Of a DNA stretch of 64,000 nt, positions 1 through 64,000 are shown in pieces (the first letter of the stretch is position 1; the number at the start of each line of letters is the position of its first letter). Where the stretch lies: contig OY970218.1 of the NCBI GenBank assembly GCA_963713975.1, positions 2,656,001 through 2,720,000 of the forward strand, read 5' to 3'. Origin of the DNA: an uncultured Chloroflexia bacterium. GTDB taxonomy: Bacteria > Chloroflexota > Limnocylindria > Limnocylindrales > CSP1-4. A model generated the notes under the pieces. It was not told the origin of the DNA. It saw nothing but the letters and a program-made list of their open reading frames with translations, and made no database searches. A program made the position numbers and the translations under genes.

Positions 1-195
1 GCCGTGGCGCTCAACACGTCCCGGATCGCGGACGATGACGAGGCGCGCCGCGTCATCGAGGCCACCGCGGCCGAGACAGGCCTCCCGACGGCGGACCCGG
101 TGCGCTTTGGGGGCGAGGTGATGTGGCGCCAGATCGAGGCATCGGTCGACGCGCTGCCGTGGTTGGCGCTCGCCGCACCGGAGGATCCGCGATGA
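1..195 (+). CDS. DUF1611-family protein, C-terminal fragment (5' end outside window)
   Basis: ALNT...TGLPTADPVRFG matches the typical DUF1611 C-terminus; its stop overlaps the epimerase start (ATGA). Confidence 0.75.
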   Translation, partial: AVALNTSRIADDDEARRVIEATAAETGLPTADPVRFGGEVMWRQIEASVDALPWLALAAPEDPR

Positions 196-1280
196 CGTTC
201 CTGCTCCGCCTTCGCACCCTCGATCTCGCGCTGCGCGACCCGTTCGTGATCGCTCGCGCGGCACCCGGCGAGGGTTACCGGATCACGACGGTTATCGCGG
301 AGCTGCGTGACGAGGCCGACGGCGAGGATGGCCCGGTCGGCATCGGGGAAGGCTACCCGGACGCGTACTACGGCGACACGCCCGCGACGATGGCGGCGGT
401 TGCGCCGCTTCTGCTGGATGCGCTGGCACCCATCGAGGGCGATCTGCGCGGCACCGTTGGCGATGTCCGGGCGGCGCTCGAGGACGCCGAAGGCCTCATG
501 GCGGCAGCGATCGGCCATCACGGCGCGATCAAGTGCGCGATCGACATCGCCCTCCACGACCTGGCCGGCAAGCGCCTGGGGCTGCCGGTCCGGGACCTGC
601 TCGGTATCACGGGCGAGGTGCCGCCCACCGACTTCACCCTCGGGATCGACGAGCCCGCCATCGTCGCCGAGCGGGCTCGCCAGGCGGCTGGCTTCACGGC
701 GCTCAAGATCAAGGTGGGCGGCCCGTCCGATATCGAGACGCTGGAGGCCGTCAGGGCGGTGTTTGACGGGCCGATCCGCGTCGATGCCAACACGGGCTGG
801 ACGCCGGAGGGGGCGGTGGCGCTGTTGCCGGACCTTCAGCGGCTGGGCGTGGAGCTGATCGAGCAGCCCTTCCCGGCTCGCCGCCTGGACCAGATGCGCT
901 GGCTGCAGGAGCGTTCCGACCTGCCGATCGTCGCGGACGAGAGCTCGGTGACCATCGAGGACCTGGACGCGCTGGTGGGCGTCGTCGCCGGGATCAACGT
1001 CAAGCTCGCCAAGTGCGGGGGGATCGGGCCGGCGCGGCGCATGCTCGAGCGGGCGAGGGAGCTCGGTTTCCGGACGTTCCTCGGCTGCATGGAGGAGACT
1101 TCGATCGGAATCGCGGCCTCGGCCGCCGTGGCGCCGCTGGCCGAATGGGTGGATCTCGACGGCTGCCTGCTCCTCGCGGACGACCCGGTCGATGGCCTGG
1201 AGCTCGGGTCCGACAAGCGCTGGCGGCCCGCCGACCGGCCAGGCCTGGGGCTGACGATCCGGTCCGACGCGCGGCTGTAG
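192..1280 (+). CDS. Dipeptide epimerase (L-Ala-D/L-Glu epimerase family, enolase superfamily)
   Basis: KxK (KIK), DAN, EQP, ADE metal ligands, KLAK and C-terminal DLD motif; ATG at 192. Confidence 0.9.
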   Translation: MTFLLRLRTLDLALRDPFVIARAAPGEGYRITTVIAELRDEADGEDGPVGIGEGYPDAYYGDTPATMAAVAPLLLDALAPIEGDLRGTVGDVRAALEDAEGLMAAAIGHHGAIKCAIDIALHDLAGKRLGLPVRDLLGITGEVPPTDFTLGIDEPAIVAERARQAAGFTALKIKVGGPSDIETLEAVRAVFDGPIRVDANTGWTPEGAVALLPDLQRLGVELIEQPFPARRLDQMRWLQERSDLPIVADESSVTIEDLDALVGVVAGINVKLAKCGGIGPARRMLERARELGFRTFLGCMEETSIGIAASAAVAPLAEWVDLDGCLLLADDPVDGLELGSDKRWRPADRPGLGLTIRSDARL

Positions 1281-1308
1281 GGTCGCCCTAGCGGGTCTTC
1301 CGCCGCGC

Positions 1309-1394
1309 GCATCCACAGGTTTCGGACGACTCGGCGGACCTGTCCACGCATGTTCGGGGGGTGTGGACAAATCGGTGTGAACCTTGGTGGAGAA
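1309..1394. promoter_or_regulatory. Cluster of DnaA-box-like sequences
   Basis: gcATCCACA 1309, cTgTCCACg 1340, TGTGGAcAA 1362, gGTGGAgAA 1386 versus consensus TTATCCACA/TGTGGATAA. Confidence 0.4.
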
Positions 1395-1561
1395 GCCCCT
1401 ACCGGGCTCCGTGCACTGCGCGTAGCATTCAGGGATCGCCGGGCCCCAGGTTCTGAGGGAGCGGCCCAGCGGTACAGCAGAATTCCGCCGCCGACGGTTG
1501 GCAAGAACCCGCCGGTCCGTTGGCCCGAGCCCGTGCGTCCCAGGAGAGGAGACCCTTATCG

Positions 1562-1894
1562 ATGCTGCCCGCCGAGCCCGCACGTCAGGCCGCGCCTGAG
1601 GCGGAGGCGTTCGTCCGGTTCTGCTACCAGCGACGCAGGGTCGGCTGGCCGGAGCTGTACGACGAGATGTGTGCCGTCGCCACGCGTGGCCTGTTCCGGG
1701 GCATGGGGCATGACGCCCTGGCGGAGATTGGGGTGGGGTTCAGCCTGTTCGAGACCCCGCGTCTGGCGGGGCTGGTGAGAATGATCGCCGCCGAGGACCA
1801 GGCGGCGCGACGGCTGGCCCGCATGGCGGCCATGGATGCCGCCCGCGCCGCCGAGGATGCGCCGCGACCGCCCGCCACGGTGAGCGTGGCCTGA
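1562..1894 (+). CDS. Hypothetical protein (WPELYDEMC motif)
   Basis: AGGAGAGGAG RBS upstream; protein-like composition and GC3 bias. Confidence 0.7.
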   Translation: MLPAEPARQAAPEAEAFVRFCYQRRRVGWPELYDEMCAVATRGLFRGMGHDALAEIGVGFSLFETPRLAGLVRMIAAEDQAARRLARMAAMDAARAAEDAPRPPATVSVA

Positions 1895-1963
1895 GGATCC
1901 TGCGAACCGCGGCTTGAGGACGCGCGGACCGCGGCCCGGCGACGCGCGACGGCGCGGATGCGA

Positions 1964-2191
1964 TCAGGCGCGGATGCGGCGCCTGGCCATCTCACCCTCG
2001 ATCTGCCGCTCCGCCTCGACATAGCGGTCGATCTGCTCGCGGAGCTGGTTTGCCTCGGGCGTGTAGAGGTGCACCTGCTGCTGGAGGATGTACGAGAGGC
2101 GGCGGCTCGTCATCCGCACGTGGTCCAGGTTCTTCATCAGGACCAGGGGATCCATGGAGGCGAGATCGGACGGGGGATACATCGTGTTCAT
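1964..2191 (-). CDS. Small helical hypothetical protein, 75 aa
   Basis: Strong codon bias, coiled-coil-like sequence, TAGGAT -10 shortly upstream. Confidence 0.75.
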   Translation of the reverse strand: MNTMYPPSDLASMDPLVLMKNLDHVRMTSRRLSYILQQQVHLYTPEANQLREQIDRYVEAERQIEGEMARRRIRA

Positions 2192-2259
2192 CGAGTCGTC
2201 ATCCTAGCCCAACCGCTCACGCCCGGGAGGGTATGCGCGCGCCGGTCGTCCCGGGTATG

Positions 2260-2290
2260 AGAAAGGGGCCGCTCCCGCAGCCCCTTCCTC
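2260..2290 (-). terminator. Intrinsic terminator downstream of pspA
   Basis: Minus strand AGGGGCTGC-GGGA-GCGGCCCCT hairpin followed by TTCTC. Confidence 0.6.
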
Positions 2291-2343
2291 GTCGGTTTCC
2301 ACAGGGCGTCAGCCCCGGTCTCGCCCGCTTCCAGCGCCGGAGC

Positions 2344-3066
2344 TCAGGAGCCCAGCGACTTGCCCTTGAGCTCGGCGAGCCGCACCTCGACCTCGAGCTC
2401 GTCCTCGCCGCTCTCGAGGTCGGCGAACTGGTTCTCCAGCGAGGAGGCGGCGACCTCCTCCATTCCGCGGGCTTGGGCCTCCTGGCGCCGGATGCGCTCC
2501 TCGAAGCGGTGCAGCTCCGAGGTCGGGTCCATGACCGAGACCTCCTTGAGCGTCTGCTGGACCTGCATCTGGGCCTGCGCCATCTTCGCCCGGCTGACGA
2601 GCTCGTCCCGCTTCTGCACCAACTCCTCGCGCTTGACCCGCAGCTGGTTGAGGCCCTTCTTGAGCTTGTCGACGAGCTCGGTCTGCTGCGCGATCTGGAT
2701 ATCGAAGGTCCGGACCTGCTCCTCGAACGAGATCTGGCGCCGGAGCGCCAGCTTGGCGAGCCCGTCGAAGCGGTCGGCCTCGGCGGCGTTGCCCTGGGCG
2801 CGCAGCGCCTCGGCCCGGTCCGAGGCGGCCTGGGCCTTGGCGCCCCAGTCGGCGGATGCGTCACGCGCCTCGCGCGCGTCGTCCTCAAGGAGGCGGAGAC
2901 TGCCGATCGTCTGGGCGACGGCCTCCTCGGCCTCGGCGATGTTGTTGGTGAAGTCCCGGATCAGTTGGTCCAGCATCTTCTCCGGGTCCTCGGCCTCATC
3001 GAGGATCGAGTTGACGTTGGCCCGGACGAGCTGTCCGATGCGTCCGAGGATCGAGGTCTGCGCCAT
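2344..3066 (-). CDS. pspA: PspA/IM30 family protein
   Basis: N-terminal amphipathic helix, AEDPEKML motif, long coiled coil, C-terminal RLAELK. Confidence 0.92.
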   Translation of the reverse strand: MAQTSILGRIGQLVRANVNSILDEAEDPEKMLDQLIRDFTNNIAEAEEAVAQTIGSLRLLEDDAREARDASADWGAKAQAASDRAEALRAQGNAAEADRFDGLAKLALRRQISFEEQVRTFDIQIAQQTELVDKLKKGLNQLRVKREELVQKRDELVSRAKMAQAQMQVQQTLKEVSVMDPTSELHRFEERIRRQEAQARGMEEVAASSLENQFADLESGEDELEVEVRLAELKGKSLGS

Positions 3067-3147
3067 GGTGTCCTCCCGACTGTCTTCAGGTCACTGGATT
3101 CTGAGGCCAAGACGGCCTATTCGTCGAGCCCGCCGGTCAAGTGCTCG

Positions 3148-5283
3148 CTACCATCGCCCCCCGCGTACGCGACCGCCACCGCCTCCACCGCCTCCACCAC
3201 CGCCCCCAAACCCGCCTGACCCCGGGCCACCGCCAGCACCGCCCCACGGGCTGCCGCCCCATCCGCTGCCGCCCCGCGCTGCGCCACTTATCGCCGCGCC
3301 CAGGATGCCGCCCACCACCGCCCCGATGATCTGCGTGTCCGCTCCCTGCGCTCGGGAGGGCCCCGCGACCGGGCCGCCGGTCCGGCTCCAACCCTCGAAC
3401 TCGCCGGCGGCGAGACGGTAGGCCTCATCGGCAAGCTGCAGGGCCCGATTGGCCGTCGCCGACGCCCCCTCCGGGTTCGTCGCCACGAGCCCCCGGGCCT
3501 CAGTCAGGCGCATCTCGGCCTCGGCGGCACGGGTCCGCGCCGTCTCCCCGACGCCATGCCGACGAGTGGTGATGTAGTCGACGGCCCTGCCTAGATGTCC
3601 CTGCGCCGTGGCGATGGCCGTCTCAGCCACCTGACGGCGGCGGGCGGCCTGGGCATTCGCGTCGGCGACCTGGGCCACGATTGCGTCGGCGGCCTGGTTC
3701 GCGGCCACGGCACGCTGGAGGGCCGTGAGGGGATCCAGGGGCCTGGCCCCGGCCACCCGTCGAGCCTCGTCGAGGGCGGTCTCGGCGGCCCGCAACGCAG
3801 TACCTGGGTCTGGGCTCACGCCGCTGGCGGTGGTGCCCGGCGCCGGGGGCCGTACGACGGGCACCCGGGCGAGTCCCGCGACGGCGTCGCGGGCCGCAGC
3901 GACGTCCCTGGCAGCGGCGTCCAGCTCGTTCGGGAGCCGAGTGGCCGCATCGTCGAGGCTCGCGGCCAGGCGCTCGACCGCCTCCACGAGCTGCGTCGCC
4001 CGGGCCATGGCATCCTGCGTGCGGCGGAGCGCGATGACACCCTCGGCGGGCTTGTCGCCCACCACGGCCCACCCCCGCTCGACCTCCTCCGATGCGGCAT
4101 CGATCGCCTTTCCGGCCTCGGTGAGGTTGCCGTCCACGGAGCCCGTGGCTGACGGGGCGTACGACTCGCGCAGCCGCGTCACGACCTGGTCGGCAGCGGT
4201 GCGGCGGACTCGCAGGGTCTCGATGGTGGCTGGGAGCGCGGCGAGCAGGGCGGGCGCCGTGGCCTCGAGGTCGCGGAGGTCGTCGAAGCGCTGCTCCTGG
4301 GCGTCGAGAAGCTGCTGGGCTCGGGTGCTCCGAGCGACCATCTCCCGCAGCATCGCATCGCGCTCGGGCGGCTTCTCCGGATACGCATCATCGAGCCGCT
4401 GGCGGAGGGCGAAGGCGGCCCGGAGCTCGTCGCCGGCGAGCCGGATGGCCTCTCGGTACGGGACCACCTCCTGGTCGCCCCACTGGGCCGCGGCGAACTC
4501 GACGTCGTTGGCCGCGTCCTTGAGCGCTTCGTCACCTTCGAGGAGGGCTCGGTTGGCGTCCCGGTTGAGTGTGTCGAGGGCTACGGCCTGGGCTCGTGCG
4601 CTCCGGCGTCGCTGCAGCAGCGTGCGGCCGACGAGCAGCAGCCCCCCGACCACCAGGAGGATCGCGAGGATCGGGACGAGGTTGAGACCGCCTCCCGAGG
4701 ATCCAGGTGCCGCGGAGCCCGACCCGGTGGCTGCCCCCGGGGTGGGGGTCGGGGCCGCGGGCGTCACCGTCACGGGTGTCGCCGTCGCGTCGGCCTGCAT
4801 CGCGAGGCCGGTGGCCGCGGCCACCGAGACCATCGCCGCCGCGAACTCGCCTTCGACGAGGGCGGGCTCGAGGGCATCGGTCAGGATCGCGTCGATCTCG
4901 GCATCGCTGATCTCGTCCAGCGACGGTCCGACCCACATGGAGTAGCTGCGGTCCTCGATCGCGACCAGGATCAGCGCATCGTTGCCGCCCAGCGAGCTGA
5001 CCGTCGCGGTGCTCTCGGTGAAGGCGTTGACGTCCTCGCCGCCCGTGGTGTCGATGTAGGCCGTGAACAGCTGGACATCGGCAGCGGCGCGCAGCTGCCT
5101 GAGCGCCGCGGCGACCTCTGCCTCGTCGGCGGGCGTCAGGACCCCGGCCTGGTCCATGACCTGCCCCCCGAGCCGCGGCGGCTCGTCGAGTGCGAGGACG
5201 GGCGCGGCCACCAGGGCGAGCAGCAGCACGGCGGCGGCAGCGGCCCGGAACGGCGGGTGAAGGAGCATCGTCCGGCAACTCAT
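3148..5283 (-). CDS. TPM-domain membrane protein with long coiled coil and Gly-rich tail
   Basis: Signal peptide, VMDQAGVL TPM motif, TM helix, Gly-rich C-terminus ending GGRW; upstream of pspA; alternative start 5268. Confidence 0.85.
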   Translation of the reverse strand: MSCRTMLLHPPFRAAAAAVLLLALVAAPVLALDEPPRLGGQVMDQAGVLTPADEAEVAAALRQLRAAADVQLFTAYIDTTGGEDVNAFTESTATVSSLGGNDALILVAIEDRSYSMWVGPSLDEISDAEIDAILTDALEPALVEGEFAAAMVSVAAATGLAMQADATATPVTVTPAAPTPTPGAATGSGSAAPGSSGGGLNLVPILAILLVVGGLLLVGRTLLQRRRSARAQAVALDTLNRDANRALLEGDEALKDAANDVEFAAAQWGDQEVVPYREAIRLAGDELRAAFALRQRLDDAYPEKPPERDAMLREMVARSTRAQQLLDAQEQRFDDLRDLEATAPALLAALPATIETLRVRRTAADQVVTRLRESYAPSATGSVDGNLTEAGKAIDAASEEVERGWAVVGDKPAEGVIALRRTQDAMARATQLVEAVERLAASLDDAATRLPNELDAAARDVAAARDAVAGLARVPVVRPPAPGTTASGVSPDPGTALRAAETALDEARRVAGARPLDPLTALQRAVAANQAADAIVAQVADANAQAARRRQVAETAIATAQGHLGRAVDYITTRRHGVGETARTRAAEAEMRLTEARGLVATNPEGASATANRALQLADEAYRLAAGEFEGWSRTGGPVAGPSRAQGADTQIIGAVVGGILGAAISGAARGGSGWGGSPWGGAGGGPGSGGFGGGGGGGGGGGGRVRGGRW

Positions 5284-5333
5284 GGCGGTGCCCCAGATGC
5301 TACCCCGCGGCAGGTGCGTCCTGCGACGGGCTC

Positions 5334-6746
5334 TCAGATGGCGCGCAGTCTCGACGGCGGCCAGGTCCAGTCGATCGGCAGGTCCGCGGTGGAGAGCGCC
5401 CGCCTGCGACCGGCCTCGCTCGCACCCAGCACCAGGATGCGGTCGGTCTTGGTGGCCCGGCCGGCTTCGCCACCCCAGAGGCGGGTCATCTTGCGGTTGG
5501 CCGCGACCTCGTCCCGGACCACGCCGGCCAGCCGGAAGCCGGCGGGAAGCGCCGCTTCCTCCCAGGCCCGCTCCGCCAGCCGGAGGCCGTCGGAAGACGG
5601 CTTGCCGCGATCCATCTCCACGTCCCCGATCACCACGACGGCGATCCCGTCGTCGGTCAGCGCCGGACGGAGATCGGTGAGGACGTCCCGCAGGAACGCG
5701 AGGTACGGCTCGCGCTTGTGTGCATCGTCCAGCTGCGCGTCGATCGTCGCCGCGTCGAAGCCGAGGAGCCAGGTCCGCAGCCAGTTGTAGTAGCCGTACT
5801 TGAGGACACGGAGGTACGGCGGGGACGTCACCACCAGGCGGGCGCGATCAGGCAGGCCGTGCGCCCGGAGCACTGTCCGTGCCCGGCTTCCCGCGGTGCG
5901 CGCGTCGCCGCGCAGGGCGATCCCGGCCGTCGTCGGCAGCGGCTGGCGGTACAGGCGGTCGAGCTTAGCCGACAGCAGATCAAAGACGTCTCGCTGGGGC
6001 GGCTCGTACCCGGTCCGTGCCACGAAGTCGCGCACGTATCGAGGCGCCATGGAGAACGTGTTGGGCATGATCGTGGACAGGTAGGACGGCGTCTTGCCGT
6101 GCAGCATCCCCGCCAGTGCCCCGGCCAGGAAGCGATCGGTTCGATCGTCGAGAACCAGGTGTGAGCGGACCAGCAGCAGCTGGGCGAGGGTGCGTGGATG
6201 GAACGCGAGGGCAACCTCGTCGGGGACGGTCTCCGCTCGGGACGTGGGATCGGCCGCCGACCCTGCTGCCGGGACGAAGGCGGACGGGTGACCGGGACGC
6301 GTCTTGACCCGCTCGGCGAGGGCGAGCCACGACGGCGCATCGGCGGCCCAGGCGAGGCGGAGGGCCGCCAGGCGCGTCCGGGACTCGGCCGATGTCGCGG
6401 GCTCCAGCTTGGCGGCCGTCAGCACGTGGGCGAGCGGGTTGAGGTCGTTGCCGACGCCGATCCGGCCCTCGGCCGCCGCCTGGACCGGGGCAGTCCCGCG
6501 GCCGCTGAACGGGTCCAGCACGACGTCGCCGGGCCGCGAGTAGCGGGCGATGAAGGCATGCGCGAGGGACGCGGGGAAGCTCGCAAGGTAGGAGCACATC
6601 GGGTGGAGGCTGTGGCCCCACAGGCGTGCCTGATCCTTCCACTCGGGCTCGATGGCCAGGGCGGGCAGGGCGGGCAGGGCGCTCGGCAGCTCGAGGGCGA
6701 GCTGGCCGACGGCGATCGGTCGCGTTCGGACGGTCTGAGCGGGCAT
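5334..6746 (-). CDS. DNA methyltransferase, N4-C/N6-A amino class, alpha motif order
   Basis: Motif I VLDPFSGRGT near the N-terminus, motif IV VTSPPY near the C-terminus. Confidence 0.85.
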   Translation of the reverse strand: MPAQTVRTRPIAVGQLALELPSALPALPALAIEPEWKDQARLWGHSLHPMCSYLASFPASLAHAFIARYSRPGDVVLDPFSGRGTAPVQAAAEGRIGVGNDLNPLAHVLTAAKLEPATSAESRTRLAALRLAWAADAPSWLALAERVKTRPGHPSAFVPAAGSAADPTSRAETVPDEVALAFHPRTLAQLLLVRSHLVLDDRTDRFLAGALAGMLHGKTPSYLSTIMPNTFSMAPRYVRDFVARTGYEPPQRDVFDLLSAKLDRLYRQPLPTTAGIALRGDARTAGSRARTVLRAHGLPDRARLVVTSPPYLRVLKYGYYNWLRTWLLGFDAATIDAQLDDAHKREPYLAFLRDVLTDLRPALTDDGIAVVVIGDVEMDRGKPSSDGLRLAERAWEEAALPAGFRLAGVVRDEVAANRKMTRLWGGEAGRATKTDRILVLGASEAGRRRALSTADLPIDWTWPPSRLRAI

Positions 6747-6912
6747 TCCCGGGCTCGATCAGGGATCGCGCGGGATTGGGCCCCGCCGCGAAGGGCGGCC
6801 AGCGTAGCACCGCGTTGCGTCCGCGCAACTGGGACGATCGGCCTATCCCGATGCGGACTGGCCGTCCGCGGAGTCGAGCGACCGGAGTCGCGTAGACTCC
6901 GAGCGGAGCCGC

Positions 6913-6988
6913 GCCCCCGTAGCTCAGCGGATAGAGCAGCCGCCTTCTAAGCGGTTGGTCGCAGGTTCGAGTCCTGCCGGGGGCGCCA
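6913..6988 (+). tRNA. tRNA-Arg(UCU)
   Basis: Cloverleaf: acceptor GCCCCCG/CGGGGGC, anticodon arm GCCGC-CT-TCT-AA-GCGGT, TTCGAGT T-loop, encoded CCA. Confidence 0.97.
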
Positions 6989-7004
6989 ATGCCGGGGGCG
7001 CCAA
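6975..7004 (+). repeat. Perfect 15-bp tandem duplication of the tRNA 3' end
   Basis: TGCCGGGGGCGCCAA at 6975-6989 and 6990-7004. Confidence 0.95.
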
Positions 7005-7214
7005 CGAGCCTCGCTCCCGGCCATAGGTCCCGCGGCGGAGGACCGGCAGGCACCCGGCTGACTGCGTTCCGAACCCCGCAGTCGGGACGTGCGGCACGCA
7101 GCGCGGTCACTGTGGTCCCGTAGCATCGTGTTGACGGATCAGACACACTCGGTCGCAGCAATCCTGTGCGCCCGCGTCCCGTCCCTGCTCCGGGTTGACC
7201 TGGAGGGAGGCCAC

Positions 7215-7706
7215 ATGCCCGCATTGTTCGCCAAGCCAGCAGCGCCGAGTGATGACAAGCGCTGGAAGATCGTCGAGACCCGGATGCGGCGGATGGGCGA
7301 CCGTCCGGCGGCCCTGATCGAGGCGCTGCACGCGGCCCAGGAGGCCTTCGGGTACCTGGACGAGGATGCCCTCCACTACGTCGGCGACACGCTGCGGGTG
7401 CCGCACTCGCGCGTCTACGGCGTCGCGACCTTCTACTCCTTCTTCACGCTCAAGCCGCAGGGCGAGCACACGTGCGTGGTCTGCACGGGCACGGCCTGCT
7501 ACATCAATGGCGCGAAGGAGATCCTGGCCGCGCTCGAGACCCACATCGGGGTCAAGCCGAAGGAGACGACTGCCGACGGCAAGGTGTCCATCCTGACCGC
7601 CCGCTGCCTTGGCGCCTGCAGCCTCGCGCCGGCGGTGATCGTGGATGGCGACGTCAAGGGCAAGATCGCCGCCGCCGACCTGGTGGCGCAGTTGGAGGCG
7701 TTGTGA
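7215..7706 (+). CDS. hoxE: Bidirectional hydrogenase diaphorase subunit HoxE (NuoE-like, 2Fe-2S)
   Basis: GVATFY, CTGTAC and CLGAC motifs; GGAGG RBS. Confidence 0.92.
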   Translation: MPALFAKPAAPSDDKRWKIVETRMRRMGDRPAALIEALHAAQEAFGYLDEDALHYVGDTLRVPHSRVYGVATFYSFFTLKPQGEHTCVVCTGTACYINGAKEILAALETHIGVKPKETTADGKVSILTARCLGACSLAPAVIVDGDVKGKIAAADLVAQLEAL

Positions 7707-9361
7707 GCGAGCAGCCCGTCGCGGCGCGGCCCATCCGCCGCCGCGTGATCACCGAGGAAGTCCACGAGGGTCCCGTACGTGCGCGCGCGTTCGTGTGCGA
7801 GGCCGCGAGCTGCATGTCGGCGCAGGCCCATGACGTGACCCTGCGGCTGGGCGAGGCGGCCGCGGAGGCCGGTCTGACCGATGTCGTCGTCAAGCGTGTC
7901 GGCTGCCTGGGCCTGTGTGCCGCGGGTCCGCTGGTCGAGATTCCGGAGACAGGTCGCCTGTTCAGCGCGGTCACGCCCGACGATGTGACACCCATCATCG
8001 ACGCACTCAGGGCTGTGACCCCGGAGGACACGCCGCAGCCCCAGGGCCCGTTCTTCGAGCGGCAGCTCCGCGTGGCCACCGAGAACATGGGCCGGATCGA
8101 CCCGGAGAGCCTGGACGACTACGTCGAGCGGGGCGGCTACGAGGCACTCAAGCGCATCCTGTCCGACATGACGTCCACGGAGGTCCGCGAGGAGCTCAGC
8201 AGGAGCGGGCTGCGAGGGCGCGGCGGTGCCGGCTACCCGACGGCGCTCAAGTGGACCACCGTGGCCAAGGCCGAAGGCACGCAGAAGTACGTGATCTGCA
8301 ACGCGGACGAGGGTGATCCCGGCGCGTTCATGGACCGCAGCGTGCTCGAGAGCGACCCGTTCCGTGTGCTCGAGGGCATGGCGATCGCCGCCTTCGCCGT
8401 CCACGCCACCGAGGGCTACATCTACTGCCGCGCGGAGTACCCGCTCGCAGTTGCCCGCCTCCGGTCCGCCATCCGGTCTGCTCAACGGGCAGGCCTGCTA
8501 GGCTCCAACATCGCCGACACGTCCTTCTCGTTCGACATCCAGATCCGGCTCGGAGCCGGCGCCTTCGTGTGCGGCGAGGAGACGGCGCTCATCCAGTCGG
8601 TCGAGGGCAAACGCGGCACGCCGAGGCCCAGGCCTCCGTACCCGGCCGTGCAGGGCCTGTTCGATTGCCCGACGCTGATCAACAACGTCGAGACCTTTGC
8701 CAACGTGCCGGCCATCCTGCGCAAGGGGGCGGACTGGTACGCGCAGATCGGGATCGGCAAGAGCCGCGGCACCAAGGTGTTCGCGCTCGCTGGCCGCATC
8801 GTCAACACGGGCCTCGTGGAGGTCCCGATGGGGATGTCGCTGCGCGAGATCATCTTTGACATCGGCGGGGGGATCATCGGCGGCCGGCCGTTCAAGGCGG
8901 TCCAGACCGGTGGCCCGTCCGGGGGCTGCATCCCCGCCGAGCATCTCGACATGCCGGTCAGCTACGAGACCCTGATCGAGCTGGGCTCGTTCATGGGCTC
9001 GGGCGGCATGATCGTCATGGACGACACCTCGTGCATGGTGGACGTCGCCAAGTACTTCATGGACTTCTGCCGCGACGAGTCCTGCGGCAAGTGTGTCCCG
9101 TGCCGGGTGGGCACGACCCAGATGTACATGCTCCTGGACCTCATCACGAGGGGTCGCGCCACGATGGCGGACCTCGAGCAGCTTGAGCGTCTCGCCGGCA
9201 TCGTCCAGCGGATGTCGCTGTGCGGCCTGGGGCAGGGAGCGCCGAACCCAATCTTCAGCACCCTGCGCTACTTCCGGGACGAGTACAACGCCCACATCGT
9301 GGACAGGGTGTGTCCCGCCGGGGTCTGCGTCATCGAGCAGCCTGCGGAGGTGATGGCATGA
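7703..9361 (+). CDS. hoxF: Diaphorase subunit HoxF (NuoF-like)
   Basis: GLRGRGGAG, NADEGDPG, GAGAFVCGEET, ESCGKCVPCR motifs; N-terminal 2Fe-2S domain; GTG overlaps the hoxE stop. Confidence 0.95.
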   Translation: MSEQPVAARPIRRRVITEEVHEGPVRARAFVCEAASCMSAQAHDVTLRLGEAAAEAGLTDVVVKRVGCLGLCAAGPLVEIPETGRLFSAVTPDDVTPIIDALRAVTPEDTPQPQGPFFERQLRVATENMGRIDPESLDDYVERGGYEALKRILSDMTSTEVREELSRSGLRGRGGAGYPTALKWTTVAKAEGTQKYVICNADEGDPGAFMDRSVLESDPFRVLEGMAIAAFAVHATEGYIYCRAEYPLAVARLRSAIRSAQRAGLLGSNIADTSFSFDIQIRLGAGAFVCGEETALIQSVEGKRGTPRPRPPYPAVQGLFDCPTLINNVETFANVPAILRKGADWYAQIGIGKSRGTKVFALAGRIVNTGLVEVPMGMSLREIIFDIGGGIIGGRPFKAVQTGGPSGGCIPAEHLDMPVSYETLIELGSFMGSGGMIVMDDTSCMVDVAKYFMDFCRDESCGKCVPCRVGTTQMYMLLDLITRGRATMADLEQLERLAGIVQRMSLCGLGQGAPNPIFSTLRYFRDEYNAHIVDRVCPAGVCVIEQPAEVMA

Positions 9362-10071
9362 CGGTCTACACCCTGACGATCGACGGCAAGGACGTCGCCG
9401 GCAACGACGGCCAGACGATCATGGACGTGGCCGAGGAGAACGGGATCGATATCCCGGGCCTGTGCCACCTGCCGGGCATCCACGACCGGGGCGCCTGCCG
9501 GCTGTGTGTCGTGGAGATCGCGGGCTCGCCAAAGCTCGCCGCAGCCTGCGTCACCCGGATCACCGAGGGCATGCAGGTGACGGCCCACTCGGAGGCACTG
9601 CTCGAGTACCGGCGCACGGCGACCGAGATGATGTTCCTGGAGCGCAATCACGTATGCGCGGTTTGCGTCGCCAACAACCACTGTGAGTTGCAAGACATGG
9701 CCGACGGGCTCGGCGTCAGCCACTTCGAGCTGCCACGCATCAGCCCCAAGGTCGACATCGATGCCAGCCACCGGCTGTTCGCGATCGATCACAACCGGTG
9801 CATCCTGTGCCTGCGCTGCGTCCGGGTGTGCGACGAGATCGAGGGCGCGCACACGTGGGACGTGATGCAGCGTGGTCTGGAGACCCGGGTCCAGACGGAC
9901 ATGGGCATCCCGTGGGGCGAGTCCCCGACCTGCACCAGCTGCGGCAAATGCGTCCAGGTCTGTCCAACCGGCGCCCTGTTCGAGAAGGGACGGCCGGTTG
10001 CGGCCGGCACCAGGACGACGCGTCCGTTCCTGCCCTGGCTGAGGGTCCGCACCGAGGAGACAGGGCTGTGA
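9358..10071 (+). CDS. hoxU: Diaphorase Fe-S subunit HoxU
   Basis: GACRLC, HxCxxC, CILCLRC and CTSCGKCVQVCP. Confidence 0.93.
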   Translation: MTVYTLTIDGKDVAGNDGQTIMDVAEENGIDIPGLCHLPGIHDRGACRLCVVEIAGSPKLAAACVTRITEGMQVTAHSEALLEYRRTATEMMFLERNHVCAVCVANNHCELQDMADGLGVSHFELPRISPKVDIDASHRLFAIDHNRCILCLRCVRVCDEIEGAHTWDVMQRGLETRVQTDMGIPWGESPTCTSCGKCVQVCPTGALFEKGRPVAAGTRTTRPFLPWLRVRTEETGL

Positions 10072-10598
10072 CCAAACCGCGAGTCGCAACAGTCTGGCTC
10101 GATGGGTGTTCGGGCTGCCACATGTCGCTGGTCGACCTCGACGAGCGGCTGCTCGACATCTTCGAGCGCGCGGACCTCGTCTACGGTCCGTTGGTGGACG
10201 TGAAGGAGTTCCCCGAGAACGTGGACGTGTGCCTGGTGGAGGGTGCTGTCTCCAGCGAGGACGATCTCGAACGGATCCACATCGTGCGCGAGCGGACGAA
10301 GACGCTGATCGCCTTCGGGGACTGCGCCGTCACCTCCAACGTGCCCGGCATGCGGAACCCGATCGGGGTGCAGCCACTCCTGGACCGGGCGTACCTGGAG
10401 AACGCGACCCTGAACCTGATGGTGCCCGACCTCGTCGTGCCCAAGCTGCTGCCGACGTCCCAGCCGGTCAACCGCTTCGTCCACGTGGACATCTTCCTGC
10501 CCGGGTGTCCGCCCAGCGCCGACCTGATCTACACGCTGCTCGACGACCTGCTCTCCGGCAGGACCCCCGAGCTCGTGGGCGCCCGGTTCGGGCGCTGA
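10068..10598 (+). CDS. hoxY: Hydrogenase small subunit HoxY
   Basis: WLDGCSGCHMS, GDCA and PGCPP. Confidence 0.93.
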   Translation: MTKPRVATVWLDGCSGCHMSLVDLDERLLDIFERADLVYGPLVDVKEFPENVDVCLVEGAVSSEDDLERIHIVRERTKTLIAFGDCAVTSNVPGMRNPIGVQPLLDRAYLENATLNLMVPDLVVPKLLPTSQPVNRFVHVDIFLPGCPPSADLIYTLLDDLLSGRTPELVGARFGR

Positions 10599-10608
10599 GG
10601 AGCCCGAG

Positions 10609-12030
10609 ATGAGCCAGACCATCGTCATCGATCCCGTCACCCGGATCGAAGGCCATTCCAAGATCACTATCCAGCTCGACGACCGCGGTGAAGTGGTCGA
10701 CGCGCACTTCCACGTGACCCAGTTCCGCGGCTTCGAGCGGATCGTCCAGGGTCGCCCGGTGCACGAGATGCCGGCGATCATGGCCCGCATCTGCGGGATC
10801 TGCCCGGTGAGCCACCTCGTGGCCTCGGCCAAGGCCGTGGACGACATCATGGCCGTGGAGCCGACGCCGACGGGTGCCGATCTGCGGCGCGTGATCAACC
10901 TGGGCCAGATCGTCCAGTCGAACGCGCTGTCGTTCTTCCACCTGTCCTCGCCGGACCTGCTGTTCGGCTTCGACGCCGATCCGGCGGTGCGCAACATCAT
11001 CGGCGTTGCCCGCAAGAACCCGCAGCTGGCCAAGGACGGCATCGGGCTCCGCAAGTGGGGCCAGCAGATCATCGAGTGGCTCGGCGGCAAGCGGATCCAC
11101 CCCGAGGGCATCGTGCCGGGCGGCGTCGCCTTCCAGCTCACGGAGGAGGTCCGCGACCGGATCCTGGCCGGCGTGCCGGAGGCCATCGCGGCCGTGGAGC
11201 GGGCGATTGCCTGGTACAAGACCGACATGATCCGCTGGGAGGAGGAGGCCGCGACCTTCGGCAACTTCCGCTCGGCGTTCATGGGGCTCGTCGACCGCCA
11301 CGGCAACGTGGACCACTACGGCGGCTGGATGCGCGTGGTGGATGCGGACGGCCACTACCTGGCCGACAAGGTGGACCCCAAGACCTTCAACGACTACATC
11401 GGTGAGGCTGTGGAGCCTTGGTCGTACCTCAAGACGACCTACTGGAAGCCGATGGGCTACCCGGACGGGATCTATCGCGTGGGGCCGCTCGCACGGCTCA
11501 ACGTGGCGGAGCGTTGCGGAACGCCACGCGCCGATGAGGAGCTGGAGAAGTTCCGCTGGCGCGTGGGGCGCGTGGCGCTGTCGTCCTTCCACTACCACTA
11601 CGCGCGACTGATCGACACCCTGAATGCCATCGAGAAGGTCGACGAGCTGCTGCGCGGTCCGGAGATCCTCGGCAAGCACACCCGGTCCGTGGCCGGCATC
11701 AACCGTAACGAGGGGATCGGCGTGTCCGAGGCCCCACGCGGAACCCTGATGCACCACTACAAGGTGGACGACAACGGGCTGGTGGAGTGGGCGAACCTTG
11801 TGATCGCCACCGGCCACAACAACGCGGCCATGAACCGCGCGGTGCTCCAGGTGGCCCGCAAGCACGTCAAGGGGGACCGGCTCGAGGAGCCCATGCTCAA
11901 CCGCGTGGAGGCGGTCATCCGCTGCTACGACCCCTGCCTCTCGTGCTCGACGCACGCCCTTGGACAGATGGCCCTCCGGATCCAGCTGCTGGCCCCGGGA
12001 GGGGAGGTCCTGGGCGAGATCGCCCGCTGA
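10609..12030 (+). CDS. hoxH: Group 3d [NiFe] hydrogenase large subunit HoxH
   Basis: DPVTRIEGH, RICGIC (L1), EAPRG, DPCLSCSTH (L2) with a cleavable tail. Confidence 0.96.
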   Translation: MSQTIVIDPVTRIEGHSKITIQLDDRGEVVDAHFHVTQFRGFERIVQGRPVHEMPAIMARICGICPVSHLVASAKAVDDIMAVEPTPTGADLRRVINLGQIVQSNALSFFHLSSPDLLFGFDADPAVRNIIGVARKNPQLAKDGIGLRKWGQQIIEWLGGKRIHPEGIVPGGVAFQLTEEVRDRILAGVPEAIAAVERAIAWYKTDMIRWEEEAATFGNFRSAFMGLVDRHGNVDHYGGWMRVVDADGHYLADKVDPKTFNDYIGEAVEPWSYLKTTYWKPMGYPDGIYRVGPLARLNVAERCGTPRADEELEKFRWRVGRVALSSFHYHYARLIDTLNAIEKVDELLRGPEILGKHTRSVAGINRNEGIGVSEAPRGTLMHHYKVDDNGLVEWANLVIATGHNNAAMNRAVLQVARKHVKGDRLEEPMLNRVEAVIRCYDPCLSCSTHALGQMALRIQLLAPGGEVLGEIAR

Positions 12031-12032
12031 CG

Positions 12033-12491
12033 ATGGCCGGGCCGGTGCTTGTCGTGGGGTACGGCAACCCGCTGCGCTCCGACGACGGCGTCGGGCCCGC
12101 GGTCGCCGAGCGCCTGGCCGGGGACGCGCGCCTTGTGGGTGTCAGTGTCCGCGCCGAGCACCAGCTGACGCCGGAGCTCGCCTTCGACGCGAGCACGGCG
12201 TCACTCCTCGTCCTGGTGGATGCCAGCGTCGATCAGGCGCCCGGGGTCGTCTCGGTGCGTGAGCTTGAGCCCGATCTCGACCCAGGCACGGCCTGGACGC
12301 ACCACCTCGATCCATCCGGCCTGGTGGGCCTGGCGCGCGAGCTCTGGGGCACGGCGCCGCCCGTGGTCCTCGTCAGCGTCGGCCCGGCCTCGCTCGACCT
12401 CGGGGAGTCGCTGTCCGACATCGTGGCGGCCGCCGTCCCGCGCGCCGCCGACGCGGTCGTCGCCATCGTGGAGGAGCACGGCCGTGCATGA
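12033..12491 (+). CDS. hoxW: Hydrogenase maturation protease (HoxW-like)
   Basis: VGYGNPLRSDDGVG, VDA and THH motifs; follows hoxH. Confidence 0.88.
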   Translation: MAGPVLVVGYGNPLRSDDGVGPAVAERLAGDARLVGVSVRAEHQLTPELAFDASTASLLVLVDASVDQAPGVVSVRELEPDLDPGTAWTHHLDPSGLVGLARELWGTAPPVVLVSVGPASLDLGESLSDIVAAAVPRAADAVVAIVEEHGRA

Positions 12492-12825
12492 GGTTGGCCT
12501 GGTCGCGGAGCTGGTCGACGCGGCCGTGGACCGGTCCGGTGGCGCTCCGGTCGCCGTGGTCCGCGTGCGTCGGGCCACGACCATCCCGGATGACGTCCTC
12601 CGCCAGGCATTCGCGATGCTCGTGCCGGGCGGCCCGCTCGAGGAGGCCGTGCTGGAGGTCGAGACGTTCGACGTGCGTCTCGCGTGCAGTTGCGGCTTCG
12701 ATGGCGCGCTGGAGCACGACGACGTGATCGGGCCATCACAGGCCGTATGCCCCGGCTGCAGCGAGCTGCGGGGCATCCCGCCCACCGCCGAGCTCGAGCT
12801 CCTGGAGGTCCGGCCCGCGGAGTGA
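12484..12825 (+). CDS. hypA: Hydrogenase nickel metallochaperone HypA
   Basis: N-terminal MHE, CxC...CxxC zinc site; GTG start. Confidence 0.8.
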   Translation: MHEVGLVAELVDAAVDRSGGAPVAVVRVRRATTIPDDVLRQAFAMLVPGGPLEEAVLEVETFDVRLACSCGFDGALEHDDVIGPSQAVCPGCSELRGIPPTAELELLEVRPAE

Positions 12826-13046
12826 CCGTGCCGCCGTGAGGCGGGACGCCGGTGCATCCCGGCACCGATTCCTGCGCAGGCGGCGTGCAACCGTGTCACA
12901 GCCGATGAACAATGCGTGTTGGCGCCCGATCCGGGCTTCCTGGCATCCGGGCGCCTGCCCGGGGGCCGGTGATCGCGATCGATCGACGCATGGTTGTGCC
13001 CCCAAGCGCCGCTCGCGCGGTCCCGGCCCCGACGGGGCCCTGCTCC

Positions 13047-13082
13047 TTCTCGTGCTCGACCCCCGTTTCTCGTGCTCGACCC
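13047..13082 (+). repeat. 16-bp direct repeat with 20-bp period
   Basis: TTCTCGTGCTCGACCC at 13047 and 13067. Confidence 0.85.
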
Positions 13083-13244
13083 GTCCGCGCGCTCGCCACC
13101 GGCGTCATTGGTACCACCGGGTAGACGAGAGTACGGCTTGGCGAATCTGCCCTGCACCCGGACACTCCCATCAACAGCGGGCCGGACCGCACCGCAGTGC
13201 CCCTCCCGGGCGCCCGGCTCCACGAGTGACAGAGGCAGACCCAC

Positions 13245-13439
13245 ATGGCGTCAATGGCGATCAACGATCTTGGACCCATGCTCACCGCGAGCGAAGTGGC
13301 TGAGATGCTCCACCTCCACGTGAACACCGTGAAGCGCCTGGGTGATCGCGGCGAGCTACCGTTCTATCGCGTCTGCAAGCGTGGCGATCGGCGGTTCCGC
13401 CTGGAAGACGTCATGGCGTTCCTGGCGCGCAACCGCTGA
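13245..13439 (+). CDS. Small excisionase/BldC-like helix-turn-helix protein
   Basis: MLTASEVAEML-H-NTVKR...GELP...GDRRF HTH_17 pattern. Confidence 0.88.
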   Translation: MASMAINDLGPMLTASEVAEMLHLHVNTVKRLGDRGELPFYRVCKRGDRRFRLEDVMAFLARNR

Positions 13440-13452
13440 TCCGGCGTTCGGG

Positions 13453-14757
13453 TCAGGCCCTCAGCGCATCCTCGAAGATCCGCAGCGCCTCTTCGACCTC
13501 GGGCACGGTCACGTCAAGCGGCGGGATCCAGCGCACGACCTGGTGCTGGATGCCGCAGTTCAGGATCAGCAGCCCAGCCTCGGCGGCCCGCGCTGCAACG
13601 GCTTCGGATGCGGCTCCGTCGGGTTCGCGCGTCGCCCGGTCCTTCACGAACTCCACGCCGATCATCAGGCCGCGCCCACGGACGTCGCCGATGCCCTGGA
13701 AGTCCGCCATCAGTTCCCGCAGGCCGCCGGCCAGCTCGGTGCCCCGGAGGCGGGCGTTGGCGACCAGGTCCTCGTCGTGGATCGTCTCGAGCACCGCGAC
13801 ACCGGCCGCGCAGGCAACCGGGTTGCCGCCGTACGTCGTCCCGTGGGCGCCGCGGCCCCACTGCTCCTGGAGATCCCTGCTGGTGACGATCGCGGACAGC
13901 GGCAGGCCGTTGGCGATCGCCTTGGCCACGCAGACCACGTCCGGGACGATGCCCGCATGCTCGAACGCCCACATCTCGCCGGTGCGCCCGAAGCCCGACT
14001 GGACCTCGTCCGCGATGAGCAGGATGCCGTGCTCGTCGCAGATGTCGCGCAGGGACCGGAGGAACGCGACCGGGGCCGGGTAGTAGCCGCCTTCGCCCTG
14101 GACCGGCTCGATCAGGATCGCCGCGACCTGCGATGGCGCGACCGTGGTGGCCAGCAGGTCGTGGAGGTAGTCGAGGCAGGCCCCGGTCGCCGCATCCTCG
14201 TCGTCCTCGAAGTCGCGGTAAGCGGCAGGGTAGGGGAGCTGGTAGATCGACGGGAGCAGCGGCTCGTAGCCGCGCCGGTAGTTGAGCGAGGAGCTTGTGA
14301 CGCTCGTCGCGCCGATGGTGCGGCCGTGGAACGCGCCCCGGAAGGCGAGGATCGCCGGCCGACCCGTCACCCGGCGGGCGAGCTTGATCGCTCCGTCGAT
14401 CGTCTCTGAACCGGAGTTGAGGAACAGCACGGCCTCGAGTGGAGCCGGGAAGGTGTCGGCCAGCATTCGGGCCAGCCGCACGGTTGACTCCGCGAACCCG
14501 ATGGCATGGACGGGCCCGATCAGCCTGTCCACCTGCTCGTGGATCGCCGCCGTCACACGGGGGTGCGTGTGCCCCAGGGCCGTGACGGCGATGCCGTTGG
14601 CGAAGTCGAGATAGGCGCGGCCGGCCGTGTCGTACAGCCGGTGACCGATGCCGTGGGACCAGCTCCGGTCCATGTACCGGCCCAGGACCGGCGACATGTT
14701 CGGGCCGGCCAGGGTTGCGAGATCGAGGGCGTCGGGAGCGGGGTCGATGGTGTCCAC
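13453..14757 (-). CDS. Class III PLP aminotransferase (GABA/5-aminovalerate type)
   Basis: NSGSE, FHGRT, EPVQGEGG, DEVQSGFGRTG, AKAIANG, HGTTYGGNP; start at GTG 14757 (alternative 14793). Confidence 0.9.
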   Translation of the reverse strand: MDTIDPAPDALDLATLAGPNMSPVLGRYMDRSWSHGIGHRLYDTAGRAYLDFANGIAVTALGHTHPRVTAAIHEQVDRLIGPVHAIGFAESTVRLARMLADTFPAPLEAVLFLNSGSETIDGAIKLARRVTGRPAILAFRGAFHGRTIGATSVTSSSLNYRRGYEPLLPSIYQLPYPAAYRDFEDDEDAATGACLDYLHDLLATTVAPSQVAAILIEPVQGEGGYYPAPVAFLRSLRDICDEHGILLIADEVQSGFGRTGEMWAFEHAGIVPDVVCVAKAIANGLPLSAIVTSRDLQEQWGRGAHGTTYGGNPVACAAGVAVLETIHDEDLVANARLRGTELAGGLRELMADFQGIGDVRGRGLMIGVEFVKDRATREPDGAASEAVAARAAEAGLLILNCGIQHQVVRWIPPLDVTVPEVEEALRIFEDALRA

Positions 14758-14856
14758 GATCCGAGTATAGGGACGCGCGACGGGCGCGGGCATCGCGGCC
14801 GACCGGCGGTAGGATGCCCCGAGGCCGTCCACGCCACGCCACCAGAGGCACCACCC

Positions 14857-16062
14857 GTGATCGACTTCACGCTCAGCGACGAGAGCCGCCTCGTCCGCGA
14901 CGCAGCCCGCGCCTTCGTCGAGGCCGAGATCCTGCCCTCCATCCGGGAGTGGGACGCCGGCGGGGAGGTCCACCGGGAAGTCTTCACGAAGATGGGCGAG
15001 CTGGGATTCCTCGGGGCGCCCATCCCGGAGCAGTACGGCGGCCTTGGCATGGACTACATCAGCTTCGCGCTGCTGTGCGAGGAGCTGGAGCGCGGTGACA
15101 CGGCGTTCCGCGTGGTCCAGAGCGTCCACGTGGGCCTCAACAGCCTGACGCTGCTCCAGTGGGGATCCGAGGAGCAGCGCCTGCGCTGGCTGGTGCCCCA
15201 GGCGAAGGGCGAGAAGCTGGCAACCTTCGCTCTCACGGAACCCGGGGTCGGGACGGACGCAGGCAGCCTCGCGACCACGGCGCGACGGGACGGCGACAGC
15301 TATGTCCTCAACGGGCACAAGATCTGGATCTCGCTGGCGGACATCGCGGACCACTTCCTCGTCTTCGCCAGCGTCGACCGGGCCAAGCGCCACAAGGGCA
15401 TCACTGCTTTCATGGTGGAGCGCGGGATGCCGGGCCTGACGACCGGGACGCTGCACGGAAAGCTCGGCATCCACGCGGGCAACACAGGTTTGCTCGACTT
15501 CGAGAACCTGCGTGTGCCGCTGGAGAACCGGATCGGCGAGGAGGGCGAGGGCTTCCTTGTCGCCATGAGCGCCATCGACCAGGGCCGGTACACCGTGGCG
15601 GCCGGCGCGGTCGGCCTTGCCCAGGCCTGCCTGGACGCGTCGCTCAAGTACGCCCACGAGCGCGAGACCTTCGGCCAGGAGATCGGCCGGCACCAGCTCG
15701 TGAAGCAGATGATCGCGAACATGGCGAAAGGGACCGAGATCGGCCGGCTGCTCGTGTGGCAGGCAGGCTGGCTCAAGAACCAGGGCCTGCGCAACACGCG
15801 CGAGACATCGCTGGCGAAGTGGCACGCAACCGATCACTCCGTGCAGGCCGCGCTCGATGCGATCCAGATCCACGGGGCCAACGGCTACTCCAACGAGTTC
15901 CCCGTGGAGCGCTACCTGCGCAACTCGAAGGCCGCCGTGATCTATGAGGGAACCAGCCAGTTGCACACCCTCATCCAGGCCGACTACGCCCTGGGCTATC
16001 GCGAGGACCGTCCGATCCGCTGTGAGCCCTGGCCGGCGCAGGGCTACAAGCGGCAGGGCTGA
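14857..16062 (+). CDS. Acyl-CoA dehydrogenase (glutaryl-CoA dehydrogenase-like)
   Basis: FALTEP, NGHKIWIS, RETFG, QIHGANG and IYEGT motifs. Confidence 0.9.
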   Translation: MIDFTLSDESRLVRDAARAFVEAEILPSIREWDAGGEVHREVFTKMGELGFLGAPIPEQYGGLGMDYISFALLCEELERGDTAFRVVQSVHVGLNSLTLLQWGSEEQRLRWLVPQAKGEKLATFALTEPGVGTDAGSLATTARRDGDSYVLNGHKIWISLADIADHFLVFASVDRAKRHKGITAFMVERGMPGLTTGTLHGKLGIHAGNTGLLDFENLRVPLENRIGEEGEGFLVAMSAIDQGRYTVAAGAVGLAQACLDASLKYAHERETFGQEIGRHQLVKQMIANMAKGTEIGRLLVWQAGWLKNQGLRNTRETSLAKWHATDHSVQAALDAIQIHGANGYSNEFPVERYLRNSKAAVIYEGTSQLHTLIQADYALGYREDRPIRCEPWPAQGYKRQG

Positions 16063-16285
16063 CCATCGGGGTTGCCCGCGGGCACCGTTGTCGGTCCGGT
16101 GGGCGCCTTCTCCCGCCACGACGGGCAGTCTGGTGCGGTGAGGTCCGGTCCTGCCGAGTACTGCTCGCGCACCTTGGGCAGTACCATTCGGCCTGTACTC
16201 ATTGGATCCGGCACGTTTCATGGCCGGCACCGGCGGCGGAGCTCAGGGACCGCCCGCGGGGAGAACGACGAGGGAGGTATTGCAG

Positions 16286-17101
16286 ATGACTCGGGGATCC
16301 GCACTCAATCGGGATGCGAGGCGTGGAGGGATCCGCTCCATGCTCGCCACAATCATGGCTGGGGCGCTGCTGCTGGTGTTTGCCGGTAGCGCGATGGCGC
16401 ACACGCCCAGCGCCACGCTGACCTGCCAGGACGGCCTCAAGGTCGACCTGCTCTACTACGCCAACTCCAACCCCGCCAGGAACACCGTGGCCGTCTCGAT
16501 CGACGGGATCGCGGTCAGCGGCTCGCCGTTCACGTTCGGCACGACGTTCCACGGCCAGTGGGCGGTGTTGCCGGCGACGGCGGCGCACACGGCCAAGGTC
16601 GTGATCGACGCCTGGGACGGCAGCCACGGCACCCAGTACGACAAGACGTACAACCTGCAGATCGGCGTCTGCCAGCAGCCGACCCCGACTCCGACGGTCG
16701 CGCCCACGCCCACGCCCACGCCGACGGTCGCGCCCACGCCCACGCCGACGGTCGCGCCGACCCCGACTCCGACGGTCGCGCCCACGCCCACGCCGACGGT
16801 CGCCCCGACCCCGACCCCGACGGTCGCGCCGACCCCGACCCCGACGGAAACGCCGACGGAGACCCCAACGGAAACGCCGACGGAGACTCCCATCGAGCCG
16901 ACCCCAACCCCGTCAGGCGACGTTGGGGGAGCCACCGGGACACCCGCACCGACGTCCAGCCCGGGCGTGACCCCGCCCTCGACGGATGGCGTGACCCCGG
17001 GTGACACGGGCAGCGGTCCCGGCGCGGGCCTGGCGCTCGTGCTCATCCTGCTCGCGGGTTCGTCGCTCGCCCTCCTCCCGGCTGCGAACCGCCGTCGCTA
17101 G
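16286..17101 (+). CDS. Secreted Pro/Thr-rich surface protein with C-terminal sorting signal
   Basis: GGGAGG RBS, signal peptide ending AMA, small Cys-bracketed beta domain, PT repeats, PPSTD + hydrophobic helix + RRR. Confidence 0.85.
16679..16912 (+). repeat. Coding tandem repeats (PTPTPTVA, ~24-bp units; then TETP)
   Basis: Repeated CCGACGGTCGCGCCCACGCCCACG-like units. Confidence 0.9.
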
Positions 17102-17131
17102 CTGATCGGCGGCGTCGCCGCCCACACGAAC

Positions 17132-17190
17132 GAGCCCCCGCCCGGGGTCCGGAGCCAACTCGGCTCCCTTCCCGGGGCGGGGGCTTTCTC
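17132..17190 (+). terminator. Long GC hairpin terminator between convergent genes
   Basis: AGCCCCCGCCCGGG...CCCGGGGCGGGGGCT-TTCTC with inner GGAGCC/GGCTCC hairpin. Confidence 0.7.
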
Positions 17191-17234
17191 GTGCCGCGGG
17201 CGCTCTGCCCGGGAGTGCCGAGGACCAGCGGTGA

Positions 17235-18248
17235 TCAGCGCAGGCTGGCCGGCTCCGGGACCGGGCCGCCCGTCTCAGCCCGCGGGCTGCCACCATCGGT
17301 CGGGGGATCGAGGGATCGTGCCGGCTCAGTGTCTGCAGAGACGCTTGCCCGCCCTCGCGCCGTGACGATCAGCACGACCGCCACAAGGATCACCACCGAC
17401 GCAACGAGGGTCCTCTCCGTCAGCGTCTCGCCCAGGATGAGCCAGCCGAGGATCACAGCGACCACAGGGTTGACGTAGGCGTATGTCGACACCCGGCGGA
17501 GCGGCGCGACGGTGAGGAGCCACGCGAACGTGGTGAACCCGACCAGGCTGCCGACCACCACGAGGTAGACGATCCCGAACCAGCTGGTCGCCGACACGGC
17601 CGACAGCTCGAAGCCGGCCGTCTCGCCCGTGACGAGCGCGGCAACGAGGAATGCGATGCCGCCAGCGACCATCTGGAGGCCGGTCGAGAACAGCACAGGC
17701 CGGGGCAGGACGGCCCGTTTCGCCGCGTACAGCGTCCCCATCGACCATAAGAGGGGCGACACGATGAGTGCCAGCAGGCCGGCCGGGTCCAGGTCGCCGG
17801 CACCACCCGCCGGCCACGCGAGGATCGCCACGCCGACGAGGCCGACGGCGATGCCGATCGTGGCCACTGCCGGCATACGGTCACCGAACAGGATCCGGCC
17901 GAAGATCGCGAGCCACATCGGGACGAGGGCCACGAGGATCGCCGCGATGCCCGTCGGGATGGTCTGCTGCCCCCATGCCACGAGGCCGGTCCCGCCGAGC
18001 AGGAGCAGGGCCCCCACGATGGCGGCGTCCCGGACCTGCACGCCCGTCGGCCTGCTGATGCTGCCTCGAGACCGGATGGCGACCCCGCCCGCCAGGAGGA
18101 TCCCCGCGGGCACGAACCGGATGAAGCCCATCACGAAGGGAGGGATCGTGTCGATCGCCAGCTTCATCCCGAGATACGTGGATCCCCAGACGATATAGAG
18201 CACGATGAGGCCGGACCAGACGGCGAGAGGGCTGGGGCTTGACCGCAT
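17235..18248 (-). CDS. EamA/DMT family transporter (YedA-like)
   Basis: YIVWGSTY, about 10 TM helices, STYAYVNPVVAVILG. Confidence 0.92.
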   Translation of the reverse strand: MRSSPSPLAVWSGLIVLYIVWGSTYLGMKLAIDTIPPFVMGFIRFVPAGILLAGGVAIRSRGSISRPTGVQVRDAAIVGALLLLGGTGLVAWGQQTIPTGIAAILVALVPMWLAIFGRILFGDRMPAVATIGIAVGLVGVAILAWPAGGAGDLDPAGLLALIVSPLLWSMGTLYAAKRAVLPRPVLFSTGLQMVAGGIAFLVAALVTGETAGFELSAVSATSWFGIVYLVVVGSLVGFTTFAWLLTVAPLRRVSTYAYVNPVVAVILGWLILGETLTERTLVASVVILVAVVLIVTARGRASVSADTEPARSLDPPTDGGSPRAETGGPVPEPASLR

Positions 18249-18402
18249 ATCCTGGTGCGTGCTCCTGCTCCGGGGAAGGCCGAGTGTAACGGCGGTGACG
18301 GACCTTGCGCTACCCGAGTAGGCCAAGTTGCGACAAGGTTGCGGCGACGGTGGGACAGCCCGGAAGGTTCGGATCGACTGCGTTCGGCAGGCGGAGGTCG
18401 TC

Positions 18403-19233
18403 CTAGGCGGCCGGCTCGAGCGCCGTCGGCCGGCAGACCTTGCACGGACGGTATCCGGCCTCCCCGGCGGCGCGGAGCGACCTGAACGACACTCGATAGC
18501 GGGGCTGCGTCCGGCGGGCGTGGCGGCAGGTGGGCCAGCACACGATCCGCGTCGTCTTCGAGCCCGTGAGGCGTTCGCCGCGGCGGGCGGCGTCCTCCAG
18601 GGCAGCCGGGTCGAGGCCCTCCGACTCGAGGATCGTGCGCTTGTTGCCGGGTCCGCCCAGGCTGTACTGGCCGATCGTGCCGTCCGTCCGGACGACGCGG
18701 TGGCAGGGCACGATGAGCGGTACCGGGTTGTGGCCGAGCGCCGTCCCGACGGCTCGAACCGCCTTCGGCCGCCCGATCTCCGCCGCGATCCAGCCGTACG
18801 GCCGCACCTCGCCCGGTGGGATCTCGAGCGCCTTGCTCCACACCGCCACCTCGAACTCGGTCCGGCCCCGCAGGTCGAGCGGGATCCGGACCCGTCGCTC
18901 TCCGGCCAGGCGGCGGGCGATCGCATCGGCGAGGGCATCGGGGAGGGCGTCGGCCGGCAGCGTTCGCCGCCCGGAACGTGCCTCGTGTCGAGCGAGGGCC
19001 TCTCCACCGTCGGCCGCAAGCTCGACCTCCGCGACGCCGCGACCGTTCCACGCGACCCACAGCGTGCCGATGGGGGAGGGGACGGGCGCCATGCGATCGA
19101 CCAGCCCGACCTCCACGAGCACGTCCTCGGCGAGCCCCGTCGGTGCAGGGACGGCCAGGGCAGCGAGACGGCCGGCTCCGTCGTCGTAGGCATCGAGTGG
19201 CGTGGATGGGTTGGTTCGGGGCGAGCGGGTCAT
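18403..19233 (-). CDS. ogt: Methylated-DNA-protein-cysteine methyltransferase with C-terminal Ada Zn domain
   Basis: RAVGTA...NP..IVPCHRV active site; C-terminal CWPTC...GYRPCKVC. Confidence 0.92.
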   Translation of the reverse strand: MTRSPRTNPSTPLDAYDDGAGRLAALAVPAPTGLAEDVLVEVGLVDRMAPVPSPIGTLWVAWNGRGVAEVELAADGGEALARHEARSGRRTLPADALPDALADAIARRLAGERRVRIPLDLRGRTEFEVAVWSKALEIPPGEVRPYGWIAAEIGRPKAVRAVGTALGHNPVPLIVPCHRVVRTDGTIGQYSLGGPGNKRTILESEGLDPAALEDAARRGERLTGSKTTRIVCWPTCRHARRTQPRYRVSFRSLRAAGEAGYRPCKVCRPTALEPAA

Positions 19234-19811
19234 GCGGACAGCTCCTCGAGATCGGTGCCGGTCATCGCCGCCCGCAGGAGCGCGAGGCCGCGGTGGACCT
19301 GTGACTTGAGGGTTCCCTCGGACCGGCCGAGGACCTCCGCGAGCTCGGCGTACGAGAGGTCGTCGACGTGGCGCAGGACGACCGGGACCCGGTAGCGCTC
19401 CGGCAGCGCGGCGAGATGCTCCGCGAGGCGCTCGCGCTGGACAAGCCGGTCGACGTGGCCCGCAGGACTCTCTCCCTGGTCCGCGGCGGGTTCCAGGCCC
19501 GCCTCCAGGAGCGGATCCAGTGGCGTTGCCGGCACGACCCGCCTCCGCGCCCGGTTACGGCACAGGTTGAGGACGATCGTGGCCAGCCATGGTCGCAGCC
19601 TCAGGTCCCGAATCCGCTCCGTGTCGTAGGACTCGAGCGCCCTGTATGCACGGATCATGGCGTCCTGGGCAACCTCCTCGGCGTCGTGGGGGTTGCCGGT
19701 GACCCGGAGCGCGATCGAGTGACATCGATCCACGTGGGCACGGACCAGCAGCTCGAACGCGCCGTCGAGGTCGTGGGCAAGCCGATCCGTGAGCTCGTTG
19801 TCGTCCATCAC
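19230..19811 (-). CDS. ECF sigma-70 factor
   Basis: DAEEVAQD, WLATIVLN (region 2); LSYAELAEVLGRSEGTLKSQVHRG (region 4); stop overlaps the ogt start. Confidence 0.92.
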   Translation of the reverse strand: MMDDNELTDRLAHDLDGAFELLVRAHVDRCHSIALRVTGNPHDAEEVAQDAMIRAYRALESYDTERIRDLRLRPWLATIVLNLCRNRARRRVVPATPLDPLLEAGLEPAADQGESPAGHVDRLVQRERLAEHLAALPERYRVPVVLRHVDDLSYAELAEVLGRSEGTLKSQVHRGLALLRAAMTGTDLEELSA

Positions 19812-19817
19812 CCTCCA

Positions 19818-19845
19818 GAACCCGGCCCCGGGCCGGTCGGTTGCA
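19818..19845 (-). promoter_or_regulatory. Putative ECF-type autoregulatory promoter
   Basis: Minus strand TGCAAC-N18-GTTC ending a few nt before the sigma start codon. Confidence 0.5.
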
Positions 19846-19930
19846 GGCGCGAATCCCGGCACCCTTGACGAACGATAGCGATACCGGGCCGGGTCGTCGG
19901 CGACCGCATGCCGCGTGCCACAATGCGGCC

Positions 19931-20938
19931 ATGCGCCTCGATGATCGCTTCGACGACCTGGTCGCCAGCCTGGGCGGGTTCTACCGCACCTGGTTCGTGT
20001 ACACGGGCCTCGAGCTCGGGCTGTTCGCGCGACTGCGCGACGGTGGCGCGGCGGGTCTCACGGTGGACGAGCTGGCGCGCAGGACGGGGACGGAGCCCGC
20101 GCTGATTGGACGCTGGGCCTGGGGCGCCGACGCCCACGACCTGATCGAGGTGTCCGACGGCCGGCTGCGCGTGACGGACGACGTGGCGTCCATCCTGCTC
20201 GCGGCGGACAGGCCCGAGTACCTGGGCGGGCAGTTCCTCCATGCGGCCATCGGGAGCCTGGACTTCGCGGATCTGCTCGACGTGTTCCGGACCGGCGTTC
20301 CGCGGACCTCGCGTCCCGATCGGTATCGCGAGGCCATCGCTCGCCTGACCGTGCAGGACATCGCGGTCTTCTTCCAGGAGGTCCTGCCCGCGATCCCGCA
20401 GCTCGTGGTGGACCTGCAGCCGGGCAGCCGGATCGTCGACGTCCACTGCGGCGGCGGCCGCTGGCTGATCGCCATGGCGCGACGGTTCCCGGGGACGATC
20501 CTGACCGGCGTGGAGTTCGAGCCGGACTCGGCGGCCCGGGCCCGGGCTGCTGTCGCGGAGGCCGTGCTGGGGGACCGTGTGTCCATCGAGCTGGGCGACG
20601 TCCACGCGATCGGCCACAGCGGAGAGGCAACGCTGGCGTACTTCCAGCGTGCCCTGCACCAGCTGTCCGAGCCGGTTTCTGCGTTGCGCTCCGCCTGGGG
20701 CGCGCTGGCGCCCGGCGGCTGGCTCGTGGCGCTGGACTGGTACCTGCCGACTGACCCCGATGAGCTGCGTACCCGCCACAGCGAGCTGCTCGCGGGCGTC
20801 CAGCTGGACGAGGTGCTGGGCGGGACCCGCCTCGTCACGGGCCCGGAGGCCCTGGGCTGGTTCGCGTCCGCCTCCATCCCGACGCCCGCGATCATCGATC
20901 TGCCGTCGGGTGCGACGGCGATCGTCGCCCACCGGTAG
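19931..20938 (+). CDS. Class I SAM-dependent methyltransferase with N-terminal winged-helix/dimerisation domain
   Basis: ELGLF N-domain; variant motif I VDVHCGGG; LAPGG post-III motif. Confidence 0.8.
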   Translation: MRLDDRFDDLVASLGGFYRTWFVYTGLELGLFARLRDGGAAGLTVDELARRTGTEPALIGRWAWGADAHDLIEVSDGRLRVTDDVASILLAADRPEYLGGQFLHAAIGSLDFADLLDVFRTGVPRTSRPDRYREAIARLTVQDIAVFFQEVLPAIPQLVVDLQPGSRIVDVHCGGGRWLIAMARRFPGTILTGVEFEPDSAARARAAVAEAVLGDRVSIELGDVHAIGHSGEATLAYFQRALHQLSEPVSALRSAWGALAPGGWLVALDWYLPTDPDELRTRHSELLAGVQLDEVLGGTRLVTGPEALGWFASASIPTPAIIDLPSGATAIVAHR

Positions 20939-20952
20939 CGGCGGGCCGGCGG

Positions 20953-21375
20953 TCAGTCCGCCTTCGCGTCCGCCGAGCAGGCCGGGCACAGCCCGCGGAA
21001 CACGACCTGGGCCTCGTCGATGGTGGCGCCCGCCAGCCCGGCATCCAGGCAGGGCTTCGCCCCGGTGACGCAGGGAACGTCCAGGACGACCCCGCAGCGG
21101 CGGCAGACAAGGTGGTGATGCCAGGTGCCGGCGACCTCGTACCGAGCCGCCCCCGGTCCCGCATCGGCCACGAGCAGGACGCCGCCCGCGGCGAGCGCGC
21201 CAAGGGCGTGGTAGAGGCTCGCCCGGGGAAGTGGCGTGGCGCTGCTGCGGAGGGCAGCGGCGATCTCGTCGGCGGTCGGGTGCCCGCCAAGCGATGCCAG
21301 CGCGTCGATGACGGCGACGCGCTGGCGGGTCACCCGCAGCCCGGCATCCCGGAGCCGGACGGCGGCGTCGGTCAT
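20953..21375 (-). CDS. Fur-family regulator (FurA/CatR/PerR-like)
   Basis: RVTRQR, HPTADE, HHHLVCRRC, PC-x5-PCL, GLCPAC. Confidence 0.92.
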   Translation of the reverse strand: MTDAAVRLRDAGLRVTRQRVAVIDALASLGGHPTADEIAAALRSSATPLPRASLYHALGALAAGGVLLVADAGPGAARYEVAGTWHHHLVCRRCGVVLDVPCVTGAKPCLDAGLAGATIDEAQVVFRGLCPACSADAKAD

Positions 21376-21824
21376 CGGGCTTGGACGCGGAGCATCCAGC
21401 CGTGCTTCTCCAGGCCACCCGCGATGTCCAGGAGCAGGCCCTGAGTCACGAGGTCGGTGTCACCGAGGGCGGCCGCCCGACGCTCGATCCTCGATGCGAC
21501 CTCGGCCAGCCGGTCGCGCATCGCGGTCACGGCGTCCACGTCGCGCTGCCAGCCCTGGGTGGCGGCCGGGAGCGGCGAGGTCGCCGCGATCGTCGACAGG
21601 CGCCCATCGGGGGACACGTCGAGGGTTGCCAGCCGCTCCGCCACGTCGTCATACCAGAGACGGACCTGGTCCGTGATCTCGTCCAGCTGGAGGTGGACGC
21701 CGCGGAAGTCCTGACCCGTGACGTTCCAGTGGTAGTGCTTGGCCTGGAGCGACAGGTCGATCAGCTCGACGAGGCTCTCCTGGAGGGCTGCTGTGCGGCT
21801 CGTCACATCGACTGCCATGGTCAT
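21372..21824 (-). CDS. dps: Dps DNA-protection ferritin-like protein
   Basis: KHYHWNVTG-x-DF-x2-VH-x2-LDE, D-x2-AER, LEKHGWM. Confidence 0.93.
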   Translation of the reverse strand: MTMAVDVTSRTAALQESLVELIDLSLQAKHYHWNVTGQDFRGVHLQLDEITDQVRLWYDDVAERLATLDVSPDGRLSTIAATSPLPAATQGWQRDVDAVTAMRDRLAEVASRIERRAAALGDTDLVTQGLLLDIAGGLEKHGWMLRVQAR

Positions 21825-21884
21825 CTCACGACTCCCGTCTGTACTACGGCTTGGGTGGGCGCAGCGTCCAGTGTATCGCCGATG

Positions 21885-21899
21885 TTGGACACAGTCCAA
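21885..21899. promoter_or_regulatory. Palindromic operator upstream of dps-fur
   Basis: TTGGAC-ACA-GTCCAA, just upstream of a minus-strand TACACT -10. Confidence 0.65.
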
Positions 21900-21985
21900 T
21901 ATGAACCGTAGCCGCGGGTCCGGGGGGCGTGCCGCGTGTCGCATCCCGCCGCGGCGGCGCGCTGCCGGCGGGCTATGGTGGAGGC

Positions 21986-22816
21986 ATGATCCCCTTCGTC
22001 GACATCGACGACGCCACCATGCGGGTTCTTGAACGCCACGAGACGCATGCGCATGCCATCGGGGGCCGGGATGTCCGGGATCTCACCCACGCGCTCGTCC
22101 TGTACGACCCGCGGGACGCGGAGCCGTTCTGGAACCGGATGGCGAGCGTCCGCTGGCCGGACGACGAGACGGGGTTCGACCTGCACCTGTCGCAGTCGCT
22201 GGTGCTGTTTGCCTCGCTCGATCGCCGGCCCCACGTCTGGCCATCGCCGGTGCACTCGGGGCCCGGGGACCTGGCCGACAGGCTTGCCGCGCACGGGTTC
22301 GAGGACGTTGGGGGAGGCCACGTCATGGTCCTTGAAGACCCCCTCGCATGCCGTCCGGTACGCCCGGGGGAGGCTGGACGTGGCATCACCGTGGCCTCGA
22401 TCCGGACTTCGGCCGATGCCGGTGACGGCGAGTCCGGCGAGCTCGGCCTGGTCCTGGCCGAATCGTTCGGGTTCCTGGACGCGCGTAAGGCCGAGCTCGC
22501 CGAGGACGTCCGGGCGACGCTGGACGACCCGAGGATCGCGTTCGCGCTCGTCCGCGTGGACGGGGAGCCGGCGGCAGCCGCCAAGGCCACGACGTTCGAC
22601 GGCCTGACCTACCTCTCGTCGATCGGGACCCGCGACGCGTTCAGGGGCCGCGGCCTTGCGGGCCTGGCGACGAGACACGCCATGGCCGCCGCCGGTGCTC
22701 ACGAGGCCGGGCGCGCGTACCTGGGCGTGAGCTCGGGCAACGACCCGGCCCTCCGGCTCTACGCACGGCTGGGCTTTGCGTCCGTCGGAGAGTCACCGGA
22801 CATGCTGCTGGGATGA
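21986..22816 (+). CDS. GNAT acetyltransferase
   Basis: FRGRGLA acetyl-CoA motif, NDPALRLYARLGF. Confidence 0.85.
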   Translation: MIPFVDIDDATMRVLERHETHAHAIGGRDVRDLTHALVLYDPRDAEPFWNRMASVRWPDDETGFDLHLSQSLVLFASLDRRPHVWPSPVHSGPGDLADRLAAHGFEDVGGGHVMVLEDPLACRPVRPGEAGRGITVASIRTSADAGDGESGELGLVLAESFGFLDARKAELAEDVRATLDDPRIAFALVRVDGEPAAAAKATTFDGLTYLSSIGTRDAFRGRGLAGLATRHAMAAAGAHEAGRAYLGVSSGNDPALRLYARLGFASVGESPDMLLG

Positions 22817-23526
22817 TGCTCTGGGCCCGGCTGACCTGGCAGACGAAGGAGCCGTCGACGACGGCGGCCGAGCTTGTTCGCCGGCTCGAGGTTCCGGCCG
22901 TCCCGGGCGGCCTCGTGGCGGGCGCGCGCCTGCTGAGCCTGGGCACGGCGCTGCTCGAGGTGCGACCGTGGATCCGCGAGGGCCCGGACGATACGCCGCG
23001 CACCACCGGCCGCCTCATGCTGGAGCCGGTCCCCGACGGTGAGGAGACGCCGCGACGCGACGACGAGCGCCGACCGGCGCTCGTCGGCCTCGGTTGGGCC
23101 ACGGTGGACCTGGACCGGGCCGAGGCGGAGCTGGATCCGTGGATGGGTCCCCGGCCCGAGGGTGGCGGTGGAGACGGCGCCGGACGGACCGACGAACATC
23201 TTGGCGCCTCGACCCGGCTCCGCGGTGGTGCCGGATTGCCGGGCTCCTGGACGATCCTGCTGGAGCCATCGACCGAGGGTCGCGCCGCCGCGTCGCTGGC
23301 ACGGGACGGCGAGGGTCCGTGTGCCCTCTACCTGTGGCCCGCCGCGGGGCTGGACGCGTGGCTGGGGGCGGCCCGTGATCGCGGCGTCACCTCGAGCGCC
23401 TTGCGCGACGGTCCCTTCGGCTTGCAGGTGCTGCTGGCGGGTGCCGCTTCGGGGCCACACGTCATCATCGTGGAGAGCCGCACGCCGGTGGCGGCGCCGC
23501 CCGGGACGGGTACCATCGCGCCATGA
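22813..23526 (+). CDS. Hypothetical protein, VOC/glyoxalase-like
   Basis: WATVDLDRA and LLEP...LAR.GEG motifs recall VOC folds; coupled to both neighbours. Confidence 0.6.
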   Translation: MMLWARLTWQTKEPSTTAAELVRRLEVPAVPGGLVAGARLLSLGTALLEVRPWIREGPDDTPRTTGRLMLEPVPDGEETPRRDDERRPALVGLGWATVDLDRAEAELDPWMGPRPEGGGGDGAGRTDEHLGASTRLRGGAGLPGSWTILLEPSTEGRAAASLARDGEGPCALYLWPAAGLDAWLGAARDRGVTSSALRDGPFGLQVLLAGAASGPHVIIVESRTPVAAPPGTGTIAP

Positions 23527-23963
23527 ACGACGCTGTTGAGGTCACGGTCAGGGCCGCTACTGCCGACGATGCCGAGCGTTTCGCGGCGCTTCTCTCGGAC
23601 GAGGGCTATCCCGCCGGGTCGTCGGACCTGGCGGCGCGCATCGACCGGTTCTCCACGCCGGACGCACGGGTCCTCGCGGCCGAGGCGGCGGGTGAGGTCA
23701 TCGGCTTCGTCGCCTTCACGCTGGTGCCGCGCTTCGAGACCGACGAGCGGTTCGCGCGCATCGTCGCCCTCGTGGTGGACCCTGGCGTCCGTGAGCGCGG
23801 CATCGGTCGCCGCCTGATGACGGAGGCAGAGCGCGTCGCAGGGGAGGATGGCGCCGCCTTCCTCGAGGTCACCGCCGGACACCATCGGCCGGAGGCACGC
23901 CAGCTGTTCGAGTCGCTGGGCTACGACGCCGGGCTGGCGGCGTACCTGCGCAAGCGGCCCTGA
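23523..23963 (+). CDS. GNAT acetyltransferase
   Basis: LVVDP..RERGIGRRL, FESLGY. Confidence 0.88.
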   Translation: MNDAVEVTVRAATADDAERFAALLSDEGYPAGSSDLAARIDRFSTPDARVLAAEAAGEVIGFVAFTLVPRFETDERFARIVALVVDPGVRERGIGRRLMTEAERVAGEDGAAFLEVTAGHHRPEARQLFESLGYDAGLAAYLRKRP

Positions 23964-24038
23964 TCCCGGCCCGCGCCAGGCTCGCATCGCGCCCGCACCC
24001 GGCCTGCGTTCCGGTGACCTTGCGATGACCCTCGAGCC

Positions 24039-25331
24039 ATGAGCTTGCCGCGCCTTCGTCTCCGCGACGAGGTCGCATCGTTGCTCGACCTGCCGTGGGA
24101 GCAGCCGCTCGCCCGCTGGGAGACCGGGGCCAGTCTCGACTTTCGCGAACTACCGGTCGGGCCGTCCCGGCACCTGGTCCGCTTCCTGGCGACGAGCGGC
24201 ACCATCCACGCGCTCAAGGAGCTCCCGGAGCTCGTCGCGGAACGGGAGTTCACGGTGCTGCGTCACCTCGAGGTCGCGGGCCTGCCCGCCGTCCGTGCGG
24301 TCGGCCTTGCCCAGCGCCCCGATCGCGGCGACGCGATCCTGGTCACGGAGTACCTGCGCCACTCGATGCAGTACCGGCGCCTGCTCATGCGCCTGCGCGC
24401 GGTGACCGCCGATTACCGCGACCGCCTGCTCGATGCGATGGCGCTGCTGCTGGTGGACCTGCACCGGGGTGGCGTGTACTGGGGCGACTGCTCGCTCGCG
24501 AACACCCTCTTCCGCCGGGATGGTGACCGGATCCAGGCCTTCCTGGTGGATGCCGAGACGAGCGAGGTGCACCCGGGGCTCTCGGACGGCCAGCGTGCCT
24601 TCGACCTCGACATCCTGGTCGAGAACGTCGCCTACGGACTGGCGGACCTCGCTGCCTACCAGGGCCGCCCCGAGGATGCGGAGGCGGCCATCGCGGCGGC
24701 GGAGTCCGTGCGCACGCGGTATGGCAGGGTGTGGCACGAGCTGTACGGCCAGCCGGACCTCATCCCTGGGGACCGGCAGGCGATCCGGGCGCGTCTGCGC
24801 CGCCTCAACGACCTCGGCTTCTCGGTCGACCTCGAGGTGGACCCGGTGGGTTCCGCTGGGGCGGTCCGACTGCGAACGTCCGTGACCACCCGCCGCTTCC
24901 ATGCGAACGAGCTGGAGCGGCGGACGCGGCTCCGTGCCCTCGAGGGCCAGGCCCGCATCCTGCTCAACGACCTCGCCGAGTACCGCGCCTGGCTCGAGTG
25001 GTTCGATCGCAGGCCCGTCGCGGCGGACGAGGCGGCAGACCGCTGGCTGCGCGATGTCTACCGGCCCACGCAGGCACGGATCACCGCCTTCGTCGGACCC
25101 GACCGGGACCTGGTCCAGGCGTATTGCGACGTGCTGGAGCACAAGTGGCTGCTGTCCGAGCAGGCCGGCACGGACGTGGGCCTCGACGCGGCGATCGTCT
25201 CCTACGTGGCCGAGGGCGCCCCGGCGCCGGAGCAGTCGGCCCCGGGAAGCACGCGGTCCCTGTCGCAGGGCGGCCCGGAGGGGGCGGAGGAGGAGCTGGA
25301 CGAGCTCGGCTACGACGGTGCCGCCAGCTGA
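24039..25331 (+). CDS. DUF4032 / LPS-kinase-like protein
   Basis: GPSRHLVRF, WGDCSLANTLFRRD, LVDAET, VLEHKWLLSE. Confidence 0.88.
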   Translation: MSLPRLRLRDEVASLLDLPWEQPLARWETGASLDFRELPVGPSRHLVRFLATSGTIHALKELPELVAEREFTVLRHLEVAGLPAVRAVGLAQRPDRGDAILVTEYLRHSMQYRRLLMRLRAVTADYRDRLLDAMALLLVDLHRGGVYWGDCSLANTLFRRDGDRIQAFLVDAETSEVHPGLSDGQRAFDLDILVENVAYGLADLAAYQGRPEDAEAAIAAAESVRTRYGRVWHELYGQPDLIPGDRQAIRARLRRLNDLGFSVDLEVDPVGSAGAVRLRTSVTTRRFHANELERRTRLRALEGQARILLNDLAEYRAWLEWFDRRPVAADEAADRWLRDVYRPTQARITAFVGPDRDLVQAYCDVLEHKWLLSEQAGTDVGLDAAIVSYVAEGAPAPEQSAPGSTRSLSQGGPEGAEEELDELGYDGAAS

Positions 25332-25346
25332 CCCCGACCAGGCGGC

Positions 25347-25880
25347 CTACCCCGGGGCCTGCCAGTGCTCCCGGTGGACGATCTCAGCGAGCGAGCGGCG
25401 CCCACCCGGCCGATTGGGCGCTGTGAGCTTCGACGGGTCTGCAGGGTAGCCGAACGACAGGATGTACTCGCACCACATCGCGTCCGGGTAGCCCAGCAGT
25501 CGCCGCGCTGCCTCCTGCTCATAGACGGTCGCCGGACAGCTGCCGATGCCCATCGCCCAGGCGACCAGCATCATCTGCGCCGCCGCGCCACCCGCGTCCC
25601 ACACGACGCTGAGGGGCTGGCCCGGCCCAAGCGGATCCGGCGTGACGAGCGCGACGGCCGCCGCGGCGCCGGCGACATGACCGGCGTACGGGCCGAGCTT
25701 CGAGAGGTCCTCGAGGCGGGCACGGTCCTCCATGACGATGAACGCCCAGCGCTGCTGGTTCTTGGAGCTGTGAGCCCTGCTGCCGGCGCGCACGATGCGC
25801 TCGAGATCGTCCGGGTCGATGGGGCGGTCCAGGAACTTCCGCACGGCCCGCTTCGTGCGAACTGCGTCCCAGACGGTCAT
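25347..25880 (-). CDS. Nitroreductase family protein
   Basis: KRAVRKF, AHSSKNQQRW, GIGSC, FGYP. Confidence 0.9.
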   Translation of the reverse strand: MTVWDAVRTKRAVRKFLDRPIDPDDLERIVRAGSRAHSSKNQQRWAFIVMEDRARLEDLSKLGPYAGHVAGAAAAVALVTPDPLGPGQPLSVVWDAGGAAAQMMLVAWAMGIGSCPATVYEQEAARRLLGYPDAMWCEYILSFGYPADPSKLTAPNRPGGRRSLAEIVHREHWQAPG

Positions 25881-25891
25881 CGGGCGGCTCC

Positions 25892-26992
25892 TCATGAGGT
25901 CGGGTTGGTGTCCTGTCCCGTCGGCACCGGGCTCGGGATCGGCGTCTGGTGGCGGCGGACCAGGCGGGCAAGCGAGCGCAGGCCTCCCGGCTCCTCGTCG
26001 AGGGTCGTGAGTCGCTCGGGATCCGGGAGTCGCTGGGCGGGGACATCCGTCGCCACCGCGGCAGCCTCGTCCGGGGCGAGCGGCCCACCGAGGTGCGTGG
26101 CCAGGAACCGGGCGATGGCGCCCCGGTAGACCGGGAACTCGTAGAGCCACGAGTGGCGTCCGTCAGGGACGATCAGCGTCTCGGTGACCGCCGTGGGTCG
26201 AGCCGCTCGCCTGGCCGCGGCCAGCCGGTGGAGGTCGCTCGCCGGCACGACCCCGTCCTCCGTCCCGTGGGCAAGGAGGACGGGCACATCGATGTCGCGC
26301 ACGGCGCGGGTCGCGCTGATCGAATCCACCGTATGGCCCCGCGGGCGGAGGTAGACGCGCACGGTCAGCCATGCAAGTGGCCAGGCGATGAACCCTGGGA
26401 TCGGAAGACGGGCAAGGCGGAATGTCTGGCGGGTGAGCCGCCACGGATCGGCCGGCGTGGAGACCGCGATCACCGCCGACACGTCCGGGTGGCCGACCGC
26501 GGCGACCAGCGAGCCGGCCGCACCCATGGAGTGACCGAGGATCGCCACGCGCGACACCTCTGGACGGTCCGCCAGCCAGGTCGCGGCCGCCTCGGCGTCC
26601 GCGGCGAACTCGCCCACGGAGAGGGGGAGTGTCTCCGGTCCATTGGCTCCGTGGCCGCGGACGTCGATCGTGAGCACGTGGAGGCCCACGGCGTGGAGCA
26701 CCTGGACGTGCCCGAGGGTGCGGTCACGGGCCGACTCCCAGCCGTGGACCAGCACGACACCCGGAGCCACGTCGGGGCCGGCCGGGATGTGCCAGCCCGG
26801 GAGTCGCAGGCCATCGGGCGTCGGGACGGTGACGTCCACCCAGTCCAGGCCGACTGCCGCCGGCGTCCACGCGGGCGGGTGGCGCTGCGGGTAACCGGCC
26901 CGCACCCGGTAGATCAGCGCGAACCGGTAGGCCAGAGCGAAGGGGATGGCCGCGACGGCGGCGGCGAGACCGGCTCGGCGAGCGCGGCGCAT
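25892..26992 (-). CDS. Alpha/beta hydrolase
   Basis: HGW oxyanion motif, GHSMG nucleophile, HGTEDGVVP, GRH; N-terminal hydrophobic anchor. Confidence 0.88.
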   Translation of the reverse strand: MRRARRAGLAAAVAAIPFALAYRFALIYRVRAGYPQRHPPAWTPAAVGLDWVDVTVPTPDGLRLPGWHIPAGPDVAPGVVLVHGWESARDRTLGHVQVLHAVGLHVLTIDVRGHGANGPETLPLSVGEFAADAEAAATWLADRPEVSRVAILGHSMGAAGSLVAAVGHPDVSAVIAVSTPADPWRLTRQTFRLARLPIPGFIAWPLAWLTVRVYLRPRGHTVDSISATRAVRDIDVPVLLAHGTEDGVVPASDLHRLAAARRAARPTAVTETLIVPDGRHSWLYEFPVYRGAIARFLATHLGGPLAPDEAAAVATDVPAQRLPDPERLTTLDEEPGGLRSLARLVRRHQTPIPSPVPTGQDTNPTS

Positions 26993-27071
26993 GGGTGGCA
27001 TGGCGCTATCGGACCCCGGGTCGCACCGGCTGTCAAGCGGGGGGGCCCGCGACGGGCGATACACTCGGACC

Positions 27072-27818
27072 GTGCCCCACAAGGACCCGCACACGGTGCT
27101 CGGCATCGAGCCCGGTGCTCCTCCCGACGAGATCAAGGCCGCCTGGCGCGCCCTCGCCCGCCGGCACCACCCGGACCTGATCGGCGACGACCCCGAGGTC
27201 GCCGGCCATGCGACGCGGCGCATGGCGGAGATCAATGCCGCCTATGCCGCCCTGACGCGGGCGGGCGAGACGATCGAGGCGCAGCGCTCCGGTCGCTCCG
27301 GGCGCACTACGACGGGCACCGGGACCAAGGGTGCGCCGGCCGGATCGGCCAGCCGCGGGGGCCCGCCACCGCCCCCCAGGACGCGACCGGTCACTGCCCG
27401 GGTCGACACGAGCAGCACCGTCCGACCGCGCAACCAGACCACCACACCGCCCGGGCTGCGGCTCCCGCTCTCGGGCCAGCCGCCACTCCGTCATGGCCGC
27501 TCCGCGCCGGACCTGAGGGCCTCGCAGCCGTCCGGGCCCATGGAGCGCGGTCGCCGCCATGGCCATGTAGTGCCCGAACCCCCGAGCCTGGAAGACGCGT
27601 TCGACGTGGAGGTCACGTTCGGGAAGTTCCACGGCCACACGCTCGGCCAGATCGCCGCCTTCGAGCCGTCGTACATCGACTGGCTCGCGGGAACCATGAC
27701 GCGCGAGCCGGACATTGCCATGGCCGCGCGGGTCATCGTCGGCGAGCTCGACAGGCGGGGCGTCCGGAGAGCCCATCGGCCGCAGCGTCCAGGGTGGCAG
27801 TCCAACCCGTTCCGCTGA
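27072..27818 (+). CDS. J-domain protein with C-terminal FGK(F/Y)xG (DUF3820-like) domain
   Basis: DPHTVLG...HHPD...INAAY; C-terminal VTFGKFHGHTL...SYIDWL. Confidence 0.85.
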   Translation: MPHKDPHTVLGIEPGAPPDEIKAAWRALARRHHPDLIGDDPEVAGHATRRMAEINAAYAALTRAGETIEAQRSGRSGRTTTGTGTKGAPAGSASRGGPPPPPRTRPVTARVDTSSTVRPRNQTTTPPGLRLPLSGQPPLRHGRSAPDLRASQPSGPMERGRRHGHVVPEPPSLEDAFDVEVTFGKFHGHTLGQIAAFEPSYIDWLAGTMTREPDIAMAARVIVGELDRRGVRRAHRPQRPGWQSNPFR

Positions 27819-27855
27819 GCTGAGCGGGCGGAGACGGCCGAGCGGCGCGAGCGGG

Positions 27856-27892
27856 AAACGAACGCACCCCCGGCGAGACTGCCGAGGGTGCG
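27856..27892 (-). terminator. Intrinsic terminator of the candidate ncRNA
   Basis: 12-bp stem CGCACCCTCGGC-AGTCTC-GCCGGGGGTGCG (G-U pair works only on the minus strand) followed by TTCGTTT. Confidence 0.7.
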
Positions 27893-28090
27893 GATAACGC
27901 CTGATGAGTGCAGCCGCCCGCCGGCTTCCAGGCCTGATGGCCGAGGTGCCCAGTTATTCGGCTCGTGACCGGTGGCGCGGTACCCCCGTGCCGTCGAGCG
28001 TCCCCGACGGCCGGGTTGTCCGGCCCTCCGGCCCGTGACCGACGCCCCAGGTGACTCCCGGATCGTCGCGGGTCGGCGCGTTTCGAACGC
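27856..28090 (-). ncRNA. Candidate structured non-coding RNA (~235 nt, possibly 6S-like)
   Basis: Own sigma70-like promoter, strand-specific terminator, several hairpins, no credible ORF. Confidence 0.55.
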
Positions 28091-28096
28091 ACGACA

Positions 28097-28125
28097 ACCG
28101 TACGAGGCTCCCGCCCGTTGCTCAA
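28097..28125 (-). promoter_or_regulatory. Sigma70-type promoter
   Basis: TTGAGC-17 bp-TACGGT on the minus strand. Confidence 0.55.
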
Positions 28126-28286
28126 TGGGTCGCGTGTCCGGGCTCGACGGGGCGAAGGTCAGGCGCACAGGGGCACCGCCGGGACCATTTGGCCCGCGAC
28201 CAAGGGGACCATTGGCCCGCATAGGGAGTTTGCCCCATTGGCCCCTTCCGAGGCGGGAACGCCGGCCGGCCGGTACGCTCTCTGCG

Positions 28287-28898
28287 ATGGCCCCTCGACC
28301 TTCTGCCACCCGCCGCCTGGTGCTCGGGATCGCCGTGCTCGCGGCGATCACGCTGAGCCTCGTCGGCTGCACCGGGTCCGACGCGCCGATCCTGAGCTTC
28401 GACCCGGGGAGTCCCTGCACCACCAACGGCCAGCAGCCGGGAGCCTACCCGGAGCTCGAGGCCATGCTCCCGGATGCCTACGACGGTGAGGCGCCGTCCA
28501 ACGTGGATTCGGGCCGTACCTGCACGGCTGACGCGCTCGGCCCCCTCTCGGCGGCCGGCGTCGAGAACCTCCGGTTCGCCGGGGCCACCTGGAGGCTGGG
28601 CGGCACCTCGGGCGTGACGATGGCCGTGTTCGAAGCCGACGGTCTGGACCCGACCCTGATGCGCGAGTTCTACGCGACCGGTGCCGACGCAGCCCGGCGG
28701 ACCGAGAAGTCCGCCCTGTCGGACACGACGGTCGGTGGCGTGCCGGGCAAGCGGCTGGACGTCCTGGGCTCGGACGGCCTCGGCCAGACGGTGGTCGCAT
28801 GGCCGGCGGCCACGGATGGCCGCGTGTTCGTGCTGCTGGCCGCGGACCTGGGCGATGCCAAGGTGGCCGACATCCTCGAGACGTTCGGGTCGCGCTGA
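28287..28898 (+). CDS. Putative lipoprotein
   Basis: Basic N-terminus, hydrophobic stretch, lipobox LVGC. Confidence 0.75.
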   Translation: MAPRPSATRRLVLGIAVLAAITLSLVGCTGSDAPILSFDPGSPCTTNGQQPGAYPELEAMLPDAYDGEAPSNVDSGRTCTADALGPLSAAGVENLRFAGATWRLGGTSGVTMAVFEADGLDPTLMREFYATGADAARRTEKSALSDTTVGGVPGKRLDVLGSDGLGQTVVAWPAATDGRVFVLLAADLGDAKVADILETFGSR

Positions 28899-28929
28899 CG
28901 GCTCGGGCCGGTGCTAGAGTCGCCGGACC

Positions 28930-30729
28930 ATGACCGACCGTCCCGACGCATGGGGCCCGCGCCGCCGGGCCTGGCGCATCGAGCGTCTCGCGCCCTCGCT
29001 GGACCGGCTTCCCGAGCGCCGCGAGCGGTTCGCCACCCTCGGCGATCTGCCCGTCGAGCGGCTGTACGGTCCCTGGGATCCTGACCGCGACCCGCAGGAT
29101 CTGGCGGGCGCCGATCCGTACGCTCATCCCGGGCCCGGCGGTCCGACCGCCATCGATCACCACGGCGACCCCCTGCGCGACGGACCGGGCCCGTATGCGG
29201 ACGTGGACCCGCCGCGTGACCTGGGGCTCCCTGGTGAGCCGCCCTACACCCGCGGAATCCACCCGACGGGCTATCGATCGCGGCCGTGGACCATGCGCAT
29301 GTTCGCGGGGTTCGGCAGCGCCGAGGACACCAACGCCCGGTTCCGCCAGCTGCTCGAAGCCGGCCAGACCGGCCTCTCGATCGCCTACGACATGCCCACG
29401 CTCTACGGCTACGACACGGACCACCCGGAGGCAGAGGGGGAGTTCGGGACCTGCGGCGTCGCCGTGAGCAGCCTCGCCGACATGGAGGTCCTGCTGGCGG
29501 GCCTGCCACTGGATCGCGTCAGCACCTCGATGACGATCAACGCCCCGGCCGCGCCGATCTGGGCGATGTACATCGTCGCCGCGGAGAAGGTGGGCGTTCC
29601 GCGGGACAGGCTCGAGGGCACGATCCAGAACGACATCCTCAAGGAGTACGTCGCCCAGAAGGAGTACCTGTACCCGCCCGAGCCGTCGATGCGCCTGGTG
29701 GTTGACACGATCGAGTTCGGGACGCGCGAGCTGCCCCGCTGGAACACCGTCTCGGTCAGCGGCTATCACATTCGCGAGGCCGGCTCCACGGCCGTCCAGG
29801 AGCTGGCGTTCACGATCGCGGACGGGATGGCTTACGTCGAGGCGGCCATCGAGCGCGGCCTGCGGGTGGACGACTTCGCCCCGCGGCTGTCGTTCTTCTT
29901 CAACAGTCACAGCGACTTCTTCGAGGAGATCGCCAAGTTCCGGGCCTCGCGCCGGATCTGGTGGAAGCTGATGAGCGCTCGCTACCGGGCCGAGAACGAG
30001 CGGTCCACCTGGATGCGCTTCCACACCCAGACCGCGGGCGTCTCGCTCACCCCGCAGCAGCCGCTCAACAACCTGACCCGCGTGGCGACACAGGCGCTGG
30101 CGGCAATCCTGGGCGGGACGCAGTCGCTGCACACGGACGCCTACGACGAGGCGCTCGCCGTGCCCACGGCCGAGGCCGCGCTCCTGGCCCTGCGCCAGCA
30201 GCAGGTCCTGTTCGAGGAGACGGGTGTCGCGTCCACGGTCGACCCGCTGGGCGGATCGTGGTTCGTGGAGGCGCTCACCAATCGTGTCGAGCGCGAGGTC
30301 TGGCGCTATCTGGACGAGATTGACCGCCGGGGCGGCATGGTCAAGGCCATCGCCGAGGGCTATCCGCAGCGCGAGATCGCGGACAGCGCCTATCGCTTCC
30401 AGCGCGAGTTCGACGCCGGTGAGCGGGCCATCGTGGGCCTCAACCGATACGTCAACGCCGAGCCCATCCGCATTCCCGTGCTGCAAGTGCCCGAGGGCTC
30501 GCAAGAGCGACACCTTGCCCGCCTGGAGCGGACGCGGGCCGGGCGTGACGGGACATCCGTGGAGGCGGCCCTGGCCGGCCTGCGTGACGCTGCTTCACGC
30601 CCCGGTACCAGCGAGACGAACCTGATGCCGCATTTCATCCGGTGCGCGGAGCGCTACGCGACCCTCGGCGAGCAGTGCCAGGTGCTGCGGGAGGTCTTCG
30701 GCGAGTACCGCGAGCCCGTTTCCGTCTAG
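28930..30729 (+). CDS. icmA: B12-dependent acyl-CoA mutase large subunit (isobutyryl-CoA mutase type)
   Basis: PYTRG, RMFAGFG (Phe at the MCM Tyr89 position), [15 protein letters not shown] (Gln at the Arg207 position); no B12 domain. Confidence 0.85.
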
Positions 30730-30802
30730 CCGGGCAGACGCGATCGAGCTGGGATTCGGTGGCTCCGAACCTGGGCCGCCGGACGTGGGTTCGACTAGGG
30801 TC

Positions 30803-31504
30803 TCAGGCCGGGCGGTGGCGGGCGGCCAGGGCGACGGCCTCGCCGAGGCTGTGCGCCACCCCGTCGGCCTCGACGGTGTCCGCGAGGCCCGGAACGGCGG
30901 AGATCTGCCCGCCCACGATCACGCTGATCTCCCGCTCGCCTGCCGCCTCGCGCACGGCCCCGACGGCCTCCGCGAGGGCGCCGACCCGCTGCTCATCCAG
31001 CGCCGTCAGGGCGACCAGGGCGACGTCGTTGCGGCTCACGAACCTGCCGAGATCGGCGGCAGGCACGTCGGCACCGAGGTTCGCGACGGTCCACCCGTCC
31101 TCGGCCAGAAGGTGCTCCAGGCAGACGAGCCCGATCATGTGCTGCTCACCCGCCACGGCGGCCAGTACCGCAACGGGCCCGATCCGACCTTCCGGCCCCA
31201 TCTCGGGTCGGAGCCGGTCGAGCGTGCGCAGCAACGTGCGCGATGCGAGGTGCTCCTCGGCCACGGACCACTGGCCGGTGCTCCATCGCTCGCCGACCAG
31301 GGCCATCGCGTCGCGCAGCAGGCCGTCGTAGACCTCCGCCCGCGATGACTCTGCCAGGGCGTGGCGCAGGGTCCAGGCGGCCAGCTCGTCGTCGCCGTCG
31401 CCCAGGAGGCCGGCCAGCAGCTCCGGGGACAGGGACGTGCCGGTATCGGCATCGGCCGTCACCGGATCGACGGGCGGGAGGTTGAACGGGACGTGGTCGC
31501 TCAC
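30803..31504 (-). CDS. Stand-alone cobalamin-binding domain protein (CarH/AerR-like)
   Basis: W-x9-EH (WSTGQWSVAEEH) and ExHxxG (EQHMIG); no DNA-binding domain. Confidence 0.85.
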   Translation of the reverse strand: MSDHVPFNLPPVDPVTADADTGTSLSPELLAGLLGDGDDELAAWTLRHALAESSRAEVYDGLLRDAMALVGERWSTGQWSVAEEHLASRTLLRTLDRLRPEMGPEGRIGPVAVLAAVAGEQHMIGLVCLEHLLAEDGWTVANLGADVPAADLGRFVSRNDVALVALTALDEQRVGALAEAVGAVREAAGEREISVIVGGQISAVPGLADTVEADGVAHSLGEAVALAARHRPA

Positions 31505-31552
31505 GGGCGGACTCTAGCATCGCGGACGGCGCGGCGGGTCTACGATGCCGTC

Positions 31553-32038
31553 ATGTATTCCGACGCCCTCTCCTTCCTCGAAGATGAACGCGATACCTTC
31601 CGTGCCTACGAGGCGCTGGACGAGCTCTCGGACGAGCAGTTGGACCTCCCCGTGGAGGCGGCCGGCGGCTGGTCTGGCCGTGACCTCATGGGCCACATCG
31701 TCCTATGGCAGGAGGCTGCCCTTGCCACGGCCAGGGAACTCGCGGTCGGCGAGCAGAGCGCCACGATGGATCGCCTGGAGGCCCAGTGGGCATCGGCGCC
31801 CGAGGCCGGCAACGCGATGAACGAGGAGGGCCTCGCGCGCTTCCGGGGGATGCCGATCTCCGACGTCCGGGCCCGGTTCCGCGAAGTCGCGGGCGAGCTG
31901 CGCGGCTATCTCACCGTGGTGCCCGAGACCCGCTGGATCAAGCACGGAACGCACCAGGAGTACTTCTTCGGCGAGACGACCGAGCACTACGAGGAGCACG
32001 CCAAGGAGCTCCAGGCGATCCTGGAGGCGGTCCGATGA
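31553..32038 (+). CDS. DinB/MDMPI-superfamily protein
   Basis: WSGRDLMGHI..W and HYEEH metal-binding motifs. Confidence 0.8.
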   Translation: MYSDALSFLEDERDTFRAYEALDELSDEQLDLPVEAAGGWSGRDLMGHIVLWQEAALATARELAVGEQSATMDRLEAQWASAPEAGNAMNEEGLARFRGMPISDVRARFREVAGELRGYLTVVPETRWIKHGTHQEYFFGETTEHYEEHAKELQAILEAVR

Positions 32039-32460
32039 ACGACCGGAACGGCAACGGAGCGTTCGACCCCGTCGAGGAGGATGGCCCGGACGATGACGCC
32101 CCCCTCGGAGCGGAAGAGGAGGCCGCGGCGACGGCCGAGGCGATGACCGAGGCCGATGAGACCCTCGACGAGCGGGTCGAGTCGGTGATGGAGGGCCTGG
32201 ACGGGATCGAGCGCCTGCGGGAGGGCGAGTCGGTGACCTACCTGCGAGGCGGGCGTGCGTTCGCCGTCCTGATGCCGGAGCTCCTGGAGGTCGCACTGGA
32301 TCCGGCCGTGGCCAAGGCGGCTCTCCGGACCCCGGACACGCGAGCGTCGGCCCGGGGCGCGGGCTGGATCGCGTTCACGCCGCGGGTGCTCGACCGGTTC
32401 GCGCTCGATCGTGCCGAGGCCTGGCTGCGGTCCGCCCGCCGACGGGTCGCGGGCGGCTGA
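32035..32460 (+). CDS. Hypothetical protein (YjbR/TfoX-like fold possible)
   Basis: ATGA coupling; acidic N-terminus; GRAFA...GWI...W pattern. Confidence 0.65.
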   Translation: MNDRNGNGAFDPVEEDGPDDDAPLGAEEEAAATAEAMTEADETLDERVESVMEGLDGIERLREGESVTYLRGGRAFAVLMPELLEVALDPAVAKAALRTPDTRASARGAGWIAFTPRVLDRFALDRAEAWLRSARRRVAGG

Positions 32461-32523
32461 GCCTCGGGCCGGGTCCTGTCGGCGGGTTGTGGGCCGGTGG
32501 ACCCGTCGCCGGCGCCGGACACG

Positions 32524-32553
32524 AAACGACCCCGGCAATCTGACCGGGGTCGT
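32524..32553 (-). terminator. Terminator after trxA
   Basis: ACGACCCCGG/CCGGGGTCGT 10-bp stem with a short T run on the minus strand. Confidence 0.65.
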
Positions 32554-32595
32554 GTCTCGGTTGTCGTGTCGTGCCCGCGCTCGGCGGGCGCACGG

Positions 32596-32943
32596 TCAGG
32601 CCTTGGGGGCCGCGGACGCGAGTGCCGCCAGGCCGAACGCCTGCTCCAGCTGGTCCAGCGGGCGGAAGCCCACCACGCCCTGCGGCTGCTCGCCGGGCTT
32701 GAAGTACGCAATGGTCGGGATGCTCATGATCCCGAACGCCTGCGAGAGGCGCGGGTTTGCATCGACATCCACCTTGACCACGTCCACGACGCCGTCGTAC
32801 TTGGCTGCCAGCTTCTCCATCTCGGGGGCGACCATCTTGCAGGGTCCGCACCAGGCAGCCCAGAAGTCGACCACGACGGGCTTGTCATTGTTGAGCACCA
32901 GCGCCTCGAACGTGTCGTCCGTCGCTGCCTTGATTTCCGCCAC
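32596..32943 (-). CDS. trxA: Thioredoxin
   Basis: VDFWAAWCGPC, SIPT; AGGAG RBS. Confidence 0.96.
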   Translation of the reverse strand: MAEIKAATDDTFEALVLNNDKPVVVDFWAAWCGPCKMVAPEMEKLAAKYDGVVDVVKVDVDANPRLSQAFGIMSIPTIAYFKPGEQPQGVVGFRPLDQLEQAFGLAALASAAPKA

Positions 32944-32993
32944 GGGGCGGCTCCTTTCTCCCGCCAGGCCGGCGGATCTGTGTCTCGACCCGG

Positions 32994-33290
32994 TCAGCGG
33001 GCAATAGCTTGAAGAACCCGGTACGCCTCCAGGACCTTGGGGTCCGCGAGGCGGTAGTAGACCGTGCTGCCGTCACGGCGTGCCGTGACGAGCCCGGCCG
33101 AGCGCAGCACCGCGAGATGCTGGCTCATGTTCGGCACCTGGCAGCTCACCCGTACGGCAAGGTCGCCCACGGAGGCCTCGCCGTCGGCGAGGGACTCGAG
33201 GACGCACAGGCGCTTGGGGTCACCGAGCGCGCGGGCCACGGCCGCGAAACGGCTGCGGTCCTCGTCGGTGCTGGCAACGGTGTCGATCAC
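32994..33290 (-). CDS. ArsR/SmtB family regulator
   Basis: ALGDPKRL, SQHLAVLR, RRDG..VYYRL. Confidence 0.92.
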   Translation of the reverse strand: MIDTVASTDEDRSRFAAVARALGDPKRLCVLESLADGEASVGDLAVRVSCQVPNMSQHLAVLRSAGLVTARRDGSTVYYRLADPKVLEAYRVLQAIAR

Positions 33291-33309
33291 CCGCGCAGTG
33301 TCTCACTGT

Positions 33310-33325
33310 TTGCGCAAGAACGCAA
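33310..33325. promoter_or_regulatory. Putative ArsR operator
   Basis: TTGCG-CAAGAA-CGCAA inverted repeat 20 bp upstream of arsR. Confidence 0.45.
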
Positions 33326-33412
33326 GTCCGTGGTTCGGGCATCTGAGGTCGCGGCCACCACACGGCGGCTGAGCTCCCATATGACGGACCCGGGCGCGGC
33401 ATACTCGCGGGC

Positions 33413-34429
33413 ATGAACCACCAGCCCGTCACCCTGGCCGCGATCCGTGAGACCCGCACCATGCTTGGCACTCGGGTGCACCACACGCCGATGCTGTCGT
33501 CGGCCACGGCCGGGCGCGTTGCCGGGCACGCGACAGGGTCGCGGCTCGCGGACGGCCGCGTGTACCTGAAGGCGGAGCACCTCCAGAAGACCGGCTCGTT
33601 CAAGGCGCGGGCCGCCCTTGCTCGCATCTCATCGCTCACCGCAGGAGAGCGTCGCCGGGGCGCGATCACCATCTCGGCCGGCAACGCAGGGCAGGCGTAC
33701 GCATGGGCCGCGCGCGAGGCCGGCGTGCCCATGACGGTGGTGATGCCGGAGGCGGCGGTCGAATCGAAGGTGGCCGCGTGCCTCGAATACGGTGCCGACG
33801 TCGTGCTCCACGGCACGCATGTCGGGGAGTCGCTCGAGCGCCTCGAGGAGCTGCGCCTGGAGCGCGACCTTGTCCTCGTCCACCCGTACGACGATCCGGA
33901 GGTCCTCCTGGGCAATGGGTCGTGCGGCCTCGAGATCCTGGAGGACCTGCCGGACGTCGATGTGATCGTGGTCGCCGTGGGCGGGGGCGGGCTGATCGGC
34001 GGAGTGACCGTGGCCGTGAGCGAGAGCCGCCCCCGGACTCGCGTCTACGGCGTGGAGCCGGCGGGATCGGACGCGCTGCGGCAGGCGATGGCCGCCGGCG
34101 AGCCGGTGCGCATCCTGCCCGGGAGCGTGGCCGACGGCCTCAACGCCCCTTCGGCCGGCAGGCTGGCGCTGGACGTCGCCAACCGCTATCTCGAGGGCGT
34201 CGTGGTGATCGACGACGCCACGATCCTGGCCGGGCTCCGCTTCGCGGTCGAGCGACTGAAGCAGGTCGTGGAGCCTGCCGGTGCTGCGGGACTGGCGGCG
34301 ATCCTGACGGGAGCGATCCCCGTCCGGGACGGCGAGCGGGTCGTCGTGATTCTCTCCGGCGGCAACGTGGCCACGGACCGCCTGGGAGCCCTCCTGGCCG
34401 ACGCTCCGCGTCTCGCCACGCCGCGCTGA
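33413..34429 (+). CDS. PLP-dependent threonine/serine dehydratase
   Basis: KAEHLQKTGSFK, SAGN, VGGGGL, SVADGL, SGGN. Confidence 0.92.
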   Translation: MNHQPVTLAAIRETRTMLGTRVHHTPMLSSATAGRVAGHATGSRLADGRVYLKAEHLQKTGSFKARAALARISSLTAGERRRGAITISAGNAGQAYAWAAREAGVPMTVVMPEAAVESKVAACLEYGADVVLHGTHVGESLERLEELRLERDLVLVHPYDDPEVLLGNGSCGLEILEDLPDVDVIVVAVGGGGLIGGVTVAVSESRPRTRVYGVEPAGSDALRQAMAAGEPVRILPGSVADGLNAPSAGRLALDVANRYLEGVVVIDDATILAGLRFAVERLKQVVEPAGAAGLAAILTGAIPVRDGERVVVILSGGNVATDRLGALLADAPRLATPR

Positions 34430-35616
34430 TGGGCCCGGCGGGGGAGTCGCCCGGATTGGGAGCCACCGGACCGGATGCGGGCTCCACCGGACCCACCCAA
34501 GGTCCCGGGACGCCGCCGAGCCCGGCGCTGCTCCCCCCGCCTCCGCCGGCAGCCGTCCCGATACCGCCCCCGCCGCCACCGAACCAGGGCCCCAGACCCC
34601 CCGACGTCGCACCCGTCAGCGATGCCGTGCTCGCGATCCCGCTCGGGACGCGGGAGCTGGTGCGACGAGCCCTGGACCTGCTCACGCGGCGGGACACGGG
34701 CCTCCGTGGCGCATCGTTCTACATCGGCTTCATCCTCCTGATCACGGTCACGCCGATGGTCGTCATCCTGGGCCTGGCCATGACGCTGCCCGACCTGTGG
34801 GTCGTCGAGCCGATGGCGGAGACGCAGGCGTGGTCTGGCTGGGTGCTCCTGGCCGCGATCCCGGCCGGCCTCGGCTACATCGCCGCCTCCACGGAGGCCC
34901 GTGCCCTTGCTACGGCAGTGATCGGCGCCCGAGCCGAGGGGCGGCCGCTCGTCCTGCGCCAGTCGATTGCCGTGGCGCGCCGCCGGTTCTGGCCGATCCT
35001 GGGGGCACAGGTGCTGATCGGGATCATCGCCGGCATCGCCAGCCTGATCGGGCAGATCGTGGTCCTCCTGGCTTGGGGGCCCGTGGATGCGCTGACGTTC
35101 GGCGCGTCGCTGCTGATCTCGGTGATCCTGGGCGCGCCGTTCGTCTACGTGCCCGCGGGCATCGTGCTGGGCGAGGTCGGCGTGGGGGAGGCCATCGTCC
35201 GCTCGATCCGCCTCGTCCGCCTTCGGAAGCGGCTCGCGCTCGTGGTGACCCTGTTCGGCGTGCTGAGCCAGTTCCTGATCGTGTTCGGTCTGTCCACGGG
35301 CATCGATGCGGTGGCGCGGCTGCTGATCGGCACGGGCCTGACCGAGGACTTTCCGCGACCGCTGGTGGTCCCGATCGCAGCGGCGCTCGTGTTCGCCATG
35401 GGCACCCTGATCTTCCTCGTGGAGGCGATCGCCGCGGCACCTGCCGTCCATGCGTTCGAGGCCCTCACGCACTACACGCATGGGCTGGAGGTCGGCCGCC
35501 GTGAGCCGCTCACCGGCCGGCGCTCCTGGGATCCGTGGCTGACCCCGGGTCTCGCGATCTGCTCCCTGCTGGGACTGGTCGCGCTCATCGGTGGCGTGCT
35601 GGCGTTCCCAGGGTAG
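34429..35616 (+). CDS. Polytopic membrane protein with Pro-rich N-terminus
   Basis: About 7 hydrophobic segments; TGATG coupling. Confidence 0.75.
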   Translation: MGPAGESPGLGATGPDAGSTGPTQGPGTPPSPALLPPPPPAAVPIPPPPPPNQGPRPPDVAPVSDAVLAIPLGTRELVRRALDLLTRRDTGLRGASFYIGFILLITVTPMVVILGLAMTLPDLWVVEPMAETQAWSGWVLLAAIPAGLGYIAASTEARALATAVIGARAEGRPLVLRQSIAVARRRFWPILGAQVLIGIIAGIASLIGQIVVLLAWGPVDALTFGASLLISVILGAPFVYVPAGIVLGEVGVGEAIVRSIRLVRLRKRLALVVTLFGVLSQFLIVFGLSTGIDAVARLLIGTGLTEDFPRPLVVPIAAALVFAMGTLIFLVEAIAAAPAVHAFEALTHYTHGLEVGRREPLTGRRSWDPWLTPGLAICSLLGLVALIGGVLAFPG

Positions 35617-35664
35617 GGAAGCCGGCGGTGGGGACGCATCGAGTGAGGTGCCCTCGCCCCGCCG

Positions 35665-36081
35665 TCAGTCGATGCCCAGCTCCGCGAGGCGATCCTCGTC
35701 CTCGATGCCCAGGTGGTGGGCGAGCTCGTGGAGGATGGTGATCCGCACCTCGTCGGCGAGGTCCTCGGGATCCGGAAAGTCCTGTTCGAGGGGCAGACGG
35801 AACAGCAGGATCCGGGTGGGGACCGGCACCCAGTCGCCGCCCCACTCGTCGAGCGGCACTCCCTCGTACAGGCCATAGAGCGTCTCGTCCGGCCCCATCT
35901 CGTTCTCGCGTAGCTGCTCGGGGGACGGCTCGTCGGCGATGACCATGGCGATCTCATCGAGCGCGGCCCGGAACGGCTGCGGAATCCCGGCAACGGCCCG
36001 GTCCACCAGGCGGTCGAAGCGCTCGTGGCGCGCGCGGGGACGCGATGGGGAGGAGCGTGATCCGCGGCGGCGCTTCGGCAT
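35665..36081 (-). CDS. Zincin-like metallopeptidase (Zincin_1)
   Basis: LYGLYEGVP, ITILHELAHHLG. Confidence 0.9.
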   Translation of the reverse strand: MPKRRRGSRSSPSRPRARHERFDRLVDRAVAGIPQPFRAALDEIAMVIADEPSPEQLRENEMGPDETLYGLYEGVPLDEWGGDWVPVPTRILLFRLPLEQDFPDPEDLADEVRITILHELAHHLGIEDEDRLAELGID

Positions 36082-36102
36082 GGCGCCCGTATCCTAGCCG
36101 TC

Positions 36103-37149
36103 ATGACCCCCGATCCCGAGCCCGTGCCGCTGGAGCCGATCGCGCTGGACGCCTCGGCGGCGGCAGCGGCCGATCACGCGCTCGAACCGGAAGGCTTCCT
36201 CGTCGCAGCGGACGACGGGACCCGCATCCACTTTCACGACTGGGGAGGACCCTCGGGCTCCGTGACCGCGGCATCGGCCGGCCTTCCTGCCGTGGCCGCT
36301 CATGGCGTCCTGCTCGTGCCGGGGATGCTGCAGCCTGCCTGGTCGTGGGCACCCGTCGCGCGACGGCTGCCCCGGGTCCGCCGCACCATCGTGACGGATG
36401 TGCGAGGCCATGGACTCTCCGATGCGCCGCAGGACGGCTATGACCTCGAGACGCTGGCCGCGGACGTGGTCGCGGTCGCGGAGGGGTCCGGGGCGCTCGA
36501 CGGGGGAGCCGTCGTGCTGGCCGGTCACGGCTTCGGGGCGATGCTCGCCGCCTGCGCGGCCGTCCGGCTCGGGACGAGGTGCGCGGGTCTCGTGCTGGTC
36601 GACGGCGGCTGGGAGCGCGTCGAGGAGACCAGCGGCGTCGATGTCGAGGAGTTCCTGCGTGGCCTGGACGAACCACCGGAGGTGCTGCGATCCCTCGATG
36701 CGTTCCTCGCGGACCGGCGCGGCTTTGACCCGGGCACCTGGGATGCGGACCAGGAACGGGCGGCGAGGGACAGCGTGGTGGAGACGGCCGCGGGCCACGT
36801 GCTGCGGGCCGTGCGACCGCATGTCATCGACAGGATCACCCGGGCGATGTTCGACTACGAGCCCGCGTCCGTCCTGGCGGCCATCGACGCGCCCGTCACC
36901 GCGCTCGTGGCACTTGGCGCGGGGGACGCGGACGTTCGCCTGGGGGAGCTGCGCCGGGCCGCGGAGGCGCGCGTGACCGCTGGTCGTGGGCCCATTGGCG
37001 TGGCCGCCTTCACCCCGGAGGCTCACAACCTGATGCGCTATCGCCCGGCGGAGGTGGCGTCCGCGATCCTCGCCGTGGCCAGACCCGCGGCCGGACCCGC
37101 GGAGGCGCCCGTGGCCCGCGATCCGCGCGCTACCATCGCGGGACCATGA
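36103..37149 (+). CDS. Alpha/beta hydrolase-fold protein lacking the Ser nucleophile
   Basis: DVRGHGLSD, GHGFG in place of GxSxG, C-terminal AHN. Confidence 0.82.
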   Translation: MTPDPEPVPLEPIALDASAAAAADHALEPEGFLVAADDGTRIHFHDWGGPSGSVTAASAGLPAVAAHGVLLVPGMLQPAWSWAPVARRLPRVRRTIVTDVRGHGLSDAPQDGYDLETLAADVVAVAEGSGALDGGAVVLAGHGFGAMLAACAAVRLGTRCAGLVLVDGGWERVEETSGVDVEEFLRGLDEPPEVLRSLDAFLADRRGFDPGTWDADQERAARDSVVETAAGHVLRAVRPHVIDRITRAMFDYEPASVLAAIDAPVTALVALGAGDADVRLGELRRAAEARVTAGRGPIGVAAFTPEAHNLMRYRPAEVASAILAVARPAAGPAEAPVARDPRATIAGP

Positions 37150-37853
37150 CCGATCGCCCCGAGCCCCGAGAGCTTCCCGAGAGCGTCCGCCGCATCGTCG
37201 ATGAGATCGAGCACGACATGGGCGATGACGATGGGCTGCACGGGCTCGACGACCCCGTTGGCGACGCCGCACCGATCCCGGGCGAGAACGGTGGCATCGA
37301 GGCGGCCGTTCGGCGGATCCTGCTGGAGATCGGCGAGGATCCCGATCGCGAGGGCCTGCGTGCCACGCCGGACCGGATGCACCGCATGTACCACGAGCTG
37401 ACCGCCGGCTACCACGTGGACCCGGATCGCCTGATCAACCATGCCATCTTCGAGGTGGGCTACTCGGAGATGGTGGTGGTCAAGGACATCTCGTTCTACT
37501 CACTGTGCGAGCACCACCTCCTCCCGTTCTTCGGTTCTGCGCACGTGGCCTATGTGCCCGACGGCCGGGTCATCGGGCTGTCCAAGATCCCGCGCATCGT
37601 CGAGATGTATGCACGGCGCCTGCAGGTCCAGGAGCGCATGACCCAGCAGGTCGGCGACTTCCTGATGGAGCGGCTGGCTCCCAAGGGCGTCGGCGTGGTC
37701 CTCGAGGCGACGCACCTGTGCGCGGCGATGCGGGGCGTTCGCAAGCCCGGCACCGTGATGACCACCGCTGCGGTCCTCGGCCTGTTCCGGCGCAACGACA
37801 AGACCCGGGCGGAGTTCTTCGCCCACATCTCCCGGCCGGCGCCGGGCGCCTAG
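37146..37853 (+). CDS. folE: GTP cyclohydrolase I
   Basis: CEHHLLPF, GLSKIPR, RRLQVQER, HLCAAMRG. Confidence 0.96.
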   Translation: MTDRPEPRELPESVRRIVDEIEHDMGDDDGLHGLDDPVGDAAPIPGENGGIEAAVRRILLEIGEDPDREGLRATPDRMHRMYHELTAGYHVDPDRLINHAIFEVGYSEMVVVKDISFYSLCEHHLLPFFGSAHVAYVPDGRVIGLSKIPRIVEMYARRLQVQERMTQQVGDFLMERLAPKGVGVVLEATHLCAAMRGVRKPGTVMTTAAVLGLFRRNDKTRAEFFAHISRPAPGA

Positions 37854-38131
37854 CGCGGCCGAGCGCCGCAGGGATTCGCGGGAGTCGTCCGGGCGTGCCC
37901 CTCAGCGGTTGAAGCGTCGGGCGACCTGCCGATCCACCCGCCCAGCGCTACGCCTGTCGGGTGCAGTGCCGTTTCCGCACCACGGATGTGCCGCCCGGCG
38001 GCGCAAACCGCGCTGCATCCGACCGTACAACCGCCCGGCGACTCACCGGCGCCGCGGCTCCCGCGCGGGCGTCGGGCGCCCCCTGGATCGGGTCGCAGAG
38101 CGCCCAGTTTCATCCCGCTACAATCAGCGCC

Positions 38132-38539
38132 ATGACCGACCGACCGCTCAAGGTGCTGATCGCGAAGCCGGGCCTCGACGGCCATGATCGAGGCGCCAAG
38201 GTGCTCGCCCGTGGCCTCCGCGACGAGGGCTTCGAGGTGGTGTACACGGGGCTTCGCCAGACCCCCGAGATGATCGTGACGGCGGCCCTCCAGGAGGACG
38301 TCGACGTGGTCGGCCTCTCGATCCTGTCGGGCGCCCACATGACCCTGGTGCCCCGGGTCTGCACCCAGCTGCGAGAGCGCGGCCTGGACGACGTCCTGGT
38401 GACCGTGGGTGGGATCATCCCCGACGACGACGTCGAGCCCCTGCGCGCGGCCGGTGTCGCCGGTGTCTTCGGACCGGGGACGACCATTCGCGAGGTCGCC
38501 GACTTCATCCGTGCCAACGCCACCCCGCGCGCCGAGTGA
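38132..38539 (+). CDS. icmB: Acyl-CoA mutase cobalamin-binding small subunit
   Basis: [22 protein letters not shown]. Confidence 0.88.
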
Positions 38540-38552
38540 CGCGGGATCCGGC

Positions 38553-39554
38553 GTGACGCAGGATCCGGCCGAGCGCGCCGCGGTCCTCGCCGACGCCGCC
38601 CGCGCGGGCGACCGGCGGTCCCTCGCCAGGCTGCTGACCGCGGTCGAGAACCACACGGCGGTCGCCGAGCACGCACTGCGCCGCCTCTATCCCGTGGCCG
38701 GTAGGGCACACCTGGTGGGGATCACGGGCCCGCCGGGAGCCGGCAAGTCCACCCTGGTCGCATCGCTCATCGCCGAGCTGCGCAAGGCCGGGCGATCCGT
38801 GGCGGTCGTGGCCGTTGACCCGTCATCGCCGATCACCGGCGGCGCGCTCCTGGGTGACCGCGTCCGCATGCAGTCCTACGCCGCCGACGACGCGGTGTTC
38901 ATCCGCTCGATGGCGTCCCGCGGGCACGCCGGCGGGCTGGCGTCCACGTCCACCGCTGCGGCCGCCGTGCTCGACGCATCGGGCTTCGACATCGTGCTGC
39001 TGGAGACGGTCGGCACGGGCCAGAGCGAGGTCGAGGTGGCGGCTGCCGCCGACACGACCGTGGTGCTCGAGGCGCCCGAGATGGGCGACGAGGTGCAGGC
39101 AATCAAGGCAGGCCTGCTCGAAGTCGCGGACCTGGTCGTGGTCAACAAGGGAGACCGCCCTGGCGCCCAGCGGACTGCCGCCCAGCTGCGGGCAATGCTC
39201 GTGCCGTCGGTCGGGCGTGCCGAGACGGATCCCTCGCGGCCGACCCCCAAGCACCCCGAGGTCCTGGTCACCACGGCCTCGACCGGCGAGGGGGTCCCGG
39301 AGCTGCTCGTGGCCCTGGATCGGCATCGTGCCGCCGGCGTGGATGGACCGACGCGTGCGGCGCGCAGGACGAGAGCCGGGGCACAGGTGCGGGCCGTGGT
39401 CGTAGAGCGGATCTGGGCTCGCCTGGCGGCGCCGGGACTGGCCGGGAAGACGGACGCGGCGATCGATGCGGTGGCCAGCCACGAGATGGACCCGTACGCG
39501 GCGGCCGATCGTCTGCTGGCCGCCCTGGACGCTCGGGATGAGGAGCAGCGATGA
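38553..39554 (+). CDS. meaB: Mutase-associated GTPase
   Basis: GPPGAGKS, VDPSS, GDRVRM, ETVG, NKxD. Confidence 0.93.
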   Translation: MTQDPAERAAVLADAARAGDRRSLARLLTAVENHTAVAEHALRRLYPVAGRAHLVGITGPPGAGKSTLVASLIAELRKAGRSVAVVAVDPSSPITGGALLGDRVRMQSYAADDAVFIRSMASRGHAGGLASTSTAAAAVLDASGFDIVLLETVGTGQSEVEVAAAADTTVVLEAPEMGDEVQAIKAGLLEVADLVVVNKGDRPGAQRTAAQLRAMLVPSVGRAETDPSRPTPKHPEVLVTTASTGEGVPELLVALDRHRAAGVDGPTRAARRTRAGAQVRAVVVERIWARLAAPGLAGKTDAAIDAVASHEMDPYAAADRLLAALDARDEEQR

Positions 39555-40411
39555 GCATCGAGCGGGTGTTCGTGGCCGGGGCCGGGCTGATGGGCCACGG
39601 GATCGCACAGGTGCACGCGGCCATCGGCAAGCGGGTCGTGCTCTACGAGCCCGATCTCGCCCGGGCCGAAGCCGGCCGCGGACGCATCGCCACCAGCCTG
39701 GACCGGGCGATCGCGAAGCGAAGGATCACGGTCGAGGAGCGCGATGCTCTCCTCGACCTCCTCAGCACCACGGACGACCTGGAGGCAGCGGCGGATGCCG
39801 ACCTCGTCATCGAGGCCGTGTTCGAGGACGTCGACGTCAAGACGGGGCTGTGGACGGCCCTGGACCGGATCGCGCCGGCGAGCGCCGTCTTCGCGACCAA
39901 CACCTCGTCGATCGCCATCGACCGCCTGGCCGCCGCGGTGGGGGAGGCGAGGAGAGCCCGGTTCGCGGGCATGCACTTCTTCTCGCCGGTCCCGGTGATG
40001 CCGCTGATCGAGCTGATCCGGGGCACGGCGACCGGTGACGAGACGGAGGCCGCCCTCCGGGAGCTGGCCGCCGGGCTGGGCAAGCAGGTGATCGTGTCGG
40101 CGGATCGCCCCGGGTTCATCGTCAACCGGATCCTCATGCCCTTCCTGGGCGAGGCGATGCGGGCGTTCGAGGAGGGCCTGGGCACGGCCGAGGACATCGA
40201 CACCGGCGCGCGGGTGGGGCTCAACCACCCGATGGGGCCGCTCGAGCTCGCGGACTTCATCGGCCTCGACGTCGTCCTCGGCATCATGCGGGTGCTCAAC
40301 GAGGGGTTCGACCAGCCGCAGTTCGCGCCACCGGCGGTTCTCGAGCGCCTCGTCGCCGAGGGACACCTCGGGCAGAAGACCGGTCGGGGGTTCCACGTCT
40401 ACCCGCGCTGA
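39551..40411 (+). CDS. hbd: 3-hydroxybutyryl-CoA dehydrogenase
   Basis: GAGLMG, TNTSS, GMHFF, PGFIVNR, HPMGP. Confidence 0.9.
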   Translation: MSIERVFVAGAGLMGHGIAQVHAAIGKRVVLYEPDLARAEAGRGRIATSLDRAIAKRRITVEERDALLDLLSTTDDLEAAADADLVIEAVFEDVDVKTGLWTALDRIAPASAVFATNTSSIAIDRLAAAVGEARRARFAGMHFFSPVPVMPLIELIRGTATGDETEAALRELAAGLGKQVIVSADRPGFIVNRILMPFLGEAMRAFEEGLGTAEDIDTGARVGLNHPMGPLELADFIGLDVVLGIMRVLNEGFDQPQFAPPAVLERLVAEGHLGQKTGRGFHVYPR

Positions 40412-40433
40412 GATCTGGAGGAGCGTCGCCGCC

Positions 40434-41669
40434 ATGGAGCAGCAGCCCGGACCCAACGGCCACGTCTATCTCGTCAGCGCCGCCCGGACCCCGATCGGGA
40501 AGTTCGGTGGCGCCCTTGCCGGCCTGTCGGCCGTGGACCTCGGGGCCGTGGCGATCCGCGCCGCGGTGGACCGCTCGGGGCTGTCGCCCGATGTGGCCAT
40601 CGACGAGGTCCTGATGGGCCAGGTGCTCCAGGCAGGGGCCGGCCAGGCGCCGGCACGCCAGGCGCTGCTGCAGGCGGGCCTGGCCGACACGACCCCGGCG
40701 ACGACCATCAACCGGGTCTGCGGCTCCGGGCTGAAGGCGATCATGCTCGCCGCGGCGGGCATCCGGGCGGGCGACGGCGACCTCTACGTGGCGGGCGGCA
40801 TGGAGTCCATGGACCAGGCGCCGTTCCTGCTGCGCAAGGCCCGGTTCGGCTACCGGCTGGGCGCCGGCTCGCTGGACGACGCCGCCGTTGCCGATGGGCT
40901 GTGGTGCGCGGTCGAGGACTGCCACATGGGCACCCACGCGGAGCGCGTGGCGATCAGCAACGACGTGTCACGCGAGGACCAGGACGCGTTCGCACTCGAG
41001 AGCCACCGGCGAGCGGTGGCCGCCCAGGATGCCGGGCGGTTCGACGCGGAGATGGCGGCGGTGACCGTGCGGGACGCGAAGGGGCGCGAGACCGAGGTCT
41101 GCGTGGACGAGGGCCCGCGCCGGGACTCCACGCTCGAGGCGCTGGCGAGGCTCAAGCCGGCGTTCGCGCTGCCCGACGGCGATGACCGGGGCGACGCGAC
41201 CGTCGGGACCGTCACGGCCGGCAATGCGCCCGGGATCACGGACGGAGCGGCGGCCCTGGTGGTGGCCTCCGAGCGGGCCGTTGAGCGGCACGGGCTCGCA
41301 CCGCTCGCGCGCATCGTCGGCTACGCGCAGGCGGAGGTGGCGCCGAAGTGGCTGTTCCTGGCTCCGGTCGCCGGCGTCCGTGCGCTGGAGCGGCGCACCG
41401 GCCTCGCGCCCGACGCATTCGACCTGGTCGAGCTCAACGAGGCCTTCGCGGCGCAGGTCCTCGCCGATGGCAGGGATCTCGGCCTCGATTGGGCGAGGGT
41501 GAACGTGAACGGGGGCGCGATCGCGCTGGGCCACCCGATCGGGGCGTCCGGTGCGCGGATCGCGGCGACGCTCGTCCACGAGCTCGTGCGCCGGGGCGGC
41601 CGATACGGCCTCGCGACGCTGTGTCTGGGCGGCGGCGGCTCCGTGGCGATGGCGGTCGAGCGCGTCTGA
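40434..41669 (+). CDS. Acetyl-CoA C-acetyltransferase (thiolase)
   Basis: NRVCGSG, NEAF, GHPIGASG, CLGGG. Confidence 0.95.
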   Translation: MEQQPGPNGHVYLVSAARTPIGKFGGALAGLSAVDLGAVAIRAAVDRSGLSPDVAIDEVLMGQVLQAGAGQAPARQALLQAGLADTTPATTINRVCGSGLKAIMLAAAGIRAGDGDLYVAGGMESMDQAPFLLRKARFGYRLGAGSLDDAAVADGLWCAVEDCHMGTHAERVAISNDVSREDQDAFALESHRRAVAAQDAGRFDAEMAAVTVRDAKGRETEVCVDEGPRRDSTLEALARLKPAFALPDGDDRGDATVGTVTAGNAPGITDGAAALVVASERAVERHGLAPLARIVGYAQAEVAPKWLFLAPVAGVRALERRTGLAPDAFDLVELNEAFAAQVLADGRDLGLDWARVNVNGGAIALGHPIGASGARIAATLVHELVRRGGRYGLATLCLGGGGSVAMAVERV

Positions 41670-43171
41670 TGTCCAACCCCGAGCCCGAGACCTACCGCCT
41701 GTTCATCGCCGGCCGCTGGGTGGAGTCCGTCTCAGGAGACAGCTTCGAGAGCGTGAACCCGGCCGACACCCGTGACGTGGTGGGTCGCTTCCAGGCCGGC
41801 ACCAGGGCCGACGTGGCCATGGCCGTCCGCGCCGCCGGCGATGCCTTCGATGCCTGGCGCGCGACCCCGGCGCCCAAGCGCGGCGAGCTCCTCTACCGCT
41901 TCGGCGCGCTCATGGCCGAGCACAAGGAACGGCTCGCCCGGGCGATGACCCGCGAGATGGGCAAGGTGCTGGCCGAGGCCCGCGGCGACGTGCAGGAGGG
42001 CATCGACATCGCGTTTCTCATGGCCGGCGAGGGGCGGCGCATGTTCGGCGACACGGTACCGAGCGAGCTGCCGGACAAGTGGGCGATGAGCATCCGCCAG
42101 CCGATCGGGATCGCCGGCATCGTGACGCCCTGGAACTTCCCCATGGCGATCCCGTGCTGGAAGATGATGCCCGCACTGGTGGCCGGCAACACGGTCGTCT
42201 TCAAGCCCTCCAGCGACGCACCCCATTGCGCGACGCTCCTGGTCGAGCTCATGGACGAGGCGGGCTTCCCGCCCGGCGTGGTGAACCTGGTGACCGGCGG
42301 TGGCACCGAGGTGGGGGACGCCATCGTCGACAGCCCGGACGTGCCGGTCATCTCCTTCACCGGCTCCTCGGCCACGGGGCGGTCCATCGCCGAGCGCGCG
42401 GGCCGGCGGCTCAAGCGGCTCAGCCTGGAGCTGGGCGGCAAGAACGCGGTCGTCGTCCTGCGTGACGCCGACCTTGACCTCGCCGTGGACGGGATCCTGT
42501 GGTCGGCGTTCGGCACCACCGGCCAGCGCTGCACGGCCTGCTCCCGCGTGATCGCGGACGCCCCGATCGCCGACGAGCTGGTGGCGCGCCTCGCGACCCG
42601 TGCCGCGGCCCTCCGGCTGGGCTCAGGGCTGGACGAGTCGGTCGAGGTGGGCCCACTGGTCAACGCCCCCGCCGTGGACAAGGTGGAGGGATACGTGGTG
42701 ATCGGTCGCGGGGAGGGAGACCTCGTGACCGGCGGCGCACGAGCGACCGGCGGCGACCTGGACCACGGGCACTTCTTCCAGCCCACGATCTTCGCCGGCG
42801 TGGGCTCGATGAGCCGGATCGCCCAGGAGGAGATCTTCGGACCCGTGCTGTCGGTGGTCCCGGTGGACGGCTACGCGGAGGCGGTGGCCGCCGCGAACCA
42901 CGTGCGCTACGGTCTCTCGGCGTCGATCTTCACGCGCGACGTGAACACCGCCTTCCGGGCGATGCGTGACTTCGAGACCGGCATCGTCTACGTCAATGCT
43001 GGGACGACCGGCGCCGAGACCCACCTGCCGTTCGGCGGCTGGAAGGACACGGGCAACGGCCACCGCGAGGCCGGCCACGTCGCCCTCGACACGTTCACCG
43101 AGTGGAAGTCGGTCTACATCGACTACAGCGGCCGGCTCCAGCGTGCCCAGATCGACAACCAGCCATCGTGA
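41669..43171 (+). CDS. Aldehyde dehydrogenase
   Basis: PWNFP, FTGS, ELGGKN, GQRC, EEIFGP, PFGG. Confidence 0.95.
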   Translation: MSNPEPETYRLFIAGRWVESVSGDSFESVNPADTRDVVGRFQAGTRADVAMAVRAAGDAFDAWRATPAPKRGELLYRFGALMAEHKERLARAMTREMGKVLAEARGDVQEGIDIAFLMAGEGRRMFGDTVPSELPDKWAMSIRQPIGIAGIVTPWNFPMAIPCWKMMPALVAGNTVVFKPSSDAPHCATLLVELMDEAGFPPGVVNLVTGGGTEVGDAIVDSPDVPVISFTGSSATGRSIAERAGRRLKRLSLELGGKNAVVVLRDADLDLAVDGILWSAFGTTGQRCTACSRVIADAPIADELVARLATRAAALRLGSGLDESVEVGPLVNAPAVDKVEGYVVIGRGEGDLVTGGARATGGDLDHGHFFQPTIFAGVGSMSRIAQEEIFGPVLSVVPVDGYAEAVAAANHVRYGLSASIFTRDVNTAFRAMRDFETGIVYVNAGTTGAETHLPFGGWKDTGNGHREAGHVALDTFTEWKSVYIDYSGRLQRAQIDNQPS

Positions 43172-43248
43172 CCGTACGGCGCGCGAACGAGCGCGCACGG
43201 CGGTCGGGCGCGCGCGGTCGCGCACTTGCGCTATCCTTCCGCCGGTCC

Positions 43249-43323
43249 GGGCCGGTAGCTCAACGGTAGAGCAAGTGACTCTTAATCACTAGGTTCAGGG
43301 TTCGAGTCCCTGCCGGCTCACCA
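43249..43323 (+). tRNA. tRNA-Lys(CUU)
   Basis: Acceptor GGGCCGG/CCGGCTC, anticodon arm AGTGA-CT-CTT-AA-TCACT, TTCGAGT, CCA. Confidence 0.97.
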
Positions 43324-43368
43324 TTCACACGCGCACCATCGAAGGCCAGTCCAAGACCGGAGACCGCC

Positions 43369-43539
43369 GTGGCGAAGCTCAGCATCTCGCTCGACCTGAC
43401 GCTCATGCTGCTGGCGGCGGCGTTCTTCACGGCCGTTGGCTTCGTCACCGGTGCCACGTTCTTCGTGATCCTGTGCGGGGCGTGCCTGGGACTGATCCTG
43501 ATCGAGATCGTGACGCACCGCGGCCACGTCACCGAATAG
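43369..43539 (+). CDS. Small two-helix membrane protein, 56 aa (absent from the ORF track)
   Basis: GGAG RBS, GTG start, MAKLSISLDLTLMLLAAAFFTAVGFVTGATFFVILCGACLGLILIEIVTHRGHVTE, strong GC3 bias. Confidence 0.65.
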   Translation: MAKLSISLDLTLMLLAAAFFTAVGFVTGATFFVILCGACLGLILIEIVTHRGHVTE

Positions 43540-43656
43540 CCTCGGTCGACCGCCCCTCGGGCGCCGCTCGCCCTCGCCGGCGCGACCGCCTCGGGTTGCG
43601 CTGGCCACGCTGGCCCCCGGTGCTCCACTCCGTCTGCCGCACCCGCTAGCATCGGC

Positions 43657-45192
43657 GTGATGAGCAGCCGCATCCGGCACCTTCTCCCCGTCGTGGCGGT
43701 GGTCGGCGCCTCCCTCGTCGTCGCAACCGTGGCGGTGGCCGTGCTCGAGACCACCCTCGGCATGGACAACGCCTCGTCCGCGTACCTCGTGGCCGTGGTC
43801 GCGGTCGCGCTGCTGGTCGGGACCGGGGGCGCCATCGTCACGGCCGTCGGATCGGCCGCCCTCTACAACGTCCTGTTCACCGAGCCACGCTATACCTTCG
43901 AGATCCACGAGCCGGGCGTGCTGCTCAGCGTGGTGCTCCTCCTGTTCGTGGGTGTCGTCGTCGGGCAGCTTGCCGCGCTCCAGCGCCAGCGGGCCGAGGC
44001 TGCCACGGCGCGCGAGCACGAGGCCCGTGCCCTGTTCGGGGTCAGCCGGTCACTGGCCACCCGCAACTCCATCGGGGAGGCACTCAGCGCCATCCTCGAC
44101 GTGCTGGTCACCGAAGCCGGGCTGGAGCGGGCATGGGTCGGGATCGGGCCGGATCCGGCGGTGGAGACGGTGGCTGCCGACACCGGCGATGGCCGTCCCC
44201 CGACCGCGCCCGGCCGGCTGCGGGTGCTCCAGCGCACCCCGGGTGACGAGCCCGCCCGCTGGGTGCTGGTGCAGCGACCCGGTGTGGCCGCCAGGTCGCC
44301 GGGTGCCGTGGACACCTACCGGGTCCGCATCGAGGCGAGCGGGGAGCCTCAGGGATCTATCTGGGCGACCCGTGCGCGGGAGCCCGGGGAACCGGATCCG
44401 GTCCAGAGCCGGCTGCTCGTGGCAGTCGCGGACCAGGTCGGGCAGGCGATCATGCACGATCGTGCGGCGGACCAGTCGCGGGCAGCGGACGTCGCGCACC
44501 AGAGCGACGCGCTCAAGTCGGCACTGCTGCAGTCCGTGTCGCACGACCTGCGGACGCCGCTGGCCACGATCCGCGCCGCGGCAGGTGGCCTTCGTCCGGG
44601 CAGCGCGCTGTCGGACGACGACAGGAGGGCCAGCGCAGATGCGATCGAGCGGGAGGTCGAGTACCTCAACCGGCTGGTGACCAATCTCCTCGACCTGTCG
44701 CGGATCGAGGCCGGGGCACTCCGGGCGCAGCGTGAGCTGTTCGATCTCGATGACCTCCTCGCCCGCTCCCTGGACAGCGTTCGCACCCGCCTCGACGGAC
44801 GGTCGCTGGAGACCGGCCTGCGGGCCTCGCCTGTCGAGGTCGACGCGGTCTTCGTCGACGAGGCAGTGACCAATCTCCTCGACAACGCGATCAAGTACAC
44901 GCCGGAAGGATCCCGGATCCGGGTCACAGCGCGGGATGTCGGGCCGCAGCTGGTCAGGCTCACCGTGGAGGACGATGGACCGGGGGTGCCCGACGAGGTG
45001 CTGGGCCGGCTGTTCGAGAAGTTCTACCGGGTGCCGGCCGGCCGCCGCCGGTCGAGGGAGGGAACGGGAATCGGGCTCGCGGTCACCCGCGGCCTCGTGG
45101 AGGCGACAGGGGGCACCGTGGTGGCGCGCCGCAGCGAGCTCGGCGGGCTCGCCGTGGACATCGACCTCCCGTCCCGCGAGGTCCCGGGCTGA
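43657..45192 (+). CDS. kdpD: KdpD-like histidine kinase (DUF4118-GAF-HK only)
   Basis: 4-TM DUF4118 (YNVLFTEPRYTF), SVSHDLRTPL, NLLDNAIKY, DDGPG, GTGIGL. Confidence 0.85.
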   Translation: MMSSRIRHLLPVVAVVGASLVVATVAVAVLETTLGMDNASSAYLVAVVAVALLVGTGGAIVTAVGSAALYNVLFTEPRYTFEIHEPGVLLSVVLLLFVGVVVGQLAALQRQRAEAATAREHEARALFGVSRSLATRNSIGEALSAILDVLVTEAGLERAWVGIGPDPAVETVAADTGDGRPPTAPGRLRVLQRTPGDEPARWVLVQRPGVAARSPGAVDTYRVRIEASGEPQGSIWATRAREPGEPDPVQSRLLVAVADQVGQAIMHDRAADQSRAADVAHQSDALKSALLQSVSHDLRTPLATIRAAAGGLRPGSALSDDDRRASADAIEREVEYLNRLVTNLLDLSRIEAGALRAQRELFDLDDLLARSLDSVRTRLDGRSLETGLRASPVEVDAVFVDEAVTNLLDNAIKYTPEGSRIRVTARDVGPQLVRLTVEDDGPGVPDEVLGRLFEKFYRVPAGRRRSREGTGIGLAVTRGLVEATGGTVVARRSELGGLAVDIDLPSREVPG

Positions 45193-45935
45193 TGCACCAC
45201 CCCGGACCGGGCCCCACGATCCTCGTGGTCGAGGACGACACCGAGACGCGATCCGCGCTCGTGCGAGAGCTGATCGCGGGCGGGTATGGGGTCGTGGAAG
45301 CCGCGGACGGGCGCAGTGCCCTGGAGCGGTGGGCCGCGCGCCGGCCGGACCTCGTGCTCCTCGACCTGGGGCTGCCCGACATCGACGGCCTGCAGGTCGT
45401 GGCCACCATCCGCCGCGAGGCGGCCACGCCGATCGTGATCCTCTCCGGCCGCTACGAGGAGCGCGAGAAGGTGGAGGCGCTCGACCGCGGCGCCGACGAC
45501 TACGTGACCAAGCCGTTCGGCGTGGACGAGCTCAGGGCCCGGTTGCGCGTCGCGCTGCGCCGGGCTGCCGGTCCCGGGGGAGACGCCGCGGGCCGGATCA
45601 CGGTGGGGTCACTGGTCCTCGACGTGGTCGGCCACGAGGTCCGGGTAGCAGGACGCCCACTCGACCTCACGCCGCGTGAGTTCGAGCTCCTGCGGGTGCT
45701 GCTCATGCACCGCGGTCGCGTGGCGACCAAGGGCCGGTTGCTGCGGGCCGTCTGGGGAGAGGCCTACCAGGGCGAGGACAGCTACATCTACGTACACGTG
45801 AGCCAGCTCCGCCGCAAGCTCGCCGCCGCCGATCCCGATGGCGGCCTGGGGACGCTGATCCTCACCGAGCCCGGCGTCGGGTACCGCATCCGTGATGACC
45901 CGGCCACGGGCAGCGTGGCGGACGAGGTCCTTTAG
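45192..45935 (+). CDS. kdpE: KdpE-like OmpR-family response regulator
   Basis: LLDLGLPDIDG, GADDYVTKPF, TEPGVGYR. Confidence 0.88.
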   Translation: MHHPGPGPTILVVEDDTETRSALVRELIAGGYGVVEAADGRSALERWAARRPDLVLLDLGLPDIDGLQVVATIRREAATPIVILSGRYEEREKVEALDRGADDYVTKPFGVDELRARLRVALRRAAGPGGDAAGRITVGSLVLDVVGHEVRVAGRPLDLTPREFELLRVLLMHRGRVATKGRLLRAVWGEAYQGEDSYIYVHVSQLRRKLAAADPDGGLGTLILTEPGVGYRIRDDPATGSVADEVL

Positions 45936-46003
45936 GGAAACCATAGGCCACCGGATCCGAGTCGCAACCGTCCCCTCTTGGCGCGCCGGCGGATGCTGGT
46001 GGC

Positions 46004-46252
46004 ATGGAAACCGCCGTCGAGGTCATCGGCCGCTCCGCGCCCGCCTGGGCTGGGGAGGAGCGACTGGTCCGCGAGGCCATCCTGATGGTCGCGTCGCAGG
46101 CGGCACCCCGCGTCCTCGTCGCCGGGATCGTCTTCGGGGAGCTGATCCTGGACACGTGCAAGCGCGCGGCGCTCGAAGCCGGCGTTCGCGTGGTCCCACG
46201 AACCACCGCAAGGGAGGATCGGCTCGACATCGTCGTCGAAGCCATTCGCTGA
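46004..46252 (+). CDS. Hypothetical protein, 82 aa
   Basis: Protein-like alpha/beta pattern, GC3 bias. Confidence 0.65.
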   Translation: METAVEVIGRSAPAWAGEERLVREAILMVASQAAPRVLVAGIVFGELILDTCKRAALEAGVRVVPRTTAREDRLDIVVEAIR

Positions 46253-46319
46253 TGCCCGACTGCCCGACAACCCCGCTCGGAGAGCCTGACTCCGAGCCAC
46301 TCCAGCTCTGGACGGCGTC

Positions 46320-48359
46320 GTGATCGGCGGTCGCCGCCCAATCACCGGTCGCAAGCCGGGCGACCGCCGGGTGCGAGTCGATCGCCCCCACGCGCCCTAC
46401 TTCCGGTACACGGGTCCAAACCAGCTGGTGGCCAAGCCGGCTGCCTCGGTGCCGCGGTCTGCGCTGGGCCGCACCGCCCTCCGTTGGAAGTCATGGCTGA
46501 TCGGCCGTCCGCTGGCCACCGAGGAGGAGATCGGCGAACGGCTGTCCAAGCGCCTCGCCCTGCCGATCTTCAGCTCGGATGCGATCTCGTCCTCCGCCTA
46601 CGCGACCGAGGAGATCCTGCGCGTCCTGGTGCTCGCCGGGGCCGGGGCTCTGCTGGTCTCCGTCGAGATCGCGGCCGCAATCTCGATCCTGCTGGTCGTC
46701 GTCGCGATCTCCTACCGCCAGGTCTGCAACGCGTTCCCGGGCGGAGGGGGCGCCTACGCGGTCGCGCGCCAGGAGCTGCGCCCGATCCTCGGCCTGGTCG
46801 CGGCATCCGCCCTGCTCATCGACTACGTGATGACCGTGGCCGTGTCCACGTCGTCCGCCATGGACCAGCTGATCTCCGTCGCACCCGGGCTGGATGTCGT
46901 CCGGCTGGAGGTCGCGGTCGCCGTGATCGCCCTGATCACGATCGCCAACCTGCGTGGCCTGCGGGAGTCGGGGAACATCTTCGCCGTCCCCACCTACGTG
47001 TTCGTGGCCATGGCCCTGGTCATCATCGCGTCCGGGATGGTGCACATCGCAACCGGCACGGTCGTGCCCATGCCCCCCCAGGCCGAGGCCATGTCCTACG
47101 GGACCCAGACGCTCGGCCTGGTGCTCATCCTGCGCGCATTTGCCAGCGGCTCCGTGGCCCTGACCGGCGTCGAGGCCATCGCCAACGGCGTTCCCGCCTT
47201 CAAGCCCCCGGAGGCCAGGAACGCCGGCAACACCCTGCTCGCCATGGCCGTCCTCCTGGCGGTCCTGTTCATCGGGATCACGGTCGTCGCCCGCGCCTAC
47301 GACATCGTCCCGTCCGAGGCGCTGTCCGGCGGACCGACGGTCATCGCCCTCGTGGCGCAGACCGCGTTTGGGGCCACCAGCCCGCTGTACTACGTCTTCC
47401 AGGTCGCGACCGCGCTGATCCTGTTTCTGGCGGCGAACACCAGCTTCAACGCCTTCCCGCGCCTGGCGGCGATCCTGGCCCACGATGGCTACTTCCCGCG
47501 CCAGTTCTCGTTCCGCGGCGACCGGCTCGCGTACAGCTGGGGGATCATCGCCCTCGCCGCCATCGCGGCCGGGATCTACCTCATCTTCCGGGGCAACACG
47601 TCGCACCTGATCCCGCTCTACTCCGTCGGGGTGTTCGTGTGCTTCACCCTGAGCCAGAGCGGCATGGTCATGCACTGGTTCCGCGGCCGCCAGGCCGGCT
47701 GGCGGTGGCGACTCGCGATCAACGCCAGCGGCGCCCTGATGACGTTGGTCGTGCTCGTGATCGTGCTCACGGAGAAGTTCGAGCACGGGGCGTTCGTGGT
47801 CGCGATCCTCATCCCGGTGATGGTCGGTGCGATGCTGTTCATCAACCGCCAGTACGCGGCCTCTCGGCGGCAGCTCGCGATCGACCCGGGCTACGTCCTG
47901 CCGCCGCCCAGCCGTGAGCAGCGCGCGATCGTGCCGGTGCCGGCCCTCAATCGTGCCGTGGTCCGCGCGATCAACACCGCCCGCTCGATCACCGGTGACG
48001 TGAGCGCGGTGTTCATCAGCGAGGACCCGGAGGCGTCGGCGCGGATGCGGGCGCGCTGGGAGCGGCAGGTTCCGGACGTGCCGCTGGTGATCGTCGAGAG
48101 CCCGTATCGCGCCCTCTCGGGGCCGCTCATGGCGTACCTGGACGTGCTGGACCGGGCCTGGCCGCCGGAGAAGGCGGAGCCGATCACCTTTGTCGTGGTG
48201 CCCGAGTACGTGGCCCGGCACTGGTGGGAGCGGATCCTGTACAACCAGTCCGCCCGACGGCTGCGCTCGGTCCTCCTTGGTCGCCCGCACACCGTGGTGG
48301 TGGACGTGCCGTACCGGCGGGACGACCAGCCGGAGGCATCCGCGATCGAGGTGGAGTAG
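46320..48359 (+). CDS. APC-family permease, KimA-like K+ importer
   Basis: FSSDAISSSAYATEE, DYVMTVAVS, ALTGVEA, LIPLY, ESPYR, VVPEY...WWE..LYNQ. Confidence 0.88.
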   Translation: MIGGRRPITGRKPGDRRVRVDRPHAPYFRYTGPNQLVAKPAASVPRSALGRTALRWKSWLIGRPLATEEEIGERLSKRLALPIFSSDAISSSAYATEEILRVLVLAGAGALLVSVEIAAAISILLVVVAISYRQVCNAFPGGGGAYAVARQELRPILGLVAASALLIDYVMTVAVSTSSAMDQLISVAPGLDVVRLEVAVAVIALITIANLRGLRESGNIFAVPTYVFVAMALVIIASGMVHIATGTVVPMPPQAEAMSYGTQTLGLVLILRAFASGSVALTGVEAIANGVPAFKPPEARNAGNTLLAMAVLLAVLFIGITVVARAYDIVPSEALSGGPTVIALVAQTAFGATSPLYYVFQVATALILFLAANTSFNAFPRLAAILAHDGYFPRQFSFRGDRLAYSWGIIALAAIAAGIYLIFRGNTSHLIPLYSVGVFVCFTLSQSGMVMHWFRGRQAGWRWRLAINASGALMTLVVLVIVLTEKFEHGAFVVAILIPVMVGAMLFINRQYAASRRQLAIDPGYVLPPPSREQRAIVPVPALNRAVVRAINTARSITGDVSAVFISEDPEASARMRARWERQVPDVPLVIVESPYRALSGPLMAYLDVLDRAWPPEKAEPITFVVVPEYVARHWWERILYNQSARRLRSVLLGRPHTVVVDVPYRRDDQPEASAIEVE

Positions 48360-48634
48360 GGCCGGGCTTCGGGGAGGCGGCGAGCCTGCGAGCGCACGCC
48401 ACGCGGGGCGGACAGGCCGGAGCGGCCCCCATACGGCAGGCCGGGAGGCAGGCCCGGCCCCCTTCCATACGGGCCCATTCGAGGTGCCCTTCGCCATGCA
48501 GCGCGGCGACCTCTGGTACGTGGTTGGACCCACCCGCATCCCCCAAGATCAGTACCGGCGTCCCCTTGTTCTATGGGCGCGGCCGCCGCAGGGCCTCCGG
48601 CACCTGCCCGTCGCGCCAAGCAGTCGAGTGAGTC

Positions 48635-49855
48635 ATGATGCGCGACCAGGGTCTCTATGCCGCGCTCATCGAGCGCGGGATGACCCGCAGGTCGTTCCTC
48701 AAGTTCTCCGCTGCCATGACCGCAGCGCTGGCGATTCCGGCCTCGTATGCGCCACGCATCGCGGAAGGCCTCACCACCGCTCCGCGCCTCCCCGTCATCT
48801 GGGTGCGCGGGCAGACCTGCGGGGGCAACACCGAGGCGCTCCTGCGGACCTCGAATCCCACGGTCTCCTCGCTCCTGCTGGACACCCTTTCGGTGGAGTA
48901 CCACGAGTCCCTGCTCGCGACGGCCGGAGCCGCGAGCGACGTCGCCCGCACGTCGGCGATGGAGGCCTACCCGGACGGCTACATCGCGGTGATCGAGGGC
49001 GCTATCCCGAACGGCGCGGACGGTGGCTACTGCCTCGTGGGTGGCCGCCCCGTGGCGGACGTGGCGCGCGAGGTCTGCGACGGCGCCCTGGCCACGATCG
49101 CGGTCGGAGCCTGCGCGTTCGACGGCGGTGCACCTGCAGCGAGCGGCGGCCTTACCGATGCCGGCGGCGTCCGTCGCGTGGTCGGCGACTCCACCCTGAT
49201 CACGCTGCCGGGCTGCCCGATGAACGTGCTCAACCTGACCGCCGTGATCGTCCACTACCTGACCCTCCGCGAGTGGCCGCCGCTTGACCCGATGGGCCGG
49301 CCCCTGGCTGCCTACGGGAACCTGCTCCACAACCAGTGCGAGCGACGGCCGCACTTCGAGTTCGGCGAGTTCGCCCTGTCCTGGGGCGACGAGGGAGCCC
49401 AGCGCGGCTGGTGCCTGTACAAGGTGGGCTGCAAGGGTCCGGAGACGATGGCCAACTGCCCCACCGTCCGCTACGGCGACGGGGTCAGCTGGAACGTGCG
49501 CGCCGGCCACGGGTGCGCAGGCTGCGTGGCGCCCGACTTCTGGGATGCGATGGGCCCGGCCTACCTTCGGCTGCCGTCGCCGGTGCCCTTCCTGCCCAAC
49601 ATGACGGTTGACGTGGTGGGGGCAGCGGCGGTCGGTGCCGTGGCCCTCGTTGCCGGAGCGCACGCGGTGGGCATGGGTGCCCGCTACAAGCGGCGGGCGC
49701 GCATCGAGCGTCGCGAGGCCCTTGCGGGCGCCGATGGCACGACCGCCGCCCATGGCACGGCCGATGCCGATGCTGCGACCGACGCCGATGCCATGGACAC
49801 GCCGGAGCCCGTCGTGCCCACCGGCGATGGCCCCACCCCGGCCGGGGAGCGCTGA
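48635..49855 (+). CDS. Membrane-bound [NiFe] hydrogenase small subunit (Tat-exported, atypical proximal cluster)
   Basis: TRRSFLK Tat motif, CGGN, GAC, PGCP, HxxC..C.GC, C..CxxC, C-terminal TM with His. Confidence 0.92.
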   Translation: MMRDQGLYAALIERGMTRRSFLKFSAAMTAALAIPASYAPRIAEGLTTAPRLPVIWVRGQTCGGNTEALLRTSNPTVSSLLLDTLSVEYHESLLATAGAASDVARTSAMEAYPDGYIAVIEGAIPNGADGGYCLVGGRPVADVAREVCDGALATIAVGACAFDGGAPAASGGLTDAGGVRRVVGDSTLITLPGCPMNVLNLTAVIVHYLTLREWPPLDPMGRPLAAYGNLLHNQCERRPHFEFGEFALSWGDEGAQRGWCLYKVGCKGPETMANCPTVRYGDGVSWNVRAGHGCAGCVAPDFWDAMGPAYLRLPSPVPFLPNMTVDVVGAAAVGAVALVAGAHAVGMGARYKRRARIERREALAGADGTTAAHGTADADAATDADAMDTPEPVVPTGDGPTPAGER

Positions 49856-49856
49856 G

Positions 49857-51632
49857 ATGGCTCGTATCGTCATCGACCCGGTCACCCGTGCCGGCGGCCA
49901 GCTGCGGGTGGAGGCGGACGTGACCGGCGGTCGCGTGACCGGGGCATGGTCCTCCGCCACCATGTTCAGGGGCATGGAGAACGTCCTGCGCGGTCGGGAC
50001 CCACGCGATGCCTGGCTCCTGGCACAGCGCGTCTGCGGCACCTGCACCGGGGTCCACGCCCTCGCGTCGGTCCGGGCCGTGGAGCAGGCGCTGGGCATCA
50101 CCATCCCCACCAACGCCCGCCTCATCCGAAACATCCTTGCCGGCACCCTGGTCGTCCGCGATCACGTCATGCGCCTGTACCAGGAGGGACTTCCGGACTG
50201 GGTCGACACGTCGGCCGCCGTCTCCGCAGACGTGACGGCAACGTCCCGCCTGGCGCGCGCAGGCAGCCCCTGGCCCAACGCCGGAGCGGACTACTTCCAG
50301 GGCGTGCGAGACCGCCTGACGGCGATCGCCACATCGGGCCAGCCCGGCCCGTTCGCGAGCGCCTGGCCGGGTCACCCCGCCTATCGCCTGAGTCCGGAGC
50401 AGAGCCTCATCCTCGTGGCCCACGTGCTGGAGGCGTTCGACTGGCAGAGCGACTTCATGCGCATCCACGCCCTGCTGGGCGGCAAGGACCCGCACCCGCA
50501 GACCTACCTCGTCGGCGGCATGGCGCTAGTGCCACCGTGGGGCGGTCCGGCTGCGTCGCAGACGCGCCAGCACCCGCAGGTCCCGGACCGCAACGCCCCG
50601 CTCGCGCTGAGCAGCGATGGCATCGACCTGATGCGCCGGTTGGTCGCCGGGGCCAGGACGTTCGTCGAGCAGGTCTATGACCCGGACGTGCGGATGCTCC
50701 TCGACGCCTACCCGGAGTGGATCTCGACCGGCGCGGGACCCGGCAACTTCCTGTCCTTCGGCGAGTTCCCGCTGGATGACGAGGCCGGCGCGGCGAGGCT
50801 CCTTCCCGGGGGACGGCTGATGGACGGCAACCTGGAGCGTGCCGAGCCAGTGGCCGAGACCGCGGTGGCCGAGAGTGCCTCGCACGCCTGGTACACCTAC
50901 GGCACCGGCGACGCCTCGCTGCGCCGCCCGGCCGAGGGGGAGACCGCCCCCGACTTCACCGTCCCGGAGCTGCCGCTCAAGGAGCTCGACGTTCGCGGGA
51001 AGTACACGTGGGTCAAGGCAGCCCGCTATGACGGGCGCGTGATGGAGACCGGCCCTCTCGCCCGCGTACTGGTGGCCGCCGCCAACGGCCAGGCCGACAT
51101 CCGCCAGGCGCTCGGTGAGAGGCTCACGGACCTCGGGCTCGAGTCCGCGGCACTGACCGGTGCGCTCGCGAGGACCCTCGCACGCGCGATCGAGGCCGAG
51201 GTCGTCGTCCGCAAGCTGGATGGCTGGCTGTGGGAGCTCCGGTCGAACCTGGCGACGGGCGACGTGTCCGTGACCAGCATCGAGCTCTGGGATCCCGTCG
51301 CGTGGCCGTCGGAGGCCGTCGGCTTCTCGCTCGGCGAGGGCCCGCGTGGGTCGGTTGGCCACTGGATCCGGATCAAGGACGCCGTCATCGACCACTACCA
51401 GCTGCTGGACGGCTCGACGTGGAACGCGTCGCCCCGCGACGGCCTCGGTGTCGCCGGCCCGATGGAATCCGCGCTCGCGGGCCTCGACGTTGCCGACCCC
51501 GCGATGCCAGTGGAGCTGCTCCGCGTTATCCACTCCTTCGCGCCGTGCGCCGCGTGTGCCGCTCACGTCTTCGACCCGGGGGCTGCCTCCCGACGCCCTG
51601 GCCCTGCCCATCCCGCGGAGGGGATCCGATGA
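49857..51632 (+). CDS. Group-1-like [NiFe] hydrogenase large subunit with divergent active site
   Basis: FRGME, RDPRDAW, RVCGTC, PRG, TWNASPRD, PCAAC-x2-H plus C-terminal tail. Confidence 0.92.
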   Translation: MARIVIDPVTRAGGQLRVEADVTGGRVTGAWSSATMFRGMENVLRGRDPRDAWLLAQRVCGTCTGVHALASVRAVEQALGITIPTNARLIRNILAGTLVVRDHVMRLYQEGLPDWVDTSAAVSADVTATSRLARAGSPWPNAGADYFQGVRDRLTAIATSGQPGPFASAWPGHPAYRLSPEQSLILVAHVLEAFDWQSDFMRIHALLGGKDPHPQTYLVGGMALVPPWGGPAASQTRQHPQVPDRNAPLALSSDGIDLMRRLVAGARTFVEQVYDPDVRMLLDAYPEWISTGAGPGNFLSFGEFPLDDEAGAARLLPGGRLMDGNLERAEPVAETAVAESASHAWYTYGTGDASLRRPAEGETAPDFTVPELPLKELDVRGKYTWVKAARYDGRVMETGPLARVLVAAANGQADIRQALGERLTDLGLESAALTGALARTLARAIEAEVVVRKLDGWLWELRSNLATGDVSVTSIELWDPVAWPSEAVGFSLGEGPRGSVGHWIRIKDAVIDHYQLLDGSTWNASPRDGLGVAGPMESALAGLDVADPAMPVELLRVIHSFAPCAACAAHVFDPGAASRRPGPAHPAEGIR

Positions 51633-52480
51633 CGATCGTCGCCCAGGAGCCTGCCGCCACGGTCCCGGAAGACCCGGCCGGCACGACCGCGTCCACCGTT
51701 GTGGACGCGGCTCAGGTGTCACCCGGACCCGATGCCGGCCACGGGGACGCGACTGCGGGGCACGGGGCGCACGAGATCGAGAACCCGGACCAGCGGGTCC
51801 GCCTGATGGTGTGGCAGATCCCGGTGCGGGTCACCCACTGGGTCACGGCCAGCTGCATCGTGGTGCTGAGCCTGACCGGCGGCTACATCGCGGACCCGTT
51901 CCTCATCCCGGCCGGCGGCGGCGTGATGTCCACCGTCCGCCTGATCCACATCATCGCCGCCCTCACGTTCCTGCTATCGGGCCTGGTGCGCACGTACTGG
52001 CTGCTGGCGGGGAACCGCTTCTCGCGATGGACGGCGTTCATCCCGACCTCGCGCTACCAGGCCACTGAGCTCTTCCGCCAGGCCGGGTTCTACGGCTTCG
52101 TTCGGCCCGAGATCCCCAAGGTGCTGGGCCACAACCAGCTGGCCGCGACCGCGTACCTCGTGCTGTTCGGGCTGCTGCTGGTCGAGACCGTCACCGGTTT
52201 CGCCCTCGATGGCCTGATGGGTGCCGAGCCGGGCGCCACGCTGTTCGGCTGGCTGCGCGAGCTCGTTGGCGCCCAGCAGCTGCGTCTCATCCATCACCTG
52301 GCGATGTGGCTGATCCTGGCGATCGCCCTGTTCCACGTGTACAGCTGCGTCCTGGTGGATCACATCGAGCACAACGGCCTCATCTCCAGCATCGTCAGCG
52401 GCTTCAAGTTCCCGACCCGCGAGGAGGTCGTCGAGTCGCGCGACGGCGGACCGGAGCTGCTGGACCGGGTGGAGCCGTGA
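51629..52480 (+). CDS. Ni/Fe hydrogenase b-type cytochrome subunit
   Basis: VRVTHW, RLIH, GHN, IHH, FHVY heme ligands; 4 TM helices. Confidence 0.92.
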   Translation: MTIVAQEPAATVPEDPAGTTASTVVDAAQVSPGPDAGHGDATAGHGAHEIENPDQRVRLMVWQIPVRVTHWVTASCIVVLSLTGGYIADPFLIPAGGGVMSTVRLIHIIAALTFLLSGLVRTYWLLAGNRFSRWTAFIPTSRYQATELFRQAGFYGFVRPEIPKVLGHNQLAATAYLVLFGLLLVETVTGFALDGLMGAEPGATLFGWLRELVGAQQLRLIHHLAMWLILAIALFHVYSCVLVDHIEHNGLISSIVSGFKFPTREEVVESRDGGPELLDRVEP

Positions 52481-53028
52481 CGGTCACGCAACGGAACCTG
52501 GTCGTAGTCGGGGTGGGCAACGTGCTGCTGGGCGATGACGCTGCCGGTGTCCGGGTGGTCGAGGGTCTCGAGGCCCTGGCTGGACGTGACCCGCATGCGT
52601 TGCCGCCGGAGACGCGGCTCGTGGATGGCGGGACGCTGGGCACGGACCTCCTGCCGGTCATCGATGGCGCATCCGGCGTGGTGCTGGTCGATGCCGTCCG
52701 CCTGGGTGGGGCGGCTGGATCGGTGAGCGTGCTGCATGAGGACGAGATCGATGCTCTGGGCGGATTGGCCGACGGCGGCAGCACCGGTGCCGTGGGCGAG
52801 CTCGTGGCGACCGCCCGCTTCCTGGGACGGCTGACCGGGCCGCTATCGCTGGTGGGTATCGAGGTGGCAGAGGTCGAGCCCGGGCTGGGCCTCTCCGGCG
52901 CCGTCGACCGGGCGCTGCCGGTCGCGATCGAGGCCGTCCGCGGCGAGCTGCGCCGCATGGGCGGGTCGTGGCAACCAGCCATGGATGGTGGCGCCAGCAA
53001 CGCACGAATGGCAGGGGCGACGGCATGA
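52477..53028 (+). CDS. Hydrogenase maturation protease (HyaD/HybD-like, degenerate)
   Basis: GVGNVLLGDD, DGGTLG, LVDA; conserved His absent. Confidence 0.85.
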   Translation: MTVTQRNLVVVGVGNVLLGDDAAGVRVVEGLEALAGRDPHALPPETRLVDGGTLGTDLLPVIDGASGVVLVDAVRLGGAAGSVSVLHEDEIDALGGLADGGSTGAVGELVATARFLGRLTGPLSLVGIEVAEVEPGLGLSGAVDRALPVAIEAVRGELRRMGGSWQPAMDGGASNARMAGATA

Positions 53029-53768
53029 GATCAAGATTCGACCGCACGCTGCGGCTGCTGATCCTCGCGAACATCCTCGTGGTCGCGCTGCTGGCCGGCA
53101 CGATGGTGCTGGACTGGCTGCGGGTGATCCCTGCCCGCGGCACGGCCGACGCAACGACCGCCCCCGCCGTGTCGCCCACGCCCGAGACGATGCAGATGGG
53201 CCTCGCCCACATCCCGACCTCCAACAGCTGCCTCCTCTGCCACCAGAGTGGCGGTGCCGCCGAGCTCAAGACCATCCCGGCAATCGGGCACCAGCTCGAA
53301 GGGTGGACGGCGTGCCTGACCTGCCATACCGACGAGTCGCTTGGCCGCCAGGCACCGGGGCACGTCGGGATCGCGGAGACCGAATGCCTCAACTGCCACA
53401 AGGTTGCCCAGGACGGCCCGGCGATCACCCAGGCCCACGCCGACCTTCACGAGGCCTGTCTCGACTGCCATGGCAGCGTCGCACACCTGCCGTCGAGCAT
53501 GGTGGGCCGCAACCAGGACGAGTGCTGGCTGTGCCACAAACCGAACCCTTCGCCGCCGCCGACCAAGCCGCATCCCGACCCGCAGAACCTGACCTGCCGC
53601 TCGTGTCACCAGTCCGCGGAGGCGGGTGCGCTGCCGATCGACCACGCCCTGCGCGAGGACTCCACCTGCACCCTGTGCCACGACATCGACGGCTCGGCCG
53701 TGCCGAGCCCAAGTGCCGTGGAGCCCGACGGCGACGAGCTTCCATCGGCGAGCCCGAGTGGCGGCTGA
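53025..53768 (+). CDS. Membrane-anchored multiheme cytochrome c (7 CxxCH)
   Basis: N-terminal TM; CLLCH, CLTCH, CLNCH, CLDCH, CWLCH, CRSCH, CTLCH. Confidence 0.92.
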   Translation: MRSRFDRTLRLLILANILVVALLAGTMVLDWLRVIPARGTADATTAPAVSPTPETMQMGLAHIPTSNSCLLCHQSGGAAELKTIPAIGHQLEGWTACLTCHTDESLGRQAPGHVGIAETECLNCHKVAQDGPAITQAHADLHEACLDCHGSVAHLPSSMVGRNQDECWLCHKPNPSPPPTKPHPDPQNLTCRSCHQSAEAGALPIDHALREDSTCTLCHDIDGSAVPSPSAVEPDGDELPSASPSGG

Positions 53769-53807
53769 CGGATCCCGCAGCGATGCCGCATACGCGATGA
53801 TGGGGTC

Positions 53808-54263
53808 ATGCTGGACACGCTGATCCTCACCTGGGAGGACCTCGACGGTCTCGTCGCGCGCCTCGCCGGGCGGGTCGGGCGTGAACATGACCTGGTCCTC
53901 GCCATCACCCGGGGTGGGCTGGTCCCGGCCGGGATGCTCGCCTACCGCCTCGACCTTCGCGAGATCCTCGTTGCGGGAGCCATCTTCTACCGGCCCGAGG
54001 GCGGCACCCACCCTGCCCCCGTGATCGGTCACTTTCCGGCGGCCTCGCTCCTCGAGGGCCAGCGGGTCCTGGTCGTGGATGAGGTGTGGGAGACCGGCGA
54101 GACCATGACGGAGGTCCTGGCGAGGGTGCGGGCCGCCGGCGGCCAACCCGTCTCGGCCGTCATCCACTACAAGCCGGGCCGGTCCCGGGTGGCGGGTGCG
54201 CCGGACCACCATGCCGCGACGCTCGAGGGCTGGGTCACCTACCCGTACAAGGCCGGCGGCTGA
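53808..54263 (+). CDS. Purine phosphoribosyltransferase-family protein
   Basis: ITRGGLVP, VLVVDEVWETGET PRPP motif, WVTYPY. Confidence 0.88.
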   Translation: MLDTLILTWEDLDGLVARLAGRVGREHDLVLAITRGGLVPAGMLAYRLDLREILVAGAIFYRPEGGTHPAPVIGHFPAASLLEGQRVLVVDEVWETGETMTEVLARVRAAGGQPVSAVIHYKPGRSRVAGAPDHHAATLEGWVTYPYKAGG

Positions 54264-54275
54264 CCGGCGCCTGGA

Positions 54276-54292
54276 TCTCAGCGGCGTCTCAG
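54276..54292 (+). promoter_or_regulatory. MprA-type direct-repeat box 1 (upstream of yceI-like gene)
   Basis: TCTCAG-cggcg-TCTCAG. Confidence 0.8.
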
Positions 54293-54341
54293 CAACGTAT
54301 GGTTGTCTGAGCGACCGAGTCACCAGCCGCAGGAGTGCCCA

Positions 54342-55121
54342 ATGTCCACCCAGCGTCCCACGTCCCGGCGGGGCCCGGTCCTCGCCGTCATCGTGCTCGC
54401 CGTCATCGTCGTCGCTGTGGCGGGCATCTGGTACCTGTTCCTGCGCCCCGGGGGTCCCGCACCGGTGTCGCTGGGAACCCCGGCTCCGGACGTGCCTGCA
54501 GCGACGGCCGCGCCCGCCGCGTCCCCGGGGCCGGCGACAGGTGCACCGGGGACCGTCGCCCCCGACGGGATCACAGGGACCTGGGCCGTCGACCCGTCTG
54601 TCGGGTCGTTCGGCGACTTCTCCGGCTCCTTCGCCGGGTACCGCGTCCAGGAGACGCTGGCCAACATTGGGGCGACGGAGGCGGTGGGACGGACACCGGA
54701 CGTCACGGGCTCGATCACGATCGACGACACCACCATCACCGCCGCCGAGCTGACCGTGGATCTCACCACGCTGCAGAGCGACGAGCGGTTCCGCGACGGC
54801 CAGCTGCGTCGCCAGGCCCTCGAGACCGGCGAGTTCCCCACGGCCATCTTCACCCTCACCGAGCCGGTCGACATCGGATCGGTGCCGGCCGAGGGCACGA
54901 CCGTCGAGGTCACCGCGGCAGGGGATCTCACGCTTCACGGAGTCACGCAGGCGGTCCAGGTGCCGCTTCAGGCGCGCCTGCAGGGCGGCGTGGTCACGGT
55001 TGCCGGGTCGATTCCCATCGTCTTTGCCGACTACGGCATCGCGAAGCCCGAGGCGATGGTGGTGCTGTCCGTGGAGGACCACGGCGTGATGGAGGTCCAG
55101 CTCCAGCTCACGCGAAGCTGA
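54342..55121 (+). CDS. YceI-family lipid/polyisoprenoid-binding protein, membrane anchored
   Basis: GTWAVD, GYRVQE, SD..RD, FPTA.F, GDLTLHGVT, DYGI. Confidence 0.9.
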   Translation: MSTQRPTSRRGPVLAVIVLAVIVVAVAGIWYLFLRPGGPAPVSLGTPAPDVPAATAAPAASPGPATGAPGTVAPDGITGTWAVDPSVGSFGDFSGSFAGYRVQETLANIGATEAVGRTPDVTGSITIDDTTITAAELTVDLTTLQSDERFRDGQLRRQALETGEFPTAIFTLTEPVDIGSVPAEGTTVEVTAAGDLTLHGVTQAVQVPLQARLQGGVVTVAGSIPIVFADYGIAKPEAMVVLSVEDHGVMEVQLQLTRS

Positions 55122-55125
55122 GCGC

Positions 55126-55142
55126 TCTCAGGCGGCTCTCAG
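55126..55142 (+). promoter_or_regulatory. MprA-type box 2 (upstream of glycosyltransferase)
   Basis: TCTCAG-gcggc-TCTCAG. Confidence 0.8.
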
Positions 55143-55241
55143 GGAGTGCCGTTTGAATAGCCGTAGGTCGCGGCGTTCCCGGTGGCATCTCCTCCCCACC
55201 GAGAGCGCCGCGCCCTGCTGATCAGCGGGAGCCCATCACCG

Positions 55242-57137
55242 GTGACGACATCCATCGCAGCGGGCCCGGACATCGTCCGGGACGATCCCCGGCTGGCCCT
55301 GGCCTGGCGCCTCGCCCCGCTGGCGCTGGCCGTGCTGGCCGCCATCGCCTACGGTCTGAACCTGACCGTCAGCGGGTACGCGAACACCTACTACTCGGCG
55401 GCCGCCCAGGCCGGGTCGCAGAGCTGGTCCGCGATGCTGTTCGGGTCCCTGGACGCGGCCGGGTTCATCACGGTTGACAAGCCGCCTGTCTCCCTGTGGG
55501 CCCAGGGCCTCTCGGTGCGGATCCTGGGCCTCGGTCCCTGGGCGGTGCTCCTGCCGCAGGCACTCGCGGGGGTCGCCGCGGTGGTCATCCTCCACGACGC
55601 CGTCCGCCGCCAGCTCGGCCGCGAGGCGGCCCTCATCGCAGGGGTCGCATTCGCGCTCACCCCCGTCGCCGTCCTGGTCTTCCGCTACAACAACCCCGAC
55701 GCGGTTCTGGTACTGCTGCTCGTGGCCGCGGCATGGGCGCTGGTCCGGGGCCTGGAGGACGGCCGTCTCCGCTGGCCGCTGGTCGCCGCGGTGCTGATCG
55801 GGCTGGCCTTCCTCACCAAGTTCCTCCAGGCGTACCTCGTGCTGCCCGCGTTCCTCGCGACCTATCTCGTTGCCGCGCCGGGCGGGATCGGGCGAAGGAT
55901 CGCCGTGCTGGCGGCCTCCGCCGTCGCCGTGCTGGCCTCGTCGTTGTGGTGGGTGGCGCTGGTGGACCTGCTGCCGGCGTCATCGCGCCCCTACATCGGC
56001 GGCTCCCGGGACAACACCGCGCTCGACCTCCTGCTGGGCTACGACGGCCTCGGCCGGATCTTCGGAGGCGGAGGTAGCGCAGCAGCGTCCGGCGGGAGGC
56101 CAGGGGGTGGCGCCATATTTGGAGGCAGCGTGGGCCTGCTGCGGATGTTCAATGCCGAGTGGGCGGGCCAGGTGGGCTGGCTGCTGCCGGCGGCACTGAT
56201 CGGGCTGGCGACCGGCCTCGTCACGCGCCTGCGGGCACCCCGCACGGACCCGCGACGGGCAGCCTTCCTCCTGTGGGGCACCTGGGCCGTCGTCCACATC
56301 CTGGTGTTCTCGCTGATGAGCGGCATCGTGCACCCGTACTACGCGGTTGCCATCGCACCGGCAGCGGCGGCGCTCACCGGTGGCGGCGTCGTGGAGCTGT
56401 GGAGACCCCGAGCCCGCTTCGCGCCGGCGGGCCTCGTGCTGGGCGGGATGATCGTGGTGACGGCGTGGTGGTGCTGGCAGGTGCTGGACCGGACGCCGGA
56501 GTTCTGGCCCGGCGCCGGCGTGGCGGCGTTCTTCGTGGCCGTCTCGGCCGGGATCCTGGTCGCCGTCACGTCCCTGGTGGACGACCCAAGATCGCCGGGG
56601 ATTGGGTGGATCGCCCTGGTGCTGGGGGTTGGCGCCATGCTCGTCGGGCCCGTGCTCTACGCCGGCGAGACCATGGGACGGGCGATCGCGGGTGGCGACC
56701 CCGCGGCGGGCCCGAGCACGAGCCGTCCTGGCGGCTTCCCGGGCGGCCCAGGCGGCTTCCCGGGTGACGCGGCGGGCACGGACGAGCAACTCGTGTCGTG
56801 GCTCCTCGAGCACCAGGGCACGGAGACGTGGCTGGTGGCGGTCGGCTCGGCGAACCAGGCCGGGCCGCTCCAGCTGGCGTCGGGCGTGCCGGTCATGGCC
56901 ATGGGTGGCTTCATGGGCTCCGATCCCGCGCCAACGCTGGAGCAGCTCCAGGCGTACGTGCGGGATGGCAGCCTGCGGTTCGTCCTGCTCGGCGGTCGGG
57001 ACGGCGGCCCAGGCGGGTTCTTCGGCGGGGACGGGCAGGGGAGTGTGGCCGGCGAGCGATCCGACTGGGTGACGACGGCCTGCAGTCCCGTGGACGGCCT
57101 GTCCGCGACGCTCTACGACTGCCGCGGGGCCGGCTGA
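55242..57137 (+). CDS. ArnT/PMT-like GT-C glycosyltransferase (YkcB-like)
   Basis: YANTYYSAA, ITVDKPP, RYNNPD, GGFMGSDP; many TM helices; alternative start 55182. Confidence 0.88.
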   Translation: MTTSIAAGPDIVRDDPRLALAWRLAPLALAVLAAIAYGLNLTVSGYANTYYSAAAQAGSQSWSAMLFGSLDAAGFITVDKPPVSLWAQGLSVRILGLGPWAVLLPQALAGVAAVVILHDAVRRQLGREAALIAGVAFALTPVAVLVFRYNNPDAVLVLLLVAAAWALVRGLEDGRLRWPLVAAVLIGLAFLTKFLQAYLVLPAFLATYLVAAPGGIGRRIAVLAASAVAVLASSLWWVALVDLLPASSRPYIGGSRDNTALDLLLGYDGLGRIFGGGGSAAASGGRPGGGAIFGGSVGLLRMFNAEWAGQVGWLLPAALIGLATGLVTRLRAPRTDPRRAAFLLWGTWAVVHILVFSLMSGIVHPYYAVAIAPAAAALTGGGVVELWRPRARFAPAGLVLGGMIVVTAWWCWQVLDRTPEFWPGAGVAAFFVAVSAGILVAVTSLVDDPRSPGIGWIALVLGVGAMLVGPVLYAGETMGRAIAGGDPAAGPSTSRPGGFPGGPGGFPGDAAGTDEQLVSWLLEHQGTETWLVAVGSANQAGPLQLASGVPVMAMGGFMGSDPAPTLEQLQAYVRDGSLRFVLLGGRDGGPGGFFGGDGQGSVAGERSDWVTTACSPVDGLSATLYDCRGAG

Positions 57138-57180
57138 CGCGTCCCGAGGTGGCGTGCGGAGTCCTGGGCCCGACGCTGGT

Positions 57181-57197
57181 TCTCAGGGTGCTCTCAT
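57181..57197 (+). promoter_or_regulatory. MprA-type box 3 (upstream of ferric reductase-like gene)
   Basis: TCTCAG-ggtgc-TCTCAT. Confidence 0.78.
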
Positions 57198-57219
57198 CGC
57201 GCAGCCCGACGATCCTGCC

Positions 57220-58593
57220 GTGAGCGCAACGCCCTCCATCCGCCCGCGCCCGGTCCCGCTGCCCCGCACCTGGGGAGTCCATGCGCGCGACATCGTCGCC
57301 CTGCTGGTGGGCAACGGCATCTTCATCGTCCTGATGTGGGTTCGCCACGGAGCCCTCAACGAGTTCGGCTCGCTCGCCGCCGGCCTCACCGCGCTTGGAC
57401 AGCTGGCGGCCCTCGAGGGCACCTACCTCGCACTGGTGGGGATCGTCCTCATGGCCCGCAGCCCCTGGCTGGACGAGGCGTTCGGGATGGACCGGCTCGC
57501 CTGGGCTCACCGCTGGCTCGGGTTCGCAGCGGTGTGGCTGATCGGTGCCCACCTGGTGCTGACCGTCACGGGGTACGCCTTTGGCGACGGGCAGGACCCG
57601 ATCACGGAGCTGGTCACGCTGGTCATGACCTACCCGTTCGTGCTCCTGGGTCTCGTGGGCTTCGTGCTGTTCGTGATGCTGGGCGTCACCTCCGTGCGGG
57701 CCGCACGCCGGCGCGTGTCGTACGAGACCTGGTTCTTCCTCCACCTGTACGCGTACCTCGCGATCGCTCTCGCGTTCCTGCACCAGCTCCATGCCGGCGC
57801 GGACTTCATCCACGACCAGCTCGCCGCGATCTACTGGATCAGCCTGTACGTGATCGCCGCGCTCCTCGTTCTCGTCTTCCGCGTCGGCCAGCCCCTGGCC
57901 ACCTCGCTTCGCCACCGCCTGCGGGTCTCGGCCGTCGTGCCCGAGACGGCCGGGGTGACCTCGATCTACCTCGCCGGGCGCGATCTTGACCGGCTGCCCG
58001 TTCGCTCCGGCCAGTACTTCGTCATCCGCTTCCTCACCCGCGATGGCTGGTGGCGCGGCCACCCGTACTCGCTCTCGTCGGCGCCCAACGGCAACTGGCT
58101 CCGGATCACCGTCAAGGCCCTGGGCGACGACAGCACGCGGCTGCAGCGCGTGCCCGTGGGAACGCCGGTGTTCGTGGAAGGTCCCTACGGCGTCCTCACC
58201 GGCGCCCGCCGGACGCGGCCCAGGGTGACGTTCATCGCGGGCGGCATCGGGATTGCCCCGCTGCGGGCGCTGCTGGAGTCGCTCCCCGCCGCCCGCGGCG
58301 ATCTCACCCTGCTCTACCGGGCCCGCCACGAGTCGGACGTCGTGTTCCGCGAGGAGCTGCGCCTGCTTGCCGCTCATCGCGGCGCAACGGTCCATCTCCT
58401 GCTCGGCCGGCGTGGCGCAACGGGGTCCGAGAATCCCCTCGGGAGCGAGTCGCTCGCCCGTCTCGTGCCCGACATCAGCGAGCACGAGGTCTACGTCTGC
58501 GGGCCCGCCGAGATGATGCAGGCGACCGAGGCGTCGCTCCGGCGATTGGGCGTGCCGGACCGGCACATCCACGCCGAGCGGTTCGCCTACTGA
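57220..58593 (+). CDS. Ferric reductase-like heme-b membrane domain fused to an FAD/NAD(P)H-binding domain
   Basis: His pairs (HRW..H; LH..HQ), HPYSLS, EGPYG, GGIGIAP, CGP, ERF. Confidence 0.9.
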   Translation: MSATPSIRPRPVPLPRTWGVHARDIVALLVGNGIFIVLMWVRHGALNEFGSLAAGLTALGQLAALEGTYLALVGIVLMARSPWLDEAFGMDRLAWAHRWLGFAAVWLIGAHLVLTVTGYAFGDGQDPITELVTLVMTYPFVLLGLVGFVLFVMLGVTSVRAARRRVSYETWFFLHLYAYLAIALAFLHQLHAGADFIHDQLAAIYWISLYVIAALLVLVFRVGQPLATSLRHRLRVSAVVPETAGVTSIYLAGRDLDRLPVRSGQYFVIRFLTRDGWWRGHPYSLSSAPNGNWLRITVKALGDDSTRLQRVPVGTPVFVEGPYGVLTGARRTRPRVTFIAGGIGIAPLRALLESLPAARGDLTLLYRARHESDVVFREELRLLAAHRGATVHLLLGRRGATGSENPLGSESLARLVPDISEHEVYVCGPAEMMQATEASLRRLGVPDRHIHAERFAY

Positions 58594-58607
58594 CCTCCAC
58601 CCGGCGC

Positions 58608-58624
58608 TCTCAGGCCCTTCTCAG
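58608..58624 (+). promoter_or_regulatory. MprA-type box 4 (upstream of FMN-binding protein)
   Basis: TCTCAG-gccct-TCTCAG. Confidence 0.8.
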
Positions 58625-58679
58625 CGATCCGGGCAATCCTTCGGTCCAGTCCACCCACTACCCTCCAGGAGAACACGAT

Positions 58680-59162
58680 ATGCCGAAGCGGGGCGCATTC
58701 GCTCTCGGGCTCACGGCGGTTGCGCTCGTCCTCCTGCTCAACTTCCAGACGCCGTCCGCAGCACCGTCGTCGTCGGCCAATCCGGGCATCGCCCGCACCT
58801 CCAACGCGGCAGGCTCCTCGGGAACGAGTGGCTCCTCGGGCGCCGACGGCTCCTCGGGCACCGGCGGCACCGGCACCGCCACCGAGCGGCGCACGGTTGA
58901 CGGGGCCGTCGTCAGCACCCGGTTCGGGAGCGTGCAGGTCGAGGTGACGCTGGACGGCGGCACGATCGTGGACGTTGCGGCGCTCCAGCTGCCCAGCGGC
59001 GATCGTCGGACCAACCAGATCTCGTCGTACGCCGAGCCCATCCTGCGCACGCAGGCACTGCAGGTCCAAAGCTCGACCATCGATGGGATCTCCGGCGCGA
59101 CGTACACGAGCGACGCCTACGCGCGGTCGCTCCAGGCAGCCCTCGACACCGCCGGCATCTGA
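58680..59162 (+). CDS. Extracytoplasmic FMN-binding (flavinylated) protein
   Basis: AGGAG RBS, signal anchor, Gly/Ser linker, IDGISGATYTS motif. Confidence 0.9.
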   Translation: MPKRGAFALGLTAVALVLLLNFQTPSAAPSSSANPGIARTSNAAGSSGTSGSSGADGSSGTGGTGTATERRTVDGAVVSTRFGSVQVEVTLDGGTIVDVAALQLPSGDRRTNQISSYAEPILRTQALQVQSSTIDGISGATYTSDAYARSLQAALDTAGI

Positions 59163-59172
59163 GCCCGACCGC

Positions 59173-60018
59173 GTGTCGACCGCCCCCGGGACCAAGGAGC
59201 CGGACGCCGGGGATCCCGTGCCCGACCTCGGACAGCGCCGGCGCCAGCTGCGCGTGGAGCACGTCATGGGTACGACGGCCTCCATCGACGTCCGGGAGCC
59301 GTTCGTCCCGGAGGGCGTCCTGGACGCCGTGATCGAGTGGTTCCACGACGTGGATCGCCGGTTCAGCCCCTATCGCGCGGACGGCGAGGTGACCCGCGTT
59401 GGGAGCGGTGAGCTTGCCTTCGAGGACGCCAGCCCGGACGTCCGGGCCGTGTTCACGCTGGCGGATGTGATGCGCCTGAGGACGGACGGATTCTTCGATC
59501 CGTCGGGCCATCGGCCGGACGGGCGCCGGGACCCGACGGGCGTCATCAAGGGATGGGCGGTGGACGAAGGGCTCTCGATGCTGCGCCTGGCGGGCGCCCG
59601 GAACGTGCAGGTGGTCGTCGGCGGGGATCTGGTCGCTGTCGGCCGCCCGGCGGTGGGACGTTCATGGCGGATCGGCATCCGGCACCCTGACCATCCCGAC
59701 CGCGTCGCGGCCGTCCTGGAGGTCTCGGATCTCGCGGTGGCGACCTCCGGGCTGTACGAGCGGGGCGGTCACATCAGGGACCCCCGGTCCGGGGCCGTGC
59801 CCCACGGCCTGCGGAGCATGACGGTCGTCGGGCCGAACCTGGCTGCCGCCGACGCCTACGCGACGGCCGCCTTTGCCATGGGCGAGCGGGGCATCGCGTG
59901 GGTTGCACGCCAGGAAGGGTTCGGTGCCATCGCGATCACTGCCGATGACCGGGTCATCTGGACGCCGCTCGCTCACCTGCTGCTCGTGCAGGATCCGGAC
60001 GCGGCCTCGGCCGACTGA
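59173..60018 (+). CDS. apbE: FAD:protein FMN transferase
   Basis: VMGT, FDP, KGWAVD, GGD, ATSG.YE, HIRDPR, ADAYATA. Confidence 0.92.
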   Translation: MSTAPGTKEPDAGDPVPDLGQRRRQLRVEHVMGTTASIDVREPFVPEGVLDAVIEWFHDVDRRFSPYRADGEVTRVGSGELAFEDASPDVRAVFTLADVMRLRTDGFFDPSGHRPDGRRDPTGVIKGWAVDEGLSMLRLAGARNVQVVVGGDLVAVGRPAVGRSWRIGIRHPDHPDRVAAVLEVSDLAVATSGLYERGGHIRDPRSGAVPHGLRSMTVVGPNLAAADAYATAAFAMGERGIAWVARQEGFGAIAITADDRVIWTPLAHLLLVQDPDAASAD

Positions 60019-60046
60019 CCGCGGCCTCCCCGGGCCTCTCTCCTTC

Positions 60047-60063
60047 TCTCAGGCCTATCTCAT
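60047..60063 (+). promoter_or_regulatory. MprA-type box 5 (upstream of HtrA-like protease)
   Basis: TCTCAG-gccta-TCTCAT. Confidence 0.8.
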
Positions 60064-60119
60064 GGACGTGCGGTTGACTTGACGCTGCGAGCCACCGCGT
60101 TCCCACCCAGGAGCAACCG

Positions 60120-61028
60120 ATGACCTACCCGTTCGTCCCCGCCGAGCCCGAGCCGCCGGGCGGGACGCCGCCGGCCCCGCCCGCCCCGGTCGTGACCGCC
60201 GCGACACCGGAGCGACCGCGAGGCGGTCTCGGTGTGGGGCAGGTGTTCGCCGCCGCCGTTCTCAGCGCCGTCCTTGCGTCGGGGGGAACGGTTCTCGCCG
60301 TCCACGAGCTCGTGCCGCAGGCGACGCCGATCCCGGCCCAGGCCGTGGGCACCGCGACCAGCACGGGGACAACGACGGTCCAGGCGAGGGACCTGACAGA
60401 CGTCGTCGCCGCGGCCCGCCTGTCGGTCGTGACGATCTACGCGGACGGCCTGTCCGCGGACCAGTTCTCGCCCTTCGGGCAGCCCGTGAGCGGCGTGGGC
60501 TCCGGGATCATCCTGACCGGCGATGGCTACATCCTCACCAACCGGCACGTGGTTGAGGGCAGCTCCACCCTGAGCGTCGAGCTCGAGAGCGGCGCCACCT
60601 ATCCGGCCACGATCGTCGACCAGGCGTCCGACCAGGACCTCGCCGTGGTCAAGATCGACATGACCGGGCTCAGCGCGGCCCGCATCGGCGATTCCACGGG
60701 GATCCAGGTCGGCCAGACGGCGATCGCGATCGGCAGCCCGCTGGGCACCTACACCGAGACCGTGACCCGTGGCATCGTGTCCGGCCTCGGGCGTGAGATC
60801 ACAGTCCGCGACGAGCAGACGGGTCGTCCGACCACGCTGACCGGCCTCATCCAGACGGATGCCGCGATCAACCCCGGCAACAGCGGCGGACCCCTGCTCG
60901 ACGCGACCGGCGCCGTGATCGGCGTCAATACCGCGGTATCGACGAGCGCCCAGGGCCTGGGGTTCGCGATCCCGATCGCCGAGGCCGCGGCGCTGATCTC
61001 GCGCGCCACGTCGGGTGCCGGCGCCTGA
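60120..61028 (+). CDS. HtrA-like S1C serine protease without a PDZ domain
   Basis: GSG, LTNRHV, DLAV, QTDAAINPGNSGGPL, GFAIP; TM anchor. Confidence 0.92.
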   Translation: MTYPFVPAEPEPPGGTPPAPPAPVVTAATPERPRGGLGVGQVFAAAVLSAVLASGGTVLAVHELVPQATPIPAQAVGTATSTGTTTVQARDLTDVVAAARLSVVTIYADGLSADQFSPFGQPVSGVGSGIILTGDGYILTNRHVVEGSSTLSVELESGATYPATIVDQASDQDLAVVKIDMTGLSAARIGDSTGIQVGQTAIAIGSPLGTYTETVTRGIVSGLGREITVRDEQTGRPTTLTGLIQTDAAINPGNSGGPLLDATGAVIGVNTAVSTSAQGLGFAIPIAEAAALISRATSGAGA

Positions 61029-61057
61029 CACACCGCGCGCTCGCCCGCGTCCCAGTC

Positions 61058-61074
61058 TCTCAGCGGCTTCTCAT
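61058..61074 (+). promoter_or_regulatory. MprA-type box 6 (upstream of ABC exporter)
   Basis: TCTCAG-cggct-TCTCAT. Confidence 0.8.
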
Positions 61075-61128
61075 GGGCGGGCCCGACCATTCCAGTCAGC
61101 GTCCATCCACTGCGCCTGAGGCAAGCCC

Positions 61129-62295
61129 GTGAAGCTCAAGGTCCTGGTCATCGTCGTGCTGCTCGTCGCAGGCGGCGTCGCCGTATTCATGTCACTCGGA
61201 GGTCTGCCGTCAGGCGATTCCGCGAGCTCCACCTCCTACCTGACCTCGACCGCGGCCACGGGCGACGTGACCGACGAGGTCGCGGCCACCGGGACCATCG
61301 CCCCGGCCGCGAGCTACGTCCTCGGGTTTGGCTCGGCCCCGCAGCTGGTCGGTGACACCACGCCCGCCGTGGGTTCCGGTACCTGGACGGTGAAGGACGT
61401 GAACGTTGCCGTCGGCGATGCCGTCAAGGCCGGCGACGTGCTCGCGACAGCCTCCACCAGCGACCTCGTCAAGCAGCTCACGTCGGCGAACGCGTCCCTG
61501 GCATCCGCCAAGCTCGCCGAGAAGGCGGCCAAGAAGACGCGGACGGACGCGTCGGGCACCGATGCAATCCGGCAGGCCAAGATCGGCGTCTACAACGCGG
61601 CCAACGCCCGCCGCCAGGCGGAGTCGGATGTGGCGAGCCTCAAGGACCAGATCGCCCTCTCCAGGCTGGTGGCTCCCATCGACGGCACGGTGACCGCCAT
61701 CGCGATCGCCCCCGGCCTCGAGGCCACGGGCACCGCGATCACGATCGACTCCGGCGACTTCGAGGTGACCGCCGACGTGGTCGAGACGGACATTGCCTCC
61801 ATGACCCTGGGGCAGGATGCCACGGTGACGGTGAGCGCGATCGACGCGGCGATCGGGGGCAAGGTCGACACGATCGCCCCGGCAGCCGCATCCAGCAGTG
61901 GCAGTGGGAGCGTGGTCTCGTTCCCCGTCACGGTCGCGCTGACCGGCGCCCCGTCGACCCTCCGGTCCGGCATGACCGCCGACATCACGATCGTCACCTC
62001 CTCCGCCCCGAACGTCCTGATGATCCCCAGCGCGGCCCTGCGCGGCACCAGCGGCGACTACGCCGTCCAGGTGATGGGCGCTGACGGCACGGTGACGTCG
62101 ACGCCCGTGACCGTCGGCCTGGTGACGAGCTCCGAGGCCGAGATCACGTCCGGCCTGGCGGCGGGCGACGTGGTGGTCACGGGCATCAACACGGACCGCA
62201 TCGCATCGACGACCACCACGACCTCCGGCCGGGGCGGGCTCGGCGGCGGCGTCGCCATCCCGGGCGTGGGCGGCGGCGGCCGGGTCCAGCCGTGA
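61129..62295 (+). CDS. Membrane-fusion/adaptor subunit (MacA/YknX-like)
   Basis: VGDAVKAGDVL lipoyl-like motif, APIDGTV, GMTA, EITSGL. Confidence 0.88.
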   Translation: MKLKVLVIVVLLVAGGVAVFMSLGGLPSGDSASSTSYLTSTAATGDVTDEVAATGTIAPAASYVLGFGSAPQLVGDTTPAVGSGTWTVKDVNVAVGDAVKAGDVLATASTSDLVKQLTSANASLASAKLAEKAAKKTRTDASGTDAIRQAKIGVYNAANARRQAESDVASLKDQIALSRLVAPIDGTVTAIAIAPGLEATGTAITIDSGDFEVTADVVETDIASMTLGQDATVTVSAIDAAIGGKVDTIAPAAASSSGSGSVVSFPVTVALTGAPSTLRSGMTADITIVTSSAPNVLMIPSAALRGTSGDYAVQVMGADGTVTSTPVTVGLVTSSEAEITSGLAAGDVVVTGINTDRIASTTTTTSGRGGLGGGVAIPGVGGGGRVQP

Positions 62296-62990
62296 CGCTC
62301 GAAGCGGCCCCGGTGACCGCCACGCCGATCGTCAGCCTCCGCGGGATCGGGCGGACCTACGACATGGGCACGGTCACCGTGCCCGCGCTGCGGGACGTGG
62401 ATCTCGACGTCAACCAGGGCGAATTCCTCGCCATCGTCGGCCCCTCCGGATCCGGCAAGAGCACGATGATGCACATCATCGGCTGCCTCGACCGGCCCAC
62501 GACCGGGACCTACCTGCTGGCCGGCCAGCCGGTTGAGGAGCTCGACGACGACGGGTTGGCCGGGGTCCGCAGCCGGACGATCGGGTTTGTGTTCCAGTCC
62601 TACAACCTGCTGCCACGGACGAGTGCCGTTGACAACGTCGCCACGCCGCTGCTCTACCAGGGCGTGGGGCGGGCGGAGCGGGTCCGGCGCGCAACGGCAG
62701 CGCTCGAGCGCCTTGGCCTGGCCGACCGCCTCGACCACGAGCCCAGCGAGCTCTCCGGTGGCCAGCAGCAGCGGGTCGCCGTCGCTCGGGCGATCGTCAC
62801 GGATCCGGCGCTGATCCTCGCGGACGAGCCGACCGGCAACCTCGACCAGGCGTCGGGCCACGAGGTCCTCGAGCTGCTGCGAGAGCTCAACACGGCGGGC
62901 AGCACGATCGTGCTCATCACGCACGACGCCGAGGTTGCGGAGGCCGCCGGCCGACAGATCCACATCCGCGATGGAAGGCTTCTCGCATGA
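62292..62990 (+). CDS. ABC transporter ATP-binding protein (MacB/LolD family)
   Basis: [30 protein letters not shown]. Confidence 0.95.
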
Positions 62991-64000
62991 GGCTCATCGA
63001 GCTCATTCGCCTGGCCTTCTCGCGCCTTCGCACGGGTCGGCTGCGGGCCGCCCTGACGATGCTGGGCGTGATCATCGGGGTCGCGTCGGTGGTCGCGCTC
63101 GTCGGCGTCGGCCAGGGCACCTCGTCCAGCATCACCGATCGGCTGTCGAGCCTCGGCACCAACCTGTTGACGATCAACACGGCCGGAGCCAACGGCGGCG
63201 CCAGTTCCACCCTCACGCTGGGCGACTCGGAGGCGATCCGTGGCGTGGCCGGCGTCGCCGGTGTCGCGCCCGAGACACAGACCCAGGAGACGGTCGCCGC
63301 CGGGACGACCACGACCGACACCTCGATCATCGGAACCACGGCCGACTACGCGGCGGTCCGCGCCTACGACGTCTGGCAGGGCACGTTCCTGACCGAGTCC
63401 GCGGTCGAGAGCGGGCTCCGGGTGGCCGTCCTTGGCGCCACGACGGCGGACACGCTCGGGCTCGACGGGTCCGCGATCGGCACCGACATCACCATCGCGG
63501 GTCTTCCGTTCCGGGTGATCGGCATCCTCCAGCCCAAGGGAAGCTCCGGCTTCCAGGATCCCGACGACCAGGTGATGGTGCCGGTAGGGATCGTGGAGAA
63601 GTACTTCGTGGCCGGTGACGGCGTGCGCACGATCGGCGTGAGCGTCGCGGACGAGTCCCAGATGACCGCCGTCCAGGACGACATCACGTCCCTGCTGCGG
63701 TCGCGCCATGGACTGGCTGCCACCGACGACGATGACTTCAGCATCCAGGACCAGGCCCAGCTGCTCGCGACGGCCTCGTCGATCAGCGGGACCCTGACGC
63801 TGCTGCTTGGCGGGATCGCCTCGATCTCGCTGATCGTGGGCGGCATCGGGATCATGAACATCATGCTGGTCTCCGTCCGCGAGCGGACGCGGGAGATCGG
63901 TATCCGCAAGGCCGTCGGCGCCCGCGGCCGCGACATCCTGGCCCAGTTCCTCATCGAGGCACTCACGCTGTCCGCCCTCGGTGGCGTGATCGGGATCGTG
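62987..64000 (+). CDS. MacB-type ABC permease (runs off the window)
   Basis: [37 protein letters not shown]. Confidence 0.93.

What the first reader, a model, noticed from the sequence alone, without database searches (positions are those of the whole stretch)
48635..53768. Divergent hydrogenase-like operon with a systematically rewritten active site and a heptaheme partner
Seen: five tightly coupled, intact genes (small, large, cyt b, protease, 7-heme cyt c). The large subunit aligns by eye to group 1 enzymes and keeps all four Cys, the PRG Arg, the Mg-binding Glu/His and a C-terminal tail. However RIEGH is RAGGQ (proton-transfer Glu, E28 in E. coli Hyd-1, lost), DPCxxC is APCAAC (canopy Asp lost), VVP(T/S)TWN is LDGSTWN and APRGAL is GPRGSV (Fe(CN)2CO pocket altered), and HDHxxHFY is RDHxxRLY. 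Established: substituting that Glu severely impairs H2 turnover. The electron-transfer chain (Fe-S, heme b, heme c) is conserved, which argues against random decay. Inference: a neofunctionalised extracytoplasmic metalloenzyme with a different metal centre or substrate, an H2/redox sensor, or an electron conduit to quinone or external acceptors. Best candidate for an undescribed system.
Basis: partly seen in the sequence, partly recalled or inferred. Interest (0 to 1): 0.88.

Follow-up and report, generated by a model that had tools for sequence, protein, structure and literature searches.

The report
Rewired hydrogenase clade with heptaheme cytochrome
A soil Chloroflexota genome carries an intact, conserved hydrogenase operon whose catalytic pocket, proton gate and maturation enzyme all changed together when a seven-heme cytochrome was gained, so this is an undescribed enzyme variant, not a decaying gene.

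Summary
Window 48635-53768 (+) holds five translationally coupled genes: a TAT small subunit, a [NiFe] large subunit, cytochrome b, a HybD-type protease and a membrane-anchored 7-heme cytochrome c.

The changes are not private to this genome. They define a monophyletic Chloroflexota clade (SH-aLRT 100) nested in canonical Hya-type relatives, which published surveys call group 1f.
- In all 34 clade loci the proton-gate Glu (E. coli E28) is gone and Asp replaces V530.
- All 33 full-length clade rows carry a 17-residue insertion with invariant Trp, His and Pro.
- The heme gene is present in 30 of 34 clade loci and 0 of 45 canonical loci.
- No intermediate forms occur among 121 proteins sampled around the base of the clade.
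- dN/dS is 0.10-0.26 for the four structural genes.

Two further points are new. The clade's protease lacks the HybD His93 metal ligand (1 of 29 against 43 of 44). About a quarter of basal members have lost the "strictly conserved" pendant Arg (16 of 57).

The most likely function is still extracytoplasmic H2 oxidation with a re-routed proton path and an extra heme-c exit. A changed substrate or cofactor environment is not excluded. I found no description in the papers searched.

The parts
48635..49855 (+). Small subunit (406 aa). TAT signal RRSFLKF at residues 18-24. Fe-S ligands: proximal C62, C160, C194 plus N65 in place of the fourth Cys; medial C275, C294, C297; distal H232, C235, C260, C266. 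C-terminal membrane helix containing a His.
   Evidence: PF14720, PF01058, TAT signal; TIGR00391 363 bits. (alignment to HyaA). (ligand motifs across 34 clade and 45 canonical loci). (clade-specific changes, mature numbering: residue 13 Glu to Arg in 29 of 30; D188 to N in 30 of 30; A198 to F; R211 to Q; N236 to G/A/S).
49857..51632 (+). [NiFe]-hydrogenase-type large subunit (591 aa).
   Evidence: PF00374, 1-508 of 508, E 7e-167. (best solved relative 3myr_B, E 2.8e-147; E. coli Hyd-1, E 7.4e-130). (235 identical positions of 591 against HyaB).
49887..49901 (+). RAGGQ (residues 11-15) in place of RIEGH. The proton-gate Glu (E. coli E28) is Gly13.
   Evidence: Glu at this position in 0 of 34 clade loci and 0 of 120 homologues, against 40 of 40 canonical sisters.
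50034..50057 (+). L1 motif CGTCTGVH (C60, C63, H67). Both Ni-ligand Cys are kept. The residue between them is Thr instead of Val (E. coli V78).
   Evidence: V78: Val in 40 of 40 sisters; Thr 21, Ser 5, Ala 4, Met 2, Val 1 in 33 clade rows.
50532..50582 (+). Clade-specific 17-residue insertion after VGGM (residues 226-242) with invariant W228, G230, P231, H239 and P240.
   Evidence: present in 33 of 33 clade rows, absent in 40 of 40 sisters. (W228, H239, P240 in 120 of 120). (these residues and D518 are among only eight newly fixed positions). (AF2 pLDDT under 50 over residues 219-245).
51339..51356 (+). GPRGSV (residues 495-500) in place of APRGAL. The pendant Arg (R497, E. coli R509) is kept.
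   Evidence: R509 kept in 120 of 120 crown homologues but lost in 16 of 57 basal-grade clade proteins.
51402..51425 (+). LLDGSTWN (residues 516-523) in place of xVVP(S/T)TWN. Asp518 replaces E. coli V530 and Gly519 replaces P531.
   Evidence: Asp in 33 of 33 clade rows against Val in 40 of 40 sisters. Asp in 120 of 120. Among the 150 representatives, Asp at this position occurs only in clade members and fragments.
51540..51632 (+). L2 motif APCAACAAH (C564, C567, H570; the canopy Asp, E. coli D574, is Ala562), followed by a 21-aa C-terminal extension and the stop codon.
   Evidence: tails are 15-16 aa in most canonical sisters; most clade tails are 18-21 aa and end in Arg, commonly as E-x-x-R.
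51629..52480 (+). HyaC-type cytochrome b (283 aa) with a roughly 55-aa low-complexity N-terminal extension. His residues align with those of HyaC.
   Evidence: PF01292; TIGR02125 130.6 bits, cut-off 121.5.. dN/dS 0.12-0.21.
52477..53028 (+). HyaD/HybD-type maturation endopeptidase (183 aa). It keeps the E16-like Asp and D62 but has Ser102 (codon 52780-52782) where HybD has the metal ligand His93.
   Evidence: TIGR00072, 100 bits. (His in 1 of 29 clade proteases against 43 of 44 sisters). dN/dS 0.26-0.52.
53025..53768 (+). Membrane-anchored heptaheme cytochrome c (247 aa). N-terminal helix at residues 2-34, seven CxxCH motifs and seven further invariant His.
   Evidence: PF14522, PF09699. (CxxCH positions). 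(invariant columns in 41 sequences). (only the helix is modelled confidently). (497 homologues at E <= 0.001). (present in 30 of 34 clade loci and 0 of 45 canonical loci).

Best explanation
This is a respiratory, outward-facing, membrane-bound [NiFe]-hydrogenase complex. It belongs to a previously undescribed Chloroflexota sub-lineage that arose inside the Hya-type enzymes labelled group 1f in published surveys.

**Proposed mechanism.**
- The large subunit still receives a Ni-Fe(CN)2CO cofactor at four conserved Cys.
- The complex is carried out by the small subunit's TAT signal.
- It oxidises H2 on the outer face of the membrane.
- Electrons pass along three Fe-S clusters: proximal (3 Cys plus Asn), medial, and distal (His plus 3 Cys).
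- From the distal cluster they go either to the di-heme cytochrome b and the quinone pool, or to the new membrane-anchored 7-heme cytochrome c. That cytochrome offers a second exit to c-type carriers, oxidases or external acceptors.
- The canonical proton exit (Cys-S to Glu28 and onward) has been abandoned.
- It is replaced by a route built from the only newly fixed elements of the clade: Asp518 beside the Fe ligands, and the inserted loop with His239.

**What is shown.** Gene anatomy, the conserved ligands, the linked clade-wide changes, purifying selection, and the presence of cofactor-assembly genes in the genome.

**What is inferred.** That H2 is still the substrate, that Asp518 and His239 carry protons, and that the heme c protein docks on the complex.
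For: **The metal-site scaffold is kept.**
- In the 120 nearest homologues: C76 118, C79 117, C576 118, C579 119, R509 120, D118 120, H582 118.
- The recalled Mg-ligand Glu (E41) is invariant in the 40 rows of alignment A1.
- The whole large subunit matches PF00374 end to end. It models on solved group-1 enzymes with TM 0.80-0.83.

**Maturation capacity exists.**
- hypF-C-D-E lie at 1.9806-1.9855 Mb of the same genome.
- A HypA-like gene lies at window 12220-12825.
- A dedicated protease gene is kept in 29 of 34 clade loci, with dN/dS below 1.

**Selection is purifying.**
- dN/dS over six clade pairs: SSU 0.10-0.26 over five pairs (a sixth pair covered only 23 codons and gave 0.05), LSU 0.10-0.24, cytochrome b 0.12-0.21, heme c 0.10-0.24.
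- Canonical sister LSU: 0.05-0.17.

**The changes are linked and had a single origin.**
- The clade is one branch, with SH-aLRT 100 and a stem of 0.15 substitutions per site, inside canonical Chloroflexota enzymes.
- Among 121 proteins around the base of the clade, 64 have Glu, Val and no insertion.
- The other 57 have no Glu (G 55, D 1, A 1), Asp518 and the insertion. There are no mixed states.
- The only newly fixed positions are D518, five residues of the insertion, and two residues just after it. This is the pattern expected when a lost function (the Glu gate) is taken over by new residues.

[quoted passage not shown] **A new redox partner fits the small-subunit changes.** These cluster next to the distal cluster: D188N in 30 of 30, plus A198F, R211Q and N236G/A/S.
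Against: **Residues described as crucial for H2 turnover are missing or dispensable in the clade.**
- The Glu described as "a universal proton gate" (PMC8020662 passages) is absent in all members.
- The "strictly conserved" pendant Arg is lost in 16 of 57 basal-grade clade proteins: G 13, Q 2, K 1. Several of these stand for many member sequences.
- In the same set, H83 is Gln in 9 proteins, D118 is lost in 5, and the C79 ligand is lost in 2.

**Constraint is relaxed on many canonical positions.**
- Of the 227 columns that are at least 95% invariant in canonical sisters, 49 are changed or relaxed in the clade.
- These include the stretch H122, H125, L126, H127.
- They also include V78 and L126, which I recall as the gas-channel gate (D. 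fructosovorans V74 and L122).

**Other difficulties.**
- By recall, Asp518 sits at the position that lines the CO pocket (D. vulgaris V500). A carboxylate there has no precedent that I know of.
- The protease lacks the His93 metal ligand in 28 of 29 clade loci, so nickel-dependent processing may not run as in textbook enzymes.
- No activity, expression or structural data exist.
- The AF2 model is unreliable exactly at residues 10-14 and 219-245, and no coordinates were available to measure distances.
Confidence: 0.5

Rival explanations
1. Neofunctionalised enzyme. The Ni-Fe-type site, or a variant of it with an altered ligand environment, now acts on something other than H2, or carries out a different reaction. 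The substrate would reach the site through a channel that has become polar. The Fe-S, heme b and heme c chain would link that reaction to respiration.
For: - Every second-sphere element tied to H2 chemistry is altered or dispensable: E28 in 0 of 120; R509 lost in 16 of 57 basal members; D574 variable, with A 71, N 18, D 15 and S 12 of 120; V78 and L126 no longer hydrophobic or conserved.
- A new invariant Asp sits at the recalled CO-pocket position, and a new invariant Trp/His loop has appeared.
- The maturation protease has lost one of three metal ligands in 28 of 29 loci.
- The C-terminal tail is longer, with a conserved end.
- The clade gained a dedicated cytochrome that no canonical relative has: 0 of 45 loci.
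Against: - The four Cys, R509, D118 and H582 are almost invariant in the crown group that includes this window. That is what a working NiFe hydrogenase site needs.
- The stem branch is short (0.15).
- Basal members are still 63-70% identical to the canonical sisters listed.
- No candidate substrate can be named from context. The neighbouring genes are a phosphoribosyltransferase, a YceI-like protein, a GT39-like ORF (named by me, no family search) and a ferric-reductase-like flavoprotein.
- No precedent is known to me for a group-1 enzyme with a non-H2 substrate.
Confidence: 0.3
2. Electron conduit with a vestigial catalytic subunit. The complex mainly moves electrons between the quinone pool (cytochrome b) and the outside (7-heme cytochrome) through the small subunit's Fe-S chain. 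The large subunit is kept chiefly as an assembly and export partner.
For: - Cytochrome b and the heme c protein are better conserved in the clade than might be expected. Cytochrome b amino-acid identity is 85-90% in clade pairs, against 61-76% in canonical pairs of similar LSU identity.
- The heme c protein is 62-86% identical over its 120 best homologues.
- Catalytic residues are lost repeatedly in basal members.
- Protease dN/dS is the highest of the five genes, at 0.26-0.52.
Against: - LSU dN/dS (0.10-0.24) is as low as that of the small subunit.
- The Ni ligands are kept in nearly all members.
- New residues became invariant inside the large subunit. That is not expected of a passive scaffold.
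Confidence: 0.12
3. Incipient pseudogene, or an assembly or annotation artefact private to this genome.
For: None found. One related locus (L020) has a truncated large-subunit end and only a fragment of the heme gene.
Against: - Five intact coupled ORFs.
- The same states in 34 loci from separate assemblies and in 120 database clusters.
- dN/dS well below 1.
Confidence: 0.02

Closest known systems
Group 1f [NiFe]-hydrogenases of HydDB (the Hya type of Geobacter sulfurreducens, Roseiflexus and Acidobacterium ailaaui). Equating the canonical sisters found here with group 1f is my inference. It rests on the taxa in the tree and on passages of PMC11604079 and PMC6776052.
   Same: - Gene order SSU-LSU-cytochrome b-protease.
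- TAT small subunit with a C-terminal helix.
- Proximal cluster with Asn or Asp in place of the fourth Cys in most members.
- The clade is nested among these enzymes in the tree.
- 49-53% LSU identity to the window, and 63-70% to basal clade members.
   Different: Canonical members have RIEGH (40 of 40) and Val at the V530 position (40 of 40), followed by Pro in 36 and Ala in 4. They lack the 17-residue insertion. Their protease has His93 (43 of 44), their tail is 15-16 aa, and none has the heme c gene (0 of 45).
E. coli hydrogenase-1 (HyaABCD, group 1d) and Allochromatium vinosum membrane-bound hydrogenase (PDB 3myr)
   Same: - Best solved relatives: 3myr_B E 2.8e-147 and Hyd-1 E 7.4e-130. 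Fold TM 0.83.
- The same four Cys, pendant Arg, D118, C-terminal His and cytochrome b partner.
   Different: E28, H30, V78, H117, A507, L512, V530, P531 and D574 are all substituted. There are no supernumerary proximal-cluster Cys. The clade adds an insertion and a heme c subunit.
Desulfovibrio periplasmic [NiFe]-hydrogenases with multiheme cytochrome c3 (recalled, not tested here)
   Same: An outward-facing hydrogenase that hands electrons to a c7/c3-class multiheme cytochrome (Pfam PF14522, PF14537 and PF02085 matches).
   Different: - Here the cytochrome has seven hemes, is anchored by an N-terminal helix and is encoded inside the operon together with a cytochrome b.
- It has no significant solved relative (best E 0.027).
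- Desulfovibrio enzymes keep the Glu gate.
Hydrogenase relatives with altered active sites (Mbx/MBS and Ehr complexes of group 4, complex I NuoD; recalled)
   Same: A lineage of the [NiFe] large-subunit family in which hallmark catalytic residues changed while the electron-transfer module was kept.
   Different: Those lineages lost Ni-ligand Cys and are cytoplasm-facing ion-pumping complexes. This clade keeps all four Cys and is a TAT-exported group-1 enzyme.

Membership tests
Group 1 membrane-bound uptake [NiFe]-hydrogenase | Large subunit of the NiFeSe_Hases family over its full length. | tested here: met
   PF00374, positions 1-508 of 508, E 7e-167. Solved group-1 enzymes are the best matches.
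Group 1 membrane-bound uptake [NiFe]-hydrogenase | Four Ni/Fe-ligand Cys in the L1 (RxCGxCxxxH) and L2 (xPCxxCxxH) motifs. | tested here: met
   C60, C63, C564 and C567. Kept in 117-119 of 120 homologues.
Group 1 membrane-bound uptake [NiFe]-hydrogenase | TAT-exported small subunit with three Fe-S clusters. | tested here: met
   TAT signal and TIGR00391 at 363 bits. Medial and distal ligands are all present. The proximal cluster has 3 Cys plus Asn65, a state shared with most canonical sisters.
Group 1 membrane-bound uptake [NiFe]-hydrogenase | Proton-gate glutamate next to the terminal Cys (E. coli E28), called "a universal proton gate" in PMC8020662. | tested here: not met
   Gly13. Glu in 0 of 34 loci and 0 of 120 homologues.
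Group 1 membrane-bound uptake [NiFe]-hydrogenase | Pendant arginine above Ni-Fe (E. coli R509). | tested here: met
   R497 is present and kept in 120 of 120 crown homologues. It is lost in 16 of 57 basal-grade clade proteins.
Group 1 membrane-bound uptake [NiFe]-hydrogenase | C-terminal extension removed by a HybD-type endopeptidase with the metal triad E16/D62/H93. | tested here: inconclusive
   The tail (21 aa) and the protease gene are present. The protease has Ser at the H93 position; His occurs in 1 of 29 clade proteases against 43 of 44 sisters. Cleavage itself cannot be tested here.
Group 1 membrane-bound uptake [NiFe]-hydrogenase | H2 oxidation coupled to quinone reduction through cytochrome b. 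| not testable with these tools
   Cytochrome b of the HyaC family is present (TIGR02125 130.6 bits). No activity data exist.
HydDB group 1f | Phylogenetic placement with group 1f reference sequences. | tested here: inconclusive
   The clade is nested among Hya-type enzymes of Geobacteraceae, Acidobacteriota, Ktedonobacterales and Humicultoraceae. Papers label these taxa's enzymes 1f. No HydDB reference set or classifier was available.

The most novel reading that the evidence does not exclude
The clade is the first group-1 [NiFe]-hydrogenase lineage to have changed its chemistry. An Asp sits in the pocket that normally holds the Fe-bound CO. An invariant Trp/His loop has been inserted. The Glu gate is lost, the pendant Arg is dispensable, the gas gate has become polar, and the maturation protease no longer has its nickel-binding His. 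Together these would make a Ni-Fe-type site with a different ligand environment or a different substrate. That site would be wired to both quinone and a 7-heme wire on the cell surface of abundant soil and freshwater Chloroflexota.
Probability: 0.3. Interest if true: 0.9.

Novelty: new variant of a known kind. Interest (0 to 1): 0.72.

Why it matters
Two residues treated as near-universal requirements for [NiFe] hydrogenase catalysis are the Glu proton gate and the pendant Arg. The Glu is absent from this whole clade, and the Arg is repeatedly lost in its basal members. Yet the clade is selectively maintained and common in uncultured soil and freshwater Chloroflexota.

If the enzyme still oxidises H2, it is a natural experiment. 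It would show an alternative proton route and tolerance of a carboxylate beside the Fe ligands. It would also add a heme-c electron exit to membrane-bound hydrogenases.

If the enzyme does not oxidise H2, hydrogenase surveys that assign genes by similarity to group 1f are miscounting H2 oxidisers in these lineages, and a new extracytoplasmic metalloenzyme awaits characterisation. Either way the clade gives clear, testable targets: D518, H239, G13 and the protease His position.

Tried and rejected
**Steps that gave no usable result**
- Complex prediction of the small subunit (residues 46-325) with the heme c protein (residues 55-222), both as alignments. The verdict was "no answer" (score 0.00). 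It is not evidence either way.
- AF2 model of the heme c protein. Mean pLDDT was 53.5 and only the N-terminal helix was confident, so I ran no fold search on it.
- AF2 model of the large subunit. Mean pLDDT was 76.9, but below 50 at residues 10-14 and 219-245, which are the sites of interest. No coordinates are given to scripts, so no distances could be measured. The fold search only confirmed the known fold.
- Profile search of the heme c family against solved structures. Nothing scored better than E 0.027.
- Atlas look-up. It returned only c7-like Chloroflexota clusters.
- Sequencing runs. None was listed and no RNA holder was listed.
- Promoter and terminator scan of 48200-54400. It found 0 sites of either kind.
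- Representative library search. At 50% clustering the clade collapses to two full-length representatives plus fragments. The search showed that Asp at the V530 position is confined to the clade. It also showed that some other distant LSU-like clusters lack E28.

**Literature**
- Searches found no paper on this clade.
-, which looked for residue-level descriptions of the CO/CN pocket, found nothing. The roles of D. vulgaris V500, L482 and S502, and of D. fructosovorans V74 and L122, are therefore recalled and not checked.
- Supplementary figures are closed. Figure S4 of PMC6776052, for example, lists hydrogenases of Ellin6529 genomes and might already show members of this clade labelled by group.

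**Readings considered and rejected**
- Pseudogene or artefact.
- H2 sensor, because of the export signal, the membrane anchors and the absence of a conserved sensor partner.
- The Asn at the fourth proximal-cluster ligand as a clade novelty, because most canonical sisters share it.

Full report
**1. What is there**

On the + strand of the window lie five intact ORFs:
- small subunit (SSU), 48635-49855;
- large subunit (LSU), 49857-51632;
- cytochrome b, 51629-52480;
- maturation protease, 52477-53028;
- multiheme cytochrome c, 53025-53768.

The first junction is a 1-nt gap. The other three are 4-nt ATGA or GTGA overlaps, so the genes are translationally coupled.

Family searches name them:
- SSU: a TAT-signal [NiFe] small subunit (TIGR00391, 363 bits).
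- LSU: a full-length nickel-dependent hydrogenase large subunit (PF00374, 1-508 of 508, E 7e-167).
- Cytochrome b: a Ni/Fe-hydrogenase b-type cytochrome (TIGR02125, 130.6 bits, cut-off 121.5).
- Protease: a hydrogenase maturation protease (TIGR00072, 100 bits).
- Cytochrome c: a c7/paired-CXXCH protein with seven CxxCH motifs.

The heme protein has a confidently predicted N-terminal helix at residues 2-34. It also has seven further invariant His residues, which would fit seven bis-His hemes on a membrane anchor.

The best solved relatives of the large subunit are the Allochromatium vinosum membrane-bound enzyme (3myr_B, E 2.8e-147) and Salmonella and E. coli hydrogenase-1 types.

**2.

Aligned to E. 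coli HyaB (235 identical positions of 591):

| E. coli HyaB | Window |
|---|---|
| E28 | G13 |
| H30 | Q15 |
| V78 | T62 |
| H117 | R101 |
| A507 | G495 |
| L512 | V500 |
| V530 | D518 |
| P531 | G519 |
| D574 | A562 |

Kept are C60, C63, C564 and C567, R497 (R509), D102 (D118), H570 (H582), E41 (E57) and a 21-residue tail.

One correction concerns the small subunit. It lacks the fourth proximal-cluster Cys and has Asn65 at HyaA mature position 20. Asn or Asp at that position is also the rule in the canonical relatives. It is therefore a property of the wider family, not of this operon.

**3. The changes define a clade**

The protein database returned 4208 relatives at E <= 0.001 among 8000 scored candidates. 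The 120 best are 55-86% identical to the window, apart from the window's own protein. In those 120:
- Glu at the E28 position: 0 (G 97, N 16, D 3, S 2, gap 2).
- Asp at the V530 position: 120.
- Trp228, His239 and Pro240 of an inserted loop: 120 each.
- Retained canonical residues: C76 118, C79 117, C576 118, C579 119, R509 120, D118 120, H582 118.

A scan of one genome per species found 503 relatives and returned 79 loci.
- Thirty-four loci (L009-L038, L042, L043, L045, L046) are of the window's type. None has Glu at the gate (G, N or S, and one D). All have Asp at the V530 position.
- The other 45 loci come from Geobacteraceae, Acidobacteriota, Ktedonobacterales, Anaerolineae, Thermomicrobia, Vulcanimicrobiota, Sysuimicrobiota and others. 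They have RIEGH, and Val at the V530 position followed by Pro or Ala.

The heme c gene is found at 150 bits or more in 30 of the 34 clade loci.
- Three of the remaining four are cut by contig ends (L013, L030, L036).
- The fourth, L020, holds a 65-bit fragment after a truncated large-subunit end.
- None of the 45 canonical loci has the gene.

**4. Phylogeny**

I built a tree of 74 large subunits with IQ-TREE (quick search, LG+G4) and E. coli HyaB as outgroup. Seven rows were left out: L019 and L023 (ORF trimming failed) and L053, L061, L079, L080 and L082 (split ORFs).
- The 33 clade rows sit on one branch with SH-aLRT 100.
- The stem is only 0.15 substitutions per site.
- The clade is nested among canonical Chloroflexota enzymes; L039, L040 and L044 are the nearest.
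- All 32 clade rows other than the window's own carry Chloroflexota titles.

Passages of PMC11604079 and PMC6776052 label enzymes of the sister taxa (Humicultoraceae, Chloroflexales, Acidobacterium) as group 1f. The clade is therefore most simply a derived sub-lineage of group 1f. This is an inference, because no HydDB references were in the tree.

A search seeded with the most basal clade member, L030, returned 120 proteins. With the window added, that makes 121:
- 64 have Glu, Val and no insertion.
- 57 have no Glu, Asp518 and the insertion.
- None is mixed.

In the sample, the Glu loss, the Asp gain and the insertion appear together. Among the loci, the heme gene appears together with them.

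**5. What changed and what became fixed**

I compared the 33 clade rows with the 40 canonical rows. Of the 227 columns that are at least 95% invariant in the canonical set, 131 stay at 90% or more in the clade, and 49 are changed or relaxed to under 60%.

The changed or relaxed columns include E28, H30, V78, the run H122, H125, L126, H127, A128 and L129, then N227, G503, A507, L512, V530, D574 and V581.

Only eight positions are newly fixed (at least 95% in the clade, under 50% in sisters):
- W228, G230, P231, H239 and P240 of the 17-residue insertion;
- P248 and L251 just after it;
- D518.

By recall, not checked in any call:
- E. coli V530, P531, T532 and L512 correspond to D. vulgaris V500, P501, S502 and L482, which line the Fe(CN)2CO pocket.
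- E. coli V78 and L126 correspond to D. fructosovorans V74 and L122 at the end of the gas channel.

In the small subunit (30 clade rows and 43 canonical rows, with L029 and L084 dropped), the clade-specific changes in mature numbering are:
- residue 13, Glu to Arg, in 29 of 30; this residue lies beside the first proximal-cluster Cys;
- D188N in 30 of 30, plus A198F, R211Q and N236G/A/S, all close in sequence to the distal-cluster ligands.

**6. A new observation: the protease is altered too**

E. coli HybD binds metal through Glu16, Asp62 and His93 (passages of PMC2670836). I aligned the proteases with HybD and HyaD.
- The His93 column holds His in 43 of 44 canonical sisters.
- It holds His in only 1 of 29 clade proteases (L035). 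The other 28 have a different residue (22) or a gap (6). The window has Ser102.
- The E16-like acid (29 of 29) and D62 (29 of 29) are kept.
- L028 has no protease gene between cytochrome b and the heme gene.

The large subunit's tail is 15-16 residues in most sisters. Most clade tails are 18-21 residues and end in Arg, commonly as E-x-x-R.

**7. Selection**

Nei-Gojobori dN/dS was computed for six clade pairs:

| Gene | dN/dS |
|---|---|
| SSU | 0.10-0.26 (a sixth pair covered only 23 codons, 0.05) |
| LSU | 0.10-0.24 |
| Cytochrome b | 0.12-0.21 |
| Heme c | 0.10-0.24 |
| Protease | 0.26-0.52 |

Six canonical pairs give LSU 0.05-0.17 and protease 0.08-0.43. Two of those dS values were saturated.

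The operon is under purifying selection, and the protease is the least constrained gene in both groups.

**8. Erosion of catalytic residues in basal members**

In the 57 basal-grade clade proteins:
- R509 is lost in 16 (G 13, Q 2, K 1);
- H83 is Gln in 9;
- D118 is lost in 5;
- C79 is lost in 2.

Several of these representatives stand for many member sequences.

In the loci, Arg is missing in L035, L037, L033 with L036, and L043. These sit on separate branches of the tree, but some of the forks joining them have support under 80. The number of independent losses is therefore uncertain. The crown group, which contains the window, keeps Arg in 120 of 120.

**9. Genome context**

- The genome is a single 3.62-Mb contig, 92% complete.
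- One search found PF00374 matches at five places, eight matches in all. These are this operon, three short group-3-like genes (one of them inside the window) and a HycE-like group-4 gene at 1.17 Mb.
- The in-window group-3 enzyme is a HoxF/U/Y/H-like set at 7472-12030, with a HypA-like gene at 12220-12825.
- hypF-C-D-E lie at 1.9806-1.9855 Mb.
- This operon is the only group-1 enzyme found in the genome.
- Downstream lie a phosphoribosyltransferase, a YceI-like protein, a GT39-like ORF (my name for it; no family search was run) and a ferric-reductase-like flavoprotein. These recur in many clade loci. I read that as inherited synteny and not as a functional link.
- In a sample of 201 genomes of the same class, the heme gene matched in 20. 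That includes 6 of 7 other genomes of the window's genus, 17 of 60 of its family, and 0 of 66 in family f3. The operon is therefore an accessory trait.

**10. Interpretation**

Several lines favour an enzyme that still carries a Ni-Fe cofactor and works on the outer face of the membrane:
- the metal ligands are kept;
- Hyp genes are present in the genome;
- a protease gene is kept in the operon;
- selection is purifying;
- new residues became fixed inside the catalytic subunit.

The simplest function is H2 oxidation. Electrons would go to quinone through cytochrome b and, as a new feature, to a 7-heme cytochrome. Protons would leave by a route built from Asp518 and the His239 loop instead of the Glu28 path.

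Published work shows that the Glu is important but not absolutely required (PMC10430524 passages; PMC8020662 passages).

Against this reading stand the dispensability of the pendant Arg in part of the clade, the relaxed gas-gate residues, a carboxylate at the recalled CO-pocket position, and the His-less protease. These are what a change of chemistry would look like.

I give 0.5 to the rewired hydrogenase, 0.3 to a changed substrate or cofactor environment, 0.12 to an electron conduit with a vestigial catalytic subunit, and 0.02 to decay or artefact.

**11. Novelty**

Three full-text searches found no description of this clade, of a group-1 enzyme lacking the Glu gate, or of a hydrogenase operon with a heptaheme partner:
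- hydrogenase + group 1 + multiheme + Chloroflexota + novel;
- "group 1f" + hydrogenase + NiFe;
- Limnocylindria + hydrogenase.

The Chloroflexi survey preprint 10.1101/2021.08.23.457424 (passages) mentions a group 1f variant in Anaerolinea. That variant has an NrfD-like subunit and no cytochrome, so it is a different thing.

I rate the finding a new variant of a known kind.

Noticed in passing
L079:6998-8707, L080:6965-8707, L082:660-2402, L061:6971-8698 (canonical sister loci; Methylomirabilia and Anaerolineae genomes): The large-subunit genes have in-frame TGA codons exactly at the L1-motif Cys positions. L079, L080 and L082 have TGA at both positions (E. coli C76 and C79), reading RI*GV*TTVH. 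L061 has TGA at the C79 position only. There are no other stops. A predicted hairpin lies within the 60 nt that start at the last TGA. This may be selenocysteine at the N-terminal Ni ligands. Known [NiFeSe] enzymes carry Sec at the C576 position.
   Followed up: partly
window 7472-12030 and 12220-12825: A second hydrogenase lies in the window. It is a HoxF-, HoxU-, small-subunit- and large-subunit-like set of the NAD-linked group-3 kind (NuoF family 481 bits, HoxU 351 bits, VhuA-like 388 bits). A weak HypA-like ORF follows it.
   Followed up: partly
window 48827-48829 (SSU Asn65) and the SSU genes of L009-L087: The fourth Cys of the proximal Fe-S cluster (HyaA mature C20) is Asn or Asp in the clade and in most canonical sisters. 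It is Cys in only some of them. This resembles the 3Cys-1Asp proximal cluster that I recall for group 1h.
   Followed up: partly
L042:757-10897: Two complete copies of the operon (SSU, LSU, cytochrome b, protease, heme c) lie in tandem in one Chloroflexota genome.
   Followed up: no
own genome G000:C1:1992843-1993583 (- strand), outside the window: A paralogue of the heme c protein with five CxxCH motifs (42% identity over residues 21-183) lies about 7 kb from the hypFCDE cluster. Similar paralogues occur in other genomes of the class.
   Followed up: no
proteins P0272, P0313, P0321, P0323, P0332, P0336, P0340, P0348, P0358, P0365, P0367, P0377, P0381, P0382: Other, more distant large-subunit-like cluster representatives (about 460-530 aa, 33-42% identical to the window) also lack Glu at the E28 position, but have no Asp at the V530 position. 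The Glu gate is therefore not universal in sequence space.
   Followed up: no
L028:8159-9797: This basal clade locus has no protease gene between cytochrome b and the heme c gene. Its large-subunit tail is short (15 aa).
   Followed up: no
window 53808-58593 and the matching parts of L009-L037: A phosphoribosyltransferase, a YceI-like protein, a GT39-like ORF (my label; no family search was run on it) and a ferric-reductase-like membrane flavoprotein follow the operon in many clade loci.
   Followed up: partly
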